A stretch of DNA of 64,000 nt from an uncultured Bacillota bacterium (GTDB taxonomy: Bacteria > Bacillota_I > Bacilli_A > RFN20 > CAG-288): contig CASDOO010000035.1 in the NCBI GenBank assembly GCA_949282275.1, positions 13,625 through 77,624 of the forward strand, written 5' to 3'. The position numbers were made by a program, and so were the translations under genes. Numbering within the stretch: position 1 is the first letter of the stretch; each line of letters starts with the position of its first letter. Shown piece by piece: positions 1 through 64,000 of this stretch. A model generated the notes under the pieces. That model was not told where the DNA came from and made no database searches. It saw only the letters and a program-made list of their open reading frames with translations.

Positions 1-19
1 AGTTTGATGCCATTTAGTC

Positions 20-131
20 GGGGAATTGCGTATTATTTCTATTTTTCTATATTGAGAAATCAGTAAATTTCTGAGTATTTAGTATGGGGAAATGAGTAGT
101 TTTGGTATTTACGTTGATGGGGATTTGAGTT
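20..131 (+). repeat. Three direct copies of a 13-nt motif GGGGAWWTGMGTW in the AT-rich leader upstream of the ATPase gene
   Basis: Read directly: ggggaattgcgta (20-32), ggggaaatgagta (86-98), ggggatttgagtt (119-131). Confidence 0.4.
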
Positions 132-157
132 ATCATAAGAACATGAGGTGATATTTT

Positions 158-1495
158 ATGAAAAGGGTATTTAAGAGAAAAATATATGACGAAATGCTGG
201 AATGGAAAGAAAATCTGAGCGATAAATATGCCTTATTGATCAAGGGGGCAAGACGCATTGGAAAAAGTACCATTGCCGAGGAATTCGCGAAAAAGGAATT
301 CAAATCCTATGTCCTAATTGATTTTGCACATACGAATAGAGACATCATCGATTTGTTTGATGACATGTATGATCTTGATTTTTTCTTTTTGCGGCTTCAA
401 CAGTTTACGGGCGTTCGTCTGTATGACAAGGAATCTGTCATCATCTTTGATGAAGTCCAGCTTCTACCGAAAGCAAGACAGGCAATTAAGTATCTTGTTG
501 CGGATGGGAGGTACAAGTACATCGAGACAGGATCGTTGCTTTCCATAAAGAAAAATACGAAAGAAATTTTGATTCCCAGCGAAGAACACAAAATAGCCAT
601 GTATCCAATGGATTTCGAAGAATTTCTATGGGCAATCGGAGACAATCTGACGGCGGATACGATTAGACATCTTATGAAGGAAAGGAAACCTGCCGGCAAT
701 TCATTACACAGAAACCTAATGCGTATCTTTAGGCTCTATATGCTTATTGGCGGAATGCCGCAGGCCATAGAATCCTATATTGAAAGCAATAATCTGCAAA
801 TCGTGGATAAGGCAAAAAGAGAAATCATTGATCTATACGAAGAGGATTTCGTCAAAATCGACGGTACAGGCCTTGCTAGCGACATTTATGATTCCATACC
901 GGCAAGCCTGAGCAAAAACACAGCGAGGTATGTGCTGGCAACGGCAAGGGATGGATTGCGGTCTAGTCGAGTTTGCAAATTGATTCCGGATATGCTCAGT
1001 TCTTATACTGTCTGTATTGCCTATCATGCAAACAATCCCAATGTAGGCATGGCTTTGGAAAAGGATATCGATCGTTATAAGCTATTCCTTTCGGATGTTG
1101 GATTGTTTATCACATTGGCATTCAAAGACAAGAAATTCACCGATAATGTGATTTACAACAAGCTTTTATCCAATAAACTGGACGCGAATTTGGGCTATAT
1201 ATATGAAAATGCCGTAGCGCAAATGCTATTGGCAAAAGGATACAATCTTTTTTACTATACGATGAAAGTCGAGAAATCGAATCATTTACACGAAATCGAT
1301 TTTCTGATTACGATAGGCAATAAAATATGCCCGATAGAGGTTAAATCCGGAAATTATCAATCCCATAAATCGCTGGATTTGTTCTGTGACAAGTTTAGCA
1401 AGAGGATCCAAGAAAAATACGTCATCCATACGAAAGACTACAAATCTGAAAACGGAATCCGTTATCTTCCAATCTATATGGTTCCGTTTCTATGA
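158..1495 (+). CDS. AAA+ ATPase with a C-terminal PD-(D/E)xK-like (DUF4143-type) domain
   Basis: 445-aa ORF. Walker A-like 'GARRIGKST' and Walker B-like 'VIIFDEVQ'. C-terminal 'HEIDFLI...PIEVKSG' fits a D..ExK nuclease-fold motif. RBS 'gaggtga' lies upstream of ATG 158. Confidence 0.85.
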   Translation: MKRVFKRKIYDEMLEWKENLSDKYALLIKGARRIGKSTIAEEFAKKEFKSYVLIDFAHTNRDIIDLFDDMYDLDFFFLRLQQFTGVRLYDKESVIIFDEVQLLPKARQAIKYLVADGRYKYIETGSLLSIKKNTKEILIPSEEHKIAMYPMDFEEFLWAIGDNLTADTIRHLMKERKPAGNSLHRNLMRIFRLYMLIGGMPQAIESYIESNNLQIVDKAKREIIDLYEEDFVKIDGTGLASDIYDSIPASLSKNTARYVLATARDGLRSSRVCKLIPDMLSSYTVCIAYHANNPNVGMALEKDIDRYKLFLSDVGLFITLAFKDKKFTDNVIYNKLLSNKLDANLGYIYENAVAQMLLAKGYNLFYYTMKVEKSNHLHEIDFLITIGNKICPIEVKSGNYQSHKSLDLFCDKFSKRIQEKYVIHTKDYKSENGIRYLPIYMVPFL

Positions 1496-1546
1496 TAACT
1501 AGCGTTTGCGAAAGACACCTGGCTTTGTAAGAAAAAGGAATCCTTC

Positions 1547-3160
1547 CTATCGTTCTTCTTTTTTCTCAAGCCACATCTTCTTGAGCCTGTTTCGATCGAT
1601 CTTGCCGATGTCGGTCCGCGGAAGCTCCTTTAGGAAGACAATCTTTTCCGGGACGGAGTAGCGGATGAGCCTGTCGGAGAGATAGCGGCGCAGGTTCTTG
1701 GCCAGTTCCAGTTCGTCCTTTCCTTCCTTGGCCAGGCAATAGAGGACCATGTAGGGATGCGTCGGACTTTCGATGAAGATGGCGGCGCAGGAGAGGATGT
1801 CCTTGTGGCTGTTTGCGACCTGTTCGATCTCGCTTGGGAAGACGTTGTAGCCGGCAATTTTGTAGACGTCCCTTTCCCTGCTCTTGAAGAAAAGGAAGCC
1901 ATCCTCGTCATAGTAGCCGACATCGCCCGTGACAAGCCATTTCGTGCCATCCTTGTCGTAATGGAAAGGCTGTTTGTCCTTCGGCGTGTTGAGATAGCCA
2001 AGGCATACGGATGGCGAGGAAATCATGATGGTTCCGATCTTGTTCGGTCCGAGGTCGCTGTCGAGATCCTCTCTTTTCGCAATGCGGAGTCTTACGCCAT
2101 CGAGGGCCTTTCCGACGGAGCCTTTCCTGTTTTCCCTGAGCGTGTTGACGAAGTTGACTGTGATCGTCTCCGTCAGGCCATAGCCTTCCAGAAGGCGGTT
2201 GGCGCTTCCTTCCTTCTTCATTCTTTCGTCGAAGCTGTCGAAGAGCCTTTCCTCCGGCTTGTCGGCGCCGATGAAGGTGGAGAGGAGGTTTCTGAGCTTC
2301 TTTCCGGAGAAGCCCTTCGTCTTCATCAGCTTGTCGACCATGTAGGGGATGGTCAGAAGGACGTTGAGCCTGTTTTGCTTTATCTTGCGGACGATTTCCT
2401 TTCCCGAATAGCTGATCATGAGGGCGGAGGCGGCTTCGTTTGCAAGCGGGGCATGGATTCCCATCGCAAGGCCGAAGCCATGGAAGATGGGAAGGACGCC
2501 GATCATGGAATGGCCCTTGCAGGGGAAGCAGAGGATCTTCTCGCTTTGGTCGGTGACGAAGTTGATGCCATGCTCGGTGCAGAGGACCGTCTTGCTCTTG
2601 CCCGTCGTTCCGCCGGAGCGGAGAAGGAGGCTTCCCCTGTCGGCCTCCTCGTTGACGGGAAAGTCTTTCTTTCCATCGTAAAGACGATGGAGGTAACGGG
2701 ACTTGTCGACCTTCTTCAGTTCCTTGCGGTAGAGGACCTTGAAGCCTTGCTTGACGATGGGGTTGAGGTCGGGATAGGCGCTCAGGAAATAGGTATGCTC
2801 GGGAAGGTCTTCGATGTCGGCATAGTTTCCATAGAGGACATCGAGGATGAGAAGATAGGTGCTCTTTGTTTCCTTGAGCGATTCCCTGAGGATCTCCCGC
2901 GGAAGGAGGGGATGAAGAAGGCTCATCGTCGCGCCGATCTTGCTTAAGGCATAGAGGACGATGATGGACTCCGGGACATTGGGGGCAAGAAGGGAGACGA
3001 CGGTATCCTTCCTTATGCCAAGGCCATAGAGAGTATCGGCCATCCTGTCGATACGGGAAAGGAAGGTCCTAAAGGACATCTTTCCTTCCCGGAAGTAGAG
3101 GGCCGTTTCCTTGGAATCAGAGTACTTTGCGATCGAGAGATAAAGCGTGTCTTTGTTCAT
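1547..3160 (-). CDS. AMP-dependent synthetase/ligase (acyl-CoA or acyl-AMP ligase family)
   Basis: 537-aa frame from ATG 3160 (MNKDTLYL...). Adenylate-forming motifs 'LLRSGGTTGKSK', 'GYGLTE', 'GDVGYYDEDGFLFFKSR' and C-terminal 'PRTDIGKIDR'. The 108-codon extension in the ORF track is Arg/His/Pro-rich and overlaps the upstream gene. Confidence 0.85.
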   Translation of the reverse strand: MNKDTLYLSIAKYSDSKETALYFREGKMSFRTFLSRIDRMADTLYGLGIRKDTVVSLLAPNVPESIIVLYALSKIGATMSLLHPLLPREILRESLKETKSTYLLILDVLYGNYADIEDLPEHTYFLSAYPDLNPIVKQGFKVLYRKELKKVDKSRYLHRLYDGKKDFPVNEEADRGSLLLRSGGTTGKSKTVLCTEHGINFVTDQSEKILCFPCKGHSMIGVLPIFHGFGLAMGIHAPLANEAASALMISYSGKEIVRKIKQNRLNVLLTIPYMVDKLMKTKGFSGKKLRNLLSTFIGADKPEERLFDSFDERMKKEGSANRLLEGYGLTETITVNFVNTLRENRKGSVGKALDGVRLRIAKREDLDSDLGPNKIGTIMISSPSVCLGYLNTPKDKQPFHYDKDGTKWLVTGDVGYYDEDGFLFFKSRERDVYKIAGYNVFPSEIEQVANSHKDILSCAAIFIESPTHPYMVLYCLAKEGKDELELAKNLRRYLSDRLIRYSVPEKIVFLKELPRTDIGKIDRNRLKKMWLEKKEER

Positions 3161-4068
3161 AGATGGAATCCCATGGAGGAGAGGACAAGATAGAGGATGA
3201 CGATGGCGATGGGCTGGTGAAGGAGATAGACCCAGATGGTATGGCCGCCAAGGAAGAGAAGCGGCTTGAAGACGGGCTTTCCAAGGAAGGGGACACGGCT
3301 CTCCTTCCTTTCGCCATAGACGCCCTTTCCGAAGGCCATGCCGATGAAGATGACGCCAAGATAGGGGAAGATTGGCCACCAGTCGACGGTGTTTCCGTAA
3401 TAGCCAAGGGCAGAAAGGACAAAGCCGAAGGGATCTTTCTTCTGCCAGTCGACGATCGTGCCGCGGAGATATTCCACAGGCCATGCCTCGCCGATGAAGC
3501 CGGCTCTCAGAAGCAGGCCGAAGATATAGACAAGGATACCAACGCCAAGGCAGAAGAGAGGCGAGACTTCCTTATGTAGGACTTTCCTCGAGAAAAGCTC
3601 GATCAGGGCATAGAGAAGGACGGAAAAGCCCATGATATGGAGGATGCCCCAGCCGATGAAGAGATTTATCTTGAGATAATAGGAAAGAAGGAAGGAACCC
3701 AGGGAAAGAAGGATGGCCCAGAGACAGAGAACCAAGGCTCTCTTGAGATTGTTCCTCGAAAGGGCCGTCGAGACACCGCAGGCAAAAAGGAACATGCCGG
3801 CAAAGAGCGGAACAAGCCATGTCGAGATGATGTCGCTCGAGAGGATGCCTTGGCAGTATTCGACAAGATATTTCAGGTTGGGGTATTCGTCGATGAACAT
3901 ATCGTAGTTGGCAATGAGGGAAGGAAGCTCGGCCATGTCGAAGCAGAGATGGTAGAGGACGACAAGGAAGATAGGAAGGGCACGGAGCAGGTCGACTTCA
4001 TAGATTCTCGTCCTCTTCTTCGGAATGTCGATGAAGACATTCTCAGTATATGCGGGCACAGTTTTCAT
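3157..4068 (-). CDS. Multi-pass membrane acyltransferase-like protein (DUF1624 / heparan-alpha-glucosaminide N-acetyltransferase-like)
   Basis: 303 aa with about eight hydrophobic segments and an N-terminal 'LLRALPIFLVVLYHLCFD' motif typical of this family. Its stop overlaps the ligase start (ATGA at 3157-3160). Confidence 0.7.
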   Translation of the reverse strand: MKTVPAYTENVFIDIPKKRTRIYEVDLLRALPIFLVVLYHLCFDMAELPSLIANYDMFIDEYPNLKYLVEYCQGILSSDIISTWLVPLFAGMFLFACGVSTALSRNNLKRALVLCLWAILLSLGSFLLSYYLKINLFIGWGILHIMGFSVLLYALIELFSRKVLHKEVSPLFCLGVGILVYIFGLLLRAGFIGEAWPVEYLRGTIVDWQKKDPFGFVLSALGYYGNTVDWWPIFPYLGVIFIGMAFGKGVYGERKESRVPFLGKPVFKPLLFLGGHTIWVYLLHQPIAIVILYLVLSSMGFHL

Positions 4069-4074
4069 GCGGAC

Positions 4075-4103
4075 ATTATACTACGTAGGAAAAGGCATGC
4101 CGA
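4075..4103 (-). promoter_or_regulatory. Candidate sigma-A promoter giving a leaderless transcript for the acyltransferase-ligase pair
   Basis: On the minus strand a perfect TATAAT (4080-4075) ends 6 nt before the ATG at 4068. The -35-like TCGGCA sits 17 nt upstream. There is no Shine-Dalgarno between them. Confidence 0.35.
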
Positions 4104-4324
4104 AGGGGAAATGAGGAATGGGAAGGGACAATAGAAAGACACCTATTGGGGTTTCTTGAATTTAAGATGTCAACGAATGACTTCATATGTCGGATGTCCT
4201 TGACAAGTGGCAAGCGGGGGGAAAAGATACCTGTAAATTATCGAAAAACCTTTTCATAAGTAAATAAGCTATTTTTCGTATTTGTACTTTGTGATGCCAG
4301 AATTTGTTTTTAAAAGTAATGAAT

Positions 4325-4439
4325 CCAACGACAAAATCCATCGGCTCCAAAGAGATTCGGCTTACACGTAGGGGCAGGAAAAATCTTCCCATGAAAGGGG
4401 ATGGAAAGCCTGATGGCTTGTCGTTGGGTTTGTTTTTTT
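4325..4439 (+). ncRNA. Candidate structured RNA element of unknown class, with nested helices ending in a U-tract
   Basis: Perfect 10-bp long-range helix ccaacgacaa (4325-4334) / ttgtcgttgg (4418-4427). It encloses a second helix ccatcggct (4338-4346) / agcc-t-gatgg (4407-4416) and small internal hairpins. It is followed by gtttgttttttt (4428-4439). Confidence 0.25.
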
Positions 4440-4577
4440 CGTCCTTTCTACCAAATAAGTAGTGAAGCATGGCAACGTGCTTCTGAAGGGACTCGGCGCC
4501 GGTTCTGCCTCTTTTCATTTCTTGCTTTGTTTCCGTCTTCCGCCGACAGGGACACTGTCGGAGAAAGGAGGTGAGTC

Positions 4578-4676
4578 ATGGGAATATTCGATGTTCTCGG
4601 ACTTCTTTTTCTTTATCTCATCCTCAAGCTCTTCGACAAAAAGGGAAAAAAGAAAAAGAACCGTGATGATCACTGA
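4578..4676 (+). CDS. Small hydrophobic peptide with a Lys-rich tail (type I toxin-like), 32 aa
   Basis: Below the ORF-track cutoff. Hand translation of atg gga ata ttc ... cac tga gives MGIFDVLGLLFLYLILKLFDKKGKKKKNRDDH. Near-perfect RBS aaaggagg with a 6-nt spacer. A 7-bp hairpin (4543-4561) abuts the RBS. Confidence 0.45.
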   Translation: MGIFDVLGLLFLYLILKLFDKKGKKKKNRDDH

Positions 4677-4722
4677 CTGGCCAGTTAGCTGATCATGAGG
4701 CAGAGCCTCCGCCGGTTCCTTT
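4641..4722 (-). ncRNA. Candidate antisense sRNA (type I antitoxin-like) overlapping the 3' end of the small peptide ORF
   Basis: Deduced from the minus-strand promoter at 4729-4757. A 12-bp hairpin (4667-4695) is followed on the minus strand by tcacgg then ttctttttcttttttcccttttt. The 6-nt gap before the U-run weakens the terminator call. Confidence 0.3.
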
Positions 4723-4728
4723 AATGAA

Positions 4729-4757
4729 ATTATAGGGAGAGGGGACAAGGATTTCAA
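4729..4757 (-). promoter_or_regulatory. Near-consensus sigma-A promoter on the minus strand, facing the small peptide ORF
   Basis: Minus-strand reading is TTGAAA, then a 17-nt spacer (tccttgtcccctctccc), then TATAAT. No protein-coding ORF with an RBS lies downstream of it. Confidence 0.5.
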
Positions 4758-5135
4758 GGTTCACAAGTGTACAGGCTTGCCTCTTTGAATGGTCAATAAA
4801 GTACTAAGAACAAAGGCTTTATGGATATTCTTTCGTATCTTTTTCCCAACATATCCATACAGGAGAGCCTCGATGGTCTTAGACACGTTTTATATCGTTG
4901 GCAATCATGCCAAAGAGTCTCGAGGTTTCTTTCTTCTTGTATGGGAAAAGGACAAGAATGAGACCTGGAAAAGGCTCTGTTGCCCTTTTGTGGCAGGAAA
5001 GTTTCCTTTCTTCTGCCGTGGGAGACAAAAAGAGGCAGAAAATATGAAGGCAACTTATCGCATAGCTATCTCGTCAATAAAGTTGGTTCTTGAAAAAGAG
5101 ATTGCTCTCTCATGTAAATCATCGGGCTTTTAATG

Positions 5136-5164
5136 TTGTAAAGGTCATTTGGCCGAACTATAAT
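5136..5164 (+). promoter_or_regulatory. Sigma-A promoter of the three-gene SMC-like operon
   Basis: TTGTAA (5136-5141), a 17-nt spacer, then TATAAT (5159-5164). The predicted TSS is about 5170-5172. Confidence 0.55.
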
Positions 5165-5168
5165 TTTA

Positions 5169-6668
5169 TTGAACTTATGTGGAAAGGCGGTAAACGTTTT
5201 GGCAAGACTCTTTGATAGGATTCCAGGGGATCTCTTCTCCCCGCTGTCGCGAAAATACAAGGCGATATACGCATTTGCCCTCGTCTGCCTCTATCGTTGT
5301 CTTCGTTTGTACAAAACGGATATCAAGAGAAGCGACTATGTTTCCCTGCTGAAGAGCCAGGGACAGGAGCTTCTCGATCTCTTTTCGGTCGAGATGGACC
5401 AACTGGATGACAAGAGCGATGAGGAAAAGGTCGCTCCCGACAAGAATGCCGAGGATGATTTCTCTTCGAAGATTTCCTATGTCGTCCGCAAGCTTTCCAC
5501 CTGCGGATGGTTCATCCTGAGCAAGAATCCCAAGAACGGCGTCGAATATATCTATATTCCGGCCTATTCCATCCAGCTTCTCAAGCTTATCAATGACCTG
5601 ACGACGGATGTCGGCACCTATCTCCCTCTTGTCCACCAGACCTATGCCGAGCTGAAGATGGAAGACGACAAGGAAGACGACTACATGTATCGCTCCCTGC
5701 TCAACGCAAGAAGCAATGCCGACTCCATCGAGATGTCCGTCACCTTGCTCAAGCAGCAGATCTGCGTCTTCGGAAACCGCCTGACTTCCGTCCTCGACCC
5801 CAACATCGCCCTCAAGCAGCATTTCGACGAATATCGTACATCGATTTCGGACAAGTACTATCATCCGATGAAGACGTTCGACTCCCTGGGCCTCTATTCC
5901 CAGCCGACGATCGCCATCCTCAACCGCTGGCTCAAGAGCGAACGCATCATCACCCTCATGGTAAGGGAAGCCAAGGGCGAGCCGGTCAACCGCAACAGGG
6001 ACGAATCGAGCATTGCCAAGGACATCATCAAGACCATCAACGAGATCATCGACATCTTCTCCAGGCTGACGGCATCCTTCAACGACATCGACAGGGCCAA
6101 TGCCAACTATACCGAGGCGGTCCAGAAGAAGGTCAACTATCTCTCCGCCACCGACAAGACCATCAAGGGCAAGATCGACAGGATCATCCTTGCCATGGCA
6201 AGCGAGATCAAGAACAATCCCGCCCTCCGCTATGAGGAGCTTCCTATCTGCGAGAAGGCCAGGAACACCCTCAATCTCATCCGCCAGGGCTATCTCGACA
6301 GCCGTTCCCTGACGATGCCCTTCAAGAGGGGGACGATCGAGGAAGGCGAACCGCTTCCGATGGACGACGATTTCTATCCCGACGAGCAGTTCGGACTCTT
6401 CAGCCAGAGACTGGACGAGGAGCTCAACCGTTTCTCCGATTCGGCCATCCTCGAATTCATCGATGCCCTGATGGCAGGCAAGGACGAGATGACGACCTAT
6501 GACATTCCGATAGCCGATGCCGACCAGCTGGTCCTGATGATCCTCGCCATCCTCAAGTGCAAGCTCAACCTCATCCCCTATACGGCCGAGAAAATCGAGG
6601 ACAGGGTCGACTATGCCGGATACTATATGCCCCTATACAAGTTCACCAGGAAGAAGAGAGCGAGGTAG
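5169..6668 (+). CDS. JetA/MksF-like (kleisin-position) protein, first gene of the SMC-like operon
   Basis: Maximal ORF of 499 aa starts at TTG 5169. Because the predicted TSS is about 5171, the in-frame TTG at 5199, preceded by ggaaaggcgg, is the more likely start (489 aa). The sequence is helical with no enzymatic motif visible by eye. The function call rests on size and position upstream of JetB/JetC-like genes. Confidence 0.6.
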   Translation: MNLCGKAVNVLARLFDRIPGDLFSPLSRKYKAIYAFALVCLYRCLRLYKTDIKRSDYVSLLKSQGQELLDLFSVEMDQLDDKSDEEKVAPDKNAEDDFSSKISYVVRKLSTCGWFILSKNPKNGVEYIYIPAYSIQLLKLINDLTTDVGTYLPLVHQTYAELKMEDDKEDDYMYRSLLNARSNADSIEMSVTLLKQQICVFGNRLTSVLDPNIALKQHFDEYRTSISDKYYHPMKTFDSLGLYSQPTIAILNRWLKSERIITLMVREAKGEPVNRNRDESSIAKDIIKTINEIIDIFSRLTASFNDIDRANANYTEAVQKKVNYLSATDKTIKGKIDRIILAMASEIKNNPALRYEELPICEKARNTLNLIRQGYLDSRSLTMPFKRGTIEEGEPLPMDDDFYPDEQFGLFSQRLDEELNRFSDSAILEFIDALMAGKDEMTTYDIPIADADQLVLMILAILKCKLNLIPYTAEKIEDRVDYAGYYMPLYKFTRKKRAR

Positions 6669-6673
6669 ACAAC

Positions 6674-7396
6674 ATGTTCACAGAAGATTATGAAAAACTG
6701 ACGCGCGGCGAGAGGACACTCTTCTCGGAAGCCCTCAACGATCTCCTCTACCAGTGCTTCATCGTCCGCAAGAGCTACGACAGGAAGAGCCGCATGTTCA
6801 AGGCCGATCCCGACTATCTCTTCATCGAGAGGCACTATTCCATGTTCGAGGACTATCTCTCCTACATGGACATGGACCTGAACAAGTCGGACGAGGACGG
6901 CATCATCTACATCACCTCCGGCGCGGAGAAGAACCACCTCCGCATCGATACCGTCACGACCCTCATCGTCTATGCCCTGCGCTCCTACTATGAGGACCAG
7001 ATCGGAAAGGCCCCGGAGGAGACGGAAGTCCTGATGACCTATGGAAGCCTCAACAGCCTCCTTCAGGAGACCGGCCTTTCCAACCTCACCAAGAGGCTTT
7101 CCTCCTCGACGATCGCCTCTTCCCTGCGTACCTTGGATTCCTACAACGTCATCACCAGGGCAAACGGCACCTATGGCGAGCCTTCCTATAGCTTCTTCAT
7201 CCTTCCGACCATCAAGTTCGTCATCTCCGCCGAGAAGATGAATGCCCTCTATGGCTTCTTGACGAAGCCCGAGGAACCGACGATGGATGGCCAGCTTTCC
7301 AACGCCTTCGATGCCGCCGTTTCCAAGCCCGAGGAAAAGGCAAGCGAGGAAACGCCGCTGAGGACGGGCGTCGACATTCCCGTCAAGGAGGACTAA
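6674..7396 (+). CDS. JetB/MksE-like small subunit (240 aa) with an acidic C-terminal tail
   Basis: ATG 6674 (MFTEDYEKL...) is preceded by gagg with a 6-nt spacer, 5 nt after the upstream stop. Size, winged-helix-like segment ('IASSLRTLDSYNVITRANG') and acidic tail fit MukE/MksE/JetB-type proteins. The longer track ORF from 6557 overlaps gene 1. Confidence 0.6.
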   Translation: MFTEDYEKLTRGERTLFSEALNDLLYQCFIVRKSYDRKSRMFKADPDYLFIERHYSMFEDYLSYMDMDLNKSDEDGIIYITSGAEKNHLRIDTVTTLIVYALRSYYEDQIGKAPEETEVLMTYGSLNSLLQETGLSNLTKRLSSSTIASSLRTLDSYNVITRANGTYGEPSYSFFILPTIKFVISAEKMNALYGFLTKPEEPTMDGQLSNAFDAAVSKPEEKASEETPLRTGVDIPVKED

Positions 7397-7399
7397 GAC

Positions 7400-10300
7400 A
7401 TGAAGAACCTCGTCAAGCTCCGTCTCATCAACTGGCACTACTTCTCCAACACGACGACGGATATCAAGAACATCACCTTCCTCACCGGCCCCAACGGTAC
7501 CGGAAAGTCCACCATCATCGATGCCATGCAGATCCTCATCCTGGGATCGACCCGTCCGGACAACTTCAACAAGGCCGCCAACGAAAAGGGCCGTTCCGGA
7601 AGAAGCCTTCTTTCCTATCTCCGTGGACAGACCGGCGTCAGCGACAACGGCAACGTCATCAACCTTCGTCCCGGAAACTTCACCTCCTACATCGCCATGG
7701 AGATCTTCGACGACCAGGAAGACAGGACCTTTACCCTTGGTGTCGTCTTCGACGTCGATAGCGCCGACAACGTCGACAAGCACTACTTCTACCTGGATTC
7801 CCACTTCCCGGAGAACGGTTTCTCCAACTCCGATACCGAGAGCAATCCCAAGAAGGTCCGTCCCTTGATGTACCGGGAGCTTTCCGCCTATGTCCGCCAG
7901 AACTACAAGGTCAACCACTTCCGCTTCTTCGATACCGACACGGACTACCAGACCTTCACCAAGGAGGCCTTCGGAAACCTCCCCGACAAGTACTTCTCCC
8001 TCTTCAAGAAGGCCGTCTCCTTCGCCCCGATCAGCGATATCTCTTCCTTCATCACGGAATATATCTGCGACGTCGACAAGACCGTCGACATCGAGCCGAT
8101 GAAGAAGAACATCGAGCAGTACAAGATCCTCGAGCTCGAGGCCAAGAACCTCAAGACCAAGGTCGAGTGCCTGACCAAGATCAAGGACACCTTCGATTCC
8201 GTCCGCTCCTACAACAAGCGTCTGGACATGCTCACCTACGTCAATTCCCGTGTCCTCTACGAGGAGGGAAGAAGGAAACTCCAGGGACTCCAGGAAATGC
8301 TCGAGAAGGACAACCACAGGCTGATTGCCATCTCCGACCAGCTTGCCATCTACGATTCCCAGATCGAGGAGCTGAGGAAGGACATGTCCTCCTACCAGGC
8401 CAAGAAGCTCCAGTCCTCCAGCTACTCCCTGACCGAGAAGCTCTCGATGAAGAAGGACAACATCACCAAGCAGATCGCCAGCATCGAGATGCAGGTCTCC
8501 TCCGTCATGACGAAATTGACCCATTATGTCAACGACTATCTGGACGTCTGCCAGAACTTCGTCACCTTCTATTCCCAGTTCGATACCAAGCGTCTTGGCG
8601 GGAAGGTCGCCGCTTCCTTCGACGAGCTCCTTGAGCTTCTGAGGGATATCGTCGGCGAATGCCGCTCGCTTATCGATGCCATCGACACGGACCAGGTCGA
8701 CTTCTCCGCCGTCAAGGCCTTCCGCAACGACATGGAGCATCTCAAGAACCTGGCCATCCAGACGCGCTCCCTCCTCAACGAGGAACTCTACAAGATCGCT
8801 TCCGACCTCCAGTCCCTCCAGAGGGACCTCAGCGAGGTCAATTCCGGACAGAAGCCCTTCTCCCAGCTTGGCCCCAACTACCTCGCCATCAAGAATGCCT
8901 TGGAGACGGCCCTCAAGAGCCGGCATTCGGATAGCTATGTCCATATCTATTGCGACTTGGTCGACGTCAACGATTCCGAATGGACGATGGCCCTGGAAGC
9001 CGTCCTCTTCAACCAGAAGTTCAACTTCTTCGTCAATCCCAAGTACTACGAGGAGGCAAACCGCATCCTCAAGGAACTGGTCGCCAACTACAACTATTAC
9101 CGCGTCTCCCTGGTCGACACGGAAAGGCTTCTTGCCTCCAACATCGTCGCAAACGACGATTCCATCGCACATTTGATCGACACGAAGGACGAGGGCGCCA
9201 GGGTCTATACCGACTACCTCTTGGGACGCATCCGCAAGTGCCAGACCTTCGAAGAGGCCAGGCGTTCCGGATCGGGCCTTCTTTCCGACTGCACCGGCTA
9301 CCGCGGCTTTGCCACCTGGTATCTGAACAAGGCCAATGCCAGGGTCTTCTTCCTTGGGACCCAGGTCTCAAGCGACACCAAGGCCCTCTCCGCAAAGGAC
9401 TACCAGGAGATGAACAGGCGCCATTCCCTCTTTGCCGAGGCCCTCAACAAGATCCAGACCCTATTGACCCTTCCGGTCATGTCCGAGGCGGAACTGCAGA
9501 CCTATCAGGCCGACATCGACAGGACGAGCGAGATCGCCGGACTGCAGCAGAGCCTGAACAACGTCGACAGCGAGATGCACGATGCCTCTATGGGCGACAT
9601 GAACGAGGTCCAGAAGAAGATCGACGCCATCCAGGCCGACATCGACACGCTCAACAGGGAAAGGGAGGACCTCCTTACCGAGAGAGGCTCCCTCATCAAC
9701 GAGACCAGCCGTCTCAATGGCGAGGAAATCCCCATCGCCACCAAGAACATGGAGGACTTCAAGAGGGAGCTCTCCCACTTCGACGAGAAGGTCGTCAACG
9801 AGGAATACGAGCCCTTCTTCAACAAGCTCCTCGACGAGCAGAAGATGACCCTTCCCCAGATCCGCACCGAGGCCAGCAAGGAATACCTCCAGGCCTCCAA
9901 CAAGCAGCGCTACGACAGGGAGAACCTCCTGCGCCTGCGCTCCGACTATTGCGCCGCCTACCACCTCAACTACGACACCACTTCCCTGACGAGCAACGAC
10001 GAGTTCGAAAAGGAACTGGAGAACATCTCCAAGGTCATGCTGCCGGAGTACGAGGAGAAGATCCGCCAGGCCCACGAAGCCTCCATCCGCGAATTCAAGG
10101 ACGACTTCGTCTACAAGCTGAGGACCTCCATCGAGACGGTCCATGCCCAGATCGACGAGCTCAACCAGGCCCTTGCCGACAGCCATTTCGGAAGGGATAC
10201 CTACCAGTTCAAGATCACGCCCAACAAGGACTACATCGAATACTACGACATGATCATGGATCCGCTCCTTCTCAAGGCGGGCGATGCCGAGCAGCTCTTC

Positions 10301-10903
10301 ATGGAGAAGTACAAGACCACCATGGATGACCTCTTCACCCTCATCTCCTCCTCCACTTCCGCCAAGGCCGAGGAAAGGGAGCAGGTCTTCCAGAACGTGA
10401 AGATCTTCACCTCCTACACGACCTACATCCTCTTCGACCTCCTTGTCATCCGCGGCGAGGGCGAGAACGCCCAGACGATCTCCCTTGGCCGTTCCTTCAA
10501 GAGCCAGTCCGGCGGCGAGACACAGACGCCTTTCTACATCGCCATCCTCGCCTCCTTTGCCTCCCTCTGCCGTGCCAACAACCCCAAGGACAACAACACG
10601 CTCCGTCTTGTCATTTTCGACGAGGCCTTCTCCAAGATGGACTCCGCCCGTATCCGCCGTTCCACCGACCTATTGAGGCAGTTTGGCCTCCAGGCGATCC
10701 TCTCCACGCCAAGCGAGAAGCTCAGGGACCTTGTCAGCTATGTCGATTTGATCCTCGTTGCCATCCACGACGACAGGAGGAAGCGCTCCGGCCTGGACGT
10801 CTACCAGGACAAGAAGAAGGCCAGGCAGGAAAACGACAAGGAAGACACGCCTCCGGAAGGGACGCCTTCTCCCTCCGGAGAGGAAATGCCAGCCGTCCAG
10901 TAA
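7400..10903 (+). CDS. SMC-like ATPase of the MukB/MksB/JetC type (1167 aa)
   Basis: N-terminus 'LRLINWHYFSNTT..ITFLTGPNGTGKSTIIDAMQILILG' (Walker A). Long heptad-rich middle with a globular hinge-like segment around residues 520-640. C-terminal 'QSGGETQ' signature and Walker B 'LRLVIFDEAFSKMD'. It starts 3 nt after gene 2. Confidence 0.9.
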   Translation: MKNLVKLRLINWHYFSNTTTDIKNITFLTGPNGTGKSTIIDAMQILILGSTRPDNFNKAANEKGRSGRSLLSYLRGQTGVSDNGNVINLRPGNFTSYIAMEIFDDQEDRTFTLGVVFDVDSADNVDKHYFYLDSHFPENGFSNSDTESNPKKVRPLMYRELSAYVRQNYKVNHFRFFDTDTDYQTFTKEAFGNLPDKYFSLFKKAVSFAPISDISSFITEYICDVDKTVDIEPMKKNIEQYKILELEAKNLKTKVECLTKIKDTFDSVRSYNKRLDMLTYVNSRVLYEEGRRKLQGLQEMLEKDNHRLIAISDQLAIYDSQIEELRKDMSSYQAKKLQSSSYSLTEKLSMKKDNITKQIASIEMQVSSVMTKLTHYVNDYLDVCQNFVTFYSQFDTKRLGGKVAASFDELLELLRDIVGECRSLIDAIDTDQVDFSAVKAFRNDMEHLKNLAIQTRSLLNEELYKIASDLQSLQRDLSEVNSGQKPFSQLGPNYLAIKNALETALKSRHSDSYVHIYCDLVDVNDSEWTMALEAVLFNQKFNFFVNPKYYEEANRILKELVANYNYYRVSLVDTERLLASNIVANDDSIAHLIDTKDEGARVYTDYLLGRIRKCQTFEEARRSGSGLLSDCTGYRGFATWYLNKANARVFFLGTQVSSDTKALSAKDYQEMNRRHSLFAEALNKIQTLLTLPVMSEAELQTYQADIDRTSEIAGLQQSLNNVDSEMHDASMGDMNEVQKKIDAIQADIDTLNREREDLLTERGSLINETSRLNGEEIPIATKNMEDFKRELSHFDEKVVNEEYEPFFNKLLDEQKMTLPQIRTEASKEYLQASNKQRYDRENLLRLRSDYCAAYHLNYDTTSLTSNDEFEKELENISKVMLPEYEEKIRQAHEASIREFKDDFVYKLRTSIETVHAQIDELNQALADSHFGRDTYQFKITPNKDYIEYYDMIMDPLLLKAGDAEQLFMEKYKTTMDDLFTLISSSTSAKAEEREQVFQNVKIFTSYTTYILFDLLVIRGEGENAQTISLGRSFKSQSGGETQTPFYIAILASFASLCRANNPKDNNTLRLVIFDEAFSKMDSARIRRSTDLLRQFGLQAILSTPSEKLRDLVSYVDLILVAIHDDRRKRSGLDVYQDKKKARQENDKEDTPPEGTPSPSGEEMPAVQ

Positions 10904-10912
10904 ACAGGAAAC

Positions 10913-10950
10913 AAGGCTCCGTCCCGCACCGGGAAGGAGCCTTTTCTTCG
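10913..10950 (+). terminator. Rho-independent terminator closing the SMC-like operon
   Basis: ggctccgtcccg-cac-cgggaaggagcc is a 12-bp stem with one mismatch. It is flanked by aa/tt and followed by ttttcttcg. It begins 10 nt after the stop codon. Confidence 0.75.
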
Positions 10951-10997
10951 TCCACGGAAAAAGGCCCCGAAGGGCCCAGTCGGATTGGTTCGATGGG

Positions 10998-11249
10998 CTA
11001 GCCCTTGAGTCCGCGGGCCTGCCTGTCCATGTCCTCGACGACGATGTCATAGATCTCGCCAAGGCTGGAGCAGTATTCCAATACCTTCCACGGCTCGTTG
11101 GTGTGGAAGTGGATCTTGATGAGGCTGTCGTCGCCGACGGCAAGGAGGCAATCGCCCTTGAAGTGGGTGCGGAAGTAGTCGTTGATGGCGTCCTCGTTTA
11201 GGCCCTTGCCTTCGATGAGCAACTGCGTGTCATAGCGGAATTCGATCAT
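10998..11249 (-). CDS. Small stand-alone protein resembling the middle domain of YloV/FakA (DAK2-fusion) proteins
   Basis: 83 aa. 'GDCLLAVGDDSLIKIHFHTNEPWKVLEYCSSLGEIYDIVVEDMDRQ' matches the GDS-LVVGD..vKvHvHT..P..vle...G....i.ieNM..Q pattern I recall for YloV. Strong RBS aaggaga upstream. Confidence 0.55.
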   Translation of the reverse strand: MIEFRYDTQLLIEGKGLNEDAINDYFRTHFKGDCLLAVGDDSLIKIHFHTNEPWKVLEYCSSLGEIYDIVVEDMDRQARGLKG

Positions 11250-11387
11250 GGCTTTTCTCCTTTTTTCCTTAGATTATAGGACAAAGGGAAGGCGGACAGG
11301 ACTTTTTTCTCCGTTTTCCGCCTTCCGGATGCCGAAAACGACATGCGCATCGTATGAAAGAGGGATGCGATTGTAAACCCTCTTTAA

Positions 11388-11436
11388 CTTCTAGCAAACT
11401 TCTAGATAGCTTCTAGGACTTCTAGATAACTTCCAG
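11388..11436 (+). promoter_or_regulatory. Five helically phased direct repeats CTTCYAG upstream of the two-component operon (candidate response-regulator boxes)
   Basis: cttctag at 11388, 11399, 11410 and 11419, and cttccag at 11430, giving spacings of 11, 11, 9 and 11 bp. The extended unit acttctagata occurs twice. Confidence 0.5.
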
Positions 11437-11548
11437 ATGCCATCGTCACGTCCGAAAGACAAAAGGATTGGTCATGATTGCCTTTCCGCGTTAATATTTC
11501 TTTAACATCGCGATGCTATCCTCTTTCGGGATGATCCATGGAGGCGTT

Positions 11549-12220
11549 ATGGTACAGATATTGCTTGCGGAAGACGACAAGGCGCTTAACGAGCTGCTGC
11601 TTTCGGCCTTGAAAAGGGAAGGCTATGCGGTCTTTCCGGCCTTCGACGGAAAGGAAGCGCTCGATATCTTCGAAAGGGAGAAGATCGACCTTTTGGTGAC
11701 GGACGTCATGATGCCGGTGATGGATGGCTTTGCCTTGGCTGGCCGGATACGCGACCTTGACGAGAAGGTGCCGATTCTCTTCCTGACGGCCCTTGATGAC
11801 AAGAACTCCAAGGAAAAAGGCTTCCGCCTCGGCATCGACGACTACGTGGAGAAGCCCTTCGACATGGACATCCTCCTTCTGAGGATCGCCTCCCTTCTGA
11901 GGCGGGCGAACATCCAGATGAAGAAGGAACTTGTCGTCGGCAACCTGCGCATGGACGAGGAGGAGCATACGGCCTATGTCGACGGCGAGGAACTCAACCT
12001 GACCGTCCGGGAATTCGATTTGCTCTTCAAGCTTCTCTCCTTCCCGAAGAAGACCTTCACGAGAGGACAGCTGATGGACGAGTTCTGGGGATACGATTCC
12101 TCCGCCACGAGCCGCACGGTGGACGTCTACATGTCCAAGCTAAGGGAGAAGACGGCGTCCTGCGATGGCTTCCGCATCGTGACCATGCATGGCCTGGGAT
12201 ACAAGGCGGTGCTTTCATGA
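11549..12220 (+). CDS. OmpR/PhoB-family response regulator
   Basis: Receiver domain 'ILLAEDD...DLLVTDVMMPVMDG' and C-terminal winged-helix 'LTVREFDLLFKLL...VDVYMSKLREK'. Start chosen at ATG 11549 (MVQILLAEDD) after ggagg. The track ORF begins at 11513. Confidence 0.9.
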   Translation: MVQILLAEDDKALNELLLSALKREGYAVFPAFDGKEALDIFEREKIDLLVTDVMMPVMDGFALAGRIRDLDEKVPILFLTALDDKNSKEKGFRLGIDDYVEKPFDMDILLLRIASLLRRANIQMKKELVVGNLRMDEEEHTAYVDGEELNLTVREFDLLFKLLSFPKKTFTRGQLMDEFWGYDSSATSRTVDVYMSKLREKTASCDGFRIVTMHGLGYKAVLS

Positions 12221-13272
12221 ACGGGCGAAGGAAATGGCGCTTTTCCATCGCCGGGACGCTGCTTCAGTCGATTTACTTCCTCATCATCGTCACGATCAGC
12301 ATCTGGGTCTACAACAGGGCAGTGGAAACCTTTCCCGGGAGGACGTTCATCGTCATCCTCCTTATTGCCCTCTGTGTTCTCTTCTTTTCCCTGACGAGCG
12401 GACTTATGGACATCGCCCGAAGGAAGTGGACGATCGACCAGCCCGTGGAGAAGATAACCGACTTCACCTCCCTCATCGCCAAGGGCAACTTCAAGAGCCG
12501 CCTTCCCCTCGAGGAGAACCGCTTCTCCCCGCTGGAGTTCTCCCTCATCGCGGACAACCTCAACAAGATGGCCGAGGAACTGGAGAAGAACGAGGTTCTC
12601 AAGGAGGATTTCATATCCAACGTCTCCCATGAGATGAAGACGCCTCTTGCCATCCTTTCGGGCTATGCCAAGGCACTCCAGGATCCGTCCCTTGACGAAG
12701 AGACGCGAAAGAAATACCTCCAGACGATCGAGACGACCGCAAACAATCTCTCTCAGCTTGTCAAGAACATCCTCAGCCTCAGCCGATTGGAGAACCAGAA
12801 GATCCTTCCGAACATGAAAGAAGTCCAGGCCGACGAGATTCTTTCCGAGACCATCCTTCTCTATGAGGAGAAAATCGAGGAGAAGGACATCCAGCTGGAA
12901 TGCGACATCGACGAGATCCGTTTCGTCAGCGAGCCCTCCTTCCTGAAGATCGTCTATTCCAACATCCTTTCCAATGCCGTCAAGTTCACAAGGGAGGGCG
13001 GAAGGATCGTTGTCTCCCTGAAGAAGGAGGGCGAAGAAGCCGTCTTCAGGGTCCAGGACGAAGGCCCCGGAATCGCCAAGGAGAACCTTTCGCATATCTT
13101 CGAGAAGTTCTATCAGGAGGACACCTCCCATGCCAAGGAGGGAAACGGCCTAGGCCTTGCCCTCGTCAAGGAAGTCATCGACCGGCTTGGCGGGACGATC
13201 GAAGTGGAAAGCGAAATCGGCGTCGGGACGACCTTCGTCATCACGCAGAAACTCAAGGAGAAGGAACAATGA
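12217..13272 (+). CDS. Sensor histidine kinase, intramembrane-sensing type
   Basis: Two TM helices separated by an approximately 11-aa loop, then a HAMP-like linker. H-box 'SNVSHEMKTPLAIL' and HATPase motifs 'NAVKFT', 'DEGPGI', 'GNGLGL'. ATGA overlap with the regulator gene. Confidence 0.9.
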   Translation: MNGRRKWRFSIAGTLLQSIYFLIIVTISIWVYNRAVETFPGRTFIVILLIALCVLFFSLTSGLMDIARRKWTIDQPVEKITDFTSLIAKGNFKSRLPLEENRFSPLEFSLIADNLNKMAEELEKNEVLKEDFISNVSHEMKTPLAILSGYAKALQDPSLDEETRKKYLQTIETTANNLSQLVKNILSLSRLENQKILPNMKEVQADEILSETILLYEEKIEEKDIQLECDIDEIRFVSEPSFLKIVYSNILSNAVKFTREGGRIVVSLKKEGEEAVFRVQDEGPGIAKENLSHIFEKFYQEDTSHAKEGNGLGLALVKEVIDRLGGTIEVESEIGVGTTFVITQKLKEKEQ

Positions 13273-13670
13273 GGAACAAAGGCGAAAAAGGCTCTTATTC
13301 CTATCGCGCCCCGACCGACAAGGAGCGAAAGGAAATCGAAGCCATAAGGGAGAAATATCTCGACACGAACATGGCCCCGACGCTGACCCGGATCAAGAAG
13401 CTCGACCGGATGGCCCGGAGGCTTGCCTTCTATCCTGCGCTCATCGTCGGGCTTCTGGGATTCTGTGCCTTTGGCCTTGGGATGGCCTTTTGCCTGGAGT
13501 GGAAAATCCTCCATGTCGGCATTCCCTTGACCATCGTCGGCATCCTTCTTCTTCTTCTGACGGTTCCTTTCCATACCTTCCTGGGCCGGGTGCTGAAGAG
13601 GCGCTTCGGGCCGGAGATCCTTTCCCTGTCGGGCAAGATCCTCCAGGAAGAGGAGAAAAAGGAAGAATGA
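13269..13670 (+). CDS. Small two-TM membrane protein (133 aa), paralog 1
   Basis: ATG 13269 overlaps the kinase stop (ATGA). Charged helical N-terminus, two adjacent hydrophobic helices and a short basic/acidic tail. Confidence 0.7.
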   Translation: MRNKGEKGSYSYRAPTDKERKEIEAIREKYLDTNMAPTLTRIKKLDRMARRLAFYPALIVGLLGFCAFGLGMAFCLEWKILHVGIPLTIVGILLLLLTVPFHTFLGRVLKRRFGPEILSLSGKILQEEEKKEE

Positions 13671-13792
13671 CGTGACGGCTTTTGGCCGTTAACAAAATCC
13701 TTACAAAAAGAATACAAACAAAATACAAAACGTTCACATTGACGCAAAAAAGGCCTCCTAGAATAGTGGTGCAATCGTCAAGGAGGCATACG

Positions 13793-14149
13793 ATGGACGC
13801 AAGGGAAAGAAACTACGTCGAATCCGTCCGCAAGGCCTATTCGCCGGAAGGGAAGGAAGACGACCGATACGTCGAGCTAAGGAAGCTGGAGAAGAAGATA
13901 AAGAGGCCGATCGAGATCCTGGGATTTTTCCTTGGCATCGTCGGCGTCCTGCTTTTCGGATTCGGCTTGTGCATCTGCCTTGGTGCCGTGGAAATCGACA
14001 TTGCCATCGGCATCGTCCTGGGCCTTGTCGGCCTTGCCGTCGTCATCGTCAACTATCCGTTCGGAAGGCACCTTCTTGAAAGAAGGAAGAAGCGCTACGC
14101 CAAGGAGGTCCTTGACCTTACCGACTCGCTTCTCAACATCAAGGAATAG
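13793..14149 (+). CDS. Small two-TM membrane protein (118 aa), paralog 2
   Basis: ATG 13793 follows aaggagg. It aligns by eye with paralog 1, e.g. 'LGFFLGIVGVLLFGFGL' vs 'IVGLLGFCAFGLGM', and 'RRKKRYAKEVLDL' vs 'LKRRFGPEILSL'. Confidence 0.7.
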   Translation: MDARERNYVESVRKAYSPEGKEDDRYVELRKLEKKIKRPIEILGFFLGIVGVLLFGFGLCICLGAVEIDIAIGIVLGLVGLAVVIVNYPFGRHLLERRKKRYAKEVLDLTDSLLNIKE

Positions 14150-14163
14150 GGAGGGCTTGGAAA

Positions 14164-14955
14164 ATGGATCTTTTCCGGAAGGTTTTCTATCCGATCGAAT
14201 CCCTCGTCTACTTCGTCTTGATGGTCCTTGCCGTAACGACCATCTGCGGCGCGACGCACTATTGGGACGTCACCCAGGCCCAGACCATTGTCATTGCCAC
14301 CGTCTCGGGCATGATCGGCGTCTTCGCCCCGGCCATCGTGGAGAAACTCTTCAAGATCAAGTTCTCCCACCTGATCGACATCATCATCGCCGTTGACCTC
14401 TTCGCCGCCGTCATCCTGGGCGAGGCCTTGACCCTCTACTACTATTTCCCGGGTATGGACAAGATCTTCCACTTCTTCGCCACGGCCGAGCTTGCCCTGG
14501 GTGGCTATGTCGTTGCCAAGTACTTCCTCAGGAAGACGAACAAGGGATCGCATCAGGTCCTCTTCGCCCTTGTCTTCGCCTTCTTCTTCGCCATCGCCTT
14601 CCAGGCCTTCTGGGAACTCTATGAATTCACCTTCGACCAGATCGCCGGCACGAACATGCAGAAGTACATTCCTTCCGAGTTCTACGACAGGATCGACGTC
14701 GACGGCAACCTCCAGCTCTCCCAGGAGGAAATCGCCGCCTTCTATAGTCAGTTCGGCGGCTACCACTTCGCCCTCGAGGATACGATGTTCGACTTCGTCG
14801 CCGATATCCTTGGCGCCCTGACGGGCTGCGTCGGCTGCGCCGTCGCCTTCCACTTCTATCCCCAGCTTCAGGACCATATCATCTATCGTCCCACGGAAGG
14901 CGTGATCCTGGACGAGGCGAAGGAAGGCAACCTCAACGAGAAGAGGCAGAATTAG
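14164..14955 (+). CDS. Multi-pass membrane protein of unknown function with an EF-hand-like loop
   Basis: 263 aa with about six hydrophobic segments and RBS gggaggg. The loop 'DVDGNLQLSQEE' lies between TM segments. Confidence 0.7.
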   Translation: MDLFRKVFYPIESLVYFVLMVLAVTTICGATHYWDVTQAQTIVIATVSGMIGVFAPAIVEKLFKIKFSHLIDIIIAVDLFAAVILGEALTLYYYFPGMDKIFHFFATAELALGGYVVAKYFLRKTNKGSHQVLFALVFAFFFAIAFQAFWELYEFTFDQIAGTNMQKYIPSEFYDRIDVDGNLQLSQEEIAAFYSQFGGYHFALEDTMFDFVADILGALTGCVGCAVAFHFYPQLQDHIIYRPTEGVILDEAKEGNLNEKRQN

Positions 14956-14968
14956 ACTTTCCAAGACA

Positions 14969-14996
14969 GGGCAGGCCAAAAAGCCTGCCTTTTTTC
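14969..14996. terminator. Hairpin terminator between convergent genes
   Basis: ggcaggc-caaaaa-gcctgcc followed by tttttt. A second imperfect hairpin at about 15009-15033 serves the minus-strand gene. Confidence 0.6.
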
Positions 14997-15043
14997 GTGC
15001 AAAGGAAAAGCCCCGGCACTCGGCCGAGGCTTGTAGACGTGTC

Positions 15044-17104
15044 CTATTTCTTCGTTTCCTGGTGCGCCTTCAGGATTTCCTCCTGGAGCTTGTAGGGGAC
15101 TTCCTCGTAGTCCTCGAAGACGCGGTTGAAGAAGGCCGTTCCCTTGCTCAGGGCCTTGAGCTCGTTGGCATATTCCTGGATTTCGGCCTCGGGGACGATG
15201 GCGATGACGTCGAGGTTTCCGGAGCTGTTCTCGTCGGTGGAGAGGATTCTCGCCCTTCTCTTGCTAAGGTCGGAAAGGACGGCACCGAGATAGTCGTTCT
15301 CGCAGTCGATGGTGATGCGGTCATAGGGCTCGAGAAGGATCGGGGCGCAATTGGGATAGGCATTGCGGAAGGCGAGGATGGCGGCATTCTTGAAGGCCAT
15401 CTCGTTGGAATCGACCGTGTGCTGCTTGCCATCGAGAAGCGTGGCCTTGACATGGATGACGGGAGCGCCGATGAGACCGCCGTTGTTGAGGGCCTCCAGG
15501 AAGCCCTTCTCGACCGCGGGGAAGTAGCCCTTGTCGATGTGGCCACCGAAGACGGAGGATTCGAAGGATGTTTCCTCGGAAGGCTCGAAGCGCATCTGGA
15601 CGACGCCGTAGTATCCGCTTCCGCCGGTCTGCTTGACGAAGCGGCCTTCGGCCTCGGCGGACTTCGTGATGGCCTCGCGGTAGGAGATCCTTATCTTCTC
15701 GGTCGTGAAATGGATCTCGTATTCGTCGGTGAGCCTGTCGAGGACGGAATTGAGGTGGGTCTTGGAGAGGCCTCCGATGAGAATCTGGCCGGTCGTCTCT
15801 TCCTTGCGGAGGGAAATGGTCGGATCTTCGAGGGACATTCTGCTGACGACGGGGAAGAGCTTGTCGGAATCCTTCTTCGTCTCGGGGACGATGGCATTGA
15901 AGTAGGTCGGGGTCGGATAGTTGACTTCTCTGAACCGGACGGGACGGTTTCTGTCGGAGAGCGTATAGGAAAGATGGAGATCCTCCAGGCGGGTGACGGC
16001 GGCGATATCGCCGGCGGAGACTTCCTTGATCGGTGTCAGCCTTTCGCCGCAGACGGAAAAGAGATTGTTGAGCGCATACTCCTTTCCGTTGTTGAGGCAG
16101 GTCAGGACGTCGCCGGCATGGAGGACGCCCGATTGGACCTTGAAGACGGAGACAAGGCCCTGATAGGCATTGTAGGCGTTCTTGAAGACGACGAGGGATG
16201 TCGGCTCGTCGATGCTTGTCGGGACATGGACTTCCTCGCCTTTGGCATCCTGTGCCGCCAAGGGCTTGAGGTCGCTTGGGGAGGGAAGATAGCTGACCAG
16301 CATGTTCGTCAGGGTATTGATGCCGATGTCCTTCGTGGCGGAGCCGACGATGATGGGATAGAGCTCGCCCTTGAGGACGCCCTCGCGAAGGCCGAAGCGG
16401 ATTTCCTCGTTCGTGAAGGGCTCGCCGGAGAAGAAACGCTCCAGAAGCTCGTCGTTGACCGTGGCAACGGCCTCGCAGAGACGGTTATGGAGGGCGAAGA
16501 CGATTTCCCTCTTGTCTTCGTAGATGACGTCGTCCTCGCAGGTGACGCCATTGTATTTGCGCGCTTTCAGTTCGACGATGTTGACGAAGCCGTCGAAGTT
16601 CTCCTTCCTTCCGATCGGATAGGAGAAGGGAACGCATTTCTTCTCGTCGAGCTTGAGCTTGATGTCCTCGTAAAGGGCATTGAAGTCGACATTCTCCTTG
16701 TCCATCTTGTTGAGGAAGAGGAACATCGGAACGCCTCTCTTCCTCAGCATCTTGAAGGCCTTGACCGTTCCCGTCTGGACGCCCTTGCTGGCATCGATGA
16801 CAAGGATGGCCCCCTTGATGAGGCGGGTGATGCCGATGGTCTCGAAGATGTAGTCGTCGTTTCCCGGAAGGTCGATGAGGTTGATCTTGTAGCCATCGTG
16901 CTCGATGGGGACGACGCTGGAGGAGAGGGAGACCTGTTTCTCCTTTTCCAGAGGAAGATAGTCGGAAAGGGTGTTCTTCTTTTCGATCTCGCCCTTCGTC
17001 GGAATCAGTCCGGCCTTGTATGCCAAGGACTCGACGAGGCTCGTCTTTCCGCTTCCCTGATGGCCGACGACAGCGACATTGCGGATGTTTTCGGGATTAT
17101 ACAT
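15044..17104 (-). CDS. Elongation factor G paralog (translational GTPase family)
   Basis: 686 aa from ATG 17104 (MYNPENIRNVAVVGHQGSGKTS) after aaggaga. G motifs 'GHQGSGKT', 'DLPG', 'NKMD'. EF-G domain II-V-like remainder. Confidence 0.9.
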   Translation of the reverse strand: MYNPENIRNVAVVGHQGSGKTSLVESLAYKAGLIPTKGEIEKKNTLSDYLPLEKEKQVSLSSSVVPIEHDGYKINLIDLPGNDDYIFETIGITRLIKGAILVIDASKGVQTGTVKAFKMLRKRGVPMFLFLNKMDKENVDFNALYEDIKLKLDEKKCVPFSYPIGRKENFDGFVNIVELKARKYNGVTCEDDVIYEDKREIVFALHNRLCEAVATVNDELLERFFSGEPFTNEEIRFGLREGVLKGELYPIIVGSATKDIGINTLTNMLVSYLPSPSDLKPLAAQDAKGEEVHVPTSIDEPTSLVVFKNAYNAYQGLVSVFKVQSGVLHAGDVLTCLNNGKEYALNNLFSVCGERLTPIKEVSAGDIAAVTRLEDLHLSYTLSDRNRPVRFREVNYPTPTYFNAIVPETKKDSDKLFPVVSRMSLEDPTISLRKEETTGQILIGGLSKTHLNSVLDRLTDEYEIHFTTEKIRISYREAITKSAEAEGRFVKQTGGSGYYGVVQMRFEPSEETSFESSVFGGHIDKGYFPAVEKGFLEALNNGGLIGAPVIHVKATLLDGKQHTVDSNEMAFKNAAILAFRNAYPNCAPILLEPYDRITIDCENDYLGAVLSDLSKRRARILSTDENSSGNLDVIAIVPEAEIQEYANELKALSKGTAFFNRVFEDYEEVPYKLQEEILKAHQETKK

Positions 17105-17358
17105 GCTTTTTCTCCTTTGGAAACGCTTACACAAAGTATACAGGAAAAAGTTTCCCGGGAAAAGGGAGAAGCTGGAAAAGGGCCAAGAATCGCAAAAGAG
17201 GGCCTTATGCACCAAAGGAAAAGCTACGCGGATATTTTCCTAGGCAAGCGACAAAAGAGGAAATCCGAAAGGCAGTTTGCGGTGAAAAAGCTACTTTTTA
17301 CCAATATTTGACATTTCTTCCTTTTCTATATAAAAACGATGTTTTATAATATTTTCCG

Positions 17359-17373
17359 TTGAAAGCGTTTACA
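17359..17373 (+). promoter_or_regulatory. Catabolite-responsive element (cre, CcpA box) in the glgC leader
   Basis: ttgaaagcgtttaca matches WTGNAANCGNWNNCW at every constrained position. It lies between a TATAAT (17345-17350) and the glgC RBS. Confidence 0.55.
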
Positions 17374-17389
17374 ACAAAGGAGGCTATGA

Positions 17390-18502
17390 ATGAAAGCAGA
17401 GATGGTAGCAGTCATCCTGGCCGGAGGAAGGGGCACCCGTCTCCACTCCCTGACGGCCAAGATTGCGAAGCCTGCAGTCTTTTTCGGCGGGAAATACAGG
17501 ATTATCGACTTCCCTCTCTCCAATTGCGCCAACTCCGGAATCTCCGCGGTCGGCGTCGCGACGCAGTATGAGTCCACGGCCCTGAACACCTACATCGGAA
17601 CAGGCAGGAACTGGGGCCTCAACGGAACGGGTGCCCTCACCTCCATCCTGCCACCGAGGGAAACGCCCCAGGGCGCCAGCTGGTATCTGGGAACGGCCGA
17701 TGCCATCTACCAGAACATCGACTGGCTGGACAAGACGCGCTGCGAGTACGTGGTCATCCTCTCGGGCGATCACATCTACAAGATGGACTATTCCGAGATG
17801 CTTGCCTTCCACAAGAAGAATGCCGCCGACGTCACCATCGCCACCATCCGCGTCCCGATGAGCGAGGCCAGCCGCTTTGGCATCGTCTTGACCGACGAGG
17901 AGGACAGGATCACGGAGTTCCAGGAAAAGCCCAAGCATCCGAAGTCCGACCTTGCCTCCATGGGCATCTACATCTTCAACTACAAGCTGCTGCGCGAGAG
18001 CCTTGTCGCCGACCATGCCCTGGAGAAGTCCAGCCATGACTTCGGCAAGGATATCCTCCCGACCCTGCTCAAGGCCGGAAAGAGACTTTTCGCCTATGCC
18101 TTCTCCGGCTATTGGAAGGACGTCGGAACCGTTCATTCCCTCTGGGAGGCCAACATGGACCTTCTCGATCCCGAATGCTCCCTTCGCCTCTATTCCTCGG
18201 ACTTCAAGATCTATTCCGCCGATACCTTCTCCCGTCCGCAGCTCATCAGCAAGACCGGCTCGGTCGATGATTGCATCGTCAACCAGGGCGCCGTCATCCA
18301 CGGCAAGTGCATCCATTCCGTCATCTCCAACGAGGTCGTCGTCGAAAAGGGCGCCGTCGTCCAGGATTCGATGATCATGCCCGGTGCCGTCGTCAAGAGC
18401 GGCGTCACGGTCAAGAACGCCATCATCGGCGCTTCCGTCGTCGTGGATTCGGACAAGATCGGAACCAAGGACGACATCGTTCTCTACACGGAGGAAGACT
18501 AA
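17390..18502 (+). CDS. glgC: Glucose-1-phosphate adenylyltransferase
   Basis: 'VILAGGRGTRLHSLTAKIAKPAVFFGGKYRIIDFPLSNCANSG' and a left-handed beta-helix C-terminus. RBS aaggagg with a 6-nt spacer. Confidence 0.95.
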   Translation: MKAEMVAVILAGGRGTRLHSLTAKIAKPAVFFGGKYRIIDFPLSNCANSGISAVGVATQYESTALNTYIGTGRNWGLNGTGALTSILPPRETPQGASWYLGTADAIYQNIDWLDKTRCEYVVILSGDHIYKMDYSEMLAFHKKNAADVTIATIRVPMSEASRFGIVLTDEEDRITEFQEKPKHPKSDLASMGIYIFNYKLLRESLVADHALEKSSHDFGKDILPTLLKAGKRLFAYAFSGYWKDVGTVHSLWEANMDLLDPECSLRLYSSDFKIYSADTFSRPQLISKTGSVDDCIVNQGAVIHGKCIHSVISNEVVVEKGAVVQDSMIMPGAVVKSGVTVKNAIIGASVVVDSDKIGTKDDIVLYTEED

Positions 18503-18504
18503 CT

Positions 18505-19620
18505 ATGGCAATCAAGGTTTTAGGTTTGGTCGACTGCTTCAACAGCCCCGAGTTCGGGCCGATGACGAAGCATCGCTCCGTCGCTTCCACCTCCTTCTTG
18601 GGAAGATATGCCTTCATCGACTTCCAGCTCTCCAACTTCCTCAACTCTCGCATCCCGTCCATCGGCATTCTCTGCCAGAACCACATCCGTTCGCTCTCCC
18701 GCCACGTCGGAAACGGAAACTCCTGGATCAACAACACCAAGATCGGTCAGTTCCAGATCCTCTACGATGAGCCCAACATCTCCAATCCCGGATACAACAC
18801 CGACGTCGCCGATCTCTTCGAGAACCGCTGGTTCCTCAAGGCCATCAAGCCTGACTATGTCGTCATCGCCCCGCCCTACATGGTCTACAGGGCCGACTTC
18901 CAGGCCCTCCTTGCCGACCATATTACATCCGGATCGCGCATCTCCCTCCTCTATACCCACAAGAAGGGACTGAAGAAATCCTTCATCGGCGCCCGCAAGA
19001 TCTATATCTCCGAAAGGGGCAAGGTCACCCGCATCGAAGTCAACCGCGGCGAGACGGATGAAGGCGATATCTCGATGGGCACCATGATCATGGACTATCC
19101 GATGCTGGAGAGCCTGATGGAATATGCCCAGGGCACTTCCGCCTTCTTCTCCCTTTCCGACACGCTCAACCACATCTCGCCTTCCGTCCTCATCCGTGCC
19201 GTCCGCCACGAGGGCTATGTCCAGTCCTTCGATTCCCTGAGCAACTACCTGAAGTACTCCCTCGACCTGCTCAACGAGGAAACCTATTCCTCCCTCTTCG
19301 ACGAGGAATGGCCGATCTATACCAAGTCCTACGACACCGCCCCCGTCCTCTACAAGAAGACCGGCAGTGCCTCCAATTCCTATATCGCCAACGGTTCGAT
19401 CATCGAGGGCACGGTCGTCAATTCCATCCTCGGCCGTGGCGTCAGGGTCCATAAGGGCGCCGTCATCAAGAACGCCGTCATCGGAAGCGATGCCGTCATC
19501 AGCGAGAACATCCACATCGAGAACGCCATCGTCGACAAGGAGGCCCAGGTCCTCCACGTGAAGGAAATCGTCGGCACGCTCGACAACCCGCTCTACATCG
19601 CCCAGGGAGACATCGTCTGA
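18505..19620 (+). CDS. glgD: Glucose-1-phosphate adenylyltransferase regulatory subunit GlgD
   Basis: 371 aa from ATG 18505 (MAIKVLGLVDCF...). It is a GlgC paralog lacking the GGxGxRL motif, in the usual Firmicutes position between glgC and glgA. Confidence 0.9.
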   Translation: MAIKVLGLVDCFNSPEFGPMTKHRSVASTSFLGRYAFIDFQLSNFLNSRIPSIGILCQNHIRSLSRHVGNGNSWINNTKIGQFQILYDEPNISNPGYNTDVADLFENRWFLKAIKPDYVVIAPPYMVYRADFQALLADHITSGSRISLLYTHKKGLKKSFIGARKIYISERGKVTRIEVNRGETDEGDISMGTMIMDYPMLESLMEYAQGTSAFFSLSDTLNHISPSVLIRAVRHEGYVQSFDSLSNYLKYSLDLLNEETYSSLFDEEWPIYTKSYDTAPVLYKKTGSASNSYIANGSIIEGTVVNSILGRGVRVHKGAVIKNAVIGSDAVISENIHIENAIVDKEAQVLHVKEIVGTLDNPLYIAQGDIV

Positions 19621-21026
19621 TGAAAATCCTCCTGGTAACGAGCGAAGCCCTTCCCTATATCAAGTCCGGCGGCCTTGCCGACTTCATCTATTCCTTCGGA
19701 AAGGCCCTCAAGGACAAAGGACACGAGGTTTCCGTCATCCTTCCTCTCTACAAGGCCATCCGCGACCGGCATCAAGAAGTCCTGACCGACCTCTACGACA
19801 CCTATGACTTCAAGATGGACTGGCGCACGCAGGGCTGTGGCGTCTTCCATCACAGGATCGACGACATCGACTTCTACTTCACGGCGATGGACCGCTTCGA
19901 CCGCGACGGCATGTACGGCTATGGCGACGACAACGAGCGCTTTGCCTGCTTCATGATGGCCGTCAACACCTTCCTCACCCGTCACAACGACTATGACGTC
20001 GTCCACTGCAACGACTGGCAGACGGCCGTCCTTCCCCTTCTTCTGCGCTTCAACCCCAAGCCGATCAAGACCATCCTGACCATCCACAACCCCGCCTTCC
20101 AGGGCTGGGCATCCAGGGACGACCTGCGCCGCTTCTTCAACCTCCATACCGACTATTACGATTCTGGCCTTGTCCGCATGGGCGATTCCTTCAACTATCT
20201 GAAGACAGGCATCATGACGGCGGACAAGATCTCCACCGTCAGCCAGACCCACTGCCAGGAGCTGCTCCATGACCATGACGGCTTTGGCGGAATCGGCGCC
20301 GTCCTCGACTGGTGCCGGCACAACGACTTCGTCGGCATCGTCAATGGCCTGGACGTCGACATCTGGGATCCGGCGACGGACGACAAGCTGGCCAGGAACT
20401 ACACCCTCTACGACTACAAGGTCGGAAAGAGGGCCAACAGGGAGAAGATCCTCAACGACCTCGGCATGTCCACCTCCTTCCGGGGCGCCCTCTATTCCTG
20501 CATCACCCGTCTCTCCGGCCAGAAGGGCATCGACAGGCTCATCTCCTGCATGGCCGAGCTGAAGAAGTCGGATTCCCGTCTCATCATCATCGGCACGGGC
20601 GACATGGAAAACGAAGTGCTTGCCCACGCCCTCCAGCATCCGGAGGTCTACTTCGTCAAGCGCTACGACGAGAACCTGGCGCATCTTCTCTATGCGGCAA
20701 GCGACTACTTCCTCATGCCTTCCTACTTCGAGCCCTGCGGCACGAGCCAGATGATCGCCATGCGCTATGGCACGGTCCCCATCGTCAGCAACGTCGGCGG
20801 CCTCAACGACACGGTCAAGGACATCAACCTCGGCTATGAGGCGACGGGCTTCGTCTTCAACAACAACGACCCGACGGCCTACATGAACTGCTTCATCGCC
20901 TCTTCCCGCTATTTCTACAATCCGGGCCTGGACAGGCTCATCCAGGAAGGCATGAAGGGCGACTATTCCTGGGCCAGATCGGCGCAAGAGTACATCCATC
21001 TCTACGAATCCATCACCTGGAAGTAA
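19620..21026 (+). CDS. glgA: Glycogen synthase
   Basis: 'MKILLVTSEALPYIKSGGLADF', a GT5-family N-terminus. 468 aa. Its start overlaps the glgD stop (TGATG). Confidence 0.95.
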   Translation: MKILLVTSEALPYIKSGGLADFIYSFGKALKDKGHEVSVILPLYKAIRDRHQEVLTDLYDTYDFKMDWRTQGCGVFHHRIDDIDFYFTAMDRFDRDGMYGYGDDNERFACFMMAVNTFLTRHNDYDVVHCNDWQTAVLPLLLRFNPKPIKTILTIHNPAFQGWASRDDLRRFFNLHTDYYDSGLVRMGDSFNYLKTGIMTADKISTVSQTHCQELLHDHDGFGGIGAVLDWCRHNDFVGIVNGLDVDIWDPATDDKLARNYTLYDYKVGKRANREKILNDLGMSTSFRGALYSCITRLSGQKGIDRLISCMAELKKSDSRLIIIGTGDMENEVLAHALQHPEVYFVKRYDENLAHLLYAASDYFLMPSYFEPCGTSQMIAMRYGTVPIVSNVGGLNDTVKDINLGYEATGFVFNNNDPTAYMNCFIASSRYFYNPGLDRLIQEGMKGDYSWARSAQEYIHLYESITWK

Positions 21027-21044
21027 ATCCGACGGAAATTTCTG

Positions 21045-21073
21045 TTTACTTTTCAGGCATCGGTCGGTATAAT
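21045..21073 (+). promoter_or_regulatory. Candidate sigma-A promoter for rpmF
   Basis: TTTACT (21045-21050), a 17-nt spacer, then TATAAT (21068-21073). A short leader hairpin ggtgc-tgttt-gcacc follows. Confidence 0.45.
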
Positions 21074-21129
21074 GTTTGGTGCTGTTTGCACCATCGATGC
21101 GTTACTAAGTAGAAACGGAGGATAAGACC

Positions 21130-21318
21130 ATGGCAGTACCTTTCAGAAGAACGGGAGTGACCAAGAAGAGAATCAGAAGAGGACATATCGGTCTCACGGC
21201 CGTCAACGTCGCCGCCTGCCCCAACTGTGGCGCGACCGTCCGTCCCCATCATGTCTGCCCGAGCTGCGGCTATTACAAGGGCAAGAAGGTCATGGACGTC
21301 AAGTCCAACCAGGACTAA
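21130..21318 (+). CDS. rpmF: 50S ribosomal protein L32
   Basis: 'MAVPFRRTGVTKKRIRRGH...CPNCG...CPSCGYYKG', the zinc-ribbon L32 form. RBS ggagg. Confidence 0.95.
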   Translation: MAVPFRRTGVTKKRIRRGHIGLTAVNVAACPNCGATVRPHHVCPSCGYYKGKKVMDVKSNQD

Positions 21319-21343
21319 GCCTCCGACAATCCCAATAAAAGGC

Positions 21344-21369
21344 AAGGGCTCGCCAGTCGAGCCCTTTTT
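21344..21369 (+). terminator. Rho-independent terminator after rpmF
   Basis: aagggctcg-ccagt-cgagccctt followed by tttc. Confidence 0.7.
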
Positions 21370-21390
21370 CGACTTGGAAAGGAGTGGAAG

Positions 21391-21858
21391 ATGACCTATC
21401 TCGAAAGGATTACCTATCTGACCGGACGCTTTCTGGAAGTGTTCCAGTATGCGCTCTACAATGCCTATCGCGTCGCCACCTTCTTCGACGGCATCAAGAA
21501 CCTCACGGCACAGACGAATACCGAGGAGAACATAAAGGCTCTGGAGAGCATCGCCAGGACTAGGCTTGTCGAAAGCCAGGGCAAGGACGTCGCTTCCCTT
21601 GAGAAGGATCTCTTGGGCCATGGCATCGCCGTCAAGAACGAGAAGGAACTCCATGCCCTCTTGCTGAAGCGGAACTACATCGTCTCCTACTTCTTCCTCG
21701 ACACCGCGCCCGAGCTTGCAAGGGAGGATCCCAGGATCTACGAGAACAAGATCGACGAGCTTCAGGAATACGTCGACAGGGCCATCGACCTCAACACCAG
21801 CCTTTCCAAGGCCTTCGACAGGATCCTGGAAAGGGAATACCGGCATTACGGAAGCTAG
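21391..21858 (+). CDS. Hypothetical helical protein (155 aa)
   Basis: RBS aaggag with a 7-nt spacer. Non-biased composition and no recognisable motif. Confidence 0.65.
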   Translation: MTYLERITYLTGRFLEVFQYALYNAYRVATFFDGIKNLTAQTNTEENIKALESIARTRLVESQGKDVASLEKDLLGHGIAVKNEKELHALLLKRNYIVSYFFLDTAPELAREDPRIYENKIDELQEYVDRAIDLNTSLSKAFDRILEREYRHYGS

Positions 21859-21872
21859 TCTTCGAAAACGCG

Positions 21873-21901
21873 TCCCGCTTCCAAGGAGGCGGGATTTTTT
21901 G
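21873..21901 (+). terminator. Rho-independent terminator
   Basis: tcccgcttcc-aa-ggaggcggga (one mismatch) followed by ttttttg. Confidence 0.75.
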
Positions 21902-21960
21902 ATGGCGTGGGTAAGGAATTTTGGCTTTATTGAGGAGCTTCAGTTTGGAAAAACGTGTTC

Positions 21961-22011
21961 AAAATACACTTTTCCAAATAGAAAAGGGTATAAAAAATAC
22001 ACATTTCCAAA
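21961..22011 (+). repeat. Two 18-bp direct repeats AAAATACACWTTTCCAAA spaced 33 bp apart in an AT-rich island
   Basis: aaaatacacttttccaaa (21961-21978) and aaaatacacatttccaaa (21994-22011), with one mismatch. Confidence 0.5.
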
Positions 22012-22065
22012 ATTCATTAAACTAAATTAGACGTATTTTACATAAAAAGGTACAAAAGGAATATT

Positions 22066-22085
22066 TTATCGATTATAATCGATAA
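22066..22085. promoter_or_regulatory. Perfect 20-bp palindrome (operator-like) containing a TATAAT
   Basis: ttatcgattataatcgataa is an 8-bp inverted repeat around TATA, about 160 bp upstream of the lipoprotein gene. Confidence 0.4.
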
Positions 22086-22242
22086 AAATGATAAAAGAAC
22101 GACGATATCTATTCGGAGACATCCCGAAGAGGAACAAGGCGAGAATCCTCAACTTCATTACGAAAAGAATGTGCGCGTTGAAGACTCTAAACTGAAAGGA
22201 TGTGTCCGATTAGAAAAAAAACAATAAAGAGGAGAAACAAGT

Positions 22243-23037
22243 ATGTCCAAAATCAGAGTAGTTATTTTATCATTGCTCTCTTTAGTGTTTCCGCTCTTGA
22301 TAGGCGGATGTAATGGGATACAGAAAATAGTCGTCTCATTCAACACTGTCGGGGGCACGTCGGTCGAGCCCCAGAAACTGGAACCCGGTGATCTTGTCAC
22401 GGAGCGCACCGGAGTCGAGAAGGAGGGATACGTCCTCGATGACTGGTTCTCCGAGGGGAAGGAATGGAACTTCGGCACCCCCCCGTGTACGAGGAAATGA
22501 TCCTCGTCGCGAACTGGGTCTCCGACACGAGCGTCGTCAACTTCCTCTGCTCGTGCCTCTGCATATGGCATCGGGGAAGGTTTAGAGTTCTCCTTCTGCA
22601 TCAACGTCGGTGAACTTTCCGGGGATGTGGTTAGTTTATGCTCTCCACAAGACTCGCTTGTTTCCCTTTCTTCGGTCTTAAACTTTTGCCTGATGATAGG
22701 GACGGAAGAAGTCTGGTCATTGGTTGTTGGAGGGGTAAGTGATTATGATTGCATTGATTCCTATTACTCCTATACGCTTGCCGGGCTTCCCCTCGAAGTC
22801 GTCAACCAGAATATTGGCTCGGAAATCGATGAAAGTTTGCTCGACGGAAATTTCCTTGAGAAAATAATGAATTTTGACCCAGAAATCTGGAAACTCGAGG
22901 ATGTTGACTTTAGTACTGGAAAATACCCTTCCCTCAGGGGAAAACCGTTCGAGGACTTCGAACGACTGAAAAACAACTCTGTCGATATCGAAACTCTTTT
23001 CGAAATCATGGAGGAATGGCCAGTAGAAGAGGCATAA
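22243..23037 (+). pseudogene. Disrupted or phase-variable lipoprotein gene with a Listeria-Bacteroides (flg_new-like) repeat
   Basis: Strong RBS agaggag. Signal peptide plus lipobox 'LLIGGC'. 'VVSFNTVGGTSVEPQKLEPGDLV..EKEGYVLDDWFSEGKEWNF' fits the repeat. A C7 tract at 22478-22484 is followed by an in-frame TGA at 22498. The same frame reopens through 23037. Confidence 0.6.
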
Positions 23038-23067
23038 CTTCTTTTTCCCTAAATTGTGACGTCATTT

Positions 23068-23110
23068 GTCCCATGGATTGGCTTGTTTCGCTTAATCCAT
23101 GGGACTTTTT
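23068..23110 (+). terminator. Rho-independent terminator after the lipoprotein locus
   Basis: Perfect 12-bp inverted repeat gtcccatggatt / aatccatgggac followed by ttttt. A TATAAT at 23115-23120 follows and may drive the next operon. Confidence 0.8.
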
Positions 23111-23137
23111 GGGCTATAATCATTTGCGGAGATTTCT

Positions 23138-24415
23138 ATGCCGGATTTTGCATCGGAAGTTTTGGCCTTGAGACGTATTCTCGGCCAGAGGAAGACCTAT
23201 CGTGAGACGATCTTCCGCATCATCGCCATGGAGAAGATTTCGCCGTCTTCGGTCAAGGAACTGAAGAGGAACGTCTTTGCCGTCCTTCGGCGCTATTTCT
23301 CATTGTCTTTTGAAGTGGATTCCCTTTTCCCCAACTATGCCAAGGACAGCGACGAACGATATCTTGCCTTGGTGACGCTTTATCAATTGAGGCATCGCAA
23401 GGACATCGAAAAGGAGCAGGTCAAGTCCTGCTACTATTCGACTTACTTCTCGATGCGTCTTGCTGGGGATTGCGATGCTTCCTATGCCAAGCTGGAACAG
23501 GCTTCTTCAAAGCCCTTTGCCATACCCGAATCTTTGAAGAAGAAACCCTATACCTACAATTCCATCGTCCTGGAAATGCCAGACTTCCTTTTAAGGGATC
23601 TTGTCTTTGCCTATGGACCGCAGAAGACCAAGGAGATTGCCCTTTCCTTAAGGGAGATGCCTTCAGCCACCTTGGTCCGCAATCGTTTCCTTGCGGACAA
23701 GGAAGGAATCCCGGGAGCCAAGGAAATCCTTACGGACAAGGACACGCTCTACCTTCTTGGAAAGGAAACCGAAGGAAGGGAAAAGGAAGCCATCCGCAAA
23801 GGCACTTTCCATCCTCTGGAACTTCTCAAGGGCCTTGCCGCATCCGTCCTTCCGGACTTCTTCGTCGAGATGGATTGCCTCCTTCTTAACCAGAGGCTTC
23901 CCTTCTTCGCTTGCTATCTGGCTTCTTTATACAAGGACCTTCCGGGTCTGAGGATTGCCCCGGTCTTCTCCAAGGAGGAAAGCTATCGCGCGGCCATCGA
24001 CACGATCTGCACTCTCAAGGCCAAGGAGAAGATTCATCCGCTTCTATGCGAGAAGGACTTGGTCAAGACATACTTCCCCTATGATTCGATGGATGTCGTC
24101 GTCCAGCAGGGCACGGACATCGGTATCGGCAAGATCGGCATGCGTCCGGATATCCTCCCTGACCTCAAGGAAAAGGACATGGTGGATTCCTGCCATCGAC
24201 AGACGCAGGAACTTCTTGCCGCTTCCGACTTCGTCAAGAAGGATGGCTATCTTCTGTTCATCAATTCGGGCTTGACCATGATTGAGACAAGGGATGTCAA
24301 GGAATCCTTCCTATCCCTGCGAAAGAACTTCGCCTTCGTTTCCGATTCCCGCCTTCTTCCTGGCCAGTATCGGACGGAGGGCGGCTACTATTGCCTATTC
24401 AGGAGGGAAAGATGA
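23138..24415 (+). CDS. RsmB/Sun-like protein with degenerate methyltransferase motifs (probable pseudoenzyme)
   Basis: 425 aa. It aligns by eye with RsmB across the NusB-like N-terminus and the MTase fold. However, CAAPGGKT is replaced by 'NQRLPFFA', DAPCSxxG by 'VQQGTDIG', and ATCS by 'INSGL'. It sits in the conserved position upstream of rlmN. Confidence 0.75.
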   Translation: MPDFASEVLALRRILGQRKTYRETIFRIIAMEKISPSSVKELKRNVFAVLRRYFSLSFEVDSLFPNYAKDSDERYLALVTLYQLRHRKDIEKEQVKSCYYSTYFSMRLAGDCDASYAKLEQASSKPFAIPESLKKKPYTYNSIVLEMPDFLLRDLVFAYGPQKTKEIALSLREMPSATLVRNRFLADKEGIPGAKEILTDKDTLYLLGKETEGREKEAIRKGTFHPLELLKGLAASVLPDFFVEMDCLLLNQRLPFFACYLASLYKDLPGLRIAPVFSKEESYRAAIDTICTLKAKEKIHPLLCEKDLVKTYFPYDSMDVVVQQGTDIGIGKIGMRPDILPDLKEKDMVDSCHRQTQELLAASDFVKKDGYLLFINSGLTMIETRDVKESFLSLRKNFAFVSDSRLLPGQYRTEGGYYCLFRRER

Positions 24416-25455
24416 AGAGCATATACAGTTTCTCCTATCCGGAGCTTGAGAGCGAAATGCTCGCCCTCGGACAGTCCAAGTTCCGCGCCAAGCAGATCTA
24501 TGCCTGGCTCTACAAGAGGGATGTCACGTCCTTCGACGAGATGACGGACATCTCCAAGGCCTTCCGGGAAGAGCTGAAGTCCCGCTATGACTTCTACGTT
24601 CCCGAATGCACCGTCCGTCAGGAATCCAAGGACGGGACGGTCAAGAGCCTTTTCAGGATGCGCGATGGGGAAGAGGTCGAAAGTGTCCTCATGCACTATG
24701 TCTATGGCTATGCCGTCTGTGTCTCCAGCCAGGTCGGCTGCAACATGGGCTGTGCCTTCTGCGCCTCGGGCCTTCTCAAGAAGAAGCGAAACCTCACGGC
24801 TGAGGAAATGCTCGGCCAGGTCCTTTCCTATGACCGCTATCTGAAGGCGAAGGACGAGAACCTCCGCGTCAGCCACGTGGTCGTGATGGGAACGGGCGAA
24901 CCCTTCGACAACTACGACAACGTCATCTCCTTCATCCGAAACGTCAATTCGCCTTTCGGCTTGGATATCGGTGCCCGTCATATCACCGTCTCGACCTGCG
25001 GCGTCGTGCCGGGAATACTCCGCTATGGAAAGGAAGGCCTCCAGGTCAACCTTGCCATCTCCCTCCATGCCCCCGACAACGAAAGAAGAAACAGGATCAT
25101 GCCGATAAACAAGGCCTATCCCTTGGAGGAGCTCATTCCTGCCGTCATCCAGTACTACAAGGATTCCGGCGGAAGAAGGTGCACCTTCGAGTATGTCATG
25201 ATCAAGGACTTCAACGATTCCATCGCCGATGCCAAGAAGCTCTACGATCTCATCTATCCGACCCACGGCTTCGTCAACCTCATCCCCCTCAATCCCGTCA
25301 AGGAGAAGGGACTGCTTAGAAGCGAGGACGAGAAGATCGATGCCTTCCATCGCTACCTCCTCTCCAAGGGCATCAAGTCGACGATTCGCAAGGAATTCGG
25401 AAGCGACATCGATGCCGCCTGCGGACAACTGAGGGCCAAGTATGCAAGAAAATGA
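24412..25455 (+). CDS. rlmN: 23S rRNA / tRNA (adenine-C2)-methyltransferase, radical SAM
   Basis: 'CNMGCAFCASG' radical-SAM cluster motif. Start at ATG 24412 (MKSIYSF...) after aggaggg. ATGA overlap with the upstream gene. Confidence 0.95.
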   Translation: MKSIYSFSYPELESEMLALGQSKFRAKQIYAWLYKRDVTSFDEMTDISKAFREELKSRYDFYVPECTVRQESKDGTVKSLFRMRDGEEVESVLMHYVYGYAVCVSSQVGCNMGCAFCASGLLKKKRNLTAEEMLGQVLSYDRYLKAKDENLRVSHVVVMGTGEPFDNYDNVISFIRNVNSPFGLDIGARHITVSTCGVVPGILRYGKEGLQVNLAISLHAPDNERRNRIMPINKAYPLEELIPAVIQYYKDSGGRRCTFEYVMIKDFNDSIADAKKLYDLIYPTHGFVNLIPLNPVKEKGLLRSEDEKIDAFHRYLLSKGIKSTIRKEFGSDIDAACGQLRAKYARK

Positions 25456-26197
25456 GAAAAGACGCCGGTTCTCCTGCCTGAGCGACATCGGGACCGCCAG
25501 GAAGAACAACGAGGATGCCGCCTATGCCGCCAATAGCCAGTACGGCGCCCTTTTGGTCGTTGCCGACGGAATGGGCGGACACAGGAAGGGCGAGATGGCA
25601 AGCAAGATCGTCGTCGACGAGCTTTCCATCGACTTTGCCGCCTCCAGGCGTGCCTTCGGACCCGAACGGGCATTGAAGTTCCTCCGCAAGGGGCTGAAGA
25701 AGGCCAACAAGAGAATCTACAAGCTCTCCCTTTCCGGGGATGACTACAAGGAGATGGGGACGACGGCCGTCTGCGCCTTCATCACGCCGGAGAAGACGAT
25801 CGTCTGCAATATCGGCGACAGTCGCTGCTATACCTACTCCAGGAAGAAAGGCCTTGTCCGCATCACGACCGACCAGACCTATGTCGAGCTCCTCTTCGAG
25901 ACGGGCAAGATCACCAAGAGCGAGATGAAGACCCATCCCCAAAGGAACCTTCTCATCAATGCCGTCGGCATCAATCCCGACCTCAACGAAATCCAGGAGA
26001 GGACGGTCGCCAATGCCGACTACGACATCCTCCTTCTTTGTTCCGATGGCCTCTACAATGCCGTCTCCGAGGAGAAGATCGCCGAGATCCTTTCATCCTT
26101 CGAGGAGGCGCCGACTCTGAGCCATAGGCTCATCCAGGAAGCCTTGGCCAACAAGGGCACGGACAACATCGCCGTTTCCCTTTGGGAGAACATCTAA
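25442..26197 (+). CDS. prpC: PP2C-family Ser/Thr phosphatase
   Basis: 'RKNNEDA', 'VADGMGGH', 'LLCSDGL'. 251 aa, immediately upstream of the kinase gene. Confidence 0.9.
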   Translation: MQENEKRRRFSCLSDIGTARKNNEDAAYAANSQYGALLVVADGMGGHRKGEMASKIVVDELSIDFAASRRAFGPERALKFLRKGLKKANKRIYKLSLSGDDYKEMGTTAVCAFITPEKTIVCNIGDSRCYTYSRKKGLVRITTDQTYVELLFETGKITKSEMKTHPQRNLLINAVGINPDLNEIQERTVANADYDILLLCSDGLYNAVSEEKIAEILSSFEEAPTLSHRLIQEALANKGTDNIAVSLWENI

Positions 26198-27178
26198 ATG
26201 GACGAGCACGATAGGACAAACGAGATCGTCGACGACCGCTACAAGATCCTATGCCAATTGGGATCGGGCGGCATGGCCATCGTCTACAAGGCCCACGACC
26301 TCATCACCGACAAGGACGTCGCCCTGAAGATGATGCGCCGGGAAACGGCGGCCGACAAGGCAAACCTCGCCCGTTTCGAGCGGGAAGCCAGGGCCGCGGC
26401 AAGTCTCAACCACCAGAACATCGTCAAGGTCCTCAACGTCGGTTCCTATCGCGGCCTTCCCTACATCGTCAACGAGTTCGTCAACGGACAGACCTTGAAG
26501 GAAATCCTCGACGTCCGCGGGAAGTTCTCCTTCCTCGAGGCCTGCGACATCATGTACCAGCTCTGCTCCGCCGTCATGTATGCCCATCAGCATGGCGTCA
26601 TCCACCGGGACATCAAGCCGCAGAACATCTATCTGACGAAGGACGGGACGATCAAGCTTGGCGACTTTGGCATCGCCATCTTCCAGAATGCCAGCCACGT
26701 CACCCAGAAGCAGGTCGTCATCGGCTCGGTCCACTATCTTGCCCCGGAGGTCGGACAGGGCAATCCCGCCACGGAAAGAAGCGACATCTATTCGATGGGC
26801 ATCACCTTCTTCGAATTGATTACCTCACGTGTTCCCTTCGATAGCGCCAGCAACCTCACCGTCGCCGTGATGCACATCAAGGAGAAGTTCCCCTCCATCA
26901 AGAAGTTCAACCCGAAGACGCCACCCTGCATCGAGCAGATCATATACAAATGCTGCGAGAAGGAACCGATGGACCGCTACAATTCCGTCGAGGAACTGCG
27001 CCGGGAAATCGAGAAGATCCTGAAGAACCCTTCCCTTCTGGAACGGAAGGCCGGTCTTTTCTATCGTCTCTTCCACCGCAGCTCCCTTGTCGACTACGAG
27101 GAGAAGAAGGACATCCGCGCCAAGAAGAAGGCCCTGAAGAAGGCCGCCAGGGAAGTCCGAAAGAACAAGGATGCCTAG
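26198..27178 (+). CDS. Hanks-type Ser/Thr protein kinase lacking a TM segment and PASTA domains
   Basis: 'GSGGMAIVYKA', 'VALK', 'HRDIKPQNI', 'DFGIA', 'APE'. Only 326 aa, ending in a Lys/Arg-rich tail. Confidence 0.9.
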   Translation: MDEHDRTNEIVDDRYKILCQLGSGGMAIVYKAHDLITDKDVALKMMRRETAADKANLARFEREARAAASLNHQNIVKVLNVGSYRGLPYIVNEFVNGQTLKEILDVRGKFSFLEACDIMYQLCSAVMYAHQHGVIHRDIKPQNIYLTKDGTIKLGDFGIAIFQNASHVTQKQVVIGSVHYLAPEVGQGNPATERSDIYSMGITFFELITSRVPFDSASNLTVAVMHIKEKFPSIKKFNPKTPPCIEQIIYKCCEKEPMDRYNSVEELRREIEKILKNPSLLERKAGLFYRLFHRSSLVDYEEKKDIRAKKKALKKAAREVRKNKDA

Positions 27179-28064
27179 ATACCTGGTCCTTTCTTCCTCC
27201 TCGCAAGGCTATGCCCTCCTTCCGGAAGAGGCCGGCGAGCTTTTGCTGAGCCACAAGCGCGGCAAGGTCACCTATCGGGACGAGGGCATCGTCATCGGCG
27301 ATGTCGTCGAGCTGGACAAGGACGGCTTCATCAGCAAGATCCTTCCTAGGAAGAGCTATCTGCCTCGGCCCCGGCTAGCCAACGCCGACGAGGTCCTTGT
27401 CATCTGCTCCCTGAAGAAACCATCCTTTTCCTCCTATCTCCTCGACAAGTTCCTTTCCATGGTCAACTTCTGCGGCATCCATGCGGCCATCCTGGTCAAC
27501 AAGTGCGACCTCGCAAGCAAAGCGGAATTGAAAGAGGCAAGGGAAAACCTTTCCTACTATGAAAGACTTGGCTATCCCGTTTTCTTCCTGTCTTCCGTTG
27601 ATACGACGCTTTTCGACTATCCGAAACTGGAAGCCTATCTCGGAAAGAAGAAGGTCGCCTTCATGGGTCAGACGGGCGTCGGGAAGTCGACGCTCCTCAA
27701 TACCTTGGACCCGACGTTGAAAAGACGGGTCGATGCGCTCTATCCTGATGTCGACAGGGGAAGGCATACGACAAAGGAGACGGTCCTCATTCCCTTTCGG
27801 GAGGGCTATCTCTATGACACGCCGGGCTTCTCCGACTTCCAGATCGTCGACATGAACGTGGTGGAGCTGGCGACGTTCTTCCCGGGATTCGAGTCCCTCT
27901 TCCAGGACTGTCCGTTCGTCGACTGCCTGCATCTTTCCTCTTCCAAGAACTGCGCCATCGTCAAGGCCGTCGCGGAAGGAAGGATTCCCAAATGGTGCTA
28001 CGAGGACTATTGCAAGATACACGAGGAAGTAAAGGAGGCAAGCAAATGGAAAAAGAGGCGCTGA
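27171..28064 (+). CDS. rsgA: Ribosome small-subunit-dependent GTPase A
   Basis: Circularly permuted GTPase with 'NKCDL' before 'GQTGVGKSTLLN'. C-terminal zinc-knuckle 'CPFVDCLHLSSSKNC'. Confidence 0.9.
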   Translation: MPRYLVLSSSSQGYALLPEEAGELLLSHKRGKVTYRDEGIVIGDVVELDKDGFISKILPRKSYLPRPRLANADEVLVICSLKKPSFSSYLLDKFLSMVNFCGIHAAILVNKCDLASKAELKEARENLSYYERLGYPVFFLSSVDTTLFDYPKLEAYLGKKKVAFMGQTGVGKSTLLNTLDPTLKRRVDALYPDVDRGRHTTKETVLIPFREGYLYDTPGFSDFQIVDMNVVELATFFPGFESLFQDCPFVDCLHLSSSKNCAIVKAVAEGRIPKWCYEDYCKIHEEVKEASKWKKRR

Positions 28065-28735
28065 TCCGTCCGAGCCTTCTGGCGGCGGACTTCCTGCACC
28101 TGAAGAAGGACATGGATGGCCTTGTCCGGTCGAAGACAAGGTTCGTCCACTTCGACGTCATGGACGGCAACTTCGTCGAGGACATCTCCTTCGGCGAGCA
28201 TCTTTTCCTTCCCCTCTTCGAAAGATACCACAAAAAGATCGGCTTCGACGTCCATCTGATGGTCCAGAATCCCCTTCGCCATCTGGAACGCTTCTATGCC
28301 CTTGGGGCAAGGGAGATCTCGGTCCACTACGAGACGATCTCCGACTGTCTTCCCGCGCTCGAACGCTTCAAGAGGGCGCACGAGGATCTCCGTCTTGGCA
28401 TTGCCTTCTCGCCGGAGACGAAGACGAGTTTGGTGATGCCGCTTCAGTCCTTGGCGGACTTCTTCCTTGTCATGTCCGTCGTCCCGGGAAAGGGCGGACA
28501 GAGCTTCATTCCCGAATCCCTGGAGAAGATCGCAATGCTTGACTACTTCCGCAAGAGCAACGCCCTCTCCTTCGAGATCATGGTCGATGGCGGCATCAAC
28601 GAAAGGACCGGTCGGGAATGCCTTCGCAAGGGGGCGGACATCCTCATCGCCGGGTCGAGCTATTTCAGGAGCGAGGACAAGGAAGCCTTCGTCGACTCTC
28701 TCCATCGAAGCCTTGCCGATGGTACAATAGAGTAA
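28046..28735 (+). CDS. rpe: Ribulose-phosphate 3-epimerase
   Basis: 'IRPSLLAADF', 'HFDVMDGNFV', 'DVHLMV', 'MSVVPGKGGQSF', 'VDGGIN'. ATG 28046 follows aaggagg. Confidence 0.9.
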   Translation: MEKEALIRPSLLAADFLHLKKDMDGLVRSKTRFVHFDVMDGNFVEDISFGEHLFLPLFERYHKKIGFDVHLMVQNPLRHLERFYALGAREISVHYETISDCLPALERFKRAHEDLRLGIAFSPETKTSLVMPLQSLADFFLVMSVVPGKGGQSFIPESLEKIAMLDYFRKSNALSFEIMVDGGINERTGRECLRKGADILIAGSSYFRSEDKEAFVDSLHRSLADGTIE

Positions 28736-28765
28736 ATCCGCCTGGATATATCGAGGAAAGACAGC

Positions 28766-29461
28766 ATGGAACAGTTTCTCCCCTGGGCAAGCGGCCTCCT
28801 GGTTGCCAGTTTCGCCCTTGCCATTGCCTACTTCGTCCTTCTTGCCTACGGCAATTCGCTTTTGCTGAAGGAGGAAAGGAACCATTTCCGCAACTCCTTT
28901 CCCTATGAGTTCTACAAGGACCTCCCCCTCTCCTATCGCCTTCTCCTCTATGGCGTCCTTGCCCTGGACATCCTTTCCCTTGCCTTGGGCATGGCCTTCT
29001 TCTTCCTCTACCTGGATTCGACCTATGCCCTGGCAATCCTCTTCTTCCTTGTCGTCTCCGCCTTTGCCATGCTGATTTCCAACATCCTGCCCCTGAGCCA
29101 CTACAAGGGCCACATCATTGCTGCCTTGTGCGGCTTTGCCTTCTTCTCCCTGGGATCGATCCTCTTTGCCTTCATCACCCTCATTCCCGGGGGATTGATC
29201 CTGCAAAGCCACATGTCCGTCCCCATCGTCGTCCTTGTCGGCGTTCTGGGCTTCCTTTCCTTCTTTGCCCTCTTCAACCCGAAGCTGAAGAACTGGGCCA
29301 GGCTTGACAGGACGGAGGAAAACGGGGCGACCTACTACGTCAAGCCGAAGGTCAACTTCCTCTCCCTCTACGAATGGATCTATTTGGCCTTGTTGAACCT
29401 GACGGGCTTCCTTCTCTTCCTCGACATCATCGTCACCCAAGGCGTGACCTATACGCTCTAG
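28766..29461 (+). CDS. Hypothetical multi-pass membrane protein (231 aa)
   Basis: About seven hydrophobic segments and RBS gaggaaag. It occupies the slot downstream of rpe. Confidence 0.65.
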   Translation: MEQFLPWASGLLVASFALAIAYFVLLAYGNSLLLKEERNHFRNSFPYEFYKDLPLSYRLLLYGVLALDILSLALGMAFFFLYLDSTYALAILFFLVVSAFAMLISNILPLSHYKGHIIAALCGFAFFSLGSILFAFITLIPGGLILQSHMSVPIVVLVGVLGFLSFFALFNPKLKNWARLDRTEENGATYYVKPKVNFLSLYEWIYLALLNLTGFLLFLDIIVTQGVTYTL

Positions 29462-29467
29462 ACAAAC

Positions 29468-29495
29468 AAAAAGAGGGTAGCCCCCCTCTTTTTTT
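29468..29495 (+). terminator. Rho-independent terminator
   Basis: aagaggg-tagccc-ccctctt followed by ttttt. Confidence 0.75.
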
Positions 29496-29500
29496 CGATG

Positions 29501-29527
29501 CAAACGAAAAGCCCCTTGGAAGGGGCT
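29501..29527 (-). terminator. Rho-independent terminator for rpmB
   Basis: Minus strand reads gcccc-ttccaa-ggggc followed by ttttcgtttg. Confidence 0.7.
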
Positions 29528-29538
29528 CGTTTTGGCGC

Positions 29539-29769
29539 TTAGGCGGCAGTGGCTTCGGCAGCGGCCTTCTTCGCCTCAGCCTTCTTGGCGTTCTTGCGAA
29601 GCGTCCTCATGGCCGAAGTGGAGATGCGGACACGGGTCTTCTTGCCATCGACGATGATGGTGGTGTTCTGCAGGTTGACGTTCCATCTCCTGCGGGTATG
29701 TCTCATCGAGTGGGAGACATTGCTTCCGGACATCGGTCCCTTGCCAGTGAGCGGGCACTTTCTTGACAT
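29539..29769 (-). CDS. rpmB: 50S ribosomal protein L28
   Basis: 'MSRKCPLTGKGPMSGSNVSHSMRHTRRRWNVNLQ'. ATG 29769 follows aaggagg. The Ala/Lys-rich C-terminal tail is unusual but in frame. Confidence 0.95.
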   Translation of the reverse strand: MSRKCPLTGKGPMSGSNVSHSMRHTRRRWNVNLQNTTIIVDGKKTRVRISTSAMRTLRKNAKKAEAKKAAAEATAA

Positions 29770-30024
29770 CTCTCTATCCTCCTTCAAATTATATGCATGC
29801 GCCTGAAAAAACGTGCTCGATAAAGATAACATAGAATGCGGATGGATTCAAGCTCTTTCGTTTCTTGGCTTCCGTTTATAAATATGATAAGGCATAGGCC
29901 CAAAGGAAAGAACGGCTTGGAACGTGTCGGATTCCAGAGAGGACGGACGTGAATCCGTCAAATGGAAAGTGTGCAACGAATAAAGGGAATGAAAGCGTTA
30001 ATGAACGAGCAAATGAGCAAAAAA

Positions 30025-30061
30025 TGAGCATTCAAGCATTTTAACATGCAAAAAATGCTCA
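30025..30061. promoter_or_regulatory. Operator-like inverted repeats upstream of the adhE promoter
   Basis: tgagcatt (30025-30032) / aatgctca (30054-30061), with nested agcatttt / aaaatgct. Tandem aaatgagcaa / aaaatgagca copies at 30011-30030. Confidence 0.3.
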
Positions 30062-30078
30062 AAACCTGCATAAAACGA

Positions 30079-30107
30079 TTTACAAACATGAGCAATCTAC
30101 CTATAAT
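30079..30107 (+). promoter_or_regulatory. Sigma-A promoter of adhE
   Basis: TTTACA (30079-30084), a 17-nt spacer, then TATAAT (30102-30107). RBS ggagg at 30121. Confidence 0.55.
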
Positions 30108-30134
30108 GTTGCCGTTAATAGGAGGTTTTCTCAC

Positions 30135-32768
30135 ATGGACGAGAACCAGAAACTGAAGGCTAGTCAAGACCTCGCCGAACTGATCGAGCGCGTCAGGAAG
30201 GCCCAGCAGGTCTACGCCACTTTCCCGCAGGAAAAGGTCGATGCCATCTTCAAGGCAGCCGCCATTGCCGCCAACAAGGAGCGTATTCCCCTTGCCAAGG
30301 AAGCCGTTGCCGAGACGGGCATGGGCGTCATCGAGGACAAGGTCATCAAGAACCATTTCGCCAGCGAATATATCTACAATGCCTATAAGGATGCCAAGAC
30401 CTGTGGCGTCATCGAGGACAACGAGGACATGGGCTATGAGAGAATTGCCGAGCCTCTGGGTGTCCTTGCCGGCATCGTCCCGACGACGAACCCGACCGCC
30501 ACGGCCATCTTCAAGTCGCTTCTCGCCCTGAAGACCCGCAACGGCATCATCTTCTCGCCCCATCCGAGAGCCAAGGGCTGCACGATCCACGCCGCCAAGG
30601 TCGTTCTCGACGCTGCCGTCAAGGCCGGCGCCCCGGAGGACATCATCGCCTGGATCGAGACGCCTTCCATCGAGCTTTCCAACCAGCTCATGAAGTCCTG
30701 CGACTGCATCCTTGCCACGGGCGGCCCGGGCATGGTCACGGCTGCTTATTCTTCCGGCAAGCCCGCGATCGGCGTCGGACCTGGCAATGCCCCGACCATC
30801 ATCGACACGACGGCCGACATCAAGATGGCCGTCAGCTCCATCATCCACTCCAAGACGTTCGACAACGGCATGATCTGCGCTTCCGAGCAGTCCGTCATCG
30901 CCCTGAAGGATGTCTATGATGCCGTCAAGGAGGAATTCGCCTACAGGGGTTGCTACTTCCTCAAGCACGACGAGCTCAACAAGGTCCGCAAGACCGTCAT
31001 CATCAATGGCGCCGTCAATGCCAAGATCGTCGGCCAGAAGGCCGCGACGATTGCCCGCATGGCCGGTGTCGAGGTTCCCGAGGACACGAAGATCCTCATC
31101 GGCGAAGTCGAGAAGACCGACAAGAGCGAGGAATTCGCCCACGAGAAGCTCTCTCCCGTCCTTGCCCTCTACAAGGCCGAGGATTTCGAGGATGCCCTGA
31201 ACAAGGCCGATCAGCTCGTCAAGGACGGCGGCTATGGCCACACGGCCGACCTCTATGCCGACGAGAGGCTTGGCAAGGCACACATCGACGAATTCGCCCT
31301 CCGCATGAAGGCCTGCCGTATCCTTATCAATACGCCTTCCTCCCTGGGTGGCATCGGCGATCTCTACAACTTCATGCTCCTTCCTTCCCTGACCCTCGGC
31401 TGCGGTTCCTGGGGCGGCAACTCCGTCTCCGAGAACGTCGGAATCAAGCAGCTTTTGAACGTCAAGACGGTTGCAAAAAGGAGAGAGAACATGCTTTGGT
31501 TCAGAACGCCCAGCAAGATCTTCTTCAAGCCTGGCTGCCTCAGCAAGGCCCTGGAGGAGCTTCATACGGTCTATGAGAGGAAGAGAGTCCTCATCGTCAC
31601 CGATTCCTTCCTTGCCGAAAGCGGCTTCGCCAAGAAGCTGACCGACATCCTGGATGGCTTTGGCATCATGACCGAGGTCTTCTCCGATGTCGCTCCCGAT
31701 CCGACCCTTGCCTGTGCCGAGGAAGGTGCCAGCCTCTGCCGCTCCTTCAAGCCGGACTGCATCATCGCCCTCGGCGGCGGTTCCCCGATGGATGCCGCAA
31801 AGATCATGTGGGTCCTCTACGAGCATCCCGAGGCCGACTTCTCCGACATGGCCATGGACTTCGTCGACATCCGCAAGAGAATCGTTCGCTTCCCGAAGAT
31901 GGGCACGAAGGCGATGCTCGTCTGCGTCCCGACCACGGCCGGAACGGGATCGGAGGTCACGCCTTTTGCCATCATCACCGACCAGAGGGACGGAACGAAG
32001 TACCCGATCACCGACTACGAGCTCCTTCCCAACATGGCCATCATCGACAGCGACCTCATGCTCAACATCCCCAAGGGCCTGACCAGGGCTTCGGGTATCG
32101 ACGCCCTCACCCACTGCATGGAGGCCTATGCTTCCATGTATGCCACCTCCTTCACCGATGGCCTTGCCAAGGAAGCCATCAAGGAAATCTTCGAATACCT
32201 GCCTAGGGCCTACCACAACCTCGGAAACGATCCGGAGGCCAGGGAACACATGGCCCATGCCGCCACGATCGCCGGTATCGCCTTCGCAAACGCCTTCCTC
32301 GGAATCGACCACTCCCTCGGACACAAGCTCGGTGCCTATCATCACCTCCCCCACGGCGTCTGCGTCTCCCTCATGCTCAACGAGGTCATGAAGTTCAATT
32401 CCGGCGAGGTCCCGACGAAGATGGGAACCTTCCCGCAGTACAAGTATCCGCACACGCTGAGAAGGTATGCCGAGATTGCCGAAATGCTCGGACTGACCGG
32501 AAAGAGCGACGAGGAGAAGCTGAAGAAGCTGCTCGACAAGGTCGTCGCCCTCAAGAAGGACATCGAGCTTCCTCTTACCATCAAGGAAGCCGGCGTCGAC
32601 GAAGGCAAGTTCCTCGAGAGTCTCGACGAGATGAGCGAGGCCGCCTTCAACGACCAGTGCACGGGAGCCAACCCGAGATATCCCCTTATCTCCGAAATGA
32701 AGGATCTCTATCTGAGAGCCTATTACGGAGAAAAGGAATATAATAAGAAGTACGGTAAGAAGAACTAA
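30135..32768 (+). CDS. adhE: Bifunctional acetaldehyde-CoA / alcohol dehydrogenase
   Basis: 877 aa. N-terminal ALDH-like half ('IAEPLGVLAGIVPTTNPT') and C-terminal Fe-ADH half ('ALGGGSPMDAAK', 'HSLGHKLG'). Confidence 0.95.
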   Translation: MDENQKLKASQDLAELIERVRKAQQVYATFPQEKVDAIFKAAAIAANKERIPLAKEAVAETGMGVIEDKVIKNHFASEYIYNAYKDAKTCGVIEDNEDMGYERIAEPLGVLAGIVPTTNPTATAIFKSLLALKTRNGIIFSPHPRAKGCTIHAAKVVLDAAVKAGAPEDIIAWIETPSIELSNQLMKSCDCILATGGPGMVTAAYSSGKPAIGVGPGNAPTIIDTTADIKMAVSSIIHSKTFDNGMICASEQSVIALKDVYDAVKEEFAYRGCYFLKHDELNKVRKTVIINGAVNAKIVGQKAATIARMAGVEVPEDTKILIGEVEKTDKSEEFAHEKLSPVLALYKAEDFEDALNKADQLVKDGGYGHTADLYADERLGKAHIDEFALRMKACRILINTPSSLGGIGDLYNFMLLPSLTLGCGSWGGNSVSENVGIKQLLNVKTVAKRRENMLWFRTPSKIFFKPGCLSKALEELHTVYERKRVLIVTDSFLAESGFAKKLTDILDGFGIMTEVFSDVAPDPTLACAEEGASLCRSFKPDCIIALGGGSPMDAAKIMWVLYEHPEADFSDMAMDFVDIRKRIVRFPKMGTKAMLVCVPTTAGTGSEVTPFAIITDQRDGTKYPITDYELLPNMAIIDSDLMLNIPKGLTRASGIDALTHCMEAYASMYATSFTDGLAKEAIKEIFEYLPRAYHNLGNDPEAREHMAHAATIAGIAFANAFLGIDHSLGHKLGAYHHLPHGVCVSLMLNEVMKFNSGEVPTKMGTFPQYKYPHTLRRYAEIAEMLGLTGKSDEEKLKKLLDKVVALKKDIELPLTIKEAGVDEGKFLESLDEMSEAAFNDQCTGANPRYPLISEMKDLYLRAYYGEKEYNKKYGKKN

Positions 32769-32779
32769 AGGAGGCACTT

Positions 32780-33556
32780 ATGGCCAAGAAGGAATTAACC
32801 GATTTGGGAGAGCTGATCTTAACCCACCACAACAAGAAGATCTACAGGAAGGACCACGTCATCACCAAGGTCTTCGACCACAAGTTCTATCCTGCCAGCA
32901 CCGTCATCCGTGAAGCCATGAATCAGGAATACGCCAGGGAGGAAGGCTTCCTCGCCCCGAAGGTCTACGAGGTCTTCCCCATCGGCAAGGATTGGGCCAT
33001 CGCCTCCGAGGAAATCGAAGGCAAGACGCTTGCCCAGATCATGACGGAGAATCCGAAGGACGTCAAGAAGTGCATCCAGCTCCTCGTCAAGGTCCAGCTC
33101 GACCTGCTTTCCCACATCTCCTCCAACCTCAAGCTTCCCAAGCTGAAGGACAAGCTCAACAACTACATCACCAATTCCGGACTCGATGCCTCCACCCGCT
33201 ATGAGCTCCATGCCCGTCTCGAGAGGATGCCCAACCACTACAAGGTCTGCCACGGCGACCTTGCCCCGCACAACATCATCGTCTCCGGCGACAAGCTCTA
33301 CATCCTCGACTGGGCCCACTGCACCAGGGGAAATGCCTCCGCCGATGCGGCCATGACCTACCTCCTCTTCCTCCTCGAGGGACACGAAAAGGGGGCCGAG
33401 ACCTACCTCAAGGAGTTCTGCAAGAAGTCGGACATCGCCATCCAGTACGTCCAGCAGTGGATCAGCGTCGTCTCCGCGACGAAGCTCATCTCCACGACCG
33501 ACGAGGAGAAGCGGGCCATGCTCCTTCGCAACCTCAACGTCGTCGAGTACTATTGA
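32780..33556 (+). CDS. APH/choline-kinase-family phosphotransferase
   Basis: 'VCHGDLAPHNIIV' catalytic loop and 'ILDWAH' Mg-binding motif. 258 aa with RBS aaggagg. Confidence 0.8.
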   Translation: MAKKELTDLGELILTHHNKKIYRKDHVITKVFDHKFYPASTVIREAMNQEYAREEGFLAPKVYEVFPIGKDWAIASEEIEGKTLAQIMTENPKDVKKCIQLLVKVQLDLLSHISSNLKLPKLKDKLNNYITNSGLDASTRYELHARLERMPNHYKVCHGDLAPHNIIVSGDKLYILDWAHCTRGNASADAAMTYLLFLLEGHEKGAETYLKEFCKKSDIAIQYVQQWISVVSATKLISTTDEEKRAMLLRNLNVVEYY

Positions 33557-33575
33557 TCCTTCGACAGCGCCAATC

Positions 33576-33603
33576 AAAAACCACGGCTTCGGCCGTGGTT
33601 TTT
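33576..33603. terminator. Bidirectional rho-independent terminator
   Basis: aaaaa-ccacggc-ttcg-gccgtgg-ttttt. Confidence 0.8.
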
Positions 33604-33626
33604 CGTATGCGATGCTTCTTTCGGAA

Positions 33627-34544
33627 TCAGTCTTCCAAATAGATGCTTCTAAGCCGTTCCTGTTCCTCGTTTGAGAAATGGAGCCTGTCCCTTCGGTAGG
33701 CGTCAAAGCCGTTGAAATCCTTTTCGATCGTCTTCATTGCCGCCATGAGCCAGTTTTCCTCCACCCCGGCAAGCATCACCGCGGAAGAAAGAAGGGGATC
33801 CTTGACGCCGGCAAGGGAGAGCTCCTCATATCGCTTCGACTTCTTTTCCTTGACGCTGTCATTCGTCAGGAGATAGTCCTCGATAATCGTCTGGTCGTCG
33901 ACGCCCAAGGTCTTCAAAAGGAGATAGGCGGCAATCCCGGCCCTGTCCTTCCCGTCGGCACAATGGAAGAGGACGGCGCCCTTTCCTTCGGCCTCCAATA
34001 CGAGATGGAGGAATTTGGAATAGCCCTCCTGTCCCAGGGCGGAGGAGACGTAGTTTCGATAGCTCTTCTCCATGCCCTTCTTGGCATCGCCGTTCTCGGA
34101 GAGACAGTAGATGAAGTCGAAGAGCGTCAGCATCCTCTTCTTCGTGATGCCATAGGTCTCATGCGGTGGCGGGACCTTTCCCATGTTGTGGTCGTTGGTG
34201 ATGGAGAGGTTGACGATCCGACAGCCCGGGATAGGGACTTCCGGCCGGCTTGTCCTTTCCGACTCGTTGCGGAAATCGATGTCGTAGATGGCGTGGTATT
34301 TTCCGGAGAGCGTGTCCACGTCCTTTTTCGTCAGGCGGTAGAGGCAGTCCGTCCGGATGAGGAGGTTCTTCCTTATCCTTCTTCCGTCCATGGTCCTCAG
34401 TCCGCCAAGATCCCTCGTGTTGAGTGTTCCTTCGAGATGAATTGTTCTGTTTTCCATGGTTGAATTATAAGACAGAAAGGATGGATTTCGAAGGACGTCC
34501 CAAAGGAAAGGCGTTTCCGGGTCATCGATTGCTTCCTTCGTCAT
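33627..34544 (-). CDS. Protein-tyrosine phosphatase-like protein (CX5R family)
   Basis: 'HCADGKDRAG' CX5R active-site loop and 'NTRDLGG' N-terminal motif. The start is uncertain: ATG 34544 has aggaag upstream, and ATG 34457 is the alternative. Confidence 0.8.
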   Translation of the reverse strand: MTKEAIDDPETPFLWDVLRNPSFLSYNSTMENRTIHLEGTLNTRDLGGLRTMDGRRIRKNLLIRTDCLYRLTKKDVDTLSGKYHAIYDIDFRNESERTSRPEVPIPGCRIVNLSITNDHNMGKVPPPHETYGITKKRMLTLFDFIYCLSENGDAKKGMEKSYRNYVSSALGQEGYSKFLHLVLEAEGKGAVLFHCADGKDRAGIAAYLLLKTLGVDDQTIIEDYLLTNDSVKEKKSKRYEELSLAGVKDPLLSSAVMLAGVEENWLMAAMKTIEKDFNGFDAYRRDRLHFSNEEQERLRSIYLED

Positions 34545-34612
34545 GGGATGGTCTTCCTGTCATGCTGATTTGCTGGCAAGGCGCCTTTGCCGGATTCTCG
34601 GAAATCGTTGAA

Positions 34613-34831
34613 TCAACTGTTCTTTCGGTCTTTCCTTTTCTCGAAGAACTGGATTGGGAAATCTTCCCGCAACATATCATGTATCGTCTTCTGGAAGCTT
34701 CTTAGATCCTCTCGGAATTCGAAATGATACCACGCCAGGAAGACCAGGTTCATTCCGCCGCAATAGAACGAGAGAACATAGTCGAGTCTGTCGATGTTGA
34801 AAAGAAAGTCCCAATAGACTTCGCCCATCAT
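34613..34831 (-). CDS. Small ORF (72 aa) of unknown function, possibly a gene fragment
   Basis: Non-biased, protein-like composition (MMGEVYWDFLFNIDRLDYV...) with no convincing RBS. It lies in an AT-richer patch at a probable rearrangement junction. Confidence 0.3.
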   Translation of the reverse strand: MMGEVYWDFLFNIDRLDYVLSFYCGGMNLVFLAWYHFEFREDLRSFQKTIHDMLREDFPIQFFEKRKDRKNS

Positions 34832-35063
34832 CGATTCGTCCGAGCCGGAATGGTATTCCTCGCCTTATGGCAACTATTGGCACATCCGGGCCAACGAGAA
34901 GGACTACGAATGTGTCCACATCGATGTCGATGACACGGACCCGAGCCTTTCGACAACGGGCGAGAAAGCAACGACGGACACTTCCATTCTCATTGGCAAG
35001 TATCGCGAGAATGGCGATGCGACAAAGCACGTCTACTATTTCAAGGGAGACGACGGCTATGCC

Positions 35064-36575
35064 ATGATGGGAAATATTGGCCTGAACAACGTCTCGACTG
35101 AAGGCTTCATCGGTGCCTATTGGAATTGGGAGGAATCCGGATTTGCCGATCCGTTCGGCCAGCTTTCCGTGGAGGATTTCGTCTCGGAAGGCCAGGACGA
35201 AGAGGGAAACTACGTCATCCGCTATGATCTGACCGATGAGGAAAAGGCGGTTCCGAATGGCGAGGAAATGACGTTGGGCTATGCCTTGGGAAATCTCGCC
35301 ATAGGGATGAACACGGATGCGCCGATCACGTCCGTGGTCCTGAAGACGGACGGGACACGGATCACGAAAGTCCAGCTCATCATGGAGGCGACCTTTTTGG
35401 AAGAAAATTTCTTCGGTGAGTTGACCAAGAATTACAGTTATGCCCTCTATGACTTCGATGTCCTTGCCCTAGGCGATGCGGTGACGGTCTACGACGGTAC
35501 GGAAATCGAGCTTCCCAAGGCCGATCCCGATCTGGAGACGGCTTTGTCCACCCTCCGCTCCGAAACGTTCACGGAGACGAATGTCGTCTATCAGCTGATG
35601 ACGCCCTATGACCAGGAAAGCTTCGAATATCTTCCTGCCAGCTATTGGGAGCCGACAAGCTATTCCGCCACGGAAAAAGGCGAGACGAATTTTGCTACCA
35701 GCGTCTATTCCTTCACGCATGGCTATGGAGGAATGGTCCTCGAGAGCCGCTTCAACTATCTTTGGGATCAGAAAGAAGACCTCATCCAGCCGCTCAAGGA
35801 AATCGGGGGCAAGAATTATCCGACCGCTGCGCCCTTTGCATCCGACACGTCGGGCTTCTATGTCACTCCCAATCTCTCCATGTCAGCCTCTTTCTTCGAA
35901 AAGGTCAGTGACGGCGTCTATCGATACGATGGAAACAAGTGGATGCTCGACTATCCTGTAGACAACTATTCCTACTATTTGACGGCATACGATGGCGTTC
36001 CCGTCGAGGAAATGACGGTGACATTGACGGATGATGGCATGACCGTCGAGGTCGACAGCGGCGGCTACTATCGCATGGAGGCAACCTACAATCTTGTCGG
36101 GACGACAGAAGACCCCGTCGACGCGGAGACGATCGAAGAAAGCACGGACAGCCTTAGCTGGAAAGACATGGTCGATCCTTACTACTACGAGACCTTTGCG
36201 GCGGCAGGATGGACGGACGATATCGTCAATATCTTCCCGACCCTGGGCGGCGACTATATCTGCGACCTTGCCTACTACGATGGCCAATCGGCGGGCTTCA
36301 TGTATATGTGCCAGTATCCGGGCGAGAGCACTGCTGACGCCATGGACGCAATTACCGACCAGTATACTCAGCGCGTGAAGAAGGACCCGAAATGGTCTGC
36401 TCCTGTCGGGAGTTTGGTGAATAAGGTCTTTACCAGTGACTATCAAGATCCTGTTACGATTACCGATGCCGAAGGCGTAACGAAAACATATAATGTATCC
36501 ATGACATACTCCGCAAAGAACATGGAAGGTCAATACGTCTTTACCATTCTTCCACGGTTGACGGAAGTTGCCTAA
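35064..36575 (+). CDS. Secreted/surface-like protein lacking its N-terminus (probably a 5'-truncated gene)
   Basis: 503 aa from the first ATG. The frame is open and protein-like for 82 more codons back to 34818 with no start codon or signal peptide. Composition is Asp/Glu/Tyr/Thr-rich, as in extracellular proteins. Confidence 0.6.
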   Translation: MMGNIGLNNVSTEGFIGAYWNWEESGFADPFGQLSVEDFVSEGQDEEGNYVIRYDLTDEEKAVPNGEEMTLGYALGNLAIGMNTDAPITSVVLKTDGTRITKVQLIMEATFLEENFFGELTKNYSYALYDFDVLALGDAVTVYDGTEIELPKADPDLETALSTLRSETFTETNVVYQLMTPYDQESFEYLPASYWEPTSYSATEKGETNFATSVYSFTHGYGGMVLESRFNYLWDQKEDLIQPLKEIGGKNYPTAAPFASDTSGFYVTPNLSMSASFFEKVSDGVYRYDGNKWMLDYPVDNYSYYLTAYDGVPVEEMTVTLTDDGMTVEVDSGGYYRMEATYNLVGTTEDPVDAETIEESTDSLSWKDMVDPYYYETFAAAGWTDDIVNIFPTLGGDYICDLAYYDGQSAGFMYMCQYPGESTADAMDAITDQYTQRVKKDPKWSAPVGSLVNKVFTSDYQDPVTITDAEGVTKTYNVSMTYSAKNMEGQYVFTILPRLTEVA

Positions 36576-36590
36576 AATAACCAGCAAAAA

Positions 36591-36626
36591 GGCCTTCCCG
36601 ATAGACACGAGAAGGCTTTTTGTTTT
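36591..36626. terminator. Hairpin terminator between convergent genes
   Basis: gccttc-(13 nt)-gaaggc preceded by aaaaa and followed by tttttgtttt. Confidence 0.55.
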
Positions 36627-36961
36627 CAATTCAGGCCGAAGTAGACGGCAAGAAGGACGACGATGACCACGGGGTCGATCCAGAGCATGTTGAGATATGC
36701 CGAGTTCGATGAGTCGATGGCGTAGGCGATGGAGAAGAAGCCTTCGATCAGAATCAATGCGGCGAGGAGGAAGAAGAGGACGATGTTGACCTTGTTCATC
36801 GTCAGGTGGCGAAAGGCCTTGCCGATTTCCTGAGCCTCGAATGGGGAAGGTTCTTCTCTATTCTCTTGGATTGCCTGAAGTCGTTCGATGGGAATGCCAG
36901 TTGGCTTGGCGATTCGGCTGATCGGTGTCCTCGTCTTGGCAAGCTTTTCAGACAGTTTCAA
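36626..36961 (-). CDS. HTH (XRE-like) N-terminal domain fused to two TM helices
   Basis: 111 aa with a TTG start at 36961 after a purine-rich aggaaaggga. 'ISRIAKPTGIPIERLQAIQ' is helix-turn-helix-like, and two hydrophobic helices follow. Confidence 0.6.
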   Translation of the reverse strand: MKLSEKLAKTRTPISRIAKPTGIPIERLQAIQENREEPSPFEAQEIGKAFRHLTMNKVNIVLFFLLAALILIEGFFSIAYAIDSSNSAYLNMLWIDPVVIVVLLAVYFGLN

Positions 36962-37103
36962 GTTTTTTCCCTTTCCTTTCTTTCCTTTCTTTATACCAAA
37001 AAAGGGAACAAGGACTATTTTAAAGAGAAAGAGATGGCTGCATGGAAAGGGGGTCTCGGAAGGATATGAAAAAAGAGGCCGAAGCCTCTTGTCGGAATCG
37101 ATG

Positions 37104-38246
37104 TCAGTTGCCCTTGAACTTATTCCTCAGCCAGGAGAAGACGCCTTGCGGCTTTCTTCCCTCCGCCTCGTCGAACTGGCGGATGAGTTCCTTCTCCTCG
37201 CTATTGAGGGACTTGGGGAAGACGACCTTGATCGTCACGTATTGGCTTCCGGTCTTTCCGCTAGGAAGCGTGACGCCCATGTCCGCCATCTTGAGGACGG
37301 TGTTTGGCTGGGTGCAGGGCGGGACGTTGAGGTCGACATCGCCCTTGACTGTCTTGACCGTGACGCTGGCGCCAAGAAGCGCATCGGCCAGGGATACCTC
37401 GACGCTGGTGTAGATGTCGGCACCTTTCCTTTCGAAGATCTGGCTCTTGCTGACCTGGACGATGAGGATGAGGTCGCCGTTGGGACCGCCGTTGACGCCG
37501 GCATCGCCCTTTCCAGCAATGCGGATCATGTCATTGTCGTCGACGCCCTTGGGGATATTGACGGTGATGGTTTCCGATACCCGGACACGGCCTTGGCCAT
37601 GGCAGGTATTGCACTTGTTCTTCACGCGCTTTCCGCTGCCGCCGCAGTCGGGACAGACGCCTTCCGACTCCATCATGCCGAAGATGGTCTGTCTTCTCGT
37701 CCGGACCCTTCCTGTTCCATGGCAGGTCGAGCAATTGACGATGTCCTGCGGGGACTTGGCGCCGCTGCCGTGGCAATCCGGGCAGGTCTTGACGTAGTCG
37801 AGCGGGATGTCGACCTTGGTGCCGTTGACGGCCTGATCGAAGGACAGCTTGATCGTGACCTTCCTGTCGGCGCCGCGGTGCGGGACGTTCGAGCGCCTTC
37901 CGCCTGTGCGGGCACCGCCGCCGAAGAACTGGCTGAAGATATCATTAATGTCTCCGAAGTCCGCCTCGGAGAAGCCGCCGAAACCATTGAAGCCGTTCTG
38001 GAAGCCATTGGCGCCATTGTTGTCGAAGGCGGCATGGCCGAACTGGTCGTACTGCTGTCTCTTTTGCGGATCCTTGAGGACTTCGTATGCCTCACTCACT
38101 TCCTTGAACTTTTCCGGTGCATCCGGAGAATGGTTCAGGTCGGGATGGTATTTCTTGGCAAGGGCTCTGTAGGCTTTCTGGATTTGGTCCGGCGTTGCAT
38201 TCTTGTCCACGCCAAGAACTTCGTAGTAGTCTCTTTTTTCTGCCAC
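37104..38246 (-). CDS. dnaJ: Chaperone DnaJ
   Basis: J domain 'DYYEVLGV...HPD', G/F region and four CxxCxGxG zinc motifs. GTG start after ggagg. Confidence 0.97.
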
Positions 38247-38304
38247 TTGAACACCTCCATGCGATAAGAAGCCCGGTCATAAGGCCGGGCTTCCTCATAA
38301 CGGC

Positions 38305-40176
38305 TTACTTGTTTTCGTCGTCCTTCTTCTCGGTGAAGGTGGCATCGACGACATGCGGATCCTTCTCCTCGGTGCTCTGCTGGGCATTGTCTCCGGCAGT
38401 CTGGCTGGAGGCATTCGCCTGGGCCTGGGCATTGGCCTGGTAGACGGCATTGGCGGCCTGCTGGAGCTGGGCGATCTTGCTGCGGACGGCCTCGAGGTCG
38501 TTCTTGTCGAGGGCTTCCTTGATCTCGTCGCGAATCTTGGTGGCCTGGTTCTTCGTGTTCTCGTCGATCGGATGCTCCTTGTCGTTGATCTGGCGGTCGA
38601 TCGTGTCGATCAGCTGCTGTGCCTCGTTGCGGGTGTCGGCATCCTGCTTTCTCTTGTCATCGGCTTCCTTGTTGGCCTCGGCTTCCTTGACCATGCGATC
38701 GATTTCGTCCTTGGAGAGACCGGAGGAGTTGGAGATGGTGATGTGCTGCTCCTTGTTCGTGTCGAGGTCCTTGGCGGAAACGGAGACGATGCCGTTGACG
38801 TCGATGGAGAAGGTGACCTGGATGCGGGGCTCGCCGCGTCTGGCCGGACGGATTCCCTCGAGCTTGAAGCGACCGAGGAACTTGTTGTCGGCAGCCATCG
38901 GACGCTCGCCCTGGAAGACCTGGATCTCGACGCCGGGCTGATTGTCCTCGGCCGTGGAGAAGGTCTGGGCACGGGTGACGGGGATGGTGGTGTTCCTGGG
39001 GATGAGAGGGGTCATGACGCCACCGAGGGTCTCGATGCCGAGGGTAAGAGGCGTGACATCCAGAAGGACGACGTCGTTGATGTCGCCGCGGATGACACCG
39101 CCCTGAATGGCAGCGCCGATGGAGACAGCCTCATCGGGGTTGACCGACTGGGCCGGCTTCTTTCCGTTGTTGAGACGGGTGACGAGGTCGATGACGGCAG
39201 GCATTCTGGTGGAACCACCGACGAGGATGATCTCGTTGAGGTCGCTGACGGAGAGCTTGGCATCGCTAAGGGCGGTGTTGAAGGGCTTGATGCAGCGGTC
39301 GATGAGGTCCGCGGTCAGGTCCTGGAACTTGGCACGGGTGAGGGTGGTCTCGAAGTTGACAGGGGCGCCATCCTTGAAGCCGATGTAAGGAAGGGAGATG
39401 ATGGTCTGGGTCTGGCTGGAGAGGTTGATCTTGGCCTTCTCGGCTTCGTCGCGGAGTCTCTGGAGGGTCGGACGATCCTTCGGGTTGTTCTCGTCGATGT
39501 AGATGCCGCACTGGCTGCTGATTTCCTGGCGGAGCCAATCCATGATGTGGTGGTCCCAGTCATCGCCGCCGAGGTTCGTGTCGCCGGAAGTGGAGAGGAC
39601 CTCGAAGGTGCCATCGCCGATATCGAGGATGGAGACATCCAAGGTTCCGCCGCCGAGATCGAAGACGAGGATCTTTCCGGACTTCTTGCTGTCCATGCCG
39701 TAGGCAAGGGCCGCGGCCGTCGGTTCGGAGATGACGCGGACGACATCCAATCCGGCAATGGTGCCGGCGTTCTTCGTCGCCTGTCTCTGGTCATCGTTGA
39801 AATAGGCAGGGCAGGTGATGACGGCCTTCTTGACGCTCTGGCCAAGATAGCTTTCGGCGTAGGACTTCATGAAGGAGAGGATCTTTGCGGAAATCTCTTC
39901 CGGAGTGAAATCCTTGTTGACGCAATTGATATGGACGGTCTCGCGGGTTCCCATCTTTCTCTTGATGGAATAGACGGTGTCGGGATTGGTCAGGAGCATT
40001 CTCTTGGCGGCATTGCCGACGATGATCTCGCCGTCTGCCTTGAAGGAGACGACGGAGGGGCAGGTGTTGGTGCCTTCCGGAGAGGGGATGACCTTGACGG
40101 TCTTGTCTTCCTGCATATAGGAGACGACGGAGTTCGTCGTTCCCAAGTCGATACCGATGATTACTTCCTTAGCCAT
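38305..40176 (-). CDS. dnaK: Chaperone DnaK (Hsp70)
   Basis: '[10 protein letters not shown]', '[10 protein letters not shown]', '[11 protein letters not shown]'. 623 aa. Confidence 0.98.
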
Positions 40177-40199
40177 GATTCATTTCCTCCTTTTTGGAA

Positions 40200-40883
40200 T
40201 CAGTTGTCTTTCTTTTCTTCGGCCTTTTCCTCGGCCTTGGCTTCTTCCTTGGTTTCTTCTTTCTCTTCTTCCTTCTTTTCAACCTTTTTCGTGATGATGA
40301 CGCCGGCGGGCCTGAGAAGGTGGTCGTGGAGACGATAGCCCTTGAGGAAGGTGTCGGCGACGAGATTGTCCTCATCGCCATCGACGGCGGAGAAGGCGTT
40401 CATCTTGTTGGGATCGAACGCCTCGCCCTTCTTCGGGTCGACAATCTCGATGCCCATCTGGACGAGAGAGTTGAGAAGCTTGCCGTGGATCATCTTGAAG
40501 CCCTCGAGGTACTTGCGGACGACGGGGTCCTCGGGTTCGTTCTTCAGGGCCATGTCGAAGCTGTCCAGGACGGGGATGAACTCCTCGATGACCGACTGCT
40601 TCGCGTATTTCTTGAAGTCCTCCGTTTCCCTTTGGACTTCCTTGCGCGTGTTTGCCATGTCGGCGTAGGCGAGGTAGTACTTGTTCTTCCAGTCCTCGGC
40701 TTCCTTCTTGGCGTTTGCGATGTCGACGTTGAGGTTGTCTATCTGGATCTGAAGGGAGTGGATGTCTTCCTCAAGCTTCCTTTCTGCTTCGGTCTTTTCC
40801 TTGCCGGCCTTTTCCGTTTCCGGCTGGACCTCGCTTTCAGGGGCTTGCGGCGTTTCTTCCTGTTTCTTTTCTTCTTCGCTCAT
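40200..40883 (-). CDS. grpE: Nucleotide exchange factor GrpE
   Basis: Position between hrcA and dnaK. GrpE-like C-terminus 'FDPNKMNA...GYRLHDHLLRPAGV'. ATGA overlap with hrcA. Confidence 0.95.
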   Translation of the reverse strand: MSEEEKKQEETPQAPESEVQPETEKAGKEKTEAERKLEEDIHSLQIQIDNLNVDIANAKKEAEDWKNKYYLAYADMANTRKEVQRETEDFKKYAKQSVIEEFIPVLDSFDMALKNEPEDPVVRKYLEGFKMIHGKLLNSLVQMGIEIVDPKKGEAFDPNKMNAFSAVDGDEDNLVADTFLKGYRLHDHLLRPAGVIITKKVEKKEEEKEETKEEAKAEEKAEEKKDN

Positions 40884-41989
40884 TTCTTGGCTCCTTTCTT
40901 CTTGGCCTTTGCCGGCTTGCGGACGACCAGGTTCTGCGGCGGGCTGACGGGGACGAGGGCATTTTCGCTATTGGCCTGGCTTCCGAGATATTTGTCGATC
41001 ATGAAGACCACGTATTCCAATGCGGAGAGGACCTTGCGGTAGTCCATTCTCTTCGGGCCGACGACGGCTATCTTGTCCTTGCCGTTGATGGGCTTGGAGA
41101 CGATTGCCAGGTCGCCGTTGTTTTCCGAGGTGAAGCCGACGGAGACGCTTCCGATGTCGTCTTGCCTTGTCATCGTCCTTTGTAGCTTGCTTGGGTCCTC
41201 CAGGGCATCGATGGCGGAGAGGAAGGCATCGGCATCGTCGGCGAATTCGGGAAGGGCAAGAAGGTTCTTCTTTCCATAGACGTTGAACCTTTTCTTGGCG
41301 AAGCTCATCAGCGCCTCGACGAAGGACTGGATGATTGCCCTTCCGCTTTGTCCGACTTGCTTGATCAGGATCGGCATTAGCGACTCGGCCTTTTCGGCAA
41401 GCTCGGATATCCTCGAACCGGACAAGCGGCTGTTGAGCATTTCAACCGCCCCGCTTGCCGTCTCGAAGGTCAGTCCCATGTTCTTGAGGATGAACGTCTT
41501 CTTCTCGACGTATCCGGAATCCGTGACGAAGATTCCCATGACCTGGTCCTCGTTGAGCTTGAGCAGCTGGACGGAGACGAGTTTCTCGTCGTCTGCCCTC
41601 GGACCGAGGACGACCGTGGCCATGTTCGTCAGCTCGGAGAGCATCTGGCAGGATTTGGACATCACGTCTTCGACGGAATGCGTCCTGGAATCGAGCGCCC
41701 TCTTGAATTCCCTCTGGAATTCCATGTCCACGGAACTGAGGAGATTCTCCTCGTTGAGATGGTCGAGGTAATATTGATAGCCCTTTGCGGAAGGAACGCG
41801 ACCGCTAGAGACATGTGTCTTCTCGATCAGGCCTTCTTTTTCCAGTTGGACCATCGTGTTGCGGATGGTGGCGGAAGAGCAGTCGAGATGGTAGTTCTTC
41901 AGGATGGTGACGGAGCCGACGGGTTCCGCGGTCTTGACGAACTCCTCGACGATGCATTTCAGGATGAGGTCCTTTCTTTTCAGATCCAT
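40880..41989 (-). CDS. hrcA: Heat-inducible transcription repressor HrcA
   Basis: 'ILKCIVEEFVKTAEPVGS' winged-helix N-terminus. ATG 41989 follows ggagg with a 6-nt spacer. The track ORF starts at GTG 42010. Confidence 0.95.
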   Translation of the reverse strand: MDLKRKDLILKCIVEEFVKTAEPVGSVTILKNYHLDCSSATIRNTMVQLEKEGLIEKTHVSSGRVPSAKGYQYYLDHLNEENLLSSVDMEFQREFKRALDSRTHSVEDVMSKSCQMLSELTNMATVVLGPRADDEKLVSVQLLKLNEDQVMGIFVTDSGYVEKKTFILKNMGLTFETASGAVEMLNSRLSGSRISELAEKAESLMPILIKQVGQSGRAIIQSFVEALMSFAKKRFNVYGKKNLLALPEFADDADAFLSAIDALEDPSKLQRTMTRQDDIGSVSVGFTSENNGDLAIVSKPINGKDKIAVVGPKRMDYRKVLSALEYVVFMIDKYLGSQANSENALVPVSPPQNLVVRKPAKAKKKGAKK

Positions 41990-42003
41990 CGAAGCCTCCA
42001 GGT

Positions 42004-42030
42004 TTAGCACTCCTTCTTTTAAGTGCCATG
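42004..42030 (-). promoter_or_regulatory. CIRCE-like operator B (between the -10 box and the hrcA RBS)
   Basis: Plus strand reads ttagcactc-N9-agtgccatg. One half is a perfect TTAGCACTC and the other half is degenerate. Confidence 0.6.
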
Positions 42031-42033
42031 ACT

Positions 42034-42061
42034 ATTATAAACAATCGTTTAGCAAATTCAA
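42034..42061 (-). promoter_or_regulatory. Sigma-A promoter of the hrcA operon
   Basis: Minus strand reads TTGAAT, a 16-nt spacer, then TATAAT. The -35 box lies inside the spacer of CIRCE A. Confidence 0.55.
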
Positions 42062-42075
42062 GCAATGAGTGCTAA
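42049..42075 (-). promoter_or_regulatory. CIRCE operator A
   Basis: ttagcaaat-tcaagcaat-gagtgctaa compared with the consensus TTAGCACTC-N9-GAGTGCTAA. One half is perfect and the other matches 6 of 9. Confidence 0.75.
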
Positions 42076-42133
42076 AACTTTTTGGTTCGAAAAGCGACCC
42101 ACATAAATAAGGTTTACGCGCACGCATCCAATT

Positions 42134-42162
42134 CATAAGAAAAGACCCGGACAGGCCGGGCC
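42134..42162 (-). terminator. Rho-independent terminator after trmB
   Basis: Minus strand reads ggcccgg-cctgt-ccgggtc followed by ttttctt. Confidence 0.6.
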
Positions 42163-42169
42163 GCATGGA

Positions 42170-42796
42170 TTATTTCTTCGTGGCGATGATGAGATGGATG
42201 TCGACGCCACGGCTTCGGAACTTCCTCTCGTATTCCGTCGGGGGAAGGAAATCGACCTTTTCGGAGTAGAAGGGCGAAATCGTCTCGATGTCGAAAAGGC
42301 CGCATTTTTGGAAATAGGCGACGCTGTCCTCGAAGAGGGCGACGTTGTCCGTGCGGAAGTAGAGCTTGCCGCCAGACTTCAGGAGACGGTAGTATTCGTG
42401 CTGGAGGGGAATGGAGGAAAGGCGCCTGTGCTGCTGCCTCTTCTTCGGCCAGGGATCGGGGAAGTTGATGTAGATGGCGTCCAGGCAGTCGCCCGGAAGA
42501 TAGGGGAAGATCTTTTCGATCGGGGCATTGACGAGAAGGAAGTTCTTCTGCCTGTCCTTGTGCGGCGAAAGTTTCTTGAGGGCGGTGGCAAAGGCATTGT
42601 AGGCAACCTCGACGCCGAGAATGCGGCTTTCGGGGAAGCGCTCGGAACAGGCCAAAAGGAAACCGCCAAGACCGGAGCCGATCTCGAGCCGGTCGAATCC
42701 CTTCAGGCTCTCTTCGGAAAGATTCTCCAGCCGGATGCCGATGTCCTTGTTTTCCGAGACGATCCGGTCGGACCAGGAACGATGGCGGAGCCTCAT
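42170..42796 (-). CDS. trmB: tRNA (guanine46-N7)-methyltransferase
   Basis: 'EIGSGLGGFL' SAM motif and 'INFPDPWPKKRQQHRRL'. 208 aa. Confidence 0.92.
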   Translation of the reverse strand: MRLRHRSWSDRIVSENKDIGIRLENLSEESLKGFDRLEIGSGLGGFLLACSERFPESRILGVEVAYNAFATALKKLSPHKDRQKNFLLVNAPIEKIFPYLPGDCLDAIYINFPDPWPKKRQQHRRLSSIPLQHEYYRLLKSGGKLYFRTDNVALFEDSVAYFQKCGLFDIETISPFYSEKVDFLPPTEYERKFRSRGVDIHLIIATKK

Positions 42797-44199
42797 TTTT
42801 CCTCCTTCATCAACTGCACGAGGTTGTCGATGGCATGGGCATAGACCTGCATGTTGTCATAGAAGTCCGAAAGCGGGAAGAACTCGTCGTTTCCGTGCAT
42901 GCGGTAGTCGCGATTGAGGAACTGGGCACCGAAGGCGACCGAATTCCGGCTTTCGCGGGCATAGGTCCCGCCGCCGATGGCAAGGGGCTTGCTCTCTTCG
43001 TCGCCCGTTTCCTCGCGATAGGCCTTGACGAGGGCCTGGACGAAAGGAGAGTTCTTGTCGATGACGAAGCCGTCCGATCCCCCAAGCAGGGTCACCTGGG
43101 CGCCCGTGTTGAGGGCAACGTTCTGGATGACGTCCTCCTTGTCGATGGTGGCGGGGAAGCGGAGGTTGACGTAGAGCTTCAGCGTCTTTCCGTCGTAGGT
43201 CACCTTTCCGACATTGTAGGACGTGCAATCGAAGTCGGCATCCTTGAAATCCCCGCGGAAACTCTCTCCCTTTCCGGAAAGGTACTGGTTGAAGATTTCC
43301 CTGGCCTTGTTCTCGTCATAGAGATAGCCAAGGAAGCAGAGGAGATAGAGGGCGGCATTCTTTCCGTTCCAGGGCGTCGAGCCATGGCAGGGGACGCCGA
43401 TGACGGAGACCTTGTCGCCGTCGAGATGGATCTGGAGGCCGTTGTGCTTGTCGGCAAAGCGCTTGGCAAGGGTTTTTGCCTCTTCCAGACGGGAGCGGAG
43501 GACGCAAGAGGCCTTGTCGATGACGATGTTGAGGGCGTTTCCCCATGTGAAGGGCTCGACGTCCAGGTCGAGATCGTAGCTGGCCTCATAGGCATAGATG
43601 GACTTCTCGCCGTAGATGACGGGATATTCCGCATCCGGGGAGATGCCATAGGTCGGATAGCCCTTCTTCAGGACATGGAAGTAGTGCTCGAGACAGGCCG
43701 AGCCTCTCTCCTCGTCGCCGCCGAAGAGGAAGCGTGTCTTGACGCCTTCCATTTTCTTGGCATCCATCAGCGCCTTGACGGCAAAAAGGCAGGCAAGGCC
43801 AGGTCCCTTGTCGTCGGAGGTTCCGCGGCCATAGAGGACGTTTCCTTCCTTCGTAAGCGTGAAGGGGTCGTGGTTCCAATCGGCCGGACTGACGGGGACG
43901 ACGTCGCAATGGGCATAGATGTCCAATGTCTTCTCGCCTTCGCCATAGGTCAGTTCCGTGACGTATCCATCGCAGCGGTCCACCTGGAATCCGAGCCTTT
44001 TTCCCAGCTTCGCGACATAATCCAGGGCCTTTTCCACGCCTGCGCCGAAAGGCGTCTTTTCCGTGACGGTCTTCGGATCGTTGACCGAATCGATGGCGAC
44101 AAGCTCCTCAAGGGCCTTGAATGCCTCTTTTCGATAGGGGTCGACCAAGGCCTTGTATTGGGTATCCTTCATTTCGATGGGCTTTGCGTTTTCTTCCAT
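42793..44199 (-). CDS. pepV: M20-family dipeptidase (PepV/Sapep-like)
   Basis: 'IYAHCDVVP', 'GRGTSDDKGP', 'GGDEERGS'. 468 aa. Confidence 0.88.
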   Translation of the reverse strand: MEENAKPIEMKDTQYKALVDPYRKEAFKALEELVAIDSVNDPKTVTEKTPFGAGVEKALDYVAKLGKRLGFQVDRCDGYVTELTYGEGEKTLDIYAHCDVVPVSPADWNHDPFTLTKEGNVLYGRGTSDDKGPGLACLFAVKALMDAKKMEGVKTRFLFGGDEERGSACLEHYFHVLKKGYPTYGISPDAEYPVIYGEKSIYAYEASYDLDLDVEPFTWGNALNIVIDKASCVLRSRLEEAKTLAKRFADKHNGLQIHLDGDKVSVIGVPCHGSTPWNGKNAALYLLCFLGYLYDENKAREIFNQYLSGKGESFRGDFKDADFDCTSYNVGKVTYDGKTLKLYVNLRFPATIDKEDVIQNVALNTGAQVTLLGGSDGFVIDKNSPFVQALVKAYREETGDEESKPLAIGGGTYARESRNSVAFGAQFLNRDYRMHGNDEFFPLSDFYDNMQVYAHAIDNLVQLMKEEK

Positions 44200-44295
44200 G
44201 CTTGTTTCCTCCTATGGAATGGGCTATCCGTCGTTCGACTGAATATTCTATAGAAACTGCCTCGACTTCGCCACAGGGACGAACGGAAAACGGTT

Positions 44296-45030
44296 TTATC
44301 CGACTTGGAATGCCTTTTTCAGTCCTGTTAGCGAGAGTTCGCGGATGTAGTCTCCTCTTTTGGAGAGGGCCTTTTCGACATAGGGGAAGTTCCCGCCCGT
44401 GAAGAGAATCCGGGCGCCTTCGAGTCCTTTCCGTTTCGCAAGTTCGGCAAGATAGCCTTCGATCAGGAAGGCCGTGCCATGGATGGCCCCCGAGGCGATG
44501 CACTCCTTCGTCTTCAGGGAGAGAAGGGGCGTGTCCTCGCCTTTCAGGAGGAAGTCCGGAAGCAGGTCCGTTTCCTGGAAGAGGATCTTCGGGAAGGCGG
44601 GAATCCCTGGGAGGATGCTTCCGCCTAGGAATAGGCCTTCCTTGTCCACTGCCAGTATCTTCGTCGCTGTCCCGAAGTCCGCGACGATGCTGTTCTTCCC
44701 GGCTGCCAAAATATCGCAGAAGAGATCCTGTCCGAGGATGTCCAGATTTCCGATGGCGAGGCCTTCCCTGTTTGCGGAAAGACGCATCTGCTCCTTGTCG
44801 AGACGGACGACGGAAAAGCCTCGGAAAAGGAGGACTTCCTCAAGCGCGGAAAGGTTTTTCGAGGAGACGGAAGAAACGTAGGCCGTCGACTTTCCTTCCA
44901 ATCCTTTGAGGAAAGCGGCCATCCTGTCCTTTTCGCAAGGAAAGAAATGATCCACGCGATGTCCGTCGGCACATTTCAGAAGGAGGTCTATTGCCGTGTT
45001 TCCGACGTCGCAGAAAAGAATGCTGTCCAT
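44296..45030 (-). CDS. coaX: Type III pantothenate kinase
   Basis: 'ILFCDVGNTAIDL', 'DFGTATK', 'TGGNF'. 244 aa. Confidence 0.88.
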   Translation of the reverse strand: MDSILFCDVGNTAIDLLLKCADGHRVDHFFPCEKDRMAAFLKGLEGKSTAYVSSVSSKNLSALEEVLLFRGFSVVRLDKEQMRLSANREGLAIGNLDILGQDLFCDILAAGKNSIVADFGTATKILAVDKEGLFLGGSILPGIPAFPKILFQETDLLPDFLLKGEDTPLLSLKTKECIASGAIHGTAFLIEGYLAELAKRKGLEGARILFTGGNFPYVEKALSKRGDYIRELSLTGLKKAFQVG

Positions 45031-47069
45031 GTCTCTATGATAGTTGAAAAGGCATCGAAATCATAGGCAATCGTCCCTTCCAGGTCCGTCCGTCGGAAAG
45101 GGATGCCGAGTTTCCGGAGGGTGGCGATTGTCTCCGGGGAAGGGTGGCCATAGGAATTGTTCTCGCCGACGGAGAGGATGGCGATGTCCGGATCGACGGC
45201 GGAAAGGAAGGCCTCGGAGGAGCTCGTGTCGGAACCGTGGTGACCAAGGCGGAGGATGTCGGCATGGAGATCGGGATTGTCCCTAAGGATTTTCACCTCG
45301 ACGTCCTTCGGGGCATCGCCCATGACGAGGATGTCGTTTCCCTTTAGCGAGAAATGATAGACGCCGGATTGCTCATTGGCATCGCTTCCTGTCCCATGGA
45401 CATTGAGATTGGTCACTTCGATGCCGGCAATCGTGATGGATTGGTCGGGCATTTTAAGGAAGTCCTCGGCGTCATATACCCTTTCGATCGGGAATAGGCT
45501 TTTCAGGGAATCCAGGGCGCCATAGTGATCCCAGTCGTAATGGGTGATCAAGACGGCATCCAGCTTCCGGATCTTCTTGGATCGGAGGAAGGGAACAAGG
45601 CATTCCCGTGCCAGGTCATCATGGATGCTTCCGCCCGTGTCGATGAGGAAATTGCCTTGCCCGTTGCGGACAAGGGTACAGTCTCCCTGGTCCACGTCCA
45701 CGAAATAGATCTCGTGATGCGGAAGGAAATCGGGAAGGAAGGCGGTCGAGTGGAAGAGGACAGAGGCCAGGAGCGTTCTTTTGAAAAGCCTTCGCATGTT
45801 ATAGGTCCTCAAAAGGAGGGCAAGGACAAGGAGGGCGTAAAAGACGACAAGGAAGAGGACGGAAAGCTTTCCGGAAACGAGGAACGGACTCCAGGAATGG
45901 CAGAAGGAGGCCATCCTTAGGAGGAAGGAGACAAGCACCTTGGCAAGGACTCCTATTGGCGGAACAAGAAGCAGGAAGAGCGAAGCGAGGAAAATCAAAT
46001 GGCAAAGCGGAATCGCGGCGACCTGCAGAAGAGGGCCGACAAGGGAAAGGGCATAGGTATCCGACAACCTCAGCGGCACGAAAAAGAGCGTCATGACGAC
46101 GAAGAACGGAAGAAAGGACCGTTTGCCGTTATGCTTCTCCGGGAATAGACGAAGAAGGAAAAGGAACGGAAAGGAATAGTAGAAGGAGGCCGACAGGATG
46201 CAATAGGGCTCCAGGACGAGCATGAGGATTGCCGCAAGGGAGAGGACGTCCAGGCTTTCCAGCCTCTTGGGAAGTCTTCTGTTCACGACAAAGAGAAGCC
46301 GGGAAAGGAATATGCGCCGGACGGCGAAACGGAACGAGGAGAGGAAAAGGAAGGGGACAAGGACGACAAGATCGATGACATCGGCGATTTTCCTGTTCTT
46401 CCTTCCAAGAAGGCGATGGACCGTTTCCAGGAGAAAGGAGAGATGGAATCCGCCAAGCGCCATCGAGGAGACAAGGCCGAGCTCCGTTAGGGCGGCATAG
46501 TCTTTCAGGTCGTAGAGGGAAGCGCCAAAGAGCAGGGACGAGGCAATCGTTTCGGAATCCGGGTCCAGATAGGCGAAGGCATAACTTTTGACGACGCCCA
46601 TGTCCAACGGCGAGCGGAAGAGGAATTCCGTTTCCTTTTCCTGAAGGATCCGGAAGACGCCCTTCGAACGGAGATAGGAGGCAAAGTCGAACTGCTGCTC
46701 GAAATGCGAGAAACCGAAAGGCTCTGTCGTTCCCTGAATCGAGACGAGCGAAAAGAGCGTGTATTCGCCATTCCTGTCATAGAGAAGATAGCGTCCGGAA
46801 AGGCCTTGGACGAGGCAATAGCCTTCCTTCCGCTCCACGACAAGGAAAAGGGAATCGATGTCGCCTTCCTGTCCTCTCGGGAGGAAAAAGGCAAGAAGGA
46901 AACCGAGCAAGAGAAACGAAAGACCGATAGCGATATCCTTTTTCCGATGGCGGAGAAAGAGGAAAAGCAAAGGCAGGAGGGAAACAAGGAGGATCAGGGG
47001 ATTGTAGAAGCCGGCAAGAAGCCCGAGGACCAGGAAGAGAAAGGCGAAGAACAGGGTCAGCTTAGGCAA
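44988..47069 (-). CDS. comEC: DNA internalization competence protein ComEC/Rec2
   Basis: Polytopic membrane N-terminal two-thirds plus a C-terminal metallo-beta-lactamase domain ('FVDVDQGDC', 'ITHYDWDHYG', 'LGHHGS'). Confidence 0.92.
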   Translation of the reverse strand: MPKLTLFFAFLFLVLGLLAGFYNPLILLVSLLPLLFLFLRHRKKDIAIGLSFLLLGFLLAFFLPRGQEGDIDSLFLVVERKEGYCLVQGLSGRYLLYDRNGEYTLFSLVSIQGTTEPFGFSHFEQQFDFASYLRSKGVFRILQEKETEFLFRSPLDMGVVKSYAFAYLDPDSETIASSLLFGASLYDLKDYAALTELGLVSSMALGGFHLSFLLETVHRLLGRKNRKIADVIDLVVLVPFLFLSSFRFAVRRIFLSRLLFVVNRRLPKRLESLDVLSLAAILMLVLEPYCILSASFYYSFPFLFLLRLFPEKHNGKRSFLPFFVVMTLFFVPLRLSDTYALSLVGPLLQVAAIPLCHLIFLASLFLLLVPPIGVLAKVLVSFLLRMASFCHSWSPFLVSGKLSVLFLVVFYALLVLALLLRTYNMRRLFKRTLLASVLFHSTAFLPDFLPHHEIYFVDVDQGDCTLVRNGQGNFLIDTGGSIHDDLARECLVPFLRSKKIRKLDAVLITHYDWDHYGALDSLKSLFPIERVYDAEDFLKMPDQSITIAGIEVTNLNVHGTGSDANEQSGVYHFSLKGNDILVMGDAPKDVEVKILRDNPDLHADILRLGHHGSDTSSSEAFLSAVDPDIAILSVGENNSYGHPSPETIATLRKLGIPFRRTDLEGTIAYDFDAFSTIIETWTAFFSATSETRQ

Positions 47070-47602
47070 ATCTTGTTCTTGACCTTGTTGAAGGTCGCTT
47101 CGCCGATCCCCTTGACGTTCAGGATGTCCTCGATGGCCTGGAAGAGTCCGTTCTCCTCGCGATAGGTCACCAGATTCGGGGCTTGGGAGGAATTGAATCC
47201 GACTTCCTTGAGCTCATCTTCCTTGGCAACGTTGATGTTGACCTTCTCGATGGCTTCCTCGACGCACATGGCCGGAAGTTCGGTCACTGGCGGGATGTAG
47301 AAGGAAACGTATGTCCCGATGTAGAGAGAGGGATTGTAGGCCTTGGAGTCGGCCTTGGACGTGACGCCTCCTGCCATGGAAATCAGGGTCCCGAGGGTTT
47401 CTTCCGGGGAGATAGCATACTCTCCGGGATGATTCACCTCGCCCGAAATGTCGACCTTGACTTCCTTGCCGTCGAGGATTTCGCTGGTCGGCTGGCCGTT
47501 GACGGCGGAATTTCCGGCAGGAGAGGTGGCGCTTTGGACGACGGAGAAGGCGATGATGGTGATGACGGTAACGACGAGTCCGACAAGAATGGTCTTCAGC
47601 AT
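47057..47602 (-). CDS. comEA: Competence protein ComEA (DNA receptor)
   Basis: N-terminal TM anchor, SLBB-like middle ('VDISGEVNHPGEY') and C-terminal helix-hairpin-helix 'LNVKGIGEATFNKV'. Confidence 0.9.
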   Translation of the reverse strand: MLKTILVGLVVTVITIIAFSVVQSATSPAGNSAVNGQPTSEILDGKEVKVDISGEVNHPGEYAISPEETLGTLISMAGGVTSKADSKAYNPSLYIGTYVSFYIPPVTELPAMCVEEAIEKVNINVAKEDELKEVGFNSSQAPNLVTYREENGLFQAIEDILNVKGIGEATFNKVKNKICLS

Positions 47603-47666
47603 ATATAAAAACCTCCTTCACCCCTTATTGGGAGCGAAGGAGGAAAAAACAAAGTCAAAAGCGGAT

Positions 47667-48158
47667 TTAGTTCTCTTCGATTCTCTCGATGAGGAGGGAA
47701 TAGGGGGTCTTGACCTGGACCTCGACGGTGTCTCCGGCGCGATGGCCAAGGACGGCGATTGCCACGGGGCAGGTGTTTGAGATCTTACCGTTGAGCGGAT
47801 CGGCCTCGGCGGAACCGACGATGGTAAATGTCTCGGACGTTCCCTTCTCGATGTTCTTGACGGTGATCTTTCCGCCGCCAAGACGGCAGGTGTGGAGATC
47901 GCTGGAGCGAACGGAACCTTCATCGAGGATGATGCTGTGGTCAAGGGTGAACTGGAGCCGGTTGATTTCCGTCTCGAGCTCCTGGACCCTTTCCCTGGCA
48001 GCATCGTAGTCGGCGTTTTCGCTCAAGTCGCCCTGGGAACGGGCGAGATTGAGATCGGCAAGGGCACGGGGCTTTTCGACATCGATGAGGTGCTGGAGCT
48101 TCTTCTCGATGTTTGCCTTGCCTTCTCTGGTCAAAACTTCCTTATCGTTATCTGCCAT
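47667..48158 (-). CDS. greA: Transcription elongation factor GreA
   Basis: 'LTREGKANIEKKLQHL...RSQGDLSENADYDAARE'. ATG 48158 follows gaggt with a 7-nt spacer. Confidence 0.95.
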   Translation of the reverse strand: MADNDKEVLTREGKANIEKKLQHLIDVEKPRALADLNLARSQGDLSENADYDAARERVQELETEINRLQFTLDHSIILDEGSVRSSDLHTCRLGGGKITVKNIEKGTSETFTIVGSAEADPLNGKISNTCPVAIAVLGHRAGDTVEVQVKTPYSLLIERIEEN

Positions 48159-48280
48159 TTTTGTTACCTCACTGAACACAAGGATTATATCATAAACGCC
48201 GGGCTTTGACTTGGCCAGCGCAAAATATATAATAATTTCACTTTCCCCTTCAAAAAGGGGTCAAGCAAGTGGAGTCAAAC

Positions 48281-49915
48281 ATGATCATCAAAGACTATTT
48301 TCCCAAGGGGACCAAAGTCTCCTCTCTTGTCGACGCACGGAAGTCCGGCTTTGTCTGTTGCAAGGTCGATGGCCATCTGCAGGACCTCAACTATGTTCTT
48401 CCTCGCGATGGCGAAAGGGAAATCGAATTCCTGGACCTGAGCAATAGCGACGCCTCGCGGATTTATGAATCCTCGCTGAGGATGCTTGTCGCCATGGCCA
48501 TCAAGAAGATCGATAGCCGTCTGGATGTCCGTTTCTTCTATAACATTTCCCGATCCATTTTCTGCCGCATCATCGGAAAGAGAAATTTCCGGGTGACATC
48601 CCGACTTGTCGGAAAGATATCCGAGAAGATGAGGGAACTCGTCCAGGAAGACCTCCCGATTGTCCGCAAATGCCTTGACAAGGAGGAGGCCCTTGGGATC
48701 TATCGCCAGGAAGGACTCCATGACAAGCTGGACGTGCTTCGCTACCGGAGCGAGAACTTCGCCCATCTCTATGAAGTCCAGTCGGGCGATTTCCTTTATC
48801 GCGACTATCTCTATTCGCCCCTTGTCCCCTCGACGGGCTATCTCGATCGTTTCGCCCTCCGTTTCTACGAGCCCGGATTCATGCTCCAGTTCCCGCGTGC
48901 GGAATGCCACGGCGAGATACCGCCCTTTAGCGACGAGCTGAAGTTCGCGACGACCCTTGCCGGTTCTTCCCAGTGGGCGGAAATGAACGGCGTGGACACG
49001 GTCAGCAACATCAACCGTTTCATCAAGAAGCACGGCGCTCTGTCCTTGATCAATGTCGCCGAATCGCGTTTCTCGGGCATGCTGACTGACCTCGGCCGGG
49101 CCATCGAGAACAATGGCCATCCCGTCCGCCTCATCTGTATCGCCGGTCCTTCGAGTTCCGGAAAGACGTCCTTTGCCAACAAGCTTGCCTTCGAGCTGAT
49201 GTCCTTGGGCCTGAGGCCGATCCGCATCTCGATCGACGATTTCTATATCCCGAGGGACAAGCTTCCCGAGGGTGCCGACCTGGAATCCATCGAGACCATC
49301 GACATTCCGCTCTTCTCCAGTGTCATCAACAATCTGATCGAAGGCGAGAAGGTGAAGCTTCCGACCTATTCGTTCAAGGACGGGATGCGCAAGATCGGAA
49401 AGGAGATTGCCATCCTCCCCAACATGCCGATTATCATCGAAGGCATCCATGCCCTCAACGACAGGCTCACATCCAGCATTCCCGAACACCAGAAGTACAA
49501 GATCTACATTGCGCCCCAGCCCCAGGTCAACATCGACAACCATACGCCCATAAGCATGACCGATCTCCGTCTCATCCGTCGCATCAGCCGCGATGCCAGG
49601 ACCCGCGGCTCGGATGCCAAGGAGACGATTTCCATGTGGCCCAACGTTCGTCGCGGCGAATTCAACTATATCTATCCCACGGAGGAGAATGCCGACTTTG
49701 TCTTCGACACCTTCCTTCCCTACGAGACCTCGGCGATGCGGAACATCGTCCTTCCGCTCCTGGACAAGATCACGCCCGAGGACAAGGAATACTCCACCGC
49801 CAAAAGGCTCAAGAGCATCGTCAAGTATTTCCTCCCCATTCCGCTTGACGACATCCCCTGCAATTCCCTCATCCGGGAATTCATCGGCGGCTCCTCGTTC
49901 AAGGACGCGCGCTGA
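48281..49915 (+). CDS. Uridine-kinase/PRK-family P-loop kinase with a long N-terminal (TGS/ThrRS-like) extension
   Basis: P-loop 'IAGPSSSGKTSFANKL', 'ISIDDFY', 'IIIEGIHALN'. ATG 48281 follows ggag. The track ORF starts at GTG 48269. Confidence 0.8.
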   Translation: MIIKDYFPKGTKVSSLVDARKSGFVCCKVDGHLQDLNYVLPRDGEREIEFLDLSNSDASRIYESSLRMLVAMAIKKIDSRLDVRFFYNISRSIFCRIIGKRNFRVTSRLVGKISEKMRELVQEDLPIVRKCLDKEEALGIYRQEGLHDKLDVLRYRSENFAHLYEVQSGDFLYRDYLYSPLVPSTGYLDRFALRFYEPGFMLQFPRAECHGEIPPFSDELKFATTLAGSSQWAEMNGVDTVSNINRFIKKHGALSLINVAESRFSGMLTDLGRAIENNGHPVRLICIAGPSSSGKTSFANKLAFELMSLGLRPIRISIDDFYIPRDKLPEGADLESIETIDIPLFSSVINNLIEGEKVKLPTYSFKDGMRKIGKEIAILPNMPIIIEGIHALNDRLTSSIPEHQKYKIYIAPQPQVNIDNHTPISMTDLRLIRRISRDARTRGSDAKETISMWPNVRRGEFNYIYPTEENADFVFDTFLPYETSAMRNIVLPLLDKITPEDKEYSTAKRLKSIVKYFLPIPLDDIPCNSLIREFIGGSSFKDAR

Positions 49916-49930
49916 GGGAAGAAGACAGCA

Positions 49931-49966
49931 AAAAAGGCCATCCCGCTGAGACGAGATGGCCTTTTT
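49931..49966. terminator. Bidirectional rho-independent terminator
   Basis: aaaaaggccatc-(12 nt)-gatggccttttt. Confidence 0.8.
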
Positions 49967-50028
49967 ACTCTTCAGTTCAACTATACCGCAAGGGTACGAT
50001 GAGCTATAAGAGCCTTCACTTGGTCGGA

Positions 50029-50229
50029 TTAGTCGACGAAGTGGATGTTGTTGGCTCTAAGACCCTTTTCGGTCGTCGTCGGGTCATACTCGACGTGCTG
50101 GCCGACTTCGGCGGTCTTGAATCCATCCATCATGAGCTGAGAATAGTGGAAGAAATAATCCTTGCCATCCTCGCCAGTGATGAATCCGTAGCCCTTCTCT
50201 TTGTCGAACTTCTTGACAGTACCCTTCAT
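50029..50229 (-). CDS. cspA: Cold-shock protein (CspA family)
   Basis: 'KGTVKKFDKEKGYGFI' RNP1 and 'DYFFHYS' RNP2. 66 aa. Confidence 0.95.
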   Translation of the reverse strand: MKGTVKKFDKEKGYGFITGEDGKDYFFHYSQLMMDGFKTAEVGQHVEYDPTTTEKGLRANNIHFVD

Positions 50230-50325
50230 TGTCTAAACCCTTTCTTTGCATCGAGAATTCCGATGCGTCCATAAATATATCACAAAGGCATTTTGCAAGT
50301 ATAGAAAAATCGATGTAAGCGGTTA

Positions 50326-53151
50326 TCATTTCAGGAACGCGGCCTTCGGAGAAAGCTTCTTGATCGACAGGTAGAGGACCAGGGAGAGGATCAGGCAGGT
50401 CAAAGACATGGTCAGCATGCTGATGAGATAGGGCAGAAAATCCATGCCATAGGAAGTCAGCATTCCCGTCAGCGTCCTTCGTATCGTCCTTTCCGCAAGG
50501 AGGGACAGGACAAGCGAGCCCAGGAAGGAGAGAAAGCCGACCAGGAAGATCATCGCCGCATAGTAGAGGCCGATTTCCTTCTTGGCGTATCCAAGGGAAA
50601 GGAGTATCCCGATCGTTTTCCTGTCCTTGCTGACGATGAGGTAGAGGGAAAGGAAAAGAAGGAACGATGCCGTCAGGAGGGAAAAGAGGGCAAAGCCGAG
50701 GAAGAGGAAGGAAAGGCCATCCAGAAGAGAGGCGATTTCCTCTGTCATCGACAGCATGGGAAAGGAAGCCCTGTAGTTTCCCTTCGCCTCGATTCTGTCG
50801 AGGAAGGATTCGGCATCCGTCGTTTCGAGGTCCACGTCGAGGATGGCTTGGGTGATGCGCAGTTCGTCTGGTCCGAGGGAAGTGTGGGCAAAGGCGTAGC
50901 ACAGGGGGAAGAGGGATTCATGATAGATGGCCTTTTCCTCGTCCTCGTAGATGCCGCAGATGGTCAGGACGCCCTCCGAGAAGACGTTTCGATAGCCGCT
51001 TCCGTCGGCAACGGTCCTATCCAGTGTCAAGCAGTGAAGACTTTCCCCGATTGCCCTGGAGATATCCCCGAAGAGGGATCGTGCCATGGCGGAAGAGAGG
51101 GCGATTTCGCGGATGCTTGCGGGCCTTCTTCCATGAGTGGGTCTCCTCTCCAGATGGTCCAGGGAACGAAAACGCAGGCCGTCCTCGTCCATTGCGGAAA
51201 GGAGGTCGGCCTTGATGACGCCTTCCTCCACTTCGATGAGCGATCCCTGGAAGGCGCCGAGATTCTCCTCCATGCGATAGGCCTGGTCCATGATGGCGTT
51301 GAGCTTCTCCTTGTCACGACTGAAGAAGAAAGGCTTCTGGAATCCCGAGATGAATCCGGAGGCGGTATAGGTGTAGACGGGAGAGGAGTAGCTGATGCCC
51401 TTGACGTGCTTTCCGTTTTCGGCAAGGAAGGCTTCCATTTCGGCAATGGAGACGCGAGGAAGATAGTCCTTGTAGACTTGGACGTGATTGTGGGTCTCTT
51501 CCTCTTTCTCCTGGTAATAGCCGTTTTCCCGAAGCATGCCGATGGTATAGGAATCGAATGCCTTAGTCCTCAGGAAGGAACGCAGGAAGTCGCCTCCGCG
51601 TAGCGGAAAGAGCCTAAGGCCATAGGTTTTCGTCACCTGCCAAGGGAGCGTGGAAGTCTCGCCTTCCATCACTTCGACGAATTGCATCGTCTGTGAGACG
51701 AAGTGCTCGTTGAAGTCGGGATGTGGGGAAACGACAAAGACGCTTTCGGCAAAAAGGACATCGACCACCTCATAGGAATGATCCAGGTGATAGGACCATT
51801 CGCCCATGTCCGCCTGGATTTCCAAGGTCAGCCCTTGATACCAAACTTTTCGTCGGATTGCATCAAGCACCTCGGCCGTTATGCCATAGGTTGCCTCTTC
51901 CCGAAAGAGCATGAGATAAAGCGAGAGAAGATTTTCCTCGTCGAGACAGAGTATGATTTCCTCGTTTGTCATTTCCTTGGTGTCGATGGCGATTTCCTCT
52001 GCTTGTCCGCATTCCTGGACGAGCCGATGCGTCAGGAAGGAATCCAGGGAAAGGGCGCGGACCTCCAGGAAACGGCTCTGATAGGAAAGGCGGATGGACT
52101 GACTGTCCTGGAAGAGGGCATTGAGGGAGGAGAGGTAGAAAGGGGAAACGGCAAGGACATCTTCCGGAAAGGCTCGCTCTATCTGCTGGAGCTCGCGATA
52201 GCCGACGATTTCGTATCCGGTTGCCGTGGTCTCCTCTTCCGTGCATTCCACGACCATCGCTCCCTTGTCCATGAACCGGGAAAGGGATGCCGCCATTGCC
52301 TCTTTCACGCTCCCTGAAAGCAGGAAGGAAAAGGATATCGAGAAGAGGGAAACGATGAGGCTGGTCATGGCGAGTACCAGAAAGCCACGCCTTGTCTTGA
52401 GGGAAAGAAGAAGGCTCCGGAGGAAGGAAAGGCCTTTGAACTTCTTTCGCCCATAGCCTGGTGCCAATATCTTGCTTTTCCAAGACGCGCCCTTTTTCCT
52501 GAGATAGATCCTTCCATCGACAAGGCTGAGGACGAAGGCTTCCTTGGGAATCTCCTTCTCCTCGTGGGTGATGACGAGTACGAGCCTTCTTCTTGACTCT
52601 GCCATCAAGAGCTTCGAGATTCTTTCCCGCATCGTCCTGTCCAGGGATGCCATGGGCTCGTCCAGAAGCAGGATCGGGCAATCGCGGATCAGGGCCCTTG
52701 CCAGGGCAATCCTTTTTTGTTCTCCGCCGGAAAGGGTCTTGAAAGGGGTGTTCCGCCTAGCAAACAAGCCTAGGCGGGAAAGGACGGCGTCGATTCTTTC
52801 CTTCTTCTCTTCCGGATCCAAGGTAGTAATGTCCAGGGCCTTTAGGAGATTCTGGAATAAGGTCTCTTCCTCTTCGGCCTTGCCGTCCTGGAAGACGAAG
52901 GCGACATTTTCGAAGCGGTAGTCTTCCCTCTCTTTCTCCGTCAGGGACCTCAGTTCCACGCCATCCACCCGGACCGAGCCCTCGTAGTCGAAGTCCATGC
53001 CGCCGACAATGGACAGGAAGGTGCTTTTTCCCGCTCCGGACTTGCCGACGAGAAAATAGAGACCAGGTGCCTCCAGGTGAAGATCGATTCCCTGGAGGGT
53101 CGCCTTTTCGTTTCCGGGATAGGTTTTCGAGAGATTCCTTGTCTCGATCAT
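50326..53151 (-). CDS. Fused ABC ATPase / FtsX-family (MacB-like) permease, 941 aa
   Basis: N-terminal 'GKSGAGKSTFL', 'LSGGEQKRIALARAL', 'LLLDEP'. A TM helix is followed by an approximately 500-aa extracytoplasmic region and a C-terminal three-TM FtsX module. Confidence 0.88.
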   Translation of the reverse strand: MIETRNLSKTYPGNEKATLQGIDLHLEAPGLYFLVGKSGAGKSTFLSIVGGMDFDYEGSVRVDGVELRSLTEKEREDYRFENVAFVFQDGKAEEEETLFQNLLKALDITTLDPEEKKERIDAVLSRLGLFARRNTPFKTLSGGEQKRIALARALIRDCPILLLDEPMASLDRTMRERISKLLMAESRRRLVLVITHEEKEIPKEAFVLSLVDGRIYLRKKGASWKSKILAPGYGRKKFKGLSFLRSLLLSLKTRRGFLVLAMTSLIVSLFSISFSFLLSGSVKEAMAASLSRFMDKGAMVVECTEEETTATGYEIVGYRELQQIERAFPEDVLAVSPFYLSSLNALFQDSQSIRLSYQSRFLEVRALSLDSFLTHRLVQECGQAEEIAIDTKEMTNEEIILCLDEENLLSLYLMLFREEATYGITAEVLDAIRRKVWYQGLTLEIQADMGEWSYHLDHSYEVVDVLFAESVFVVSPHPDFNEHFVSQTMQFVEVMEGETSTLPWQVTKTYGLRLFPLRGGDFLRSFLRTKAFDSYTIGMLRENGYYQEKEEETHNHVQVYKDYLPRVSIAEMEAFLAENGKHVKGISYSSPVYTYTASGFISGFQKPFFFSRDKEKLNAIMDQAYRMEENLGAFQGSLIEVEEGVIKADLLSAMDEDGLRFRSLDHLERRPTHGRRPASIREIALSSAMARSLFGDISRAIGESLHCLTLDRTVADGSGYRNVFSEGVLTICGIYEDEEKAIYHESLFPLCYAFAHTSLGPDELRITQAILDVDLETTDAESFLDRIEAKGNYRASFPMLSMTEEIASLLDGLSFLFLGFALFSLLTASFLLFLSLYLIVSKDRKTIGILLSLGYAKKEIGLYYAAMIFLVGFLSFLGSLVLSLLAERTIRRTLTGMLTSYGMDFLPYLISMLTMSLTCLILSLVLYLSIKKLSPKAAFLK

Positions 53152-55136
53152 CAGTCTTCTCCCACGAGCTCCTGCTGTATGCGGAATGGAGAAACCCGGC
53201 GCATGGGAAGGATGCCGGCAAGCAGGGAGAAGAGGAAGGCGCAGGAAAGGACGAAGGAAAGCGATAGGACGTTGAAGACGGAAAGAAAGGACGGAAATGC
53301 CATCTGCGCCAGGATCGCATTGGCGATGAAGGCAAAGGAAACGCTCAGAAGCAGAAGCAAGAGCGAGGAAAGAAGGAAAAAGGCAAGAAGCATGCCATAG
53401 GAAACCATTCTCCTGTTCCGCCTCTCGTTGGGATAGGTCCTTACAAGGGCGAGAAGGCGGATGTTTTCCTCGTAGAGGGAGTAGATGGAAAGATAGGAGA
53501 GCAGGAAAATCGAGGCGATGGCAAGGACAAGGAAGGCAAGAAGGACGTCCAGAAGGGAAGTGACGATTTCCGAAGTCGATTCCCGTATGCTCTCGCCCTT
53601 GGAATAGACACGCAGCCTTTCGCCGAAAAGACGTTCTGACCTTTCGATCATCTTCCTTGGCGATTCGGCCTGAAAGAGGATTTTCGTTCCGCGGAAATCG
53701 TCCTGCCTTTCCTCGGTCAACGAAAAGAGACCGAGGATGGACACGGGCCTTCCGAGTTCCTCCGAGATGTTCTCGAGATAGATGCCGTCGAAGAAGCCAC
53801 TTGCCCCGTCATAGGAATAGTAGCAGGAGGGCGAATTGAAGGCCTTCTTTTCCTTGGCAATGCCGACGATGGTGAAGCGATAGTCGATCCGGACCAGGTC
53901 GCTTTCCGCGAGGCCGTTGCTTTTGGCGATGGCCGAATGGCGAAATGAGAAGTCTTTCCCGATGGCCTTTTCATAGGGAATCCCAAGCTCCTGGAGGAAG
54001 GAGAGGTTGACGACGACTTCCTTGATCGTCCTTGCCATCCTTCCGGAGAGGAGTTTTCCCGCGTCCTGATCGAGGACGGGATAGAAACCGGAAGAGACCT
54101 TCTTCCCGCCAAGCCGGACGTCATTCGACTCGGGAAGGAAGTAGTTGAAGGAAGGAAAGGTCTCGATGACGCCAAGCTGCATGCAAGTCTCTTCGGTCGG
54201 GACCTGGTAACGCTCCAGAGAGAGCCTTCCGGACGAGGCAATCGTGTCCTTTTGGGAAAGGGTCATCATGCCGTTGTCATAGTACTCGGAAAAGAGCTGT
54301 TCCAGGGATTGGTCGATATTCATGGAAAGATCGATGCCGGCGTTGAGGAAGGCAAGACTCAACGAGAGGAAAAAGGCGGAAAGGAAAATCCGGATGCGCC
54401 TTTTCCTCAGAAAGCGGAAGGTCAGCAAAGAGGCATCAAAAAGGAAAATGGAACCGTATTTTCTCTTCTTTTCATCCTGGAATGAAAAAGAGGAAACGGC
54501 ATTGTTTTCACGGATTGGAACAAGTCTTCCATCCTTGAGCTCATAAAGGAGGTCGGCGATTTCATAGGCGGCCTTTTCGTCATGGGTCACTAGAAGGACA
54601 AGCCGTTCCTTTCCAAGCCTTTTCAGGAGGGCAAGGATTTCCATCGAGGTGGTCCGATCCAATTGACCGGTCGGTTCGTCCATGATCAGGAAAGGCGAAT
54701 CGAAAGCCAGGGCGCGGGCAATGGAGACGCGCATCTGTTCGCCACCCGAAAGAAGCCGGACATCCTGATGGATCTTCTCAAGAAGGCCAACCTTTCCCAG
54801 GCTTTCCCGGGCCTTTTCGATTGCTTCCCTTTTGTTTTTTCCTATGAGGCGGAGCGGAAGGAGGATGTTGTCCAGGACGTCGAGATAATCCAGAAGGAGG
54901 GGAGACTGATAGACGCGGGAGGGCGGAATGTCGGGAATCCTTTCGATCTTTCCTTTGTCCGGTTGAAGGGAAGAGGCGCAAAGGGAAAGCAGGGTCGTCT
55001 TTCCGGAACCGGAAGAGCCCAAAAGGACGACAAGGCCCCTGTCGGGGAAGGTGACGGTGACTTTGTCGACTATCTTTTTCTCGCCATAGGCAAAAGAGAC
55101 GTCATCAAGCTTGAGCAAGGCCGTTTTCCTCCTCAC
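53151..55136 (-). CDS. Fused ABC ATPase / FtsX-family permease, 661 aa
   Basis: 'GSSGSGKTTLL', 'LSGGEQMRVSIARAL', 'FLIMDEP', with a C-terminal FtsX-like TM bundle. The start is GTG 55136 or, more likely, TTG 55118, which lies 9 nt after gaggagg. Confidence 0.88.
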   Translation of the reverse strand: MRRKTALLKLDDVSFAYGEKKIVDKVTVTFPDRGLVVLLGSSGSGKTTLLSLCASSLQPDKGKIERIPDIPPSRVYQSPLLLDYLDVLDNILLPLRLIGKNKREAIEKARESLGKVGLLEKIHQDVRLLSGGEQMRVSIARALAFDSPFLIMDEPTGQLDRTTSMEILALLKRLGKERLVLLVTHDEKAAYEIADLLYELKDGRLVPIRENNAVSSFSFQDEKKRKYGSIFLFDASLLTFRFLRKRRIRIFLSAFFLSLSLAFLNAGIDLSMNIDQSLEQLFSEYYDNGMMTLSQKDTIASSGRLSLERYQVPTEETCMQLGVIETFPSFNYFLPESNDVRLGGKKVSSGFYPVLDQDAGKLLSGRMARTIKEVVVNLSFLQELGIPYEKAIGKDFSFRHSAIAKSNGLAESDLVRIDYRFTIVGIAKEKKAFNSPSCYYSYDGASGFFDGIYLENISEELGRPVSILGLFSLTEERQDDFRGTKILFQAESPRKMIERSERLFGERLRVYSKGESIRESTSEIVTSLLDVLLAFLVLAIASIFLLSYLSIYSLYEENIRLLALVRTYPNERRNRRMVSYGMLLAFFLLSSLLLLLLSVSFAFIANAILAQMAFPSFLSVFNVLSLSFVLSCAFLFSLLAGILPMRRVSPFRIQQELVGED

Positions 55137-55168
55137 CCTTTATTGGGGAGGAAGGACGAAAAACGAAA

Positions 55169-55972
55169 CTATTTTCCCTTTGACAGATGGATGGCGTTCA
55201 TCACTAGGCAATAGGACGTCAGGACGCCGACGCCGCCGGGAACGGGGGTATAGCCGGAGATTGTTTCCTCTTCCGGAACGAAGCCGAGGTCTCCCTTGCC
55301 GTCGTCTTGGAAGCCGCAGTCGATGATGAAAGGCTTCCTTGCAAGATCCTCTTTGGAAAGCAGGCCCCTCTTGCCGCTTGCCAGGAAGATGACATCGCTT
55401 TCCCGGGCTTCCTTTTTTATGCTTGCGGGGTCGATGCGGGAATGTACCTGGACGATAAGGCCGTTTTCATGGCTGACGAGGGCATAGAGGGGAAGGCCGA
55501 TTGTCCGGCTGCGGCCGATGACAAGACACTTTTTCCCTTTCAGTTCGATATGGTAATGCCTCAGGATCAAAAGGACGCTTTGCGCCGTCGCCGGCAGGTA
55601 GTCCATGTCGCCAAGAAGCATCCGTCCGACGTTCCTTTCCGTCGTCATGTCCGGGTCGTGGTCCGGATTGATGGCATCGAGAAAGGCCTTCTCGTTGTCG
55701 ATGGCTAGCGGGCGGGCAAGGATGGTCTGGCTTTCCTTGGCCTTCCTTTCGAAACGCCTGAGGCTTGCCTTGACATCCGTCCTGTCCAGGAAGTCCTCTT
55801 CGTAGGGAATCGAGAAACGCTCCAGCGCTTTCTTGACGCCCCGGAGGTAATAGAATGCCGAGGAATCCTCCCGGTCGGAAAAAAGATAGAACTGAAGGTC
55901 CTTCTTCGGGATTTCCCGTTCGATCCGCTCGATTAGCAGGGGGCGGACGTCCTTTCCGGAGAGGATGGTCAT
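55169..55972 (-). CDS. folD: Bifunctional methylene-THF dehydrogenase / methenyl-THF cyclohydrolase
   Basis: 267 aa from ATG 55972 (MTILSGKDV...). 'VIGRSRTIGLP', 'TPVPGGVGVLT'. ATGA overlap with fhs. Confidence 0.9.
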   Translation of the reverse strand: MTILSGKDVRPLLIERIEREIPKKDLQFYLFSDREDSSAFYYLRGVKKALERFSIPYEEDFLDRTDVKASLRRFERKAKESQTILARPLAIDNEKAFLDAINPDHDPDMTTERNVGRMLLGDMDYLPATAQSVLLILRHYHIELKGKKCLVIGRSRTIGLPLYALVSHENGLIVQVHSRIDPASIKKEARESDVIFLASGKRGLLSKEDLARKPFIIDCGFQDDGKGDLGFVPEEETISGYTPVPGGVGVLTSYCLVMNAIHLSKGK

Positions 55973-57561
55973 CTTCCCATCCTCTTTGCCAGGGGAACCT
56001 TCGGAAGCCCGGGCATGGTGACGATCGATCCCGTCAGCGGGACGAGGAATCCCGCCCCGTGGAAGAGGCGGAGATCCTTGACATGGAGCATGTGCCTTGG
56101 GACGTTGAGGCGCTTGGGATCGTCGCTCAGGGAAGTCGGGGTCTTGCTGATGCAGACATGGAAGCACCTTTCCTCTTCCGTGATGGCATGGAGCCTTTTC
56201 AGGACTTCCTCGTCGTAAATGACGCCATCGGCGCCATAGGCCTTCCTGGCAATCGTTTCGATCTTCTCAAAGACGTCCATGGAATCGTCGACAATAGGAT
56301 GGAAGTCTTTCTCGTTCTTCTCGAGGATGGCGACGGTCTTTTGGGCAAGGTCGAGGGCACCCTCGGGTCCATCCTCGTAGGAAGTGCAGAGGGAGAAGGG
56401 GATTCCTTTCTCTTCCAGGATGGCGGAGAGGCAATCGATTTCCGTCTTGTCGTCGGTCGGGAAACGGTTGATGCAGACGAGGACGGGAAGGCCGTATTGG
56501 CGGGCGTTCTGGACATGGAAGAGCAGGTTCGGGATGCCTTTTTCGAGACTTTCGCAATCCTTTTCCTGGAGATTCTCGAAGGCGACGCCGCCATGAAGCT
56601 TGAGGGCACGGACGGAGCAGACCAGGATGACAAGGTCCGGGGAGAAGCCTTGGATGGGCGAGACGATGTCCAGGTATTTTTCCATCCCGAGGTCGCTTCC
56701 GAATCCCGCCTCCGTGACGACATAGTCGGCAAGGCGAAGGGACAGGTCGCTGGCGATGATGGAATTGGTGCCGTGGGCGATGTTGGCGAAGGGACCGCCA
56801 TGGAGGATGGCAGGCGTGCCATGGCTTGTCCTGACGAGATTGGGAAGGAGGGCTTTTTGGATAAGCTTCCGGATGGCCTCACGGATATCGAGGTCCTTGA
56901 CAAGGATGTCCTTGCCTTGACGGGACTTGGCGACGAGGATGTTCTCCGTCCTGTCCAGGAAATCCTCGATGTCCCGGCTCAGGCAGAAGATGGCCATCAG
57001 TTCGCTGGCCGCGGTGATGACGAAGGAGGAGAAGTGCCTTGGCCCTTCCTTCTCTCCGAGACAGGTCTCGATATGACGCAGGGAACGGTCGTTCATGTCC
57101 AGCGCACGGGGAAAGACGACGCTTTCCGGGTCGATGTCCAGGGGACTGTCCTGGAAGATCTCGTTGTCCACCATGGCGGCAATGAGGTTGTTGACGCTGG
57201 TGAGGGCATGGATGTCGCCGGTGAAGTGGAGATTGATTTCCTCTTCCGGGAGAAGCCTTTCCTTGCCGCCTCCCGTTCCGCCGCCCTTGAGACCGAAGAC
57301 GGGTCCCATGGAAGGCTCGCGAAGACAGGCCAGTGCCTTCTTTCCGATACGGTAAAGGCCATCGGCAAGTCCGATTGCCGTCGTCGTCTTTCCTTCGCCG
57401 GCCTTCGTCGGGGTAATTGCGGTCGTCAGGATAAGCTTTCCCCTTCTCGGCCTTTTTCCTGCGTCAAGGTCGAGCTTTGCGCACTCCCTTCCGTAGGGAA
57501 GGACTTCCTCGGGTGAAAGGCCAAGCGAGGCAAGGATTCTTTCCAATTCATTTTGGGACAT
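55969..57561 (-). CDS. fhs: Formate-tetrahydrofolate ligase
   Basis: 'TAITPTKAGEGKTTTAIGL', 'GGPFANIAHG'. 530 aa. Confidence 0.95.
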   Translation of the reverse strand: MSQNELERILASLGLSPEEVLPYGRECAKLDLDAGKRPRRGKLILTTAITPTKAGEGKTTTAIGLADGLYRIGKKALACLREPSMGPVFGLKGGGTGGGKERLLPEEEINLHFTGDIHALTSVNNLIAAMVDNEIFQDSPLDIDPESVVFPRALDMNDRSLRHIETCLGEKEGPRHFSSFVITAASELMAIFCLSRDIEDFLDRTENILVAKSRQGKDILVKDLDIREAIRKLIQKALLPNLVRTSHGTPAILHGGPFANIAHGTNSIIASDLSLRLADYVVTEAGFGSDLGMEKYLDIVSPIQGFSPDLVILVCSVRALKLHGGVAFENLQEKDCESLEKGIPNLLFHVQNARQYGLPVLVCINRFPTDDKTEIDCLSAILEEKGIPFSLCTSYEDGPEGALDLAQKTVAILEKNEKDFHPIVDDSMDVFEKIETIARKAYGADGVIYDEEVLKRLHAITEEERCFHVCISKTPTSLSDDPKRLNVPRHMLHVKDLRLFHGAGFLVPLTGSIVTMPGLPKVPLAKRMGR

Positions 57562-59107
57562 TTTCGCTCTCCTCCATTTTTCTTAGCAAAAGACTGACGA
57601 TCCCAAGCCCGCCGGCATTGACGACAGGCGCTATCGAGCCGATTGTTTTTTCGTTTGGAAGGCCCTTTCGTTTGGCATCCTTCGGATAAACGACAAGGAT
57701 GTTCTTTCCTTCTTCCTCAAGACCTTCCTTGCTTATGGCAGAAAGGAAGTTCCTTGAGAGCGGATCGGTCATCTCCGAAAGCTTTCCGTAGGACACCTTC
57801 GTGGAATCGACGTGGAAGCCAAAACCGGCGCTGGTGATGAAAAGGCTCTTATCCGTGAGGGACTTTTTAAAGAGTGAGACCTTTCCCGTAACGTCATCGA
57901 TGCAGTCGAGGATGACGTCCTTCCTTTCGCATTGGAACAAGGCATCGATGTTTTCCTTTCGTGCCCTGATGTCGAGAAGGGGATTGATTTTCCTTGCCCT
58001 GTCGATGGCGGCGTCGACCTTGTCCCTTCCGAGGTCGTCGAGGGTATAGAGGATCTGGCGGTTGAGGTTTGTCGCGTCGACCTTGTCCTTGTCCACGATT
58101 TCGATGTTCTGGAAACCGAGACGGACGAGGGCTTCCAAAACGCTTCCGCCCACGCCCCCGATGCCGGCAAGGAGGATTCTCTTGCCTTCGATCTCCTTCT
58201 TGAGCCGGGAGAGAAGGATGCCCGTCCTTTGGCGAAGGAGGATGTGGTCGGCAATCCTCTTTTCGATTTCCGCCTTCGGAAGGGCGATGGCCTCCGGGAA
58301 CTGATGCCTCAGGAAGGTGCGCTGCTTCTTGGCATATTGGTGCGTATGGACCTTGATGTCCTCCTTTGCCTTGGATAGGGGAATGTTGTCCTTCCTTGCC
58401 TGAATGAGTTCCCGATAGCCGAGGGAACGGAAGGCGTAGAGATCCTCGGGATATTTGCCAAGAAGGGCATCGACTTCCTCGGGAAAGCCTTCCTCGAACA
58501 TCCTGTCGACGCGTTCGTCGATCTTCCTGTTTCCTTCCTCCTTGTCGATGTCGATGCGGAAGAAGAGGGTCGGGAAAAGCGGCTCCTTCGGGGTCGACTC
58601 GAGGATTTCCTCCCGGCTGTGGCCACAGTGGATCTGTTCCAAAGCCCTCTTGACGCGACGGGGGTTATGGATGTCGATGCTCTCGTAGGTCTTCCTTGAA
58701 AGCCGCAGAAGCTCTTCTTGCATCCTCTCGAGGCTCCAGTCCTCGTAGGGACTTGCCCCATCCTCTTCCCCATAGAAGCGATAGCCGTAGAGAAGGGCCT
58801 TGATGTAAAGGAAAGTCCCGCCGACGACAAGGACGTCCTGTCCCCTTTCCACGTAGTCCCTAAGAAGGGGAAGGCATTCTTCCTGGAAGCGGGAAACATT
58901 CATCGCATCGTCGGGATCGTATTCGTCGTAGAAGTGGTAGGCGATGCCCGCCACGTCTTCCCTTTTCGGCTTGTCCGTTCCGATCTGCATCATCTTGTAG
59001 CATTGGTAGGCATCGGCAGAAAAGACGGGCATGTGAAAGCGTCTTGCCAAGGAGAGGGCAAGGGACGTCTTTCCGCTGGCAGTCTGTCCCAGGATGACGT
59101 AGATCAA
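57548..59107 (-). CDS. miaA: Fusion protein: tRNA dimethylallyltransferase (MiaA) N-terminal domain plus a ThiF/TcdA-like (t6A37 dehydratase family) C-terminal domain
   Basis: 519 aa from TTG 59107, with ggagg 7 nt upstream and a TTGA overlap with the mutL stop. MiaA motifs 'ILGQTASGKTSLA', 'SADAYQCYKMMQIGTDKP', 'QYAKKQRTF'. Then 'ILLAGIGGVGGSVLEALVRLG...VDKDKVDATNLNRQI' and 'DPLSRNFL', aligning with E. coli TcdA. There is no stop codon between the halves. Confidence 0.8.
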   Translation of the reverse strand: MIYVILGQTASGKTSLALSLARRFHMPVFSADAYQCYKMMQIGTDKPKREDVAGIAYHFYDEYDPDDAMNVSRFQEECLPLLRDYVERGQDVLVVGGTFLYIKALLYGYRFYGEEDGASPYEDWSLERMQEELLRLSRKTYESIDIHNPRRVKRALEQIHCGHSREEILESTPKEPLFPTLFFRIDIDKEEGNRKIDERVDRMFEEGFPEEVDALLGKYPEDLYAFRSLGYRELIQARKDNIPLSKAKEDIKVHTHQYAKKQRTFLRHQFPEAIALPKAEIEKRIADHILLRQRTGILLSRLKKEIEGKRILLAGIGGVGGSVLEALVRLGFQNIEIVDKDKVDATNLNRQILYTLDDLGRDKVDAAIDRARKINPLLDIRARKENIDALFQCERKDVILDCIDDVTGKVSLFKKSLTDKSLFITSAGFGFHVDSTKVSYGKLSEMTDPLSRNFLSAISKEGLEEEGKNILVVYPKDAKRKGLPNEKTIGSIAPVVNAGGLGIVSLLLRKMEESENVPK

Positions 59108-60987
59108 AATCCGGACCTCCGGAATATCTTGTCGACATCTTCGCGCGTGATCTTGATGAGCGTCGGCCTTCCGTGCGGGCAGTTTGCCGGATTGACGCAC
59201 TTGGCGAGGTCCTTGATCAAAGCCTCCATTTCCGCAAGGGAGAGGACCTGGTTTGCCTTGATGGATTTCTTGCAGGCGATGCTGGCGATGTCCAGGCGCA
59301 TCAAACGGATGGGGTCGGCCTTTTCGCCGTTGAGGACGGAATGGACGCAATCCTCGATGATGGGGAGATAGTCCGGGTCGGAAAGGAAGGAGGGAATCTC
59401 CTTGATGACGATCGTCCTGTCCCCGAAGGGCTCGACGAGAATGCCGCTTGCAAGAAGACGGGCGACATGTTCCTCGTCGAAATTCTCCTGCTCCTTGAAG
59501 GAAAGCTCCAGGACGGATGGGATGAGGGGGACGACGCGGGAACGCACGGAAGCGAAAAGACGTTCCGTCTTCTCGAAGTTTATCCTTTCCTGGGCAGCAT
59601 GCTGGTCGATAAGGTAGAAGCCATCGAAAGCGTCGCAGACGATGAAGGTCTTCAGCACCTGGCCGATGGGGTGCATCTGGGGGAGGGCGCCGGTATAGCC
59701 ATCCTCACGGAAAATATCCTCGAATCCTTTGCCGGCACTTGCCTTTGGCTTAGGCAGGTCCATGTCTTCCGTTTCCTTTGACGAATTCGAAATCGGCTTT
59801 ACGGGAAGAGGCGCTTCATAGCTTGGCGTGTCCGGAATGGAGTCCTGGAAGTAGATCTTCTCCTCCTTCAGAGGCCTGCCATCGACAAAAGCCTCTTTCG
59901 CCTTCTTTTCCTCCTCTTCCTTGAGATCGTCGATGTCGAAGGCGTCAAGGCCGAGGTCGTTTTGCGTCTTGCTGTCGCTTGCGGAGTCGTAGAGAGGCCT
60001 TTTTCCCTGCAACGTGGAAAGAAGGCATTCCTTGAGCTCTTGGGCCATCTCGTTTTCCATCGAGATGCGGACTTCCTTCTTCGTCGGATGGACGTTGACA
60101 TCCACCAGGGCAGGATCGATTTCCATGTGGATGACGGAGAAAGGATAGCGAAGGGGAGGGAGGTAGTCCCGATAGGCCTCCTCGATCGCCTTCTGGATGC
60201 GGTAGTCGTAGATGCACCGGCCATTGAGGAAAAGGAGCTGGTTGTATTTCTTGGAATAGCTCAGCTCCGGCTTTCCGACAAAGCCGTGGAAGGAGAAGTA
60301 GAGGCCTTCCTTCCTTATTTCGTAGAGGGAAGGGACGATGCGGTTTCCATAGATCTTCTGGATGGCCTCAAGCAGGTCTCCCCTTCCCGTGGTGCGGAAG
60401 ATTTCCTTCCCGTCGACGGAGAGGGCGATAGCGACATCCGGAAAGCCCAAGGCAAGATGCTCGGCCATTTCGATGATGGCATAGGTCTCGACCTTGTCCG
60501 ACTTGAGGTACTTGAGACGGGCCGGCGTGTTGAAGAAGAGGCTGCTGACCTCGAAGATGGTCCCTTTCCTGTCGGGAGCGTCCAGGACGACGAGTTCCGA
60601 ATCGGGCGTGCTTTCGACGCGCGTTCCGATGCCGCTTCCGTTTCCGGTCGTCATCGTGATGCGGCTGACGCTGGCGATGGAGGGGATGGCCTCGCCGCGG
60701 AAGCCCATTGTCTTGATGCGGTTGAGGTCGAACTCGCTTCTTATCTTGCTGGAGGCATGCCGCAAAAAGCACATCCTCGCATCCTCGCGGTCCATGCCGC
60801 AGCCGTCGTCGCGGACAAGGATCTTTCCCTTTCCGGAATCGGCGATGCCGATGTAGATGTTCCGGCTCTTGGCGTCGATGGCGTTCTCCACGAGCTCCTT
60901 GACGACGCTTGCCGGCCTTTCGATGACTTCTCCGGCAGCGATGAGGTTGGAGAGCTCCGGCTTCATCAGATGGATCGTTGCCATCAT
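59104..60987 (-). CDS. mutL: DNA mismatch repair protein MutL
   Basis: GHKL ATPase N-terminus 'IAAGEVIERPASVVKELVENAIDA', 'DDGCGM', 'GFRGEAIPSI'. 627 aa. Confidence 0.96.
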   Translation of the reverse strand: MMATIHLMKPELSNLIAAGEVIERPASVVKELVENAIDAKSRNIYIGIADSGKGKILVRDDGCGMDREDARMCFLRHASSKIRSEFDLNRIKTMGFRGEAIPSIASVSRITMTTGNGSGIGTRVESTPDSELVVLDAPDRKGTIFEVSSLFFNTPARLKYLKSDKVETYAIIEMAEHLALGFPDVAIALSVDGKEIFRTTGRGDLLEAIQKIYGNRIVPSLYEIRKEGLYFSFHGFVGKPELSYSKKYNQLLFLNGRCIYDYRIQKAIEEAYRDYLPPLRYPFSVIHMEIDPALVDVNVHPTKKEVRISMENEMAQELKECLLSTLQGKRPLYDSASDSKTQNDLGLDAFDIDDLKEEEEKKAKEAFVDGRPLKEEKIYFQDSIPDTPSYEAPLPVKPISNSSKETEDMDLPKPKASAGKGFEDIFREDGYTGALPQMHPIGQVLKTFIVCDAFDGFYLIDQHAAQERINFEKTERLFASVRSRVVPLIPSVLELSFKEQENFDEEHVARLLASGILVEPFGDRTIVIKEIPSFLSDPDYLPIIEDCVHSVLNGEKADPIRLMRLDIASIACKKSIKANQVLSLAEMEALIKDLAKCVNPANCPHGRPTLIKITREDVDKIFRRSGF

Positions 60988-63524
60988 TTCACCTTCTTCT
61001 TGAGGTCGAAGAGGAAGTTGAGTGCCTCAAGCGGGGACATGGTCATCGGGTCGAGCTTCTTGAGCGCCTCGGCGATGGGATCTTCCTTCGGCCTTTCCGG
61101 AACGATTTCCCGGATCTGGTCCTTCCTTACCCGATCCTCGCTTTCGAAGGAGGCAAGAAGCTCGCCTGCCCGGGAGACGACTTCCATGGGAAGTCCGGCA
61201 AGCTTTGCCACGTTGATGCCATAGGAACGGTCCATCGATCCTTCCTTCATCTTGTAGAGGAAGGTGACGTTTCCGTTCTCCTCGCGAACGTCGCAATGGA
61301 TGTTCCGGCAGGCTTTTATCTTCTGGCTGAGCTTGGTGATTTCGTGGTAGTGCGTCGAGAAGAAGGTCTTGCAGTGGACTTTCTCCACGATGTATTCGAT
61401 GATGCTTTCGGCAATGGCCATGCCATCGAAGGTCGCCGTTCCCCTGCCAATCTCGTCGAAGAGGAAGAGGGAGGAAGAAGTGGCCTCCTCCAATGCCTGG
61501 GCGACCTCGCTCATCTCCGTCATGAAGGTGGACTGGCCCTTGATGAGGTTGTCCGAGGCGCCGATCCGGGTATAGAGGGCATCGAAGACGGGAAGATTGC
61601 AGGACTCGGCCGGGACATAGGAACCGATCTGGGCAAGGATGGCAATGAGGCCGAATTCCTTCATGTAGGTGGATTTTCCGCCCATGTTCGGGCCGGTGAT
61701 GATGAGGACGTCCGTATCCTTGTCCATGCGGTAGTCGTTGGCGACGAAGAGCGTCTCCGGCGAGGCGACCTCGATGATCGGATGCCTAGCGGAACGGATG
61801 TCGATCGTTCCGTCGTGGGTGAAATGCGGGCGGACGTAGCCATGCTCGCTGGCGACGAAGGCCAGGGAGAGATAGTAGTCCAAAAGGGCCAGGCTTTCGC
61901 TTGTCCTCTGGATCCTTTCGGTATGGACGGAAACGCGTTTGCGCAGCTCCTTGAAGAGACGGTATTCCAGGCTTGTCTTCTCGTCGCGGGCGCGGAGGAT
62001 CCGGTCTTCCCGTTCCTTGAGTTCCTGGGTGATGAACCTTTCGCCCGTCTTCAGGGTCTGCTTCCGAATATAGCCGAATTCCGGCTTGACCTCCTTGACC
62101 TGTCCGGCACTGACTTCGATGTAGTAGCCAAAGACCGTGTTGTATCCGACGCGAAGTGTCTTGATGCCGGTCCGTTCCTTTTCCTTGGCCTCAAGGGAGG
62201 CAATCCAGGTCTTGTCGTCGCTTGTCAGGTCGATGAGCTCGTCCAGGCGCGGATCATAGCCACGCTTGAAAATCTCGCCTTCGGTGATAGTCAATGGACA
62301 GTCCTCGCGGATGGCGCTTTCAAGAAGCCGGACGAGATCGGCATAGTCGCCGACGTTCGAGGCAAGCTCGTTTATCGGTGCGATTTGGCAAAGCGGGGCA
62401 AGATCCTTGACGACTTGCGGGAGGACGGAAAGGGACCTTTTGAGCTGCAGAAGGTCGTGTCCGTTGCAGTTCTCGTATCCCATGCGGGCGATGAGCCTCT
62501 CCATGTCGAAGATGTTCGAAAGGTCCTCGCGCAGCTTTTCGCGGACGACATAGTTCTCGATGAAGGCGCCGGTCATGTCCAGGGAGCGCTCGATTTCCTT
62601 CTCGTCGGCCATCGGGGCGACGATGCGGTTCTTGAGATAGCGGCTTCCCATCGGCGTCTTCGTCTTGTCCAGAAGCCAGAAGAGCGTGCCGAAGGTCTTT
62701 CCCTCCAGGCTCTTGACCAGTTCCATATTGCTCTGGGCGGAATAGTCGACGCGCATTCGCTTCTCGCCCATGAGGTTCTTGACAGGCTTGAAATAGTCCA
62801 GGGGACGCTTTTCCATGCTCGTGAGGTAGTTGTAGAGGCGGGCACAGCAGTCGACCTGCCTTTCGTCCTTGAGGTTGACGAAGAGGGATTCCATCTCGAT
62901 GGATGTCGAGGCATCGTTGAAATAGGAGATCGGGACCTGGGAATTGTTCTTGATATAGAGAATCGTCTGGCTGTCGAAGGAAGTCGGGACGACCAATTCC
63001 TTGATATCCAGGAAAAGCAGTTCTTCCAGTATCCTCTCCCTTGTCGGTTCGATGTTGAGGGAGAACATCTCTCCGGTCGTCAAGTCGGCATAGCTGACGA
63101 CGGCGAGTTTCCCATAGATGCCAAGGGAGGCGATATAGTTGCTGGCCTTGTCGTTGATGTCGAGGTTTGCGCCTGGGGAGATGATCTGGATGACGTCCCT
63201 CTTCACGAGCTTCTTGGTGAGCTTGGGGTCCTCGACCTGCTCGCAGATGGCGACCTTGTAGCCGCGGTCGACGAGCTTCTGGGCATAGGAAAGATAGGCC
63301 CTGTGGGGAATGCCGCACATCGGTATCTTCTTCCCGTTTCCGCAGGACTTGGCCGTCAGGAAAAGCTGAAGCTCCTTGGAACAGATCTGGGCATCGTCGA
63401 GGAACATCTCGTAGAAGTCGCCAATGCGGAAAAAGAGGATGATGTCCCCGTATTGCCTCTTGAAGCTGAGGTACTGCTCCACCATGGGAGTGAACGATTC
63501 TTCTTTCTTTTCTTTCATTGTCAT
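60984..63524 (-). CDS. mutS: DNA mismatch repair protein MutS
   Basis: 'TPMVEQY', 'FFRIGDFYEMF', Walker A 'GPNMGGKSTYM', 'STFMTEM', 'DEIGRGT'. The start is ATG 63524 or ATG 63518, and the latter has better RBS spacing. Confidence 0.96.
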   Translation of the reverse strand: MTMKEKKEESFTPMVEQYLSFKRQYGDIILFFRIGDFYEMFLDDAQICSKELQLFLTAKSCGNGKKIPMCGIPHRAYLSYAQKLVDRGYKVAICEQVEDPKLTKKLVKRDVIQIISPGANLDINDKASNYIASLGIYGKLAVVSYADLTTGEMFSLNIEPTRERILEELLFLDIKELVVPTSFDSQTILYIKNNSQVPISYFNDASTSIEMESLFVNLKDERQVDCCARLYNYLTSMEKRPLDYFKPVKNLMGEKRMRVDYSAQSNMELVKSLEGKTFGTLFWLLDKTKTPMGSRYLKNRIVAPMADEKEIERSLDMTGAFIENYVVREKLREDLSNIFDMERLIARMGYENCNGHDLLQLKRSLSVLPQVVKDLAPLCQIAPINELASNVGDYADLVRLLESAIREDCPLTITEGEIFKRGYDPRLDELIDLTSDDKTWIASLEAKEKERTGIKTLRVGYNTVFGYYIEVSAGQVKEVKPEFGYIRKQTLKTGERFITQELKEREDRILRARDEKTSLEYRLFKELRKRVSVHTERIQRTSESLALLDYYLSLAFVASEHGYVRPHFTHDGTIDIRSARHPIIEVASPETLFVANDYRMDKDTDVLIITGPNMGGKSTYMKEFGLIAILAQIGSYVPAESCNLPVFDALYTRIGASDNLIKGQSTFMTEMSEVAQALEEATSSSLFLFDEIGRGTATFDGMAIAESIIEYIVEKVHCKTFFSTHYHEITKLSQKIKACRNIHCDVREENGNVTFLYKMKEGSMDRSYGINVAKLAGLPMEVVSRAGELLASFESEDRVRKDQIREIVPERPKEDPIAEALKKLDPMTMSPLEALNFLFDLKKKVK

Positions 63525-63530
63525 GTTCCT

Positions 63531-63842
63531 CTAGAGACGGAAATCCGACAGCGGCCTGAGGAGGTCGAGGAGTTCTTCCTTGCACGATCGCAGGTTGACG
63601 ACCAGGGGATCTTCCTCGTATTCCCGGTAGAGGGATTTCGCCTTCTCAAGCATGGCCTCCTTGTTGGGTGTTGGAAGAAGACGGGCCTTTTTCTGCAGGG
63701 CCCTGGATTCCTCAAGGAGCAAGGCGAGGCGCCTGTCCTCTTCCACGGCCTTCTTCAGGGCAAGATAGCGCCTTGTCTCCGAAAGCTCCCGGAAATCCCG
63801 GAGGAGATTGTCGATCTTATCGAGAAGCTCCCTTTCAGTCAT
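63531..63842 (-). CDS. ymcA: YlbF/YmcA-family protein (RicA-like)
   Basis: 103 aa from ATG 63842 (MTERELLDKIDNL...). All-helical and located between miaB and mutS, as B. subtilis ymcA is. The upstream track extension is Ser/Arg-rich junk overlapping miaB. Confidence 0.65.
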   Translation of the reverse strand: MTERELLDKIDNLLRDFRELSETRRYLALKKAVEEDRRLALLLEESRALQKKARLLPTPNKEAMLEKAKSLYREYEEDPLVVNLRSCKEELLDLLRPLSDFRL

Positions 63843-64000
63843 CCAGGAGTTCTCCGACGAGGGAATAGGTGTGGCTTTCGAGGATCTTGACCTTCCGGAT
63901 CTGCCCGATGAGGGAAGGATCGCCCGTGACGTGGACGAGCTTTCCATGACGGTCATAGCCCGAGATTCTATTCTGGTCCCGGCGCGAGACCGTCTCGAAA
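63835..64000 (-). CDS. miaB: MiaB-like methylthiotransferase, 3' end only (TRAM domain), truncated by the window edge
   Basis: Hand translation of the minus strand gives '...GYDRHGKLVHVTGDPSLIGQIRKVKILESHTYSLVGELLDD*'. This fits a TRAM-domain C-terminus. The position upstream of ymcA-mutS matches B. subtilis ymcB. Confidence 0.6.
   Translation of the reverse strand, partial: FETVSRRDQNRISGYDRHGKLVHVTGDPSLIGQIRKVKILESHTYSLVGELLDD

Follow-up and report, generated by a model that had tools for sequence, protein, structure and literature searches.

What occupies the "empty" 1.1-kb intergenic region upstream of a Wadjet-like operon in an uncultured gut bacterium? The region is part of a stretch of 64,000 nucleotides, hereafter the window, for which the initial annotation had described a short unannotated ORF faced by a promoter on the opposite strand and had read this arrangement as a type I toxin-antitoxin-like module. 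Modules of this type are routinely overlooked by gene callers. The elements that it had listed, comprising the ORF, its Shine-Dalgarno (SD) sequence, a 7-bp hairpin, the antisense promoter, a 12-bp hairpin, a U-run, the complementary motifs tctgcctc and gaggcaga, and both copies of a 9-mer, were all found where they had been placed. In the following, we compare the locus with its homologs and discuss what the peptide and the opposing RNA may do.

A repeated cassette in an intergenic region

As judged from its homologs, a stretch of ~330 bp within this region (window ~4430-4757) represents one of several copies of a cassette with two genes, one for a 32-residue membrane-type peptide and an opposing one for an antisense sRNA. 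Homology between the copies extends from ~4430/4453 to 4757, that is, from promoter to promoter. The source genome, a 1.5-Mb draft with a GC content of ~55%, harbors three full copies (the window copy on contig C35, the others on C19 and C20) and a partial one on C27. Ten further copies, seven of them full, are present in three sister species: three in G002, three full copies (two close and one diverged, G005:C2) plus a partial one in G005, and one in G054 together with a decayed sRNA fragment. In addition, two metagenome contigs carry copies. The DNA identity of 13 further copies amounts to 74-85%, and one more, the diverged G005:C2, was recovered through the RNA and peptide profiles. The comparative analysis shows which parts are conserved: the ORF start, the SD sequence, the hairpins and the antisense -35 and -10 elements are kept in every copy, and the promoter spacer and the hairpin loops vary freely. 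This shared conservation indicates that the features seen in the window do not result from chance, and we consider it very probable that the peptide gene and the two RNAs are real functional elements.

The cassette was detected in 4 of the 45 species of its genus, which is composed of uncultured gut Firmicutes. The RNA model gave no match in the other six genera of the family, and the peptide profile, applied to a 401-genome sample of the order, returned one marginal match outside the genus (G083). A HMM search of 1.84 billion protein representatives yielded two clusters, both containing cassette-family peptides. Three matches from a metagenome pattern scan, which are without cassette homology, as well as a single gammaproteobacterial match in a genome scan were taken as chance, and a covariance-model match in G011 (30 bits) was rejected, as it lies in AT-rich, apparently coding DNA and has a broken P2 helix (see below).

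The copies reside beside Bmp/fba, MntP/MFS, GH3/upp, a P-type ATPase gene and, in the window, between an acyltransferase gene and a JetABC-like operon, which encodes JetA (PF18982), a DUF4194/MksE-like protein and an SMC-type ATPase directly downstream (5169-10903). A functional tie of the cassette to this Wadjet-like operon was rejected, since each copy has different neighbours. Two loci, those of fba and of the P-type ATPase gene, are common to different species. In the closest relative, G005 (97% identity in JetA), all that is left of the cassette at the window locus is a decayed remnant of its 5′ part (66% identity over 154 columns; score 57, as compared with a shuffled maximum of 31). The remnant, positions 1051-1182 of L081 (G005:C1:183200-184800) aligned with window 4388-4538, comprises the promoter and 5′-UTR only; the SD sequence is destroyed, the ORF and the sRNA gene are gone, and the rest of the intergenic region is unrelated. 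Taken together, the orthologous fba and ATPase loci and the remnant in G005 argue for vertical descent.

Several further features of the region were noted. The ~400 bp between the cassette and JetA (4760-5168) contain no Pfam-matching ORF; a 114-aa frame at 4789-5133 is without match, and the start of JetA is immediately preceded by a TTGTAA-17-TATAAT motif (5136-5164). The cassette itself directly follows a structured element (4325-4439) that has a U-tract and includes a terminator-like site at 4406-4431; the T-run of this element supplies the putative -35 element of the cassette. The 3′ part of this element (4388-4422) is ~86% conserved in G005, where the cassette has decayed, which marks the element as a separate feature. 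In G021, the acyltransferase/JetA intergenic region spans only ~350 bp.

The peptide gene and its predicted mRNA

The ORF on the plus strand (4578-4676) consists of 32 codons and a stop codon and encodes the putative toxin MGIFDVLGLLFLYLILKLFDKKGKKKKNRDDH. Residues 2-19 constitute a hydrophobic helix that is followed by a charged tail. The mean Kyte-Doolittle value of this core is +2.15 in the window peptide, the tail of which has a mean of -3.5, and 1.3-2.2 across the copies. The tail is strongly polar, and its net charge ranges from -3 to +5. Thus, the hydrophobic helix that had been described initially is borne out, whereas the accompanying "Lys-rich" tail, given the varying charge, is a property of the window copy only. 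A hydrophobic, membrane-type peptide of less than 60 aa with its own ribosome-binding site is a feature of the type I class.

The frame is open in 9 of the 11 full copies, with a length of 31-37 codons and the consensus M-G/D-x-x-D-V-L-x-L-L-x-x-Y-L-I-L-K/R preceding the charged tail. Pairwise dN/dS values range from 0.15 to 0.87 and are below 0.6 in all pairs but one, at a synonymous divergence (pS) of 0.25-0.78 between copies. Judging from these substitution patterns, the peptide ORF is under purifying selection, and the peptide is conserved as an ORF in homologous loci, as the initial reading implied. The SD sequence AGGAGGT (4566-4572, plus strand) is positioned 5 nt before the ATG, and all ten close full copies share the motif GAAAGGAGGT without change. 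Moreover, the five peptides aligned first all have K25-K26, the codons of which template the U-run of the antisense RNA.

No family for the peptide is contained in Pfam, NCBIfam or PHROGs; Pfam at E<=10 returned nothing beyond sub-threshold matches to YtiC and BhlA. Likewise, the peptide matched neither Fst_toxin nor, in sequence, any other known family of type I toxins. Two longer frames, one of 80 aa on the minus strand and one of 76 aa on the plus strand, were rejected as genes, as their extent is not conserved across copies; moreover, the former starts at the antisense -35 element and is thus not expressible from that promoter. In the predicted mRNA fold, 4599-4612 pairs with 4639-4659, that is, A-rich Lys codons with U-rich core codons (CUUCUUUUUCUUU), so that the two halves of the ORF are partly self-complementary.

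Upstream of the ORF, the plus strand contains a putative weak promoter, composed of TTGTTT (4430-4435) and AATAAG (4454-4459) with an 18-nt spacer. All 11 full copies that were scanned show a match of 7-9 of 12 positions in this place, with 5-8 nt separating it from a hairpin downstream, and 4430-4459 presumably represents the sense promoter of the peptide gene. The hairpin in question (GAAGCAUG/CGUGCUUC, 4464-4483) would form the 5′-terminus of the mRNA and occurs in the MFE structures of all copies that were folded; in the MAFFT alignment three of its six outer pairs are changed on both sides, and 95% of the cells are paired.

The initial annotation had pointed to tctgcctc and gaggcaga as a possible pairing between the 5′- and 3′-ends of the mRNA. 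This pairing is real and covaries, but the 8 bp proposed were too short: folding and duplex prediction delineate 24 bp between a 5′ arm at 4485-4511 and a 3′ arm in the 3′-UTR at 4697-4722, which form three helices of 8, 5 and 11 bp in the MFE structures of all copies examined. The duplex has an energy of -44 kcal/mol in the window and of -37 to -48 kcal/mol in the copies (z -4.8 to -7.3), values that none of 300 shuffles reached. Over the 24 pairs, 90-96% of the cells are paired and four pairs are changed on both sides. When all mRNA helices are taken together, 94% of the cells are paired and nine pairs show two-sided changes, as compared with 0-1 of 500 shuffles and with 34-55% pairing in slid controls; these counts were made on a plain MAFFT alignment, unfitted to structure. 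In the diverged copy G005:C2, the middle helix is swapped for a different pair of complementary sequences.

The sequence of the 5′ arm nearly repeats, in the same sense, that of the 5′ half of the sRNA; the arm pairs with the 3′-end of the mRNA and not with the sRNA. Correspondingly, the sRNA covariance model matches the 5′ arm of the C19 copy on the mRNA strand. The bases of the 3′ arm are the same that are complementary to the 5′ half of the sRNA, and thus the 5′-end of the mRNA and the sRNA compete for the same bases in the 3′-UTR. Between the sRNA and the 5′-UTR, inspection by eye allowed only a 10-bp match.

Directly 5′ of the SD sequence, the 7-bp hairpin CCGACAG/CTGTCGG (4543-4561) is located, in which an A-U pair is replaced by G-C in four copies. 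The mRNA fold has a z-score of -6.7. In the three copies modelled, the probability of the SD sequence being unpaired was 0.02-0.2, irrespective of whether the sRNA target was blocked or free. A clear intrinsic terminator for the mRNA was not found; the 3′ arm is followed only by CCUUUAAU.

The antisense promoter and the sRNA

The promoter on the minus strand, TTGAAA-17-TATAAT (4757-4729), matches 11 of 12 consensus positions and is the top promoter-like site between 3900 and 5400. The assertion of a near-consensus antisense promoter directed into the 3′-end of the ORF was corroborated by comparative analysis, which shows a sigma-70-type promoter (9-11 of 12 positions, spacer 16-18 nt) in 14 of 14 copies, even in orphans that are devoid of the peptide gene. 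The spacer sequences are unrelated between copies, a signature of a functional promoter. In the 14 copies, the -10 element ends 8-11 nt before the conserved GRACC of helix P1, which places the start ~7 nt downstream, at the first bases of P1. The predicted 5′-end of the sRNA therefore reads AAAGGAACCGG.

The sRNA, the putative antitoxin, would extend on the minus strand from 4722 to 4646-4653, with a length of ~70-77 nt. It comprises the closing helix P1 (AAAGGAACCG with CGGUUCUUUU, then more U; 4722-4713 with 4663-4654), the hairpin P2 (GAGGC-UCU-GCCUC, 4709-4697), the variable hairpin P3 (4696-4666), which in the window copy is a bulged helix of 12 bp, and the U-run (4657-4646), the complement of the Lys codons. 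P2 is sequence-invariant: including its loop, it is identical in 12 of the 13 aligned copies, and the 13th is without one base. An antisense RNA of about 80 nt with the 12-bp hairpin placed before the U-run had been anticipated; the RNA, the hairpin and the U-run stand, but it is P1 that abuts the U-run, and the RNA is slightly shorter. At the level of this comparison, an antisense RNA gene with its own promoter and terminator, a further feature of the type I class, is present.

All 13 close copies fold into one three-way junction, and the diverged G005:C2 aligns to that structure. The window sRNA has a folding energy of -26.4 kcal/mol (z -3.2). In the model-fitted alignment, 95% of the cells are paired and seven pairs (21 cells) are changed on both sides, a level of covariation matched by none of 500 shuffles; slid controls pair at 40-58%. 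The covariance-model scores are 54-101 bits for the 13 copies and 30 bits for G005:C2. Comparative analysis thus shows a conserved structure for this RNA as it does for the mRNA, in line with the initial proposal to fold both transcripts. Moreover, many pairs in P1 are G-U, corresponding to A-C mismatches on the other strand, which indicates that the structure favours the minus strand.

The sRNA covers the last ~8 codons and the 3′-UTR of the mRNA and is fully complementary to them. Rfam contained no match, fstAT included, either over the whole window at gathering thresholds or over 4000-5300 at E<=10, and there was no sequence similarity to any known type I antitoxin family. By these searches, the sequence family is previously uncatalogued; the kind of system is already known. 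In two sRNA-only orphans, G000:C27:13088-13187 (L019 1489-1601) and G005:C6:217030-217120 (L024), the promoter, the three-way junction and the U-run are intact, and the former is located ~330 bp from an IS110-family transposase ORF.

Function and relation to known systems

ORF conservation, the conserved promoter and the structured antisense RNA support the initial type I toxin-antitoxin-like reading, and we consider it probable that the locus is a chromosomal type I module in which the peptide and the sRNA act as toxin and antitoxin. We infer transcription, toxicity and the mode of repression as follows. The weak sense promoter would give rise to an mRNA of ~260 nt (roughly 4464-4723) that opens with the protective 5′ hairpin and is closed by the 24-bp pairing of 4485-4511 with 4697-4722, and in which the strong SD sequence is predicted to be largely base-paired. 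The 32-residue peptide would damage the membrane when made in excess. The near-consensus convergent promoter would drive synthesis of the ~70-nt sRNA (4722 to ~4650), which is predicted to adopt the three-way junction and to be terminated by the closing stem P1 together with the U-run templated by the Lys codons of the peptide. Present in excess, the sRNA would pair with the 3′ region of the mRNA, resulting in cleavage by RNase III and decay, possibly in refolding, and no peptide would be made. This repression is modelled on RatA and SR4; RNase III is encoded in the source genome.

The copies also differ in what they have lost. Four copies in which the ORF is lost or frameshifted (G000_C19, G005_C1b, G000_C27 and G005_C6) keep a high-scoring sRNA gene and its promoter, and none of the nine intact ORFs is without the sRNA. 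The frameshifted copies G000_C19 and G005_C1b represent one orthologous locus beside fba. Loss of the ORF first and retention of the sRNA is consistent with the pattern predicted for a toxin and its antidote, as far as these few and non-independent copies indicate.

The same anatomy would result if the peptide were a non-toxic small membrane protein, for instance one that modulates a transporter or the envelope, and were tuned by a cis-antisense RNA, with neither toxin nor antidote involved. Several copies are indeed located beside transporter genes (MntP and MFS, the P-type ATPase, the Bmp-type binding protein), and the weak sub-threshold matches of the peptide are only to small membrane proteins. 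We nevertheless regard this explanation as unlikely: neighbours that change from locus to locus are ill-suited to a dedicated partner, the cassette is multi-copy with fast turnover, and sRNA-only orphans are under structural selection, whereas no peptide-only copy exists. Moreover, the combination of a weak promoter, a closed mRNA, a paired SD sequence and a strong antisense promoter is a hallmark of toxic products.

The conservation of the ORF, the SD sequence and the start codon, together with dN/dS values below 1, also speaks against the notion that the sRNA is the functional unit, acting in trans on targets elsewhere, and that the peptide ORF is secondary or decaying. The orphan sRNA copies with intact promoter, structure and terminator would fit this notion, as would the near-invariant P2, which, including its loop, suggests a sequence-specific contact. 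However, the invariance of P2 is explained by its complement, the pairing arm of the mRNA itself, and the orphans, which hardly differ in sequence from the sRNAs of full copies within their own genome, can therefore act on the mRNAs of those copies. A purely trans-acting sRNA is thus very improbable.

Finally, we give hardly any credence to a non-autonomous MITE-like mobile repeat with incidental ORF and promoters and with the 9-bp repeat as target-site duplication: although the unit is multi-copy, ~300 bp in length and contains inverted repeats (4485-4511, 4697-4722) and a 9-bp direct repeat, these repeats are internal to the conserved unit and not terminal, the 9-mer is imperfect in other copies, the orthologous loci between species and the G005 remnant indicate vertical descent, and the ORF is under coding-type selection. 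The 9-mer cgccggttc (4497-4505, 4710-4718), which had been thought to flank the cassette, is located inside it, is matched at 6-8 of 9 positions in other copies and is a by-product of the pairing arms; its interpretation as a target-site duplication was therefore rejected.

The probable toxin-antitoxin module can be placed alongside known systems. [quoted passage not shown] Likewise, the sRNA (4722 to ~4650) converges on the peptide gene and overlaps its 3′ part, the ORF ending at 4676. The likeness to txpA/RatA and bsrG/SR4 of Bacillus subtilis that had been drawn initially is apt as architecture, that is, as a convergent, 3′-overlapping antisense RNA (PMC4147584; PMC8594479). In these two systems, as well as in bsrE/SR5 and yonT/SR6, a small hydrophobic peptide gene is likewise opposed by such an RNA, which reaches into the end of the ORF and has a strong promoter of its own. 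Repression is expected to proceed through decay that depends on RNase III and, in the case of SR4, through refolding that is induced around the SD sequence (PMC4147584, PMC3834814, PMC8594479). However, no sequence, Rfam or Pfam relationship connects the cassette with txpA/RatA or bsrG/SR4, and its peptide comprises 32 aa as compared with the 59 aa of TxpA (PMC4147584). Further differences from the txpA/RatA group concern the overlap, which at ~70 nt takes in the entire sRNA, the mRNA, whose ends pair with each other and whose 5′ arm repeats the 5′ half of the sRNA, and the location of the copies, which lie between housekeeping genes and not in prophage or skin elements.

In peptide design, the cassette resembles par of pAD1 (Fst, RNA I-RNA II) and SprA1/SprA1as, the peptides of which, ~33 aa in length, likewise combine a hydrophobic helix with a charged tail (PMC4147584). 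It shares with them converging RNAs with a common structured terminator region, a repeat present in both RNAs and a structured mRNA 5′-end (PMC4147584). In par, the direct repeats engage the translation initiation region, and the ORF lies outside the overlap. Here, the last codons are overlapped by the sRNA, and the repeat makes the 5′-UTR of the mRNA resemble the sRNA instead of providing it with a target. As neither an Fst_toxin or fstAT match nor direct-repeat pairing with the translation initiation region was found, the cassette does not belong to the par type.

Closure of the toxin mRNA by pairing of its 5′- and 3′-ends is reminiscent of the Gram-negative systems hok/Sok and aapA1/IsoA1, in which end pairing keeps the primary transcript inert (PMC6733600, PMC9841398). 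In these systems, 3′ processing comes first, and the antitoxin then binds to the 5′ region or to the start of the ORF, whereas the sRNA described here would target the 3′ segment that is occupied by the 5′-end; in addition, the host is of the Gram-positive type and the sequences are unrelated.

Within the same order, two further modules, one in G053 with a 36-aa peptide (L073; G053:C4, ~72262-72336) and one in G083 with a 27-aa peptide (L074; G083:C3, ~3639-3695), display a 5′ hairpin, a 9-13-bp complementarity between 5′- and 3′-ends, GGAGG and a hydrophobic/charged peptide, the G053 module also a convergent TTGAAA promoter. Both are beyond the reach of the DNA search and the RNA model, and with marginal peptide-profile scores of 21-23 bits the likeness is one of architecture alone. 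Together with the cassette, they may form a wider superfamily in the order.

The near identity of the 5′ arm with the sRNA raises a more tentative possibility, which we consider somewhat doubtful, namely that the mRNA carries a mimic of its own antitoxin. The 5′ arm, as a diverged copy of the 5′ half of the sRNA, would hold the target of the sRNA in the 3′-UTR, so that end-to-end closure and antitoxin binding would be mutually exclusive. The mRNA would then operate as a three-state switch, being closed and inert, sRNA-bound and degraded, or opened and translatable. The invariant Lys-Lys codons would be fixed partly as the template of the U-run in the antitoxin terminator.

The cassette adds an unannotated family, from uncultured gut Firmicutes with small genomes, in which both RNA structures are backed by compensatory changes. 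Its copies provide a natural decay series, from intact to ORF-broken, sRNA-only and loss of both, that is consistent with the logic of an antidote. Moreover, the cassette joins two features that are usually apart, a 3′-overlapping antisense RNA and a 5′-3′ closed mRNA, the 5′ arm of which copies the antitoxin. If the mimic exists, one module would combine the long-distance lock of Gram-negative systems with the 3′-overlapping antisense RNA of Gram-positive ones. If confirmed, this architecture would offer a compact model of an mRNA fold and an antisense RNA competing for one site, and would be a useful small regulatory part.

What the first reader, a model, noticed from the sequence alone, without database searches (positions are those of the whole stretch)
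5136..10950. JetABC/MksFEB-like SMC operon with no JetD/MksG nuclease: an orphan Wadjet-like or novel condensin-type system
This is a self-contained transcription unit. It has a near-consensus promoter (TTGTAA-17-TATAAT), three tightly packed genes with gaps of 5 and 3 nt, and a strong terminator beginning 10 nt after the last stop. The genes are a 489/499-aa helical protein, a 240-aa protein with winged-helix-like segments and an acidic tail, and a 1167-aa SMC-like ATPase. The ATPase has the MukB/JetC-type N-terminus (LINWHYF..FLTGPNGTGKSTIIDAMQ), a long coiled coil with a central hinge-like module, an SGGE signature and the Walker B DEAFSKMD. Gene order and sizes match JetA-JetB-JetC of Wadjet and MksF-E-B. 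The fourth gene, JetD/MksG (the Toprim nuclease that executes plasmid cleavage), is absent. The downstream neighbour is a convergent 83-aa gene, and only 94 bp of non-coding DNA lies in between. The first two proteins are too divergent for me to place in known JetA/JetB families by eye. The locus borders an AT-rich accessory patch carrying a TA-like module and an AAA+/nuclease-fold ATPase, which suggests accessory or defence status rather than a core condensin. Three readings are possible: a nuclease-free DNA-sensing/compaction system, a system using an effector encoded in trans, or a new Wadjet-related subtype.
Basis: partly seen in the sequence, partly recalled or inferred. Interest (0 to 1): 0.8.

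Follow-up and report, generated by a model that had tools for sequence, protein, structure and literature searches.

The report
Nuclease-free Wadjet SMC operon, clade-conserved
This is a three-gene DNA-looping motor of the Wadjet anti-plasmid type that has no DNA-cutting subunit and is inherited like a housekeeping gene set across a whole clade of uncultured gut Bacilli, so it probably organises the chromosome instead of destroying plasmids.

Summary
A promoter, three tightly packed genes and a strong terminator sit at 5136-10949. They are clear type I Wadjet subunits: JetA (PADLOC E 1e-88), JetB (2.5e-65) and JetC (4e-292).

JetD is absent. A JetD profile built from the nearest JetD-bearing relatives finds nothing in the 64-kb window or in about 570 kb from about 25 related loci. 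It finds JetD directly after jetC in all 19 outgroup loci that have downstream DNA.

The JetD-less operons form one clade (Ca. Enterosoma / family CAG-288 / order RFN20 Bacilli). They occupy one chromosomal site, between glgB and glgCDA. They co-diverge with the glg genes, track host GC from 0.30 to 0.57, keep all ATPase motifs and evolve at dN/dS 0.04-0.16.

The operon therefore looks like a vertically inherited core gene set, not an accessory island. The AT-rich patch beside it is a separate, lineage-specific insertion.

The best reading is a domesticated Wadjet: a loop-extruding JetABC working as an MksBEF/MukBEF-like chromosome organiser. That function is inferred, not shown.

I could not test whether Smc-ScpAB, or a jetD encoded elsewhere, exists in the genome.

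The parts
5136..5164 (+). Sigma-70-type promoter TTGTAA-17-TATAAT of the jetABC operon
   Evidence: Promoter scan, 10 of 12 consensus positions. Both hexamers are conserved in L002 and L003.
5181..5190 (+). Likely Shine-Dalgarno sequence (GGAAAGGCGG) for jetA
   Evidence: Read directly from the sequence. Conserved in L002 and L003.
5199..6668 (+). jetA, the kleisin-type subunit. 489 aa from TTG 5199; the longest ORF starts at TTG 5169 (499 aa).
   Evidence: Pfam PF18982 JetA: E 1.3e-62, 212 bits against a cut-off of 26. PADLOC JetA1 PDLC00449: E 1.2e-88 over the full length. dN/dS 0.04-0.07.
6674..7396 (+). jetB, the KITE-type (MukE/MksE-like) subunit. 240 aa with a variable acidic C-terminal tail.
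   Evidence: Pfam DUF4194/JetB PF13835: E 5e-16. MksE PF21980 is below its threshold. PADLOC JetB1 PDLC00502: E 2.5e-65. dN/dS 0.075-0.12.
7400..10903 (+). jetC, the SMC-family ATPase. 1167 aa. Walker A at residues 30-38, hinge-like module around 519-622, SGGE signature at 1036-1039, Walker B VIFDEAF.
   Evidence: PADLOC JetC1 PDLC00519: E 3.8e-292, 970 bits, full length. Pfam AAA_29 and SbcC_Walker_B. PDB JetC 9qxt/8as8/8dk2: E 1e-13 to 1e-16. ATPase motifs are at least 90% conserved in the clade. dN/dS 0.085-0.16.
10915..10949 (+). Intrinsic terminator: GC-rich hairpin followed by UUUUCUUC
   Evidence: RNA fold dG -24.6 kcal/mol, z -3.77, 1 of 200 shuffles folds as well.
10904..10997 (.). 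94-bp intergenic space at the position where jetD sits, overlapping the jetC stop, in JetD-bearing relatives. No jetD remnant is present.
   Evidence: JetD HMM against the six-frame translation: no hit in the window. The sequence holds only the two convergent terminators.

Best explanation
**What it is.** The locus is a nuclease-free descendant of a type I Wadjet system. JetA is the kleisin, JetB forms the KITE dimer and JetC is the SMC-type ATPase. Together they should assemble into the usual dimer-of-motors ring complex, which hydrolyses ATP and extrudes DNA loops. No JetD Toprim nuclease is encoded with it, so the complex cannot carry out the plasmid-cleavage step that defines Wadjet immunity.

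**What I infer it does.** In this lineage of uncultured gut Bacilli (Ca. Enterosoma / family CAG-288 / order RFN20) the operon has been retained as a vertically inherited core chromosomal gene set. It most likely acts on the host chromosome as a condensin-like organiser and segregation aid. That is the role MksBEF plays in Pseudomonas and MukBEF plays in enterobacteria.

**Shown here.**
- Subunit identities.
- Intact ATPase motifs.
- Absence of jetD in cis throughout the clade.
- Conserved synteny, co-divergence with neighbouring genes and strong purifying selection.

**Inferred.** Loop extrusion (from experiments on homologous JetABC) and the chromosomal role.
For: 1. **Identity.** All three proteins give full-length, high-scoring matches to JetA, JetB and JetC models.
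2. **No JetD.** I built an HMM from 14 JetD sequences of the nearest relatives; Pfam JetD_C was confirmed on two of them. It hits every outgroup locus that has downstream DNA (19 loci, E 1e-23 to 1e-176). It hits nothing (best E 0.4) in the six-frame translation of the 64-kb window or the other clade loci, about 567 kb in total.
3. **One clade.** The 21 JetD-less JetC sequences group together, apart from the 17 JetD-bearing ones. Both groups best-match the same PADLOC model, PDLC00519. Loss of jetD in a common ancestor is the parsimonious reading.
4. **Core-gene behaviour.**
   - The position is conserved: glgB-plsC-(AMP-binding)-(acyltransferase)-jetABC-glgC-glgD-glgA.
   - JetC identity tracks GlgC/GlgD/GlgA identity (Spearman 0.82/0.50/0.74).
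   - Operon GC tracks flank GC over 0.30-0.57 (r = 0.99).
   - dN/dS is 0.04-0.16, lower than the neighbouring AMP-binding enzyme at 0.15-0.29.
   - The promoter is conserved.
   - The rest of the window is core genome: rlmN, prkC, rpe, adhE, dnaJ, grpE, hrcA, comEC, mutSL.
5. **Published biochemistry.** JetABC without JetD hydrolyses ATP and extrudes loops symmetrically, and no cleavage occurs without JetD (PMC10889018).
Against: - There is no functional evidence for any chromosomal role.
- Whole genomes of the clade could not be scanned. A jetD or another nuclease encoded elsewhere, and the presence or absence of smc-scpAB, are both unknown.
- By sequence the proteins remain ordinary type I Wadjet subunits. 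They do not meet the MksE or SMC_N Pfam thresholds, and the MukB match only just reaches its cut-off. I saw no adaptive change pointing to a new role; for example, the JetB N-terminus looks the same in both groups.
- Linked genes co-diverging is also what a long-resident defence locus would show.
- The tree is neighbour-joining with midpoint rooting. Nesting inside JetD-bearing lineages was not formally demonstrated.
Confidence: 0.6

Rival explanations
1. It is still a plasmid-defence Wadjet whose nuclease is encoded in trans. JetABC senses small circular DNA by loop extrusion and recruits a JetD, or an unrelated nuclease, encoded elsewhere in the genome.
For: The subunits are bona fide type I Wadjet proteins and match the same PADLOC model as JetD-bearing systems. 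Only the 64-kb window and about 8 kb either side of the operon in relatives were searched. A candidate defence ATPase (PDC-S01) lies 3.7 kb upstream in this lineage.
Against: In all 19 outgroup loci jetD directly follows jetC, mostly overlapping its stop codon. Loss of that coupling in every member of a deep clade would be unusual for an obligate partner. The PDC-S01 gene is lineage-specific, low in GC, and separated from the operon by two conserved housekeeping genes on the other strand.
Confidence: 0.15
2. It is a nuclease-free defence or control system for mobile DNA. JetABC compacts, silences or mis-segregates small circular DNA without cutting it, as Smc5/6 silences extrachromosomal DNA in eukaryotes.
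For: JetABC alone extrudes a whole plasmid and then stalls on it (PMC10889018). SMC-based silencing without cleavage has precedent (PMC10586767). Strong purifying selection is compatible with any useful function.
Against: In studied Wadjet systems, removing or inactivating JetD abolishes cleavage (PMC10889018). Strict vertical inheritance at one chromosomal site with host-like composition is atypical for defence genes, which usually turn over quickly.
Confidence: 0.17
3. It is a decaying remnant of a Wadjet system after deletion of jetD, or an assembly artefact.
For: The downstream 83-aa ORF is only a FakA middle domain, which hints at local rearrangement. One relative, L016, has jetC split into two ORFs.
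Against: All three ORFs are intact. dN/dS is 0.04-0.16. ATPase motifs are at least 90% conserved across 21 genomes. The promoter and terminator are conserved. The arrangement is identical in independent assemblies.
Confidence: 0.02

Closest known systems
Type I Wadjet JetABCD (E. coli GF4-3, P. aeruginosa PA14; Bacillota relatives such as Allofournierella massiliensis L022 and Ca. Formimonas warabiya L028)
   Same: The gene order jetA-jetB-jetC is the same, as are the Pfam and PADLOC families (JetA PF18982, JetB DUF4194, JetC1 PDLC00519). The ATPase motifs match. PDB JetC chains are the only solved-structure hits.
   Different: There is no jetD here or in about 25 loci of the clade, whereas every sampled outgroup has jetD overlapping the jetC stop. 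The operon behaves as a syntenic core locus, not a mobile defence island. JetC identity to the nearest JetD-bearing relatives is only 25-32%.
MksBEF of Pseudomonas aeruginosa and MksB of Mycobacterium smegmatis (nuclease-free Muk-like condensins)
   Same: Both are three-subunit kleisin/KITE/SMC operons without the MksG/JetD nuclease. [quoted passage not shown]
   Different: Sequence membership is not met. MksE PF21980 scores 21.5 bits against a cut-off of 27, and there is no MksF/MukF match. The proteins here are still typical type I Jet subunits. The host is a reduced-genome member of the Bacilli, not a proteobacterium or actinobacterium. The chromosomal role is untested.
MukBEF of enterobacteria
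   Same: Both are vertically inherited, clade-wide, nuclease-free SMC complexes with a kleisin and a KITE subunit. The JetC N-terminal head gives a marginal MukB PF04310 match (23.5 bits against a cut-off of 23).
   Different: Sequence similarity is otherwise very distant. MukBEF is known to have replaced Smc-ScpAB; whether that happened here is unknown.
Smc-ScpAB
   Same: Both have the general SMC architecture: head, coiled coil, hinge-like module, plus kleisin and KITE partners.
   Different: SMC_N scores 29 bits against a cut-off of 40 and SMC_hinge 21.7 against 22.5, both below threshold. TIGR02169 SMC_prok_A scores 18.5 bits against a cut-off of 729. The partner genes are JetA and JetB, not ScpA and ScpB.

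Membership tests
Wadjet type I (JetABCD) | JetA kleisin-like subunit (Pfam PF18982; PADLOC JetA1) | tested here: met
   PF18982: E 1.3e-62, 212 bits against a cut-off of 26.2. PDLC00449: E 1.2e-88, model positions 2-463 of 464.
Wadjet type I (JetABCD) | JetB KITE subunit (DUF4194/PF13835; PADLOC JetB1) | tested here: met
   PF13835: E 5.2e-16, 59 bits against a cut-off of 32.7. PDLC00502: E 2.5e-65.
Wadjet type I (JetABCD) | JetC SMC-family ATPase (AAA_29 plus SbcC_Walker_B; PADLOC JetC1) with intact Walker A, signature and Walker B motifs | tested here: met
   PDLC00519: E 3.8e-292, full length. AAA_29 7e-18 and SbcC_Walker_B 3.5e-19. Motifs conserved across the clade.
Wadjet type I (JetABCD) | JetD Toprim nuclease (JetD_C PF09983 plus DUF3322) encoded in the operon | tested here: not met
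   A custom JetD HMM hits 19 of 19 outgroup loci. It hits nothing in the window or the other clade loci, about 567 kb in total. The neighbours are FakA_M, GlgC and similar genes. Whole genomes were not searched.
Wadjet type I (JetABCD) | ATP-dependent cleavage of small circular DNA; restriction of plasmids | not testable with these tools
   Needs biochemistry or transformation assays. Published work shows no cleavage without JetD (PMC10889018).
MksBEF/MukBEF (nuclease-free bacterial condensins) | Kleisin-KITE-SMC operon with no associated nuclease gene | tested here: met
MksBEF/MukBEF (nuclease-free bacterial condensins) | Sequence membership in the MksB/E/F or MukB/E/F families | tested here: not met
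   MksE PF21980: 21.5 bits, below the cut-off of 27. MukB PF04310: 23.5 bits against 23, head region only. No MukF or MksF match.
MksBEF/MukBEF (nuclease-free bacterial condensins) | Clade-wide vertical inheritance as a core chromosomal locus (as for MukBEF) | tested here: met
   Conserved synteny in about 25 loci, co-divergence with GlgC/D/A, GC tracking at r = 0.99, dN/dS 0.04-0.16. The denominator, meaning all genomes of the clade, was not sampled.
MksBEF/MukBEF (nuclease-free bacterial condensins) | Role in chromosome organisation or segregation | not testable with these tools
   Needs Hi-C, ChIP and mutant phenotypes.
MksBEF/MukBEF (nuclease-free bacterial condensins) | Replacement of Smc-ScpAB in the host genome (MukBEF-type scenario) | not tested
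No smc gene lies in the 64-kb window.
Smc-ScpAB | SMC protein above the SMC_N, SMC_hinge and TIGR02169 thresholds, with ScpA/ScpB partners | tested here: not met
   SMC_N 29 against 40 bits, SMC_hinge 21.7 against 22.5, TIGR02169 18.5 against 729. The partner genes are JetA and JetB.

The most novel reading that the evidence does not exclude
In the wall-less, reduced-genome CAG-288/RFN20 Bacilli, this JetD-less JetABC may have become the principal or sole condensin, replacing Smc-ScpAB. That would be an independent, evolutionarily young replay of the event proposed to have created MukBEF. It would be caught at a stage where the proteins are still recognisable type I Wadjet subunits. It would provide a natural intermediate for testing how a plasmid-killing SMC machine is converted into a chromosome-segregation machine.
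Probability: 0.15. Interest if true: 0.85.

Novelty: new variant of a known kind. Interest (0 to 1): 0.6.

Why it matters
SMC researchers have proposed that MukBEF and MksBEF are domesticated Wadjet systems that lost their nuclease. The known nuclease-free complexes are so diverged that this transition cannot be reconstructed.

This clade may capture the transition. By sequence it still carries an ordinary type I JetABC. It has lost JetD, and the operon behaves as a core, syntenic, strongly constrained chromosomal locus. At least 120 protein clusters (90% identity) fall in this JetC range.

Three consequences follow:
- It offers a testable intermediate: a comparison with JetD-bearing relatives that match the same JetC model.
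- Defence-system annotators should not count such loci as incomplete Wadjet.
- It raises the question of how chromosome organisation works in wall-less gut Bacilli.

Tried and rejected
1. **F13 as a divergent JetD or replacement effector.** F13 is a 341-382-aa ORF directly after jetC in deep-branching relatives. I rejected it for four reasons:
   - it has two N-terminal transmembrane helices and no Toprim motifs;
   - it has no Pfam or JetD-HMM hit;
   - it stays next to glgC, not jetC, when the two are separated (L014, L019);
   - it is absent from the window's subclade.
2. **JetD remnants.** I looked in the 94-bp jetC-distal spacer and anywhere in the window by six-frame HMM. None were found.
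3. **Profile searches of JetA and JetB alignments against PDB sequences.** There were no hits, so I obtained no fold-level confirmation of the kleisin and KITE assignments.
4. **AlphaFold.** I did not run it, because alignments containing locus-derived sequences are not admissible and a single-sequence model would be poor.
5. **Mapping the published JetD-docking site.** The site is E. coli JetC F919 in the 'larynx' plus a JetB N-terminal helix. The PDB alignment covers only the head motifs, so F919 could not be mapped. JetB N-termini look alike in the JetD-less and JetD-bearing groups, so no signal emerged.
6. **Known codon reassignments in this genus and order (AGG to Met, CGG to Trp; 10.1101/2021.06.18.448887).** These could have corrupted the translations. 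I rejected this for the window: AGG aligns with R/K in orthologues, and ATG usage is normal at 240 per 10,000 codons.
7. **Testing for smc-scpAB or a trans jetD in the genome.** This was not possible.
8. **Literature.** Five searches found no description of a JetD-less type I JetABC clade.
Full report
**1. The observation**

The region contains three same-strand ORFs: 5169/5199-6668, 6674-7396 and 7400-10903. The gaps between them are 5 and 3 nt.

A TTGTAA-17-TATAAT promoter lies at 5136-5164. Alignment with the two closest relatives shows that three features are conserved: the promoter, a GGAAAGGCGG Shine-Dalgarno sequence, and the TTG at 5199. The upstream TTG at 5169 is not a start codon in L003. 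The PADLOC JetA profile begins at residue 13 of the long ORF. JetA therefore most likely starts at 5199 and is 489 aa.

After the jetC stop, a GC-rich hairpin (10915-10941) is followed by UUUUCUUC. It folds at -24.6 kcal/mol with z -3.8.

The next gene is a convergent 83-aa ORF (10998-11249), 94 bp away. An independent ENA assembly shows the same layout.

**2. What the genes are**

Profile searches place all three without ambiguity.

| Gene | Best matches |
|---|---|
| 1 | Pfam JetA PF18982 (E 1.3e-62); PADLOC JetA1 PDLC00449 (1.2e-88, full length) |
| 2 | DUF4194/JetB (5e-16); PADLOC JetB1 PDLC00502 (2.5e-65) |
| 3 | AAA_29, SbcC_Walker_B; PADLOC JetC1 PDLC00519 (3.8e-292, 970 bits, full length) |

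- The MksE, SMC_N and SMC_hinge models score below their thresholds.
- The MukB N-terminal model only just reaches its threshold.
- NCBIfam SMC models are far below cut-off.
- The only solved structures hit by JetC are Wadjet JetC chains 9qxt, 8as8 and 8dk2.

By sequence this is a type I Wadjet JetABC.

**3. Is JetD really missing?**

A scan of one genome per species found 42 related loci.

- In the distant ones (25-32% JetC identity; Clostridia, Negativicutes), a 393-437-aa ORF directly follows jetC, mostly overlapping its stop codon. Pfam identifies it as JetD_C, with or without DUF3322.
- I built an HMM from 14 of these JetD proteins and searched six-frame translations.
- It found JetD in all 19 outgroup loci that have downstream DNA (E 1e-23 to 1e-176).
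- It found nothing (best E 0.4) in the whole 64-kb window, L001-L019, L032 or L044-L052. That is about 567 kb of DNA from the JetD-less group.
- Six further contexts from the protein database (P0099, P0096, P0114, P0073, P0107 and the exact-match contig) also lack JetD.
- The genes downstream of jetC in these loci are housekeeping genes such as GlgC, a GH3 glycosidase and NAD synthase.

**4. The JetD-less operons are one vertically inherited clade**

*Phylogeny.* In a neighbour-joining tree of 38 JetC sequences, the 21 JetD-less sequences form one group, separate from the 17 JetD-bearing ones. Both groups best-match the same PADLOC JetC1 model. The outgroup scores 1005-1220 bits and the clade 970-1081 bits. 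A single loss of jetD is the parsimonious history.

*Synteny.* The operon sits at one conserved chromosomal site: glgB - plsC - (AMP-binding enzyme, opposite strand) - (HGSNAT-type acyltransferase, opposite strand) - jetA - jetB - jetC - [F13] - glgC - glgD - glgA - rpmF ... rlmN. This holds in genomes whose GC ranges from 0.30 to 0.57 and whose JetC identity to the window ranges from 94% down to 39%.

*Co-divergence.* JetC pairwise identity tracks that of the linked glycogen enzymes. Spearman correlations are 0.82 (GlgC), 0.50 (GlgD) and 0.74 (GlgA). Window-to-relative identities for JetC and GlgA are nearly equal.

*Composition.* Operon GC follows flank GC with r = 0.99.

*Selection.* Between the window, L002 and L003:

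| Gene | dN/dS |
|---|---|
| jetA | 0.04-0.07 |
| jetB | 0.075-0.12 |
| jetC | 0.085-0.16 |
| neighbouring AMP-binding enzyme | 0.15-0.29 |

The jet genes are more constrained than their neighbour. Walker A, the signature motif, Walker B and the surrounding head motifs are at least 90% conserved across the clade.

*Size of the family.* The family is large: 898 database clusters match at E below 1e-30, and the 120 best-scoring clusters all have at least 44% identity to the window JetC.

*Host.* The records for the closest genomes name Ca. Enterosoma merdigallinarum (88% JetC identity) and Clostridium sp. CAG:288 (47%). [quoted passage not shown] CAG-288 is predicted to be peptidoglycan-deficient, and RFN20 genomes are smaller than those of Erysipelotrichales (PMC10868615).

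**5. The surroundings in this window**

The data do not support that argument.

- The low-GC ATPase at 158-1495 (GC 0.39; AAA_14 plus DUF4143; PADLOC candidate PDC-S01, E 4e-101) is separated from the operon by the two conserved syntenic housekeeping genes.
- The 1.1-kb patch at 4069-5168 (GC 0.42) holds small ORFs with no family match. Its small ORFs have counterparts only in the closest relatives.
- Downstream, the window lineage carries an insertion of about 6.4 kb between jetC and glgC. It holds the 83-aa FakA middle-domain ORF, an OmpR-type response regulator and histidine kinase, membrane proteins, and an EF-G-like GTPase.
- The operon itself has host-like composition: GC 0.556 against 0.543, with GC3 of 0.77-0.86.
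- The rest of the window is core genome.

**6. Mechanism**

*Shown.* The locus has an intact kleisin/KITE/SMC-ATPase operon with its own promoter and terminator and no nuclease gene in cis. It is conserved and constrained as a core locus.

*From the literature.* Type I JetABC without JetD hydrolyses ATP and extrudes DNA loops symmetrically. Cleavage needs JetD (PMC10889018). JetD docks on the JetC head 'larynx' (10.1101/2023.11.03.565488).

*Inferred.* This complex extrudes loops but cannot cut. It is kept for a host-beneficial function on the chromosome, meaning organisation and segregation, like MksBEF or MukBEF. This matches the published hypothesis that those condensins arose from Wadjet by loss of JetD (PMC10586767; 10.1101/2025.03.10.642339). 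I put this at about 0.6.

*Rivals.*
- A nuclease encoded in trans: about 0.15.
- Nuclease-free control of plasmids: about 0.17.
- A decaying remnant or artefact: about 0.02, effectively refuted.

**7. Comparison and novelty**

The locus works like MksBEF or MukBEF, but by sequence it is a member of the type I Wadjet JetABC families. It fails the defining JetD criterion for Wadjet and the sequence criteria for Mks/Muk and Smc-ScpAB.

Nuclease-free Muk-like complexes are known in Pseudomonas and mycobacteria. Five literature searches found no description of a clade-wide JetD-less type I JetABC, in Bacillota or elsewhere. I rate it a new variant of a known kind.

**8. Limits**

- I could not test whether Smc-ScpAB or a distant jetD exists in these genomes.
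- Kleisin and KITE folds were not confirmed structurally.
- The tree is distance-based and midpoint-rooted.
- I checked the alternative genetic codes known in this genus and order. They do not apply to this window: AGG aligns with R/K and ATG usage is normal.

Noticed in passing
window 158-1495 (+): A 445-aa ATPase with AAA_14 and DUF4143 domains and a weak NERD-like nuclease match. It matches the PADLOC candidate defence family PDC-S01 (E 4e-101). Its GC is 0.39 against 0.54 for the window, so it is probably a separately acquired defence-type gene and not linked to jetABC.
   Followed up: partly
window 4069-5168: A 1.1-kb AT-rich patch (GC 0.42) lies between the conserved acyltransferase gene and the jetA promoter. 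It holds two overlapping minus-strand small ORFs (4183-4518 and 4515-4757, toxin-antitoxin-like in layout) behind a near-consensus promoter (4757-4729, 11 of 12 positions), plus a 114-aa plus-strand ORF. None has a Pfam or PADLOC match.
   Followed up: partly
window 10998-11249 (-): An 83-aa ORF that consists only of the FakA-like middle domain (PF21645, E 2.6e-19). It has its own terminator at 10977-10962. It is shared with the closest relative L002 and the identical ENA contig L001, but not with the other relatives examined. It may be a stand-alone domain protein or a gene fragment.
   Followed up: no
window 11513-17215: A lineage-specific block sits between jetC and glgC. It holds an OmpR-type response regulator and histidine kinase, small membrane proteins, a DUF2238 protein (per L001), and a 686-723-aa EF-G-like GTPase on the minus strand. 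The GTPase could be an EF-G paralogue or a ribosomal-protection-type protein. In most relatives glgC follows jetC directly or after one gene.
   Followed up: partly
L013:11495-12520, L015:11513-12538, L018:6919-8034, L044:10594-11619, L047:10691-11836, L052:10832-11980: A conserved 341-382-aa protein (F13) has two N-terminal transmembrane helices and no Pfam match. It lies just downstream of jetC and upstream of glgC in the deep-branching half of the clade and is absent from the window. It stays with glgC when separated from jetC (L014, L019). Its function is unknown.
   Followed up: partly
L016:8001-11409: In one MAG, jetC is split into 507-aa and 623-aa ORFs. The close relative L011 has it intact. 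This is either a frameshift pseudogene or an assembly error. Both bins are labelled Paludibacteraceae/Prevotellaceae yet carry this Bacilli-type locus at GC 0.33, which suggests mis-binning.
   Followed up: no
window-wide (codon usage of jetA and jetC): The host genus (Ca. Enterosoma = GTDB UBA7642) contains the only bacteria reported to read AGG as Met, and another RFN20 clade reads CGG as Trp. In this window AGG is frequent (210 per 10,000 codons) but aligns with R/K in orthologues, and ATG usage is normal. The standard code therefore applies here.
   Followed up: yes
window 1-21026 and relatives L004-L052: The jetABC operon, together with an AMP-binding enzyme and an acyltransferase, sits inside what looks like a split glycogen gene cluster: glgB ... 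glgC-glgD-glgA. This implies an ancient insertion into the glg operon in the ancestor of the clade.
   Followed up: partly

Follow-up and report, generated by a model that had tools for sequence, protein, structure and literature searches.

TsaN of Pandoravirus salinus is a natural fusion with the order TsaD-TsaC-SUA5-TcdA (8IDE), a multi-domain enzyme of the A37 pathway that ends in a TcdA module, and this TcdA domain dimerises the whole protein (PMC10484737). TsaN joins consecutive steps, the formation of t6A and then of ct6A, and its substrates are free nucleosides or nucleotides rather than tRNA. In yeast Tcd1 and Tcd2 (9HMP; PMC13139853), a TcdA-family ThiF domain with the essential Asp is also accompanied by extra domains, but these enzymes form heterodimers anchored in the membrane, have an HNH-like domain at the C-terminus and contain no MiaA module. 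For comparison in bacteria, we used E. coli TcdA/CsdL (4D79, 4D7A, 4RDH, 4YED; COG1179) and the MiaA proteins of E. coli (2zm5, 3foz), S. epidermidis (3d3q) and B. halodurans (3exa).

In a window of 64,000 nucleotides from an uncultured Bacillota bacterium (the whole stretch analysed, from contig CASDOO010000035.1), one gene encodes a MiaA domain followed by a TcdA-type domain. Like TsaN, it is a natural fusion with TcdA at its C-terminal end; unlike TsaN, it joins the enzymes of two parallel pathways that work on different tRNAs. It is a natural "Rosetta-stone" link of the i6A/ms2i6A and t6A/ct6A pathways, which are normally treated as independent. The sequence-only reading knew of no described fusion of the two, and indeed no published description of a MiaA-TcdA fusion was found in the literature searched, although the architecture turned out to be common among public MAG proteins. 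Where a source gives these proteins a name, it is just MiaA, an annotation gap by which the ct6A capacity of these gut lineages would be overlooked. The fusion is undescribed but departs only modestly from known enzymes and is not a new kind of system; the chemistry expected of it is already known.

The fused gene and its neighbours

The gene is located at 57548-59107 on the minus strand (519 codons plus stop) and is read through 519 residues without a stop. A single unbroken ORF joining MiaA to a TcdA/ThiF-like part had been proposed from the letters alone, and it is borne out by the translation, by full-length homologues that are conserved and by Pfam; the HMM domain assignment suggested as a check gave both IPPT and ThiF. 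The start codon is TTG, which shares the tetranucleotide TTGA with the mutL stop (an overlap of 4 nt; the mutL product ends in RRSGF). Upstream of it the minus strand (reverse complement of 59100-59130) reads GGAGG TCCGGAT TTG ATC TAC, with a spacer of 7 nt between GGAGG and TTG, and the 3' end of the gene shares 14 nt with fhs. The TTG start within TTGA, the GGAGG at 7 nt and the 14-nt overlap had been given before, without the strand, and are seen in the sequence.

Immediately upstream is mutL (59104-60987, minus strand; Pfam DNA_mis_repair and MutL_C), whose start is overlapped by 4 nt by mutS (60984-63524, minus strand; identified by its ORF and translation, the syntenic gene of the relative L111 having the MutS_I-V domains). 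Immediately downstream is fhs, the gene for formate-tetrahydrofolate ligase (55969-57561, minus strand; PF01268, E 1.6e-198), and its stop is overlapped by 4 nt by the ATG of a folD-like gene (55169-55972, minus strand; PF02882, E 1.3e-32), for which the syntenic L111 gene has both FolD domains. The E. coli arrangement, which we take to be mutL-miaA-hfq, likewise has miaA directly after mutL; here the fusion is followed by fhs and folD instead of hfq. Upstream of mutS there is a YmcA/YlbF-family gene (63531-63956, minus strand, coordinates converted from contig numbering; PF06133, E 1.3e-9). The same cluster also contains miaB, of which the 3' end lies in the window (63835-64000, minus strand) and the rest runs off it to about 65289. 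Its product of 484 aa, with UPF0004, Radical_SAM and TRAM domains, scores 486.8 bits on TIGR01574 against a cut-off of 355.3. MiaB converts the MiaA product to ms2i6A37.

The two halves and their junction

The MiaA domain, assigned as tRNA A37 dimethylallyltransferase, covers residues 1-275 (58283-59107, minus strand). That the N-terminal half is MiaA had already been read from its motifs, and the profiles and the fold show that it is complete. The MiaA equivalog model TIGR00174 gives 187 bits against a cut-off of 148.65 over model positions 3-278 of 288, while IPPT (PF01715) matches residues 35-269 with E 5.6e-56 over the whole model (1-243 of 243). The motifs include the P-loop GQTASGKT (residues 7-14), D32/Q35, N148 and R151, and YAKKQRT (residues 258-264), and in 30 fusion proteins G7, T9-K13, D32, Q35, N148, R151, K260 and Q262-T264 are invariant. 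The predicted structure has the two-domain MiaA fold, a core with a helical insertion. Foldseek matched it to 2zm5 and 3foz with TMt 0.81-0.82, and the match to 2zm5_A, the E. coli MiaA-tRNA complex, has a TMt of 0.82 and an rmsd of 3.2 Å over 303 columns (E 3e-20). P-loop, motifs and fold are thus like those of the MiaA proteins named above, whereas here about 230 extra residues at the C-terminus make up an entire TcdA-type enzyme.

This second domain, a TcdA-family E1-like domain, occupies residues 309-519 (57548-58183, minus strand). The earlier reading expected it to match ThiF/TcdA profiles, and this held for ThiF (PF00899 on residues 303-511, E 1e-33) but not for the NCBI TcdA model NF011696, on which it scores 60-63 bits (62.6) under a cut-off of 304. 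The model is narrow, as clearly TcdA-like standalone proteins of Bacillota (103-153 bits) and the standalone TcdA of relatives (135-148 bits) also fall below the cut-off, but the fused domain is markedly lower still. The nearest standalone relatives are about 225 aa long, score best on the TcdA model and, where named, are called tRNA threonylcarbamoyladenosine dehydratase.

The wider claim of a TcdA-like C-terminal domain is upheld by PDB matches, fold, trees and motifs. The best PDB sequence matches are the TcdA domain of TsaN (E 4e-18), yeast Tcd1 and E. coli TcdA, with ThiF and MoeB lower. The alignment reaches E. coli residue 184 and so spans the TcdA-only segment (E. coli residues 170-189), which blocks the ThiS/MoaD surface (PMC4405576). 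By Foldseek, the domain in the predicted model matches E. coli TcdA (4d7a) with TMt 0.84-0.85, rmsd 2.2-2.4 Å over 237 columns and E 1e-17, as compared with a TM of 0.64-0.69 for ThiF and MoeB (MoeB 0.69, E 5e-10; ThiF 0.65). In trees that contained no genuine PRK08644-type ThiF sequence, the fused domain falls inside the TcdA clade and is split from ThiF, MoeB and P0227 with 98-100% SH-aLRT; within that clade the fused domains form their own group, which has a long stem and is distinct from the canonical standalone proteins of the same order.

The motifs quoted in the sequence-only reading, LAGIGGVGGSV (residues 312-322), VDKDKVDATNLNRQI and DPLSRNFL, were all found. The ATP loop is G315-x-GGVG320, and D339, R350 and K363 are spaced by 11 and 13 residues, the same as D61, R72 and K85 of E. 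coli, whose ATP-binding roles, together with that of Asn69, have been described (PMC4405576, PMC10484737). D404 aligns with E. coli D130, the essential catalytic Asp that corresponds to D188 of yeast Tcd2 (PMC13139853). Further motifs are N347/N349, D-S-T-K and D-P-L (matched to D-P-T-Q and D-P-L in E. coli) and a C-terminal G-S-x-x-x-V-x-x-x-G. The GxGGVG loop, D339, N347, R350, K363 and D404, which include the equivalents of E. coli D61, N69, R72, K85 and D130, do not vary among 30 fusion proteins with identities as low as 36%, and the motif alignment showed neither the Cys4 zinc motif nor the CxxC pairs of ThiF/MoeB in the domain.

Fold, GxGGVG loop, D-R-K spacing, catalytic Asp, DPL segment and the lack of Cys4 are therefore common to the domain and E. 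coli TcdA, to which it is about 26% identical. It differs in being compact, without the disordered Cys-containing loop (E. coli residues ~205-240), and in belonging to a separate miaA-linked subclade with MiaA joined at the N-terminus. In E. coli a requirement for CsdA/CsdE is also known. Judged by sequence and modelled fold, the domain is a diverged member of the TcdA branch of the E1-like superfamily. A TcdA as compact as this, with about 215 residues and without the Cys loop, would be useful for studying the mechanism of ct6A formation, which is still poorly understood.

The junction covers residues 276-308 (58184-58282, minus strand), near the place where it had been expected (about 58150-58250). 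The AF2 model of the whole protein has pLDDT 92.5 and pTM 0.88, and the junction is predicted as one long helix (residues 278-308, pLDDT above 90), in which the C-terminal helix of MiaA continues straight into the N-terminal R-T-x-x-L helix of TcdA. When the fusion is aligned to split MiaA and TcdA proteins, the halves directly abut without any added linker, and the length of the junction is nearly constant across the family, with almost no gaps in the alignment of 30 fusion proteins. Both halves are under purifying selection, with dN/dS of about 0.1: the ratio is 0.11-0.14 for the MiaA half and 0.11-0.22 for the TcdA half, or 0.14 and 0.11 respectively against a relative with 82% identity.

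Distribution and origin

Among the best 120 protein clusters, 66 have the same two-domain architecture with 36-98% identity, including a 519-aa protein from another assembly that is 98% identical. A survey of related genomes, which had been proposed along with the first description, showed that the fusion is common in the genus (23 of 45 sampled genomes) and in the rest of the family (14 of 21), giving 37 of 66 sampled family genomes overall, while the closest relatives have separate overlapping genes. Of 32 fusion genomes, 8 also retain canonical standalone TcdA genes, one or two each (G123, for instance, has the fusion and two of them), and the other 24, the source genome among them, contain no other ThiF-family gene.

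The split pairs of related uncultured Bacilli (L111, L112-L114, L105) encode the same two proteins at the same locus, but as two polypeptides. Their miaA and tcdA overlap by 8-17 nt, in identical synteny, or are separated by 4 nt, the locus being mutS-mutL-miaA-tcdA-fhs-folD, and the fused state differs from them by the reading frame at the gene overlap; in the tree, the fusion clade has the split form P0364 as its sister. Since the closest relatives have overlapping split genes at the same locus, the fusion arose by a one-base frame change that merged miaA and tcdA, translationally coupled neighbours in this conserved operon. In f2, another family of the same order, mutL and fhs flank miaA and a canonical TcdA gene that begins 4 nt behind it, and the fused domain therefore descends from a bona fide tcdA. 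Within a single order of uncultured Bacilli with small genomes, the miaA-tcdA link thus takes the form of adjacent genes, of overlapping genes and of fusions in at least two clades. Such recurrence suggests that selection favours the co-expression or physical association of enzymes acting at position 37.

Proposed function and alternative readings

We infer, with a probability of about 0.74, that the fusion is a bifunctional tRNA position-37 enzyme that makes i6A37 and ct6A37 on different sets of tRNAs. The MiaA module would transfer a dimethylallyl group to A37 of UNN-reading tRNAs (A36-A37-A38) to form i6A, which the nearby MiaB may turn into ms2i6A. The TcdA-type module would activate t6A37 of ANN-reading tRNAs (U36-A37), adenylating its threonine carboxylate with ATP, and cyclise it to ct6A. 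As the modules would serve different tRNAs, the fusion may mainly ensure equimolar co-expression, with some possible benefit beyond it. Because TcdA enzymes are dimers, a putative TcdA dimer core probably presents two MiaA modules. Synthesis of ct6A is put as a proposal because the domain has diverged from canonical TcdA and canonical standalone TcdA is kept in 8 of the 32 fusion genomes; the missing Cys-containing loop and a top NCBIfam match to a ThiF model also speak against it.

Other explanations differ mostly in what they make of the C-terminal domain. An assembly or sequencing artefact that joined two genes might be imagined, as the split overlapping genes of close relatives differ only by reading frame and the genome is a MAG, 84% complete; such an origin is excluded by the wide conservation of the open frame in the 66 clusters and 37 family genomes, the 98%-identical protein included, and by the conserved junction length. 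An adenylyltransferase of the ThiF/MoeB type, activating a sulfur carrier for thiamine, molybdopterin or thionucleoside synthesis, is a highly improbable identity for the domain. Its top NCBIfam matches are indeed the ThiF models PRK08644 (92-94 bits) and TIGR02356 (84-87 bits), but these scores miss the cut-offs of 159 and 275, as they do for all ThiF/MoeB models, and are no higher than those of TcdA-like standalone proteins on the same two models (83-113 bits). Besides, the domain goes with TcdA in both tree and fold, CxxC zinc motifs are lacking, the segment that blocks the ThiS/MoaD surface is present (PMC4405576), and no ThiS/MoaD was found in the genome (no ThiS-family match over the cut-off, the best being 15.9 bits inside a 735-aa frame). 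That the domain is catalytically silent and does no more than help MiaA, as a scaffold, to dimerise or to bind tRNA is very unlikely too. TcdA proteins are tRNA-binding dimers (PMC4405576), yeast Tcd1 is an ATP-binding-defective TcdA paralogue that acts as a partner subunit (PMC13139853), and the pTM of 0.88 suggests a fixed arrangement of the two domains, yet a pure scaffold would not be expected to keep all ATP-binding and catalytic residues invariant in 30 proteins or to have a dN/dS as low as that of MiaA.

The domain could also be a TcdA-derived paralogue with a different ATP-dependent adenylation function, the link with MiaA being a new functional dependence; its substrate might be a different A37 derivative with a carboxylate, such as ms2t6A or hn6A, or else another tRNA or a small molecule. 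We regard this as unlikely, but several results fit it: the long-stem clade of the fused domains, the score of 62.6 bits against 135-148 in canonical relatives, the canonical TcdA retained in 8 of 32 fusion genomes, a redundancy if both proteins did the same thing, and the invariant ATP-binding residues, so that some adenylation chemistry would be kept. It agrees less well with the 24 fusion genomes that have no other ThiF-family gene, with the retained TcdA-specific segments and C-terminal motif, with the TcdA fold match over nearly the whole chain, and with the canonical TcdA found at the same place after miaA in family f2; moreover, i6A and ms2i6A have no carboxylate for E1-type activation, as is established chemistry. 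A related and similarly doubtful idea is that the whole miaA-linked TcdA subclade, fused or overlapping, is no longer a plain ct6A synthase but a functionally distinct partner of MiaA. This partner would be either a "position-37 hub", in which a TcdA-dimer core with two MiaA modules would bind anticodon stem-loops of any kind and direct each tRNA to one of the two active sites according to nucleotide 36, or an enzyme that adenylates a new substrate related to A37. If true, either version would explain why canonical standalone TcdA is kept beside the fusion in some genomes.

For the preferred reading, a bifunctional position-37 enzyme, we summarized substrates and partners in the source genome, an MAG of a small-genome, gut-type lineage of uncultured Bacilli. 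The modification ct6A is non-essential, and gene content therefore does not tell whether it is present. This genome has no ThiF-family gene and no IPPT gene besides the fusion, and it also contains the t6A synthesis genes TsaD, TsaB and TsaC/Sua5. Ten tRNAs have U36-A37, and five have A36A37A38, namely Cys(GCA), Leu(UAA), Phe(GAA), Ser(UGA) and Trp(CCA).

Gene structure and operon context

The gene on the minus strand at 57548-59107 is translated without a stop into 519 residues, in which MiaA (residues 1-275) is followed by a TcdA-family, E1-like C-domain (residues 309-519). The sequence-only reading had described a single ORF joining MiaA to a TcdA/ThiF-like domain, and the domain searches agree with it: the entire IPPT model of Pfam covers residues 35-269 (E 5.6e-56), ThiF covers residues 303-511 (E 1e-33), and the MiaA equivalog of NCBIfam is passed (187 bits; cut-off 148.65). 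AlphaFold2, given 30 family members, models the protein confidently over its full length (pLDDT 92.5, pTM 0.88), and a single long helix (residues 278-308) bridges the two halves. Using Foldseek, we matched the N-terminal half to the E. coli MiaA-tRNA complex (TMt 0.82) and the C-terminal half to E. coli TcdA (TMt 0.84-0.85, rmsd 2.2-2.4 Å, 237 columns, E about 1e-17), with MoeB (0.69, E 5e-10) and ThiF (0.65) well below TcdA.

The reverse complement of 59100-59130 reads GGAGG-TCCGGAT-TTG-ATC-TAC, that is, GGAGG, 7 nt and then the TTG start, and the tetranucleotide TTGA is common to this start and the mutL stop. Since the homologues in the family alignment start with MIYVILGQTASGKT, the TTG in TTGA is the start of the fusion, and an upstream TTG at 59350 is ruled out by their N-termini. 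At the 3' end, the gene overlaps fhs (55969-57561, minus strand) by 14 nt, so the start site, ribosome-binding site and fhs overlap proposed earlier are all borne out. The mutS/mutL, mutL/fusion and fhs/folD junctions (55169-63524, minus strand) overlap by 4 nt each, and because of this tight packing, together with the 14-nt overlap, mutS-mutL-miaA::tcdA-fhs-folD looks like one translationally coupled operon, which would unite genes of DNA mismatch repair, tRNA modification and one-carbon metabolism. The order mutS-mutL-miaA-tcdA-fhs-folD is found again in two relatives with split genes (L111 and L105). In the FolD-like protein (55169-55972), the C-terminal NAD(P)-binding domain PF02882 is the sole Pfam match at E <= 1e-5, and the N-terminal catalytic domain PF00763 has no match at this threshold; the N-terminal domain may have diverged.

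Distribution and origin of the fusion

In a search of 5.8 billion protein clusters, 66 of the best 120 matches have the IPPT+ThiF architecture. These proteins come from many assemblies, are 482-527 aa long (all but one 507-527) and range in identity from 98% to 36%; about 10 full-length fusion representatives are left at 50% clustering. Fused and separate genes, which the sequence-only reading had proposed to compare among related genomes, were surveyed in 301 genomes of the order. The window's genus has the uninterrupted fusion in 23 of its 45 surveyed genomes, the rest of the family in 14 of 21, and a different family in two genomes; in a class-wide sample, none of 399 other genomes has it. 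Against an 82%-identical relative, dN/dS is 0.14 for MiaA and 0.11 for TcdA. The same architecture across the assemblies and genomes surveyed and such low ratios exclude an artefact at the level of the family. A locus search with the P-loop among its patterns mostly returned ordinary MiaA genes, together with at least five fusion loci (L007-L011).

Two other hits deserve a remark. P0252 (361 aa, from the 50% clustering) opens like peptidyl-tRNA hydrolase (MKLIVGLGNPG...) and continues with the C-terminal third of MiaA and a full TcdA domain, which points either to a chimera from assembly or gene calling or to a fusion that has been rearranged. L012 (CAVCCX010000002.1) is a contig from a record titled Bacteroides uniformis, and its MiaA shares 56% identity with the window's Bacilli protein; as congeners of the source genome show the same level, this contig has probably been mis-binned.

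P0364 and P0124, the standalone proteins most closely related to the C-domain, are encoded directly 3' of miaA, which their genes overlap in another frame by 17 nt and 8 nt respectively, with the same synteny as the fusion (mutS-mutL-miaA-tcdA-fhs-folD-ABC/FtsX). A different family of the order encodes, between mutL and fhs, a miaA followed after 4 nt by the gene of a canonical TcdA, which scores 148 bits on the TcdA model. When split and fused forms are aligned, the join is end to end with nothing gained or lost, and the C-terminal helix of MiaA continues as the R-T-x-x-L helix at the N-terminus of TcdA. The main fusion clade has split P0364 as its sister in the tree (96%), and a second small fusion clade (G211, G293 and P0247) stands apart from it with moderate supports (86-87). 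This placement asks for at least two fusion or fission events, and a single origin of all fusions is not supported.

Among about 8.4 million papers and preprints searched, none was found to describe a bifunctional enzyme of the MiaA-TcdA or MiaA-ThiF type, and the sequence-only reading, too, knew of no described fusion of the two. TcdA fusions known so far comprise TsaN (PMC10484737) and the yeast Tcd proteins with their C-terminal HNH-like domain (PMC13139853), and the present proteins, where named by their source, are labelled simply MiaA or tRNA dimethylallyltransferase. It is a real, conserved and undescribed domain fusion of two known enzymes.

Identity of the C-domain

In sequence comparison with the PDB, the C-domain comes closest to TsaN (TcdA domain), yeast Tcd1 and E. 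coli TcdA (E 4e-18 to 1e-15), and ThiF and MoeB rank behind them (1e-12). The alignment to E. coli TcdA reaches residue 184, within segment 170-189, the sole element of TcdA without a counterpart in MoeB/ThiF (López-Estepa et al., PMC4405576). Motif alignment gives a glycine loop of the TcdA type (GGVG), N-x-N-R-Q versus Q-R-Q in ThiF/MoeB, D339/R350/K363 spaced 11 and 13 residues apart, as are D61/R72/K85 of E. coli and D803/R814/K827 of TsaN, and D404 as the counterpart of the essential Asp D130 of E. coli. Besides, the D-S-T-K and D-P-L of the TcdA family are present, the C-terminal G-S-x-x-x-V-x-x-x-G (family consensus G-S..VP..G) is common to standalone TcdA proteins, and the CxxC pairs of the zinc motif in ThiF/MoeB are absent. 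Across 30 fusion proteins, with identity down to 36%, all of these residues are invariant. In trees, the fused domains fall inside a TcdA clade, which is split, at SH-aLRT supports of 98-100%, from E. coli ThiF/MoeB and from P0227, a ThiF-like control.

The profile scores are less straightforward, as the fused domain reaches a low 62.6 bits on the NCBI TcdA model and its top NCBIfam match is the ThiF model PRK08644 (94 bits, under the cut-off of 159). A 'fam2 ThiF' identity was judged by score comparison alone, as the trees contain no genuine PRK08644-type ThiF sequence. Standalone TcdA-like proteins of relatives, taken as control, score 103-153 bits on the TcdA model and 83-113 on PRK08644, which indicates that the fused domain lost TcdA-specific score and did not gain ThiF likeness. 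As a top match, PRK08644 can mislead for compact TcdA domains: many TcdA-like proteins reach 83-113 bits on it, yet in 149 genomes of the phylum and 14 control genomes the model, searched as NF006395, has no match over E 1e-45. PDB ranking, fold, motifs and trees agree with the TcdA-type assignment made earlier, the low model score notwithstanding, and on these comparisons the fused domain is a diverged TcdA.

Proposed function and genome context

The reading we favour, with a probability of roughly 0.74, is a bifunctional enzyme, whose N-module would make i6A37 on UNN-reading tRNAs, whose C-module would adenylate and cyclise t6A37 to ct6A37 on ANN-reading tRNAs, and in which fusion would fix the expression of both modules at 1:1. 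Since TcdA (PMC4405576) and TsaN (PMC10484737) dimerise via the TcdA domain, the protein is probably a dimer bearing two MiaA modules; we infer this dimer and both enzymatic activities.

The rival, that the C-domain has changed its function, seems rather unlikely to us, and the distribution of standalone genes gives it some room. Non-fusion members of the window's genus have miaA alone and a canonical standalone tcdA at some other place (in G047, for instance, at a distance of 80 kb), so that the idea of a standalone tcdA adjoining miaA in these congeners was rejected. In the fusion genomes, 24 of 32 have no other ThiF-family gene, while eight (G123, at loci L092 and L093, G160, G162, G170, G096, G176, G002 and G023) keep one or two canonical standalone tcdA genes beside the fusion, and a perfectly complementary distribution is thus rejected. 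These standalones are of two sequence types (MLNQYSRT... and MDQFSRT...), so that a genome of 1.5-2.2 Mb can contain as many as three TcdA paralogues. It is their retention and the departure of the fused domain from canonical TcdA that leave room for a changed function. In genus g7 of the same family (G111, G136, G146 and G158), MiaA is encoded and no TcdA-family gene is detectable, which suggests a loss of ct6A capacity within the family.

For the bifunctional enzyme, the source genome (a 1.5-Mb, 84%-complete MAG) offers the following context. The fusion is its sole ThiF-family gene and its sole IPPT gene; TsaD, TsaB and TsaC/Sua5 are encoded, and no ThiS/MoaD is detectable in this 84%-complete assembly. 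The 34 parsed tRNAs include five MiaA substrates with A36-A37-A38 and ten t6A substrates with U36-A37. Directly upstream of mutS lie a YmcA/YlbF-family gene and miaB (63531-64000 and beyond; to 79199 on the window's own contig, locus L110), the latter overrunning the window end. This MiaB passes the TIGR01574 equivalog (486.8 bits; cut-off 355.3), therefore the i6A-to-ms2i6A branch is complete and clustered, and the locus would bring together enzymes for i6A, ms2i6A and probably ct6A.
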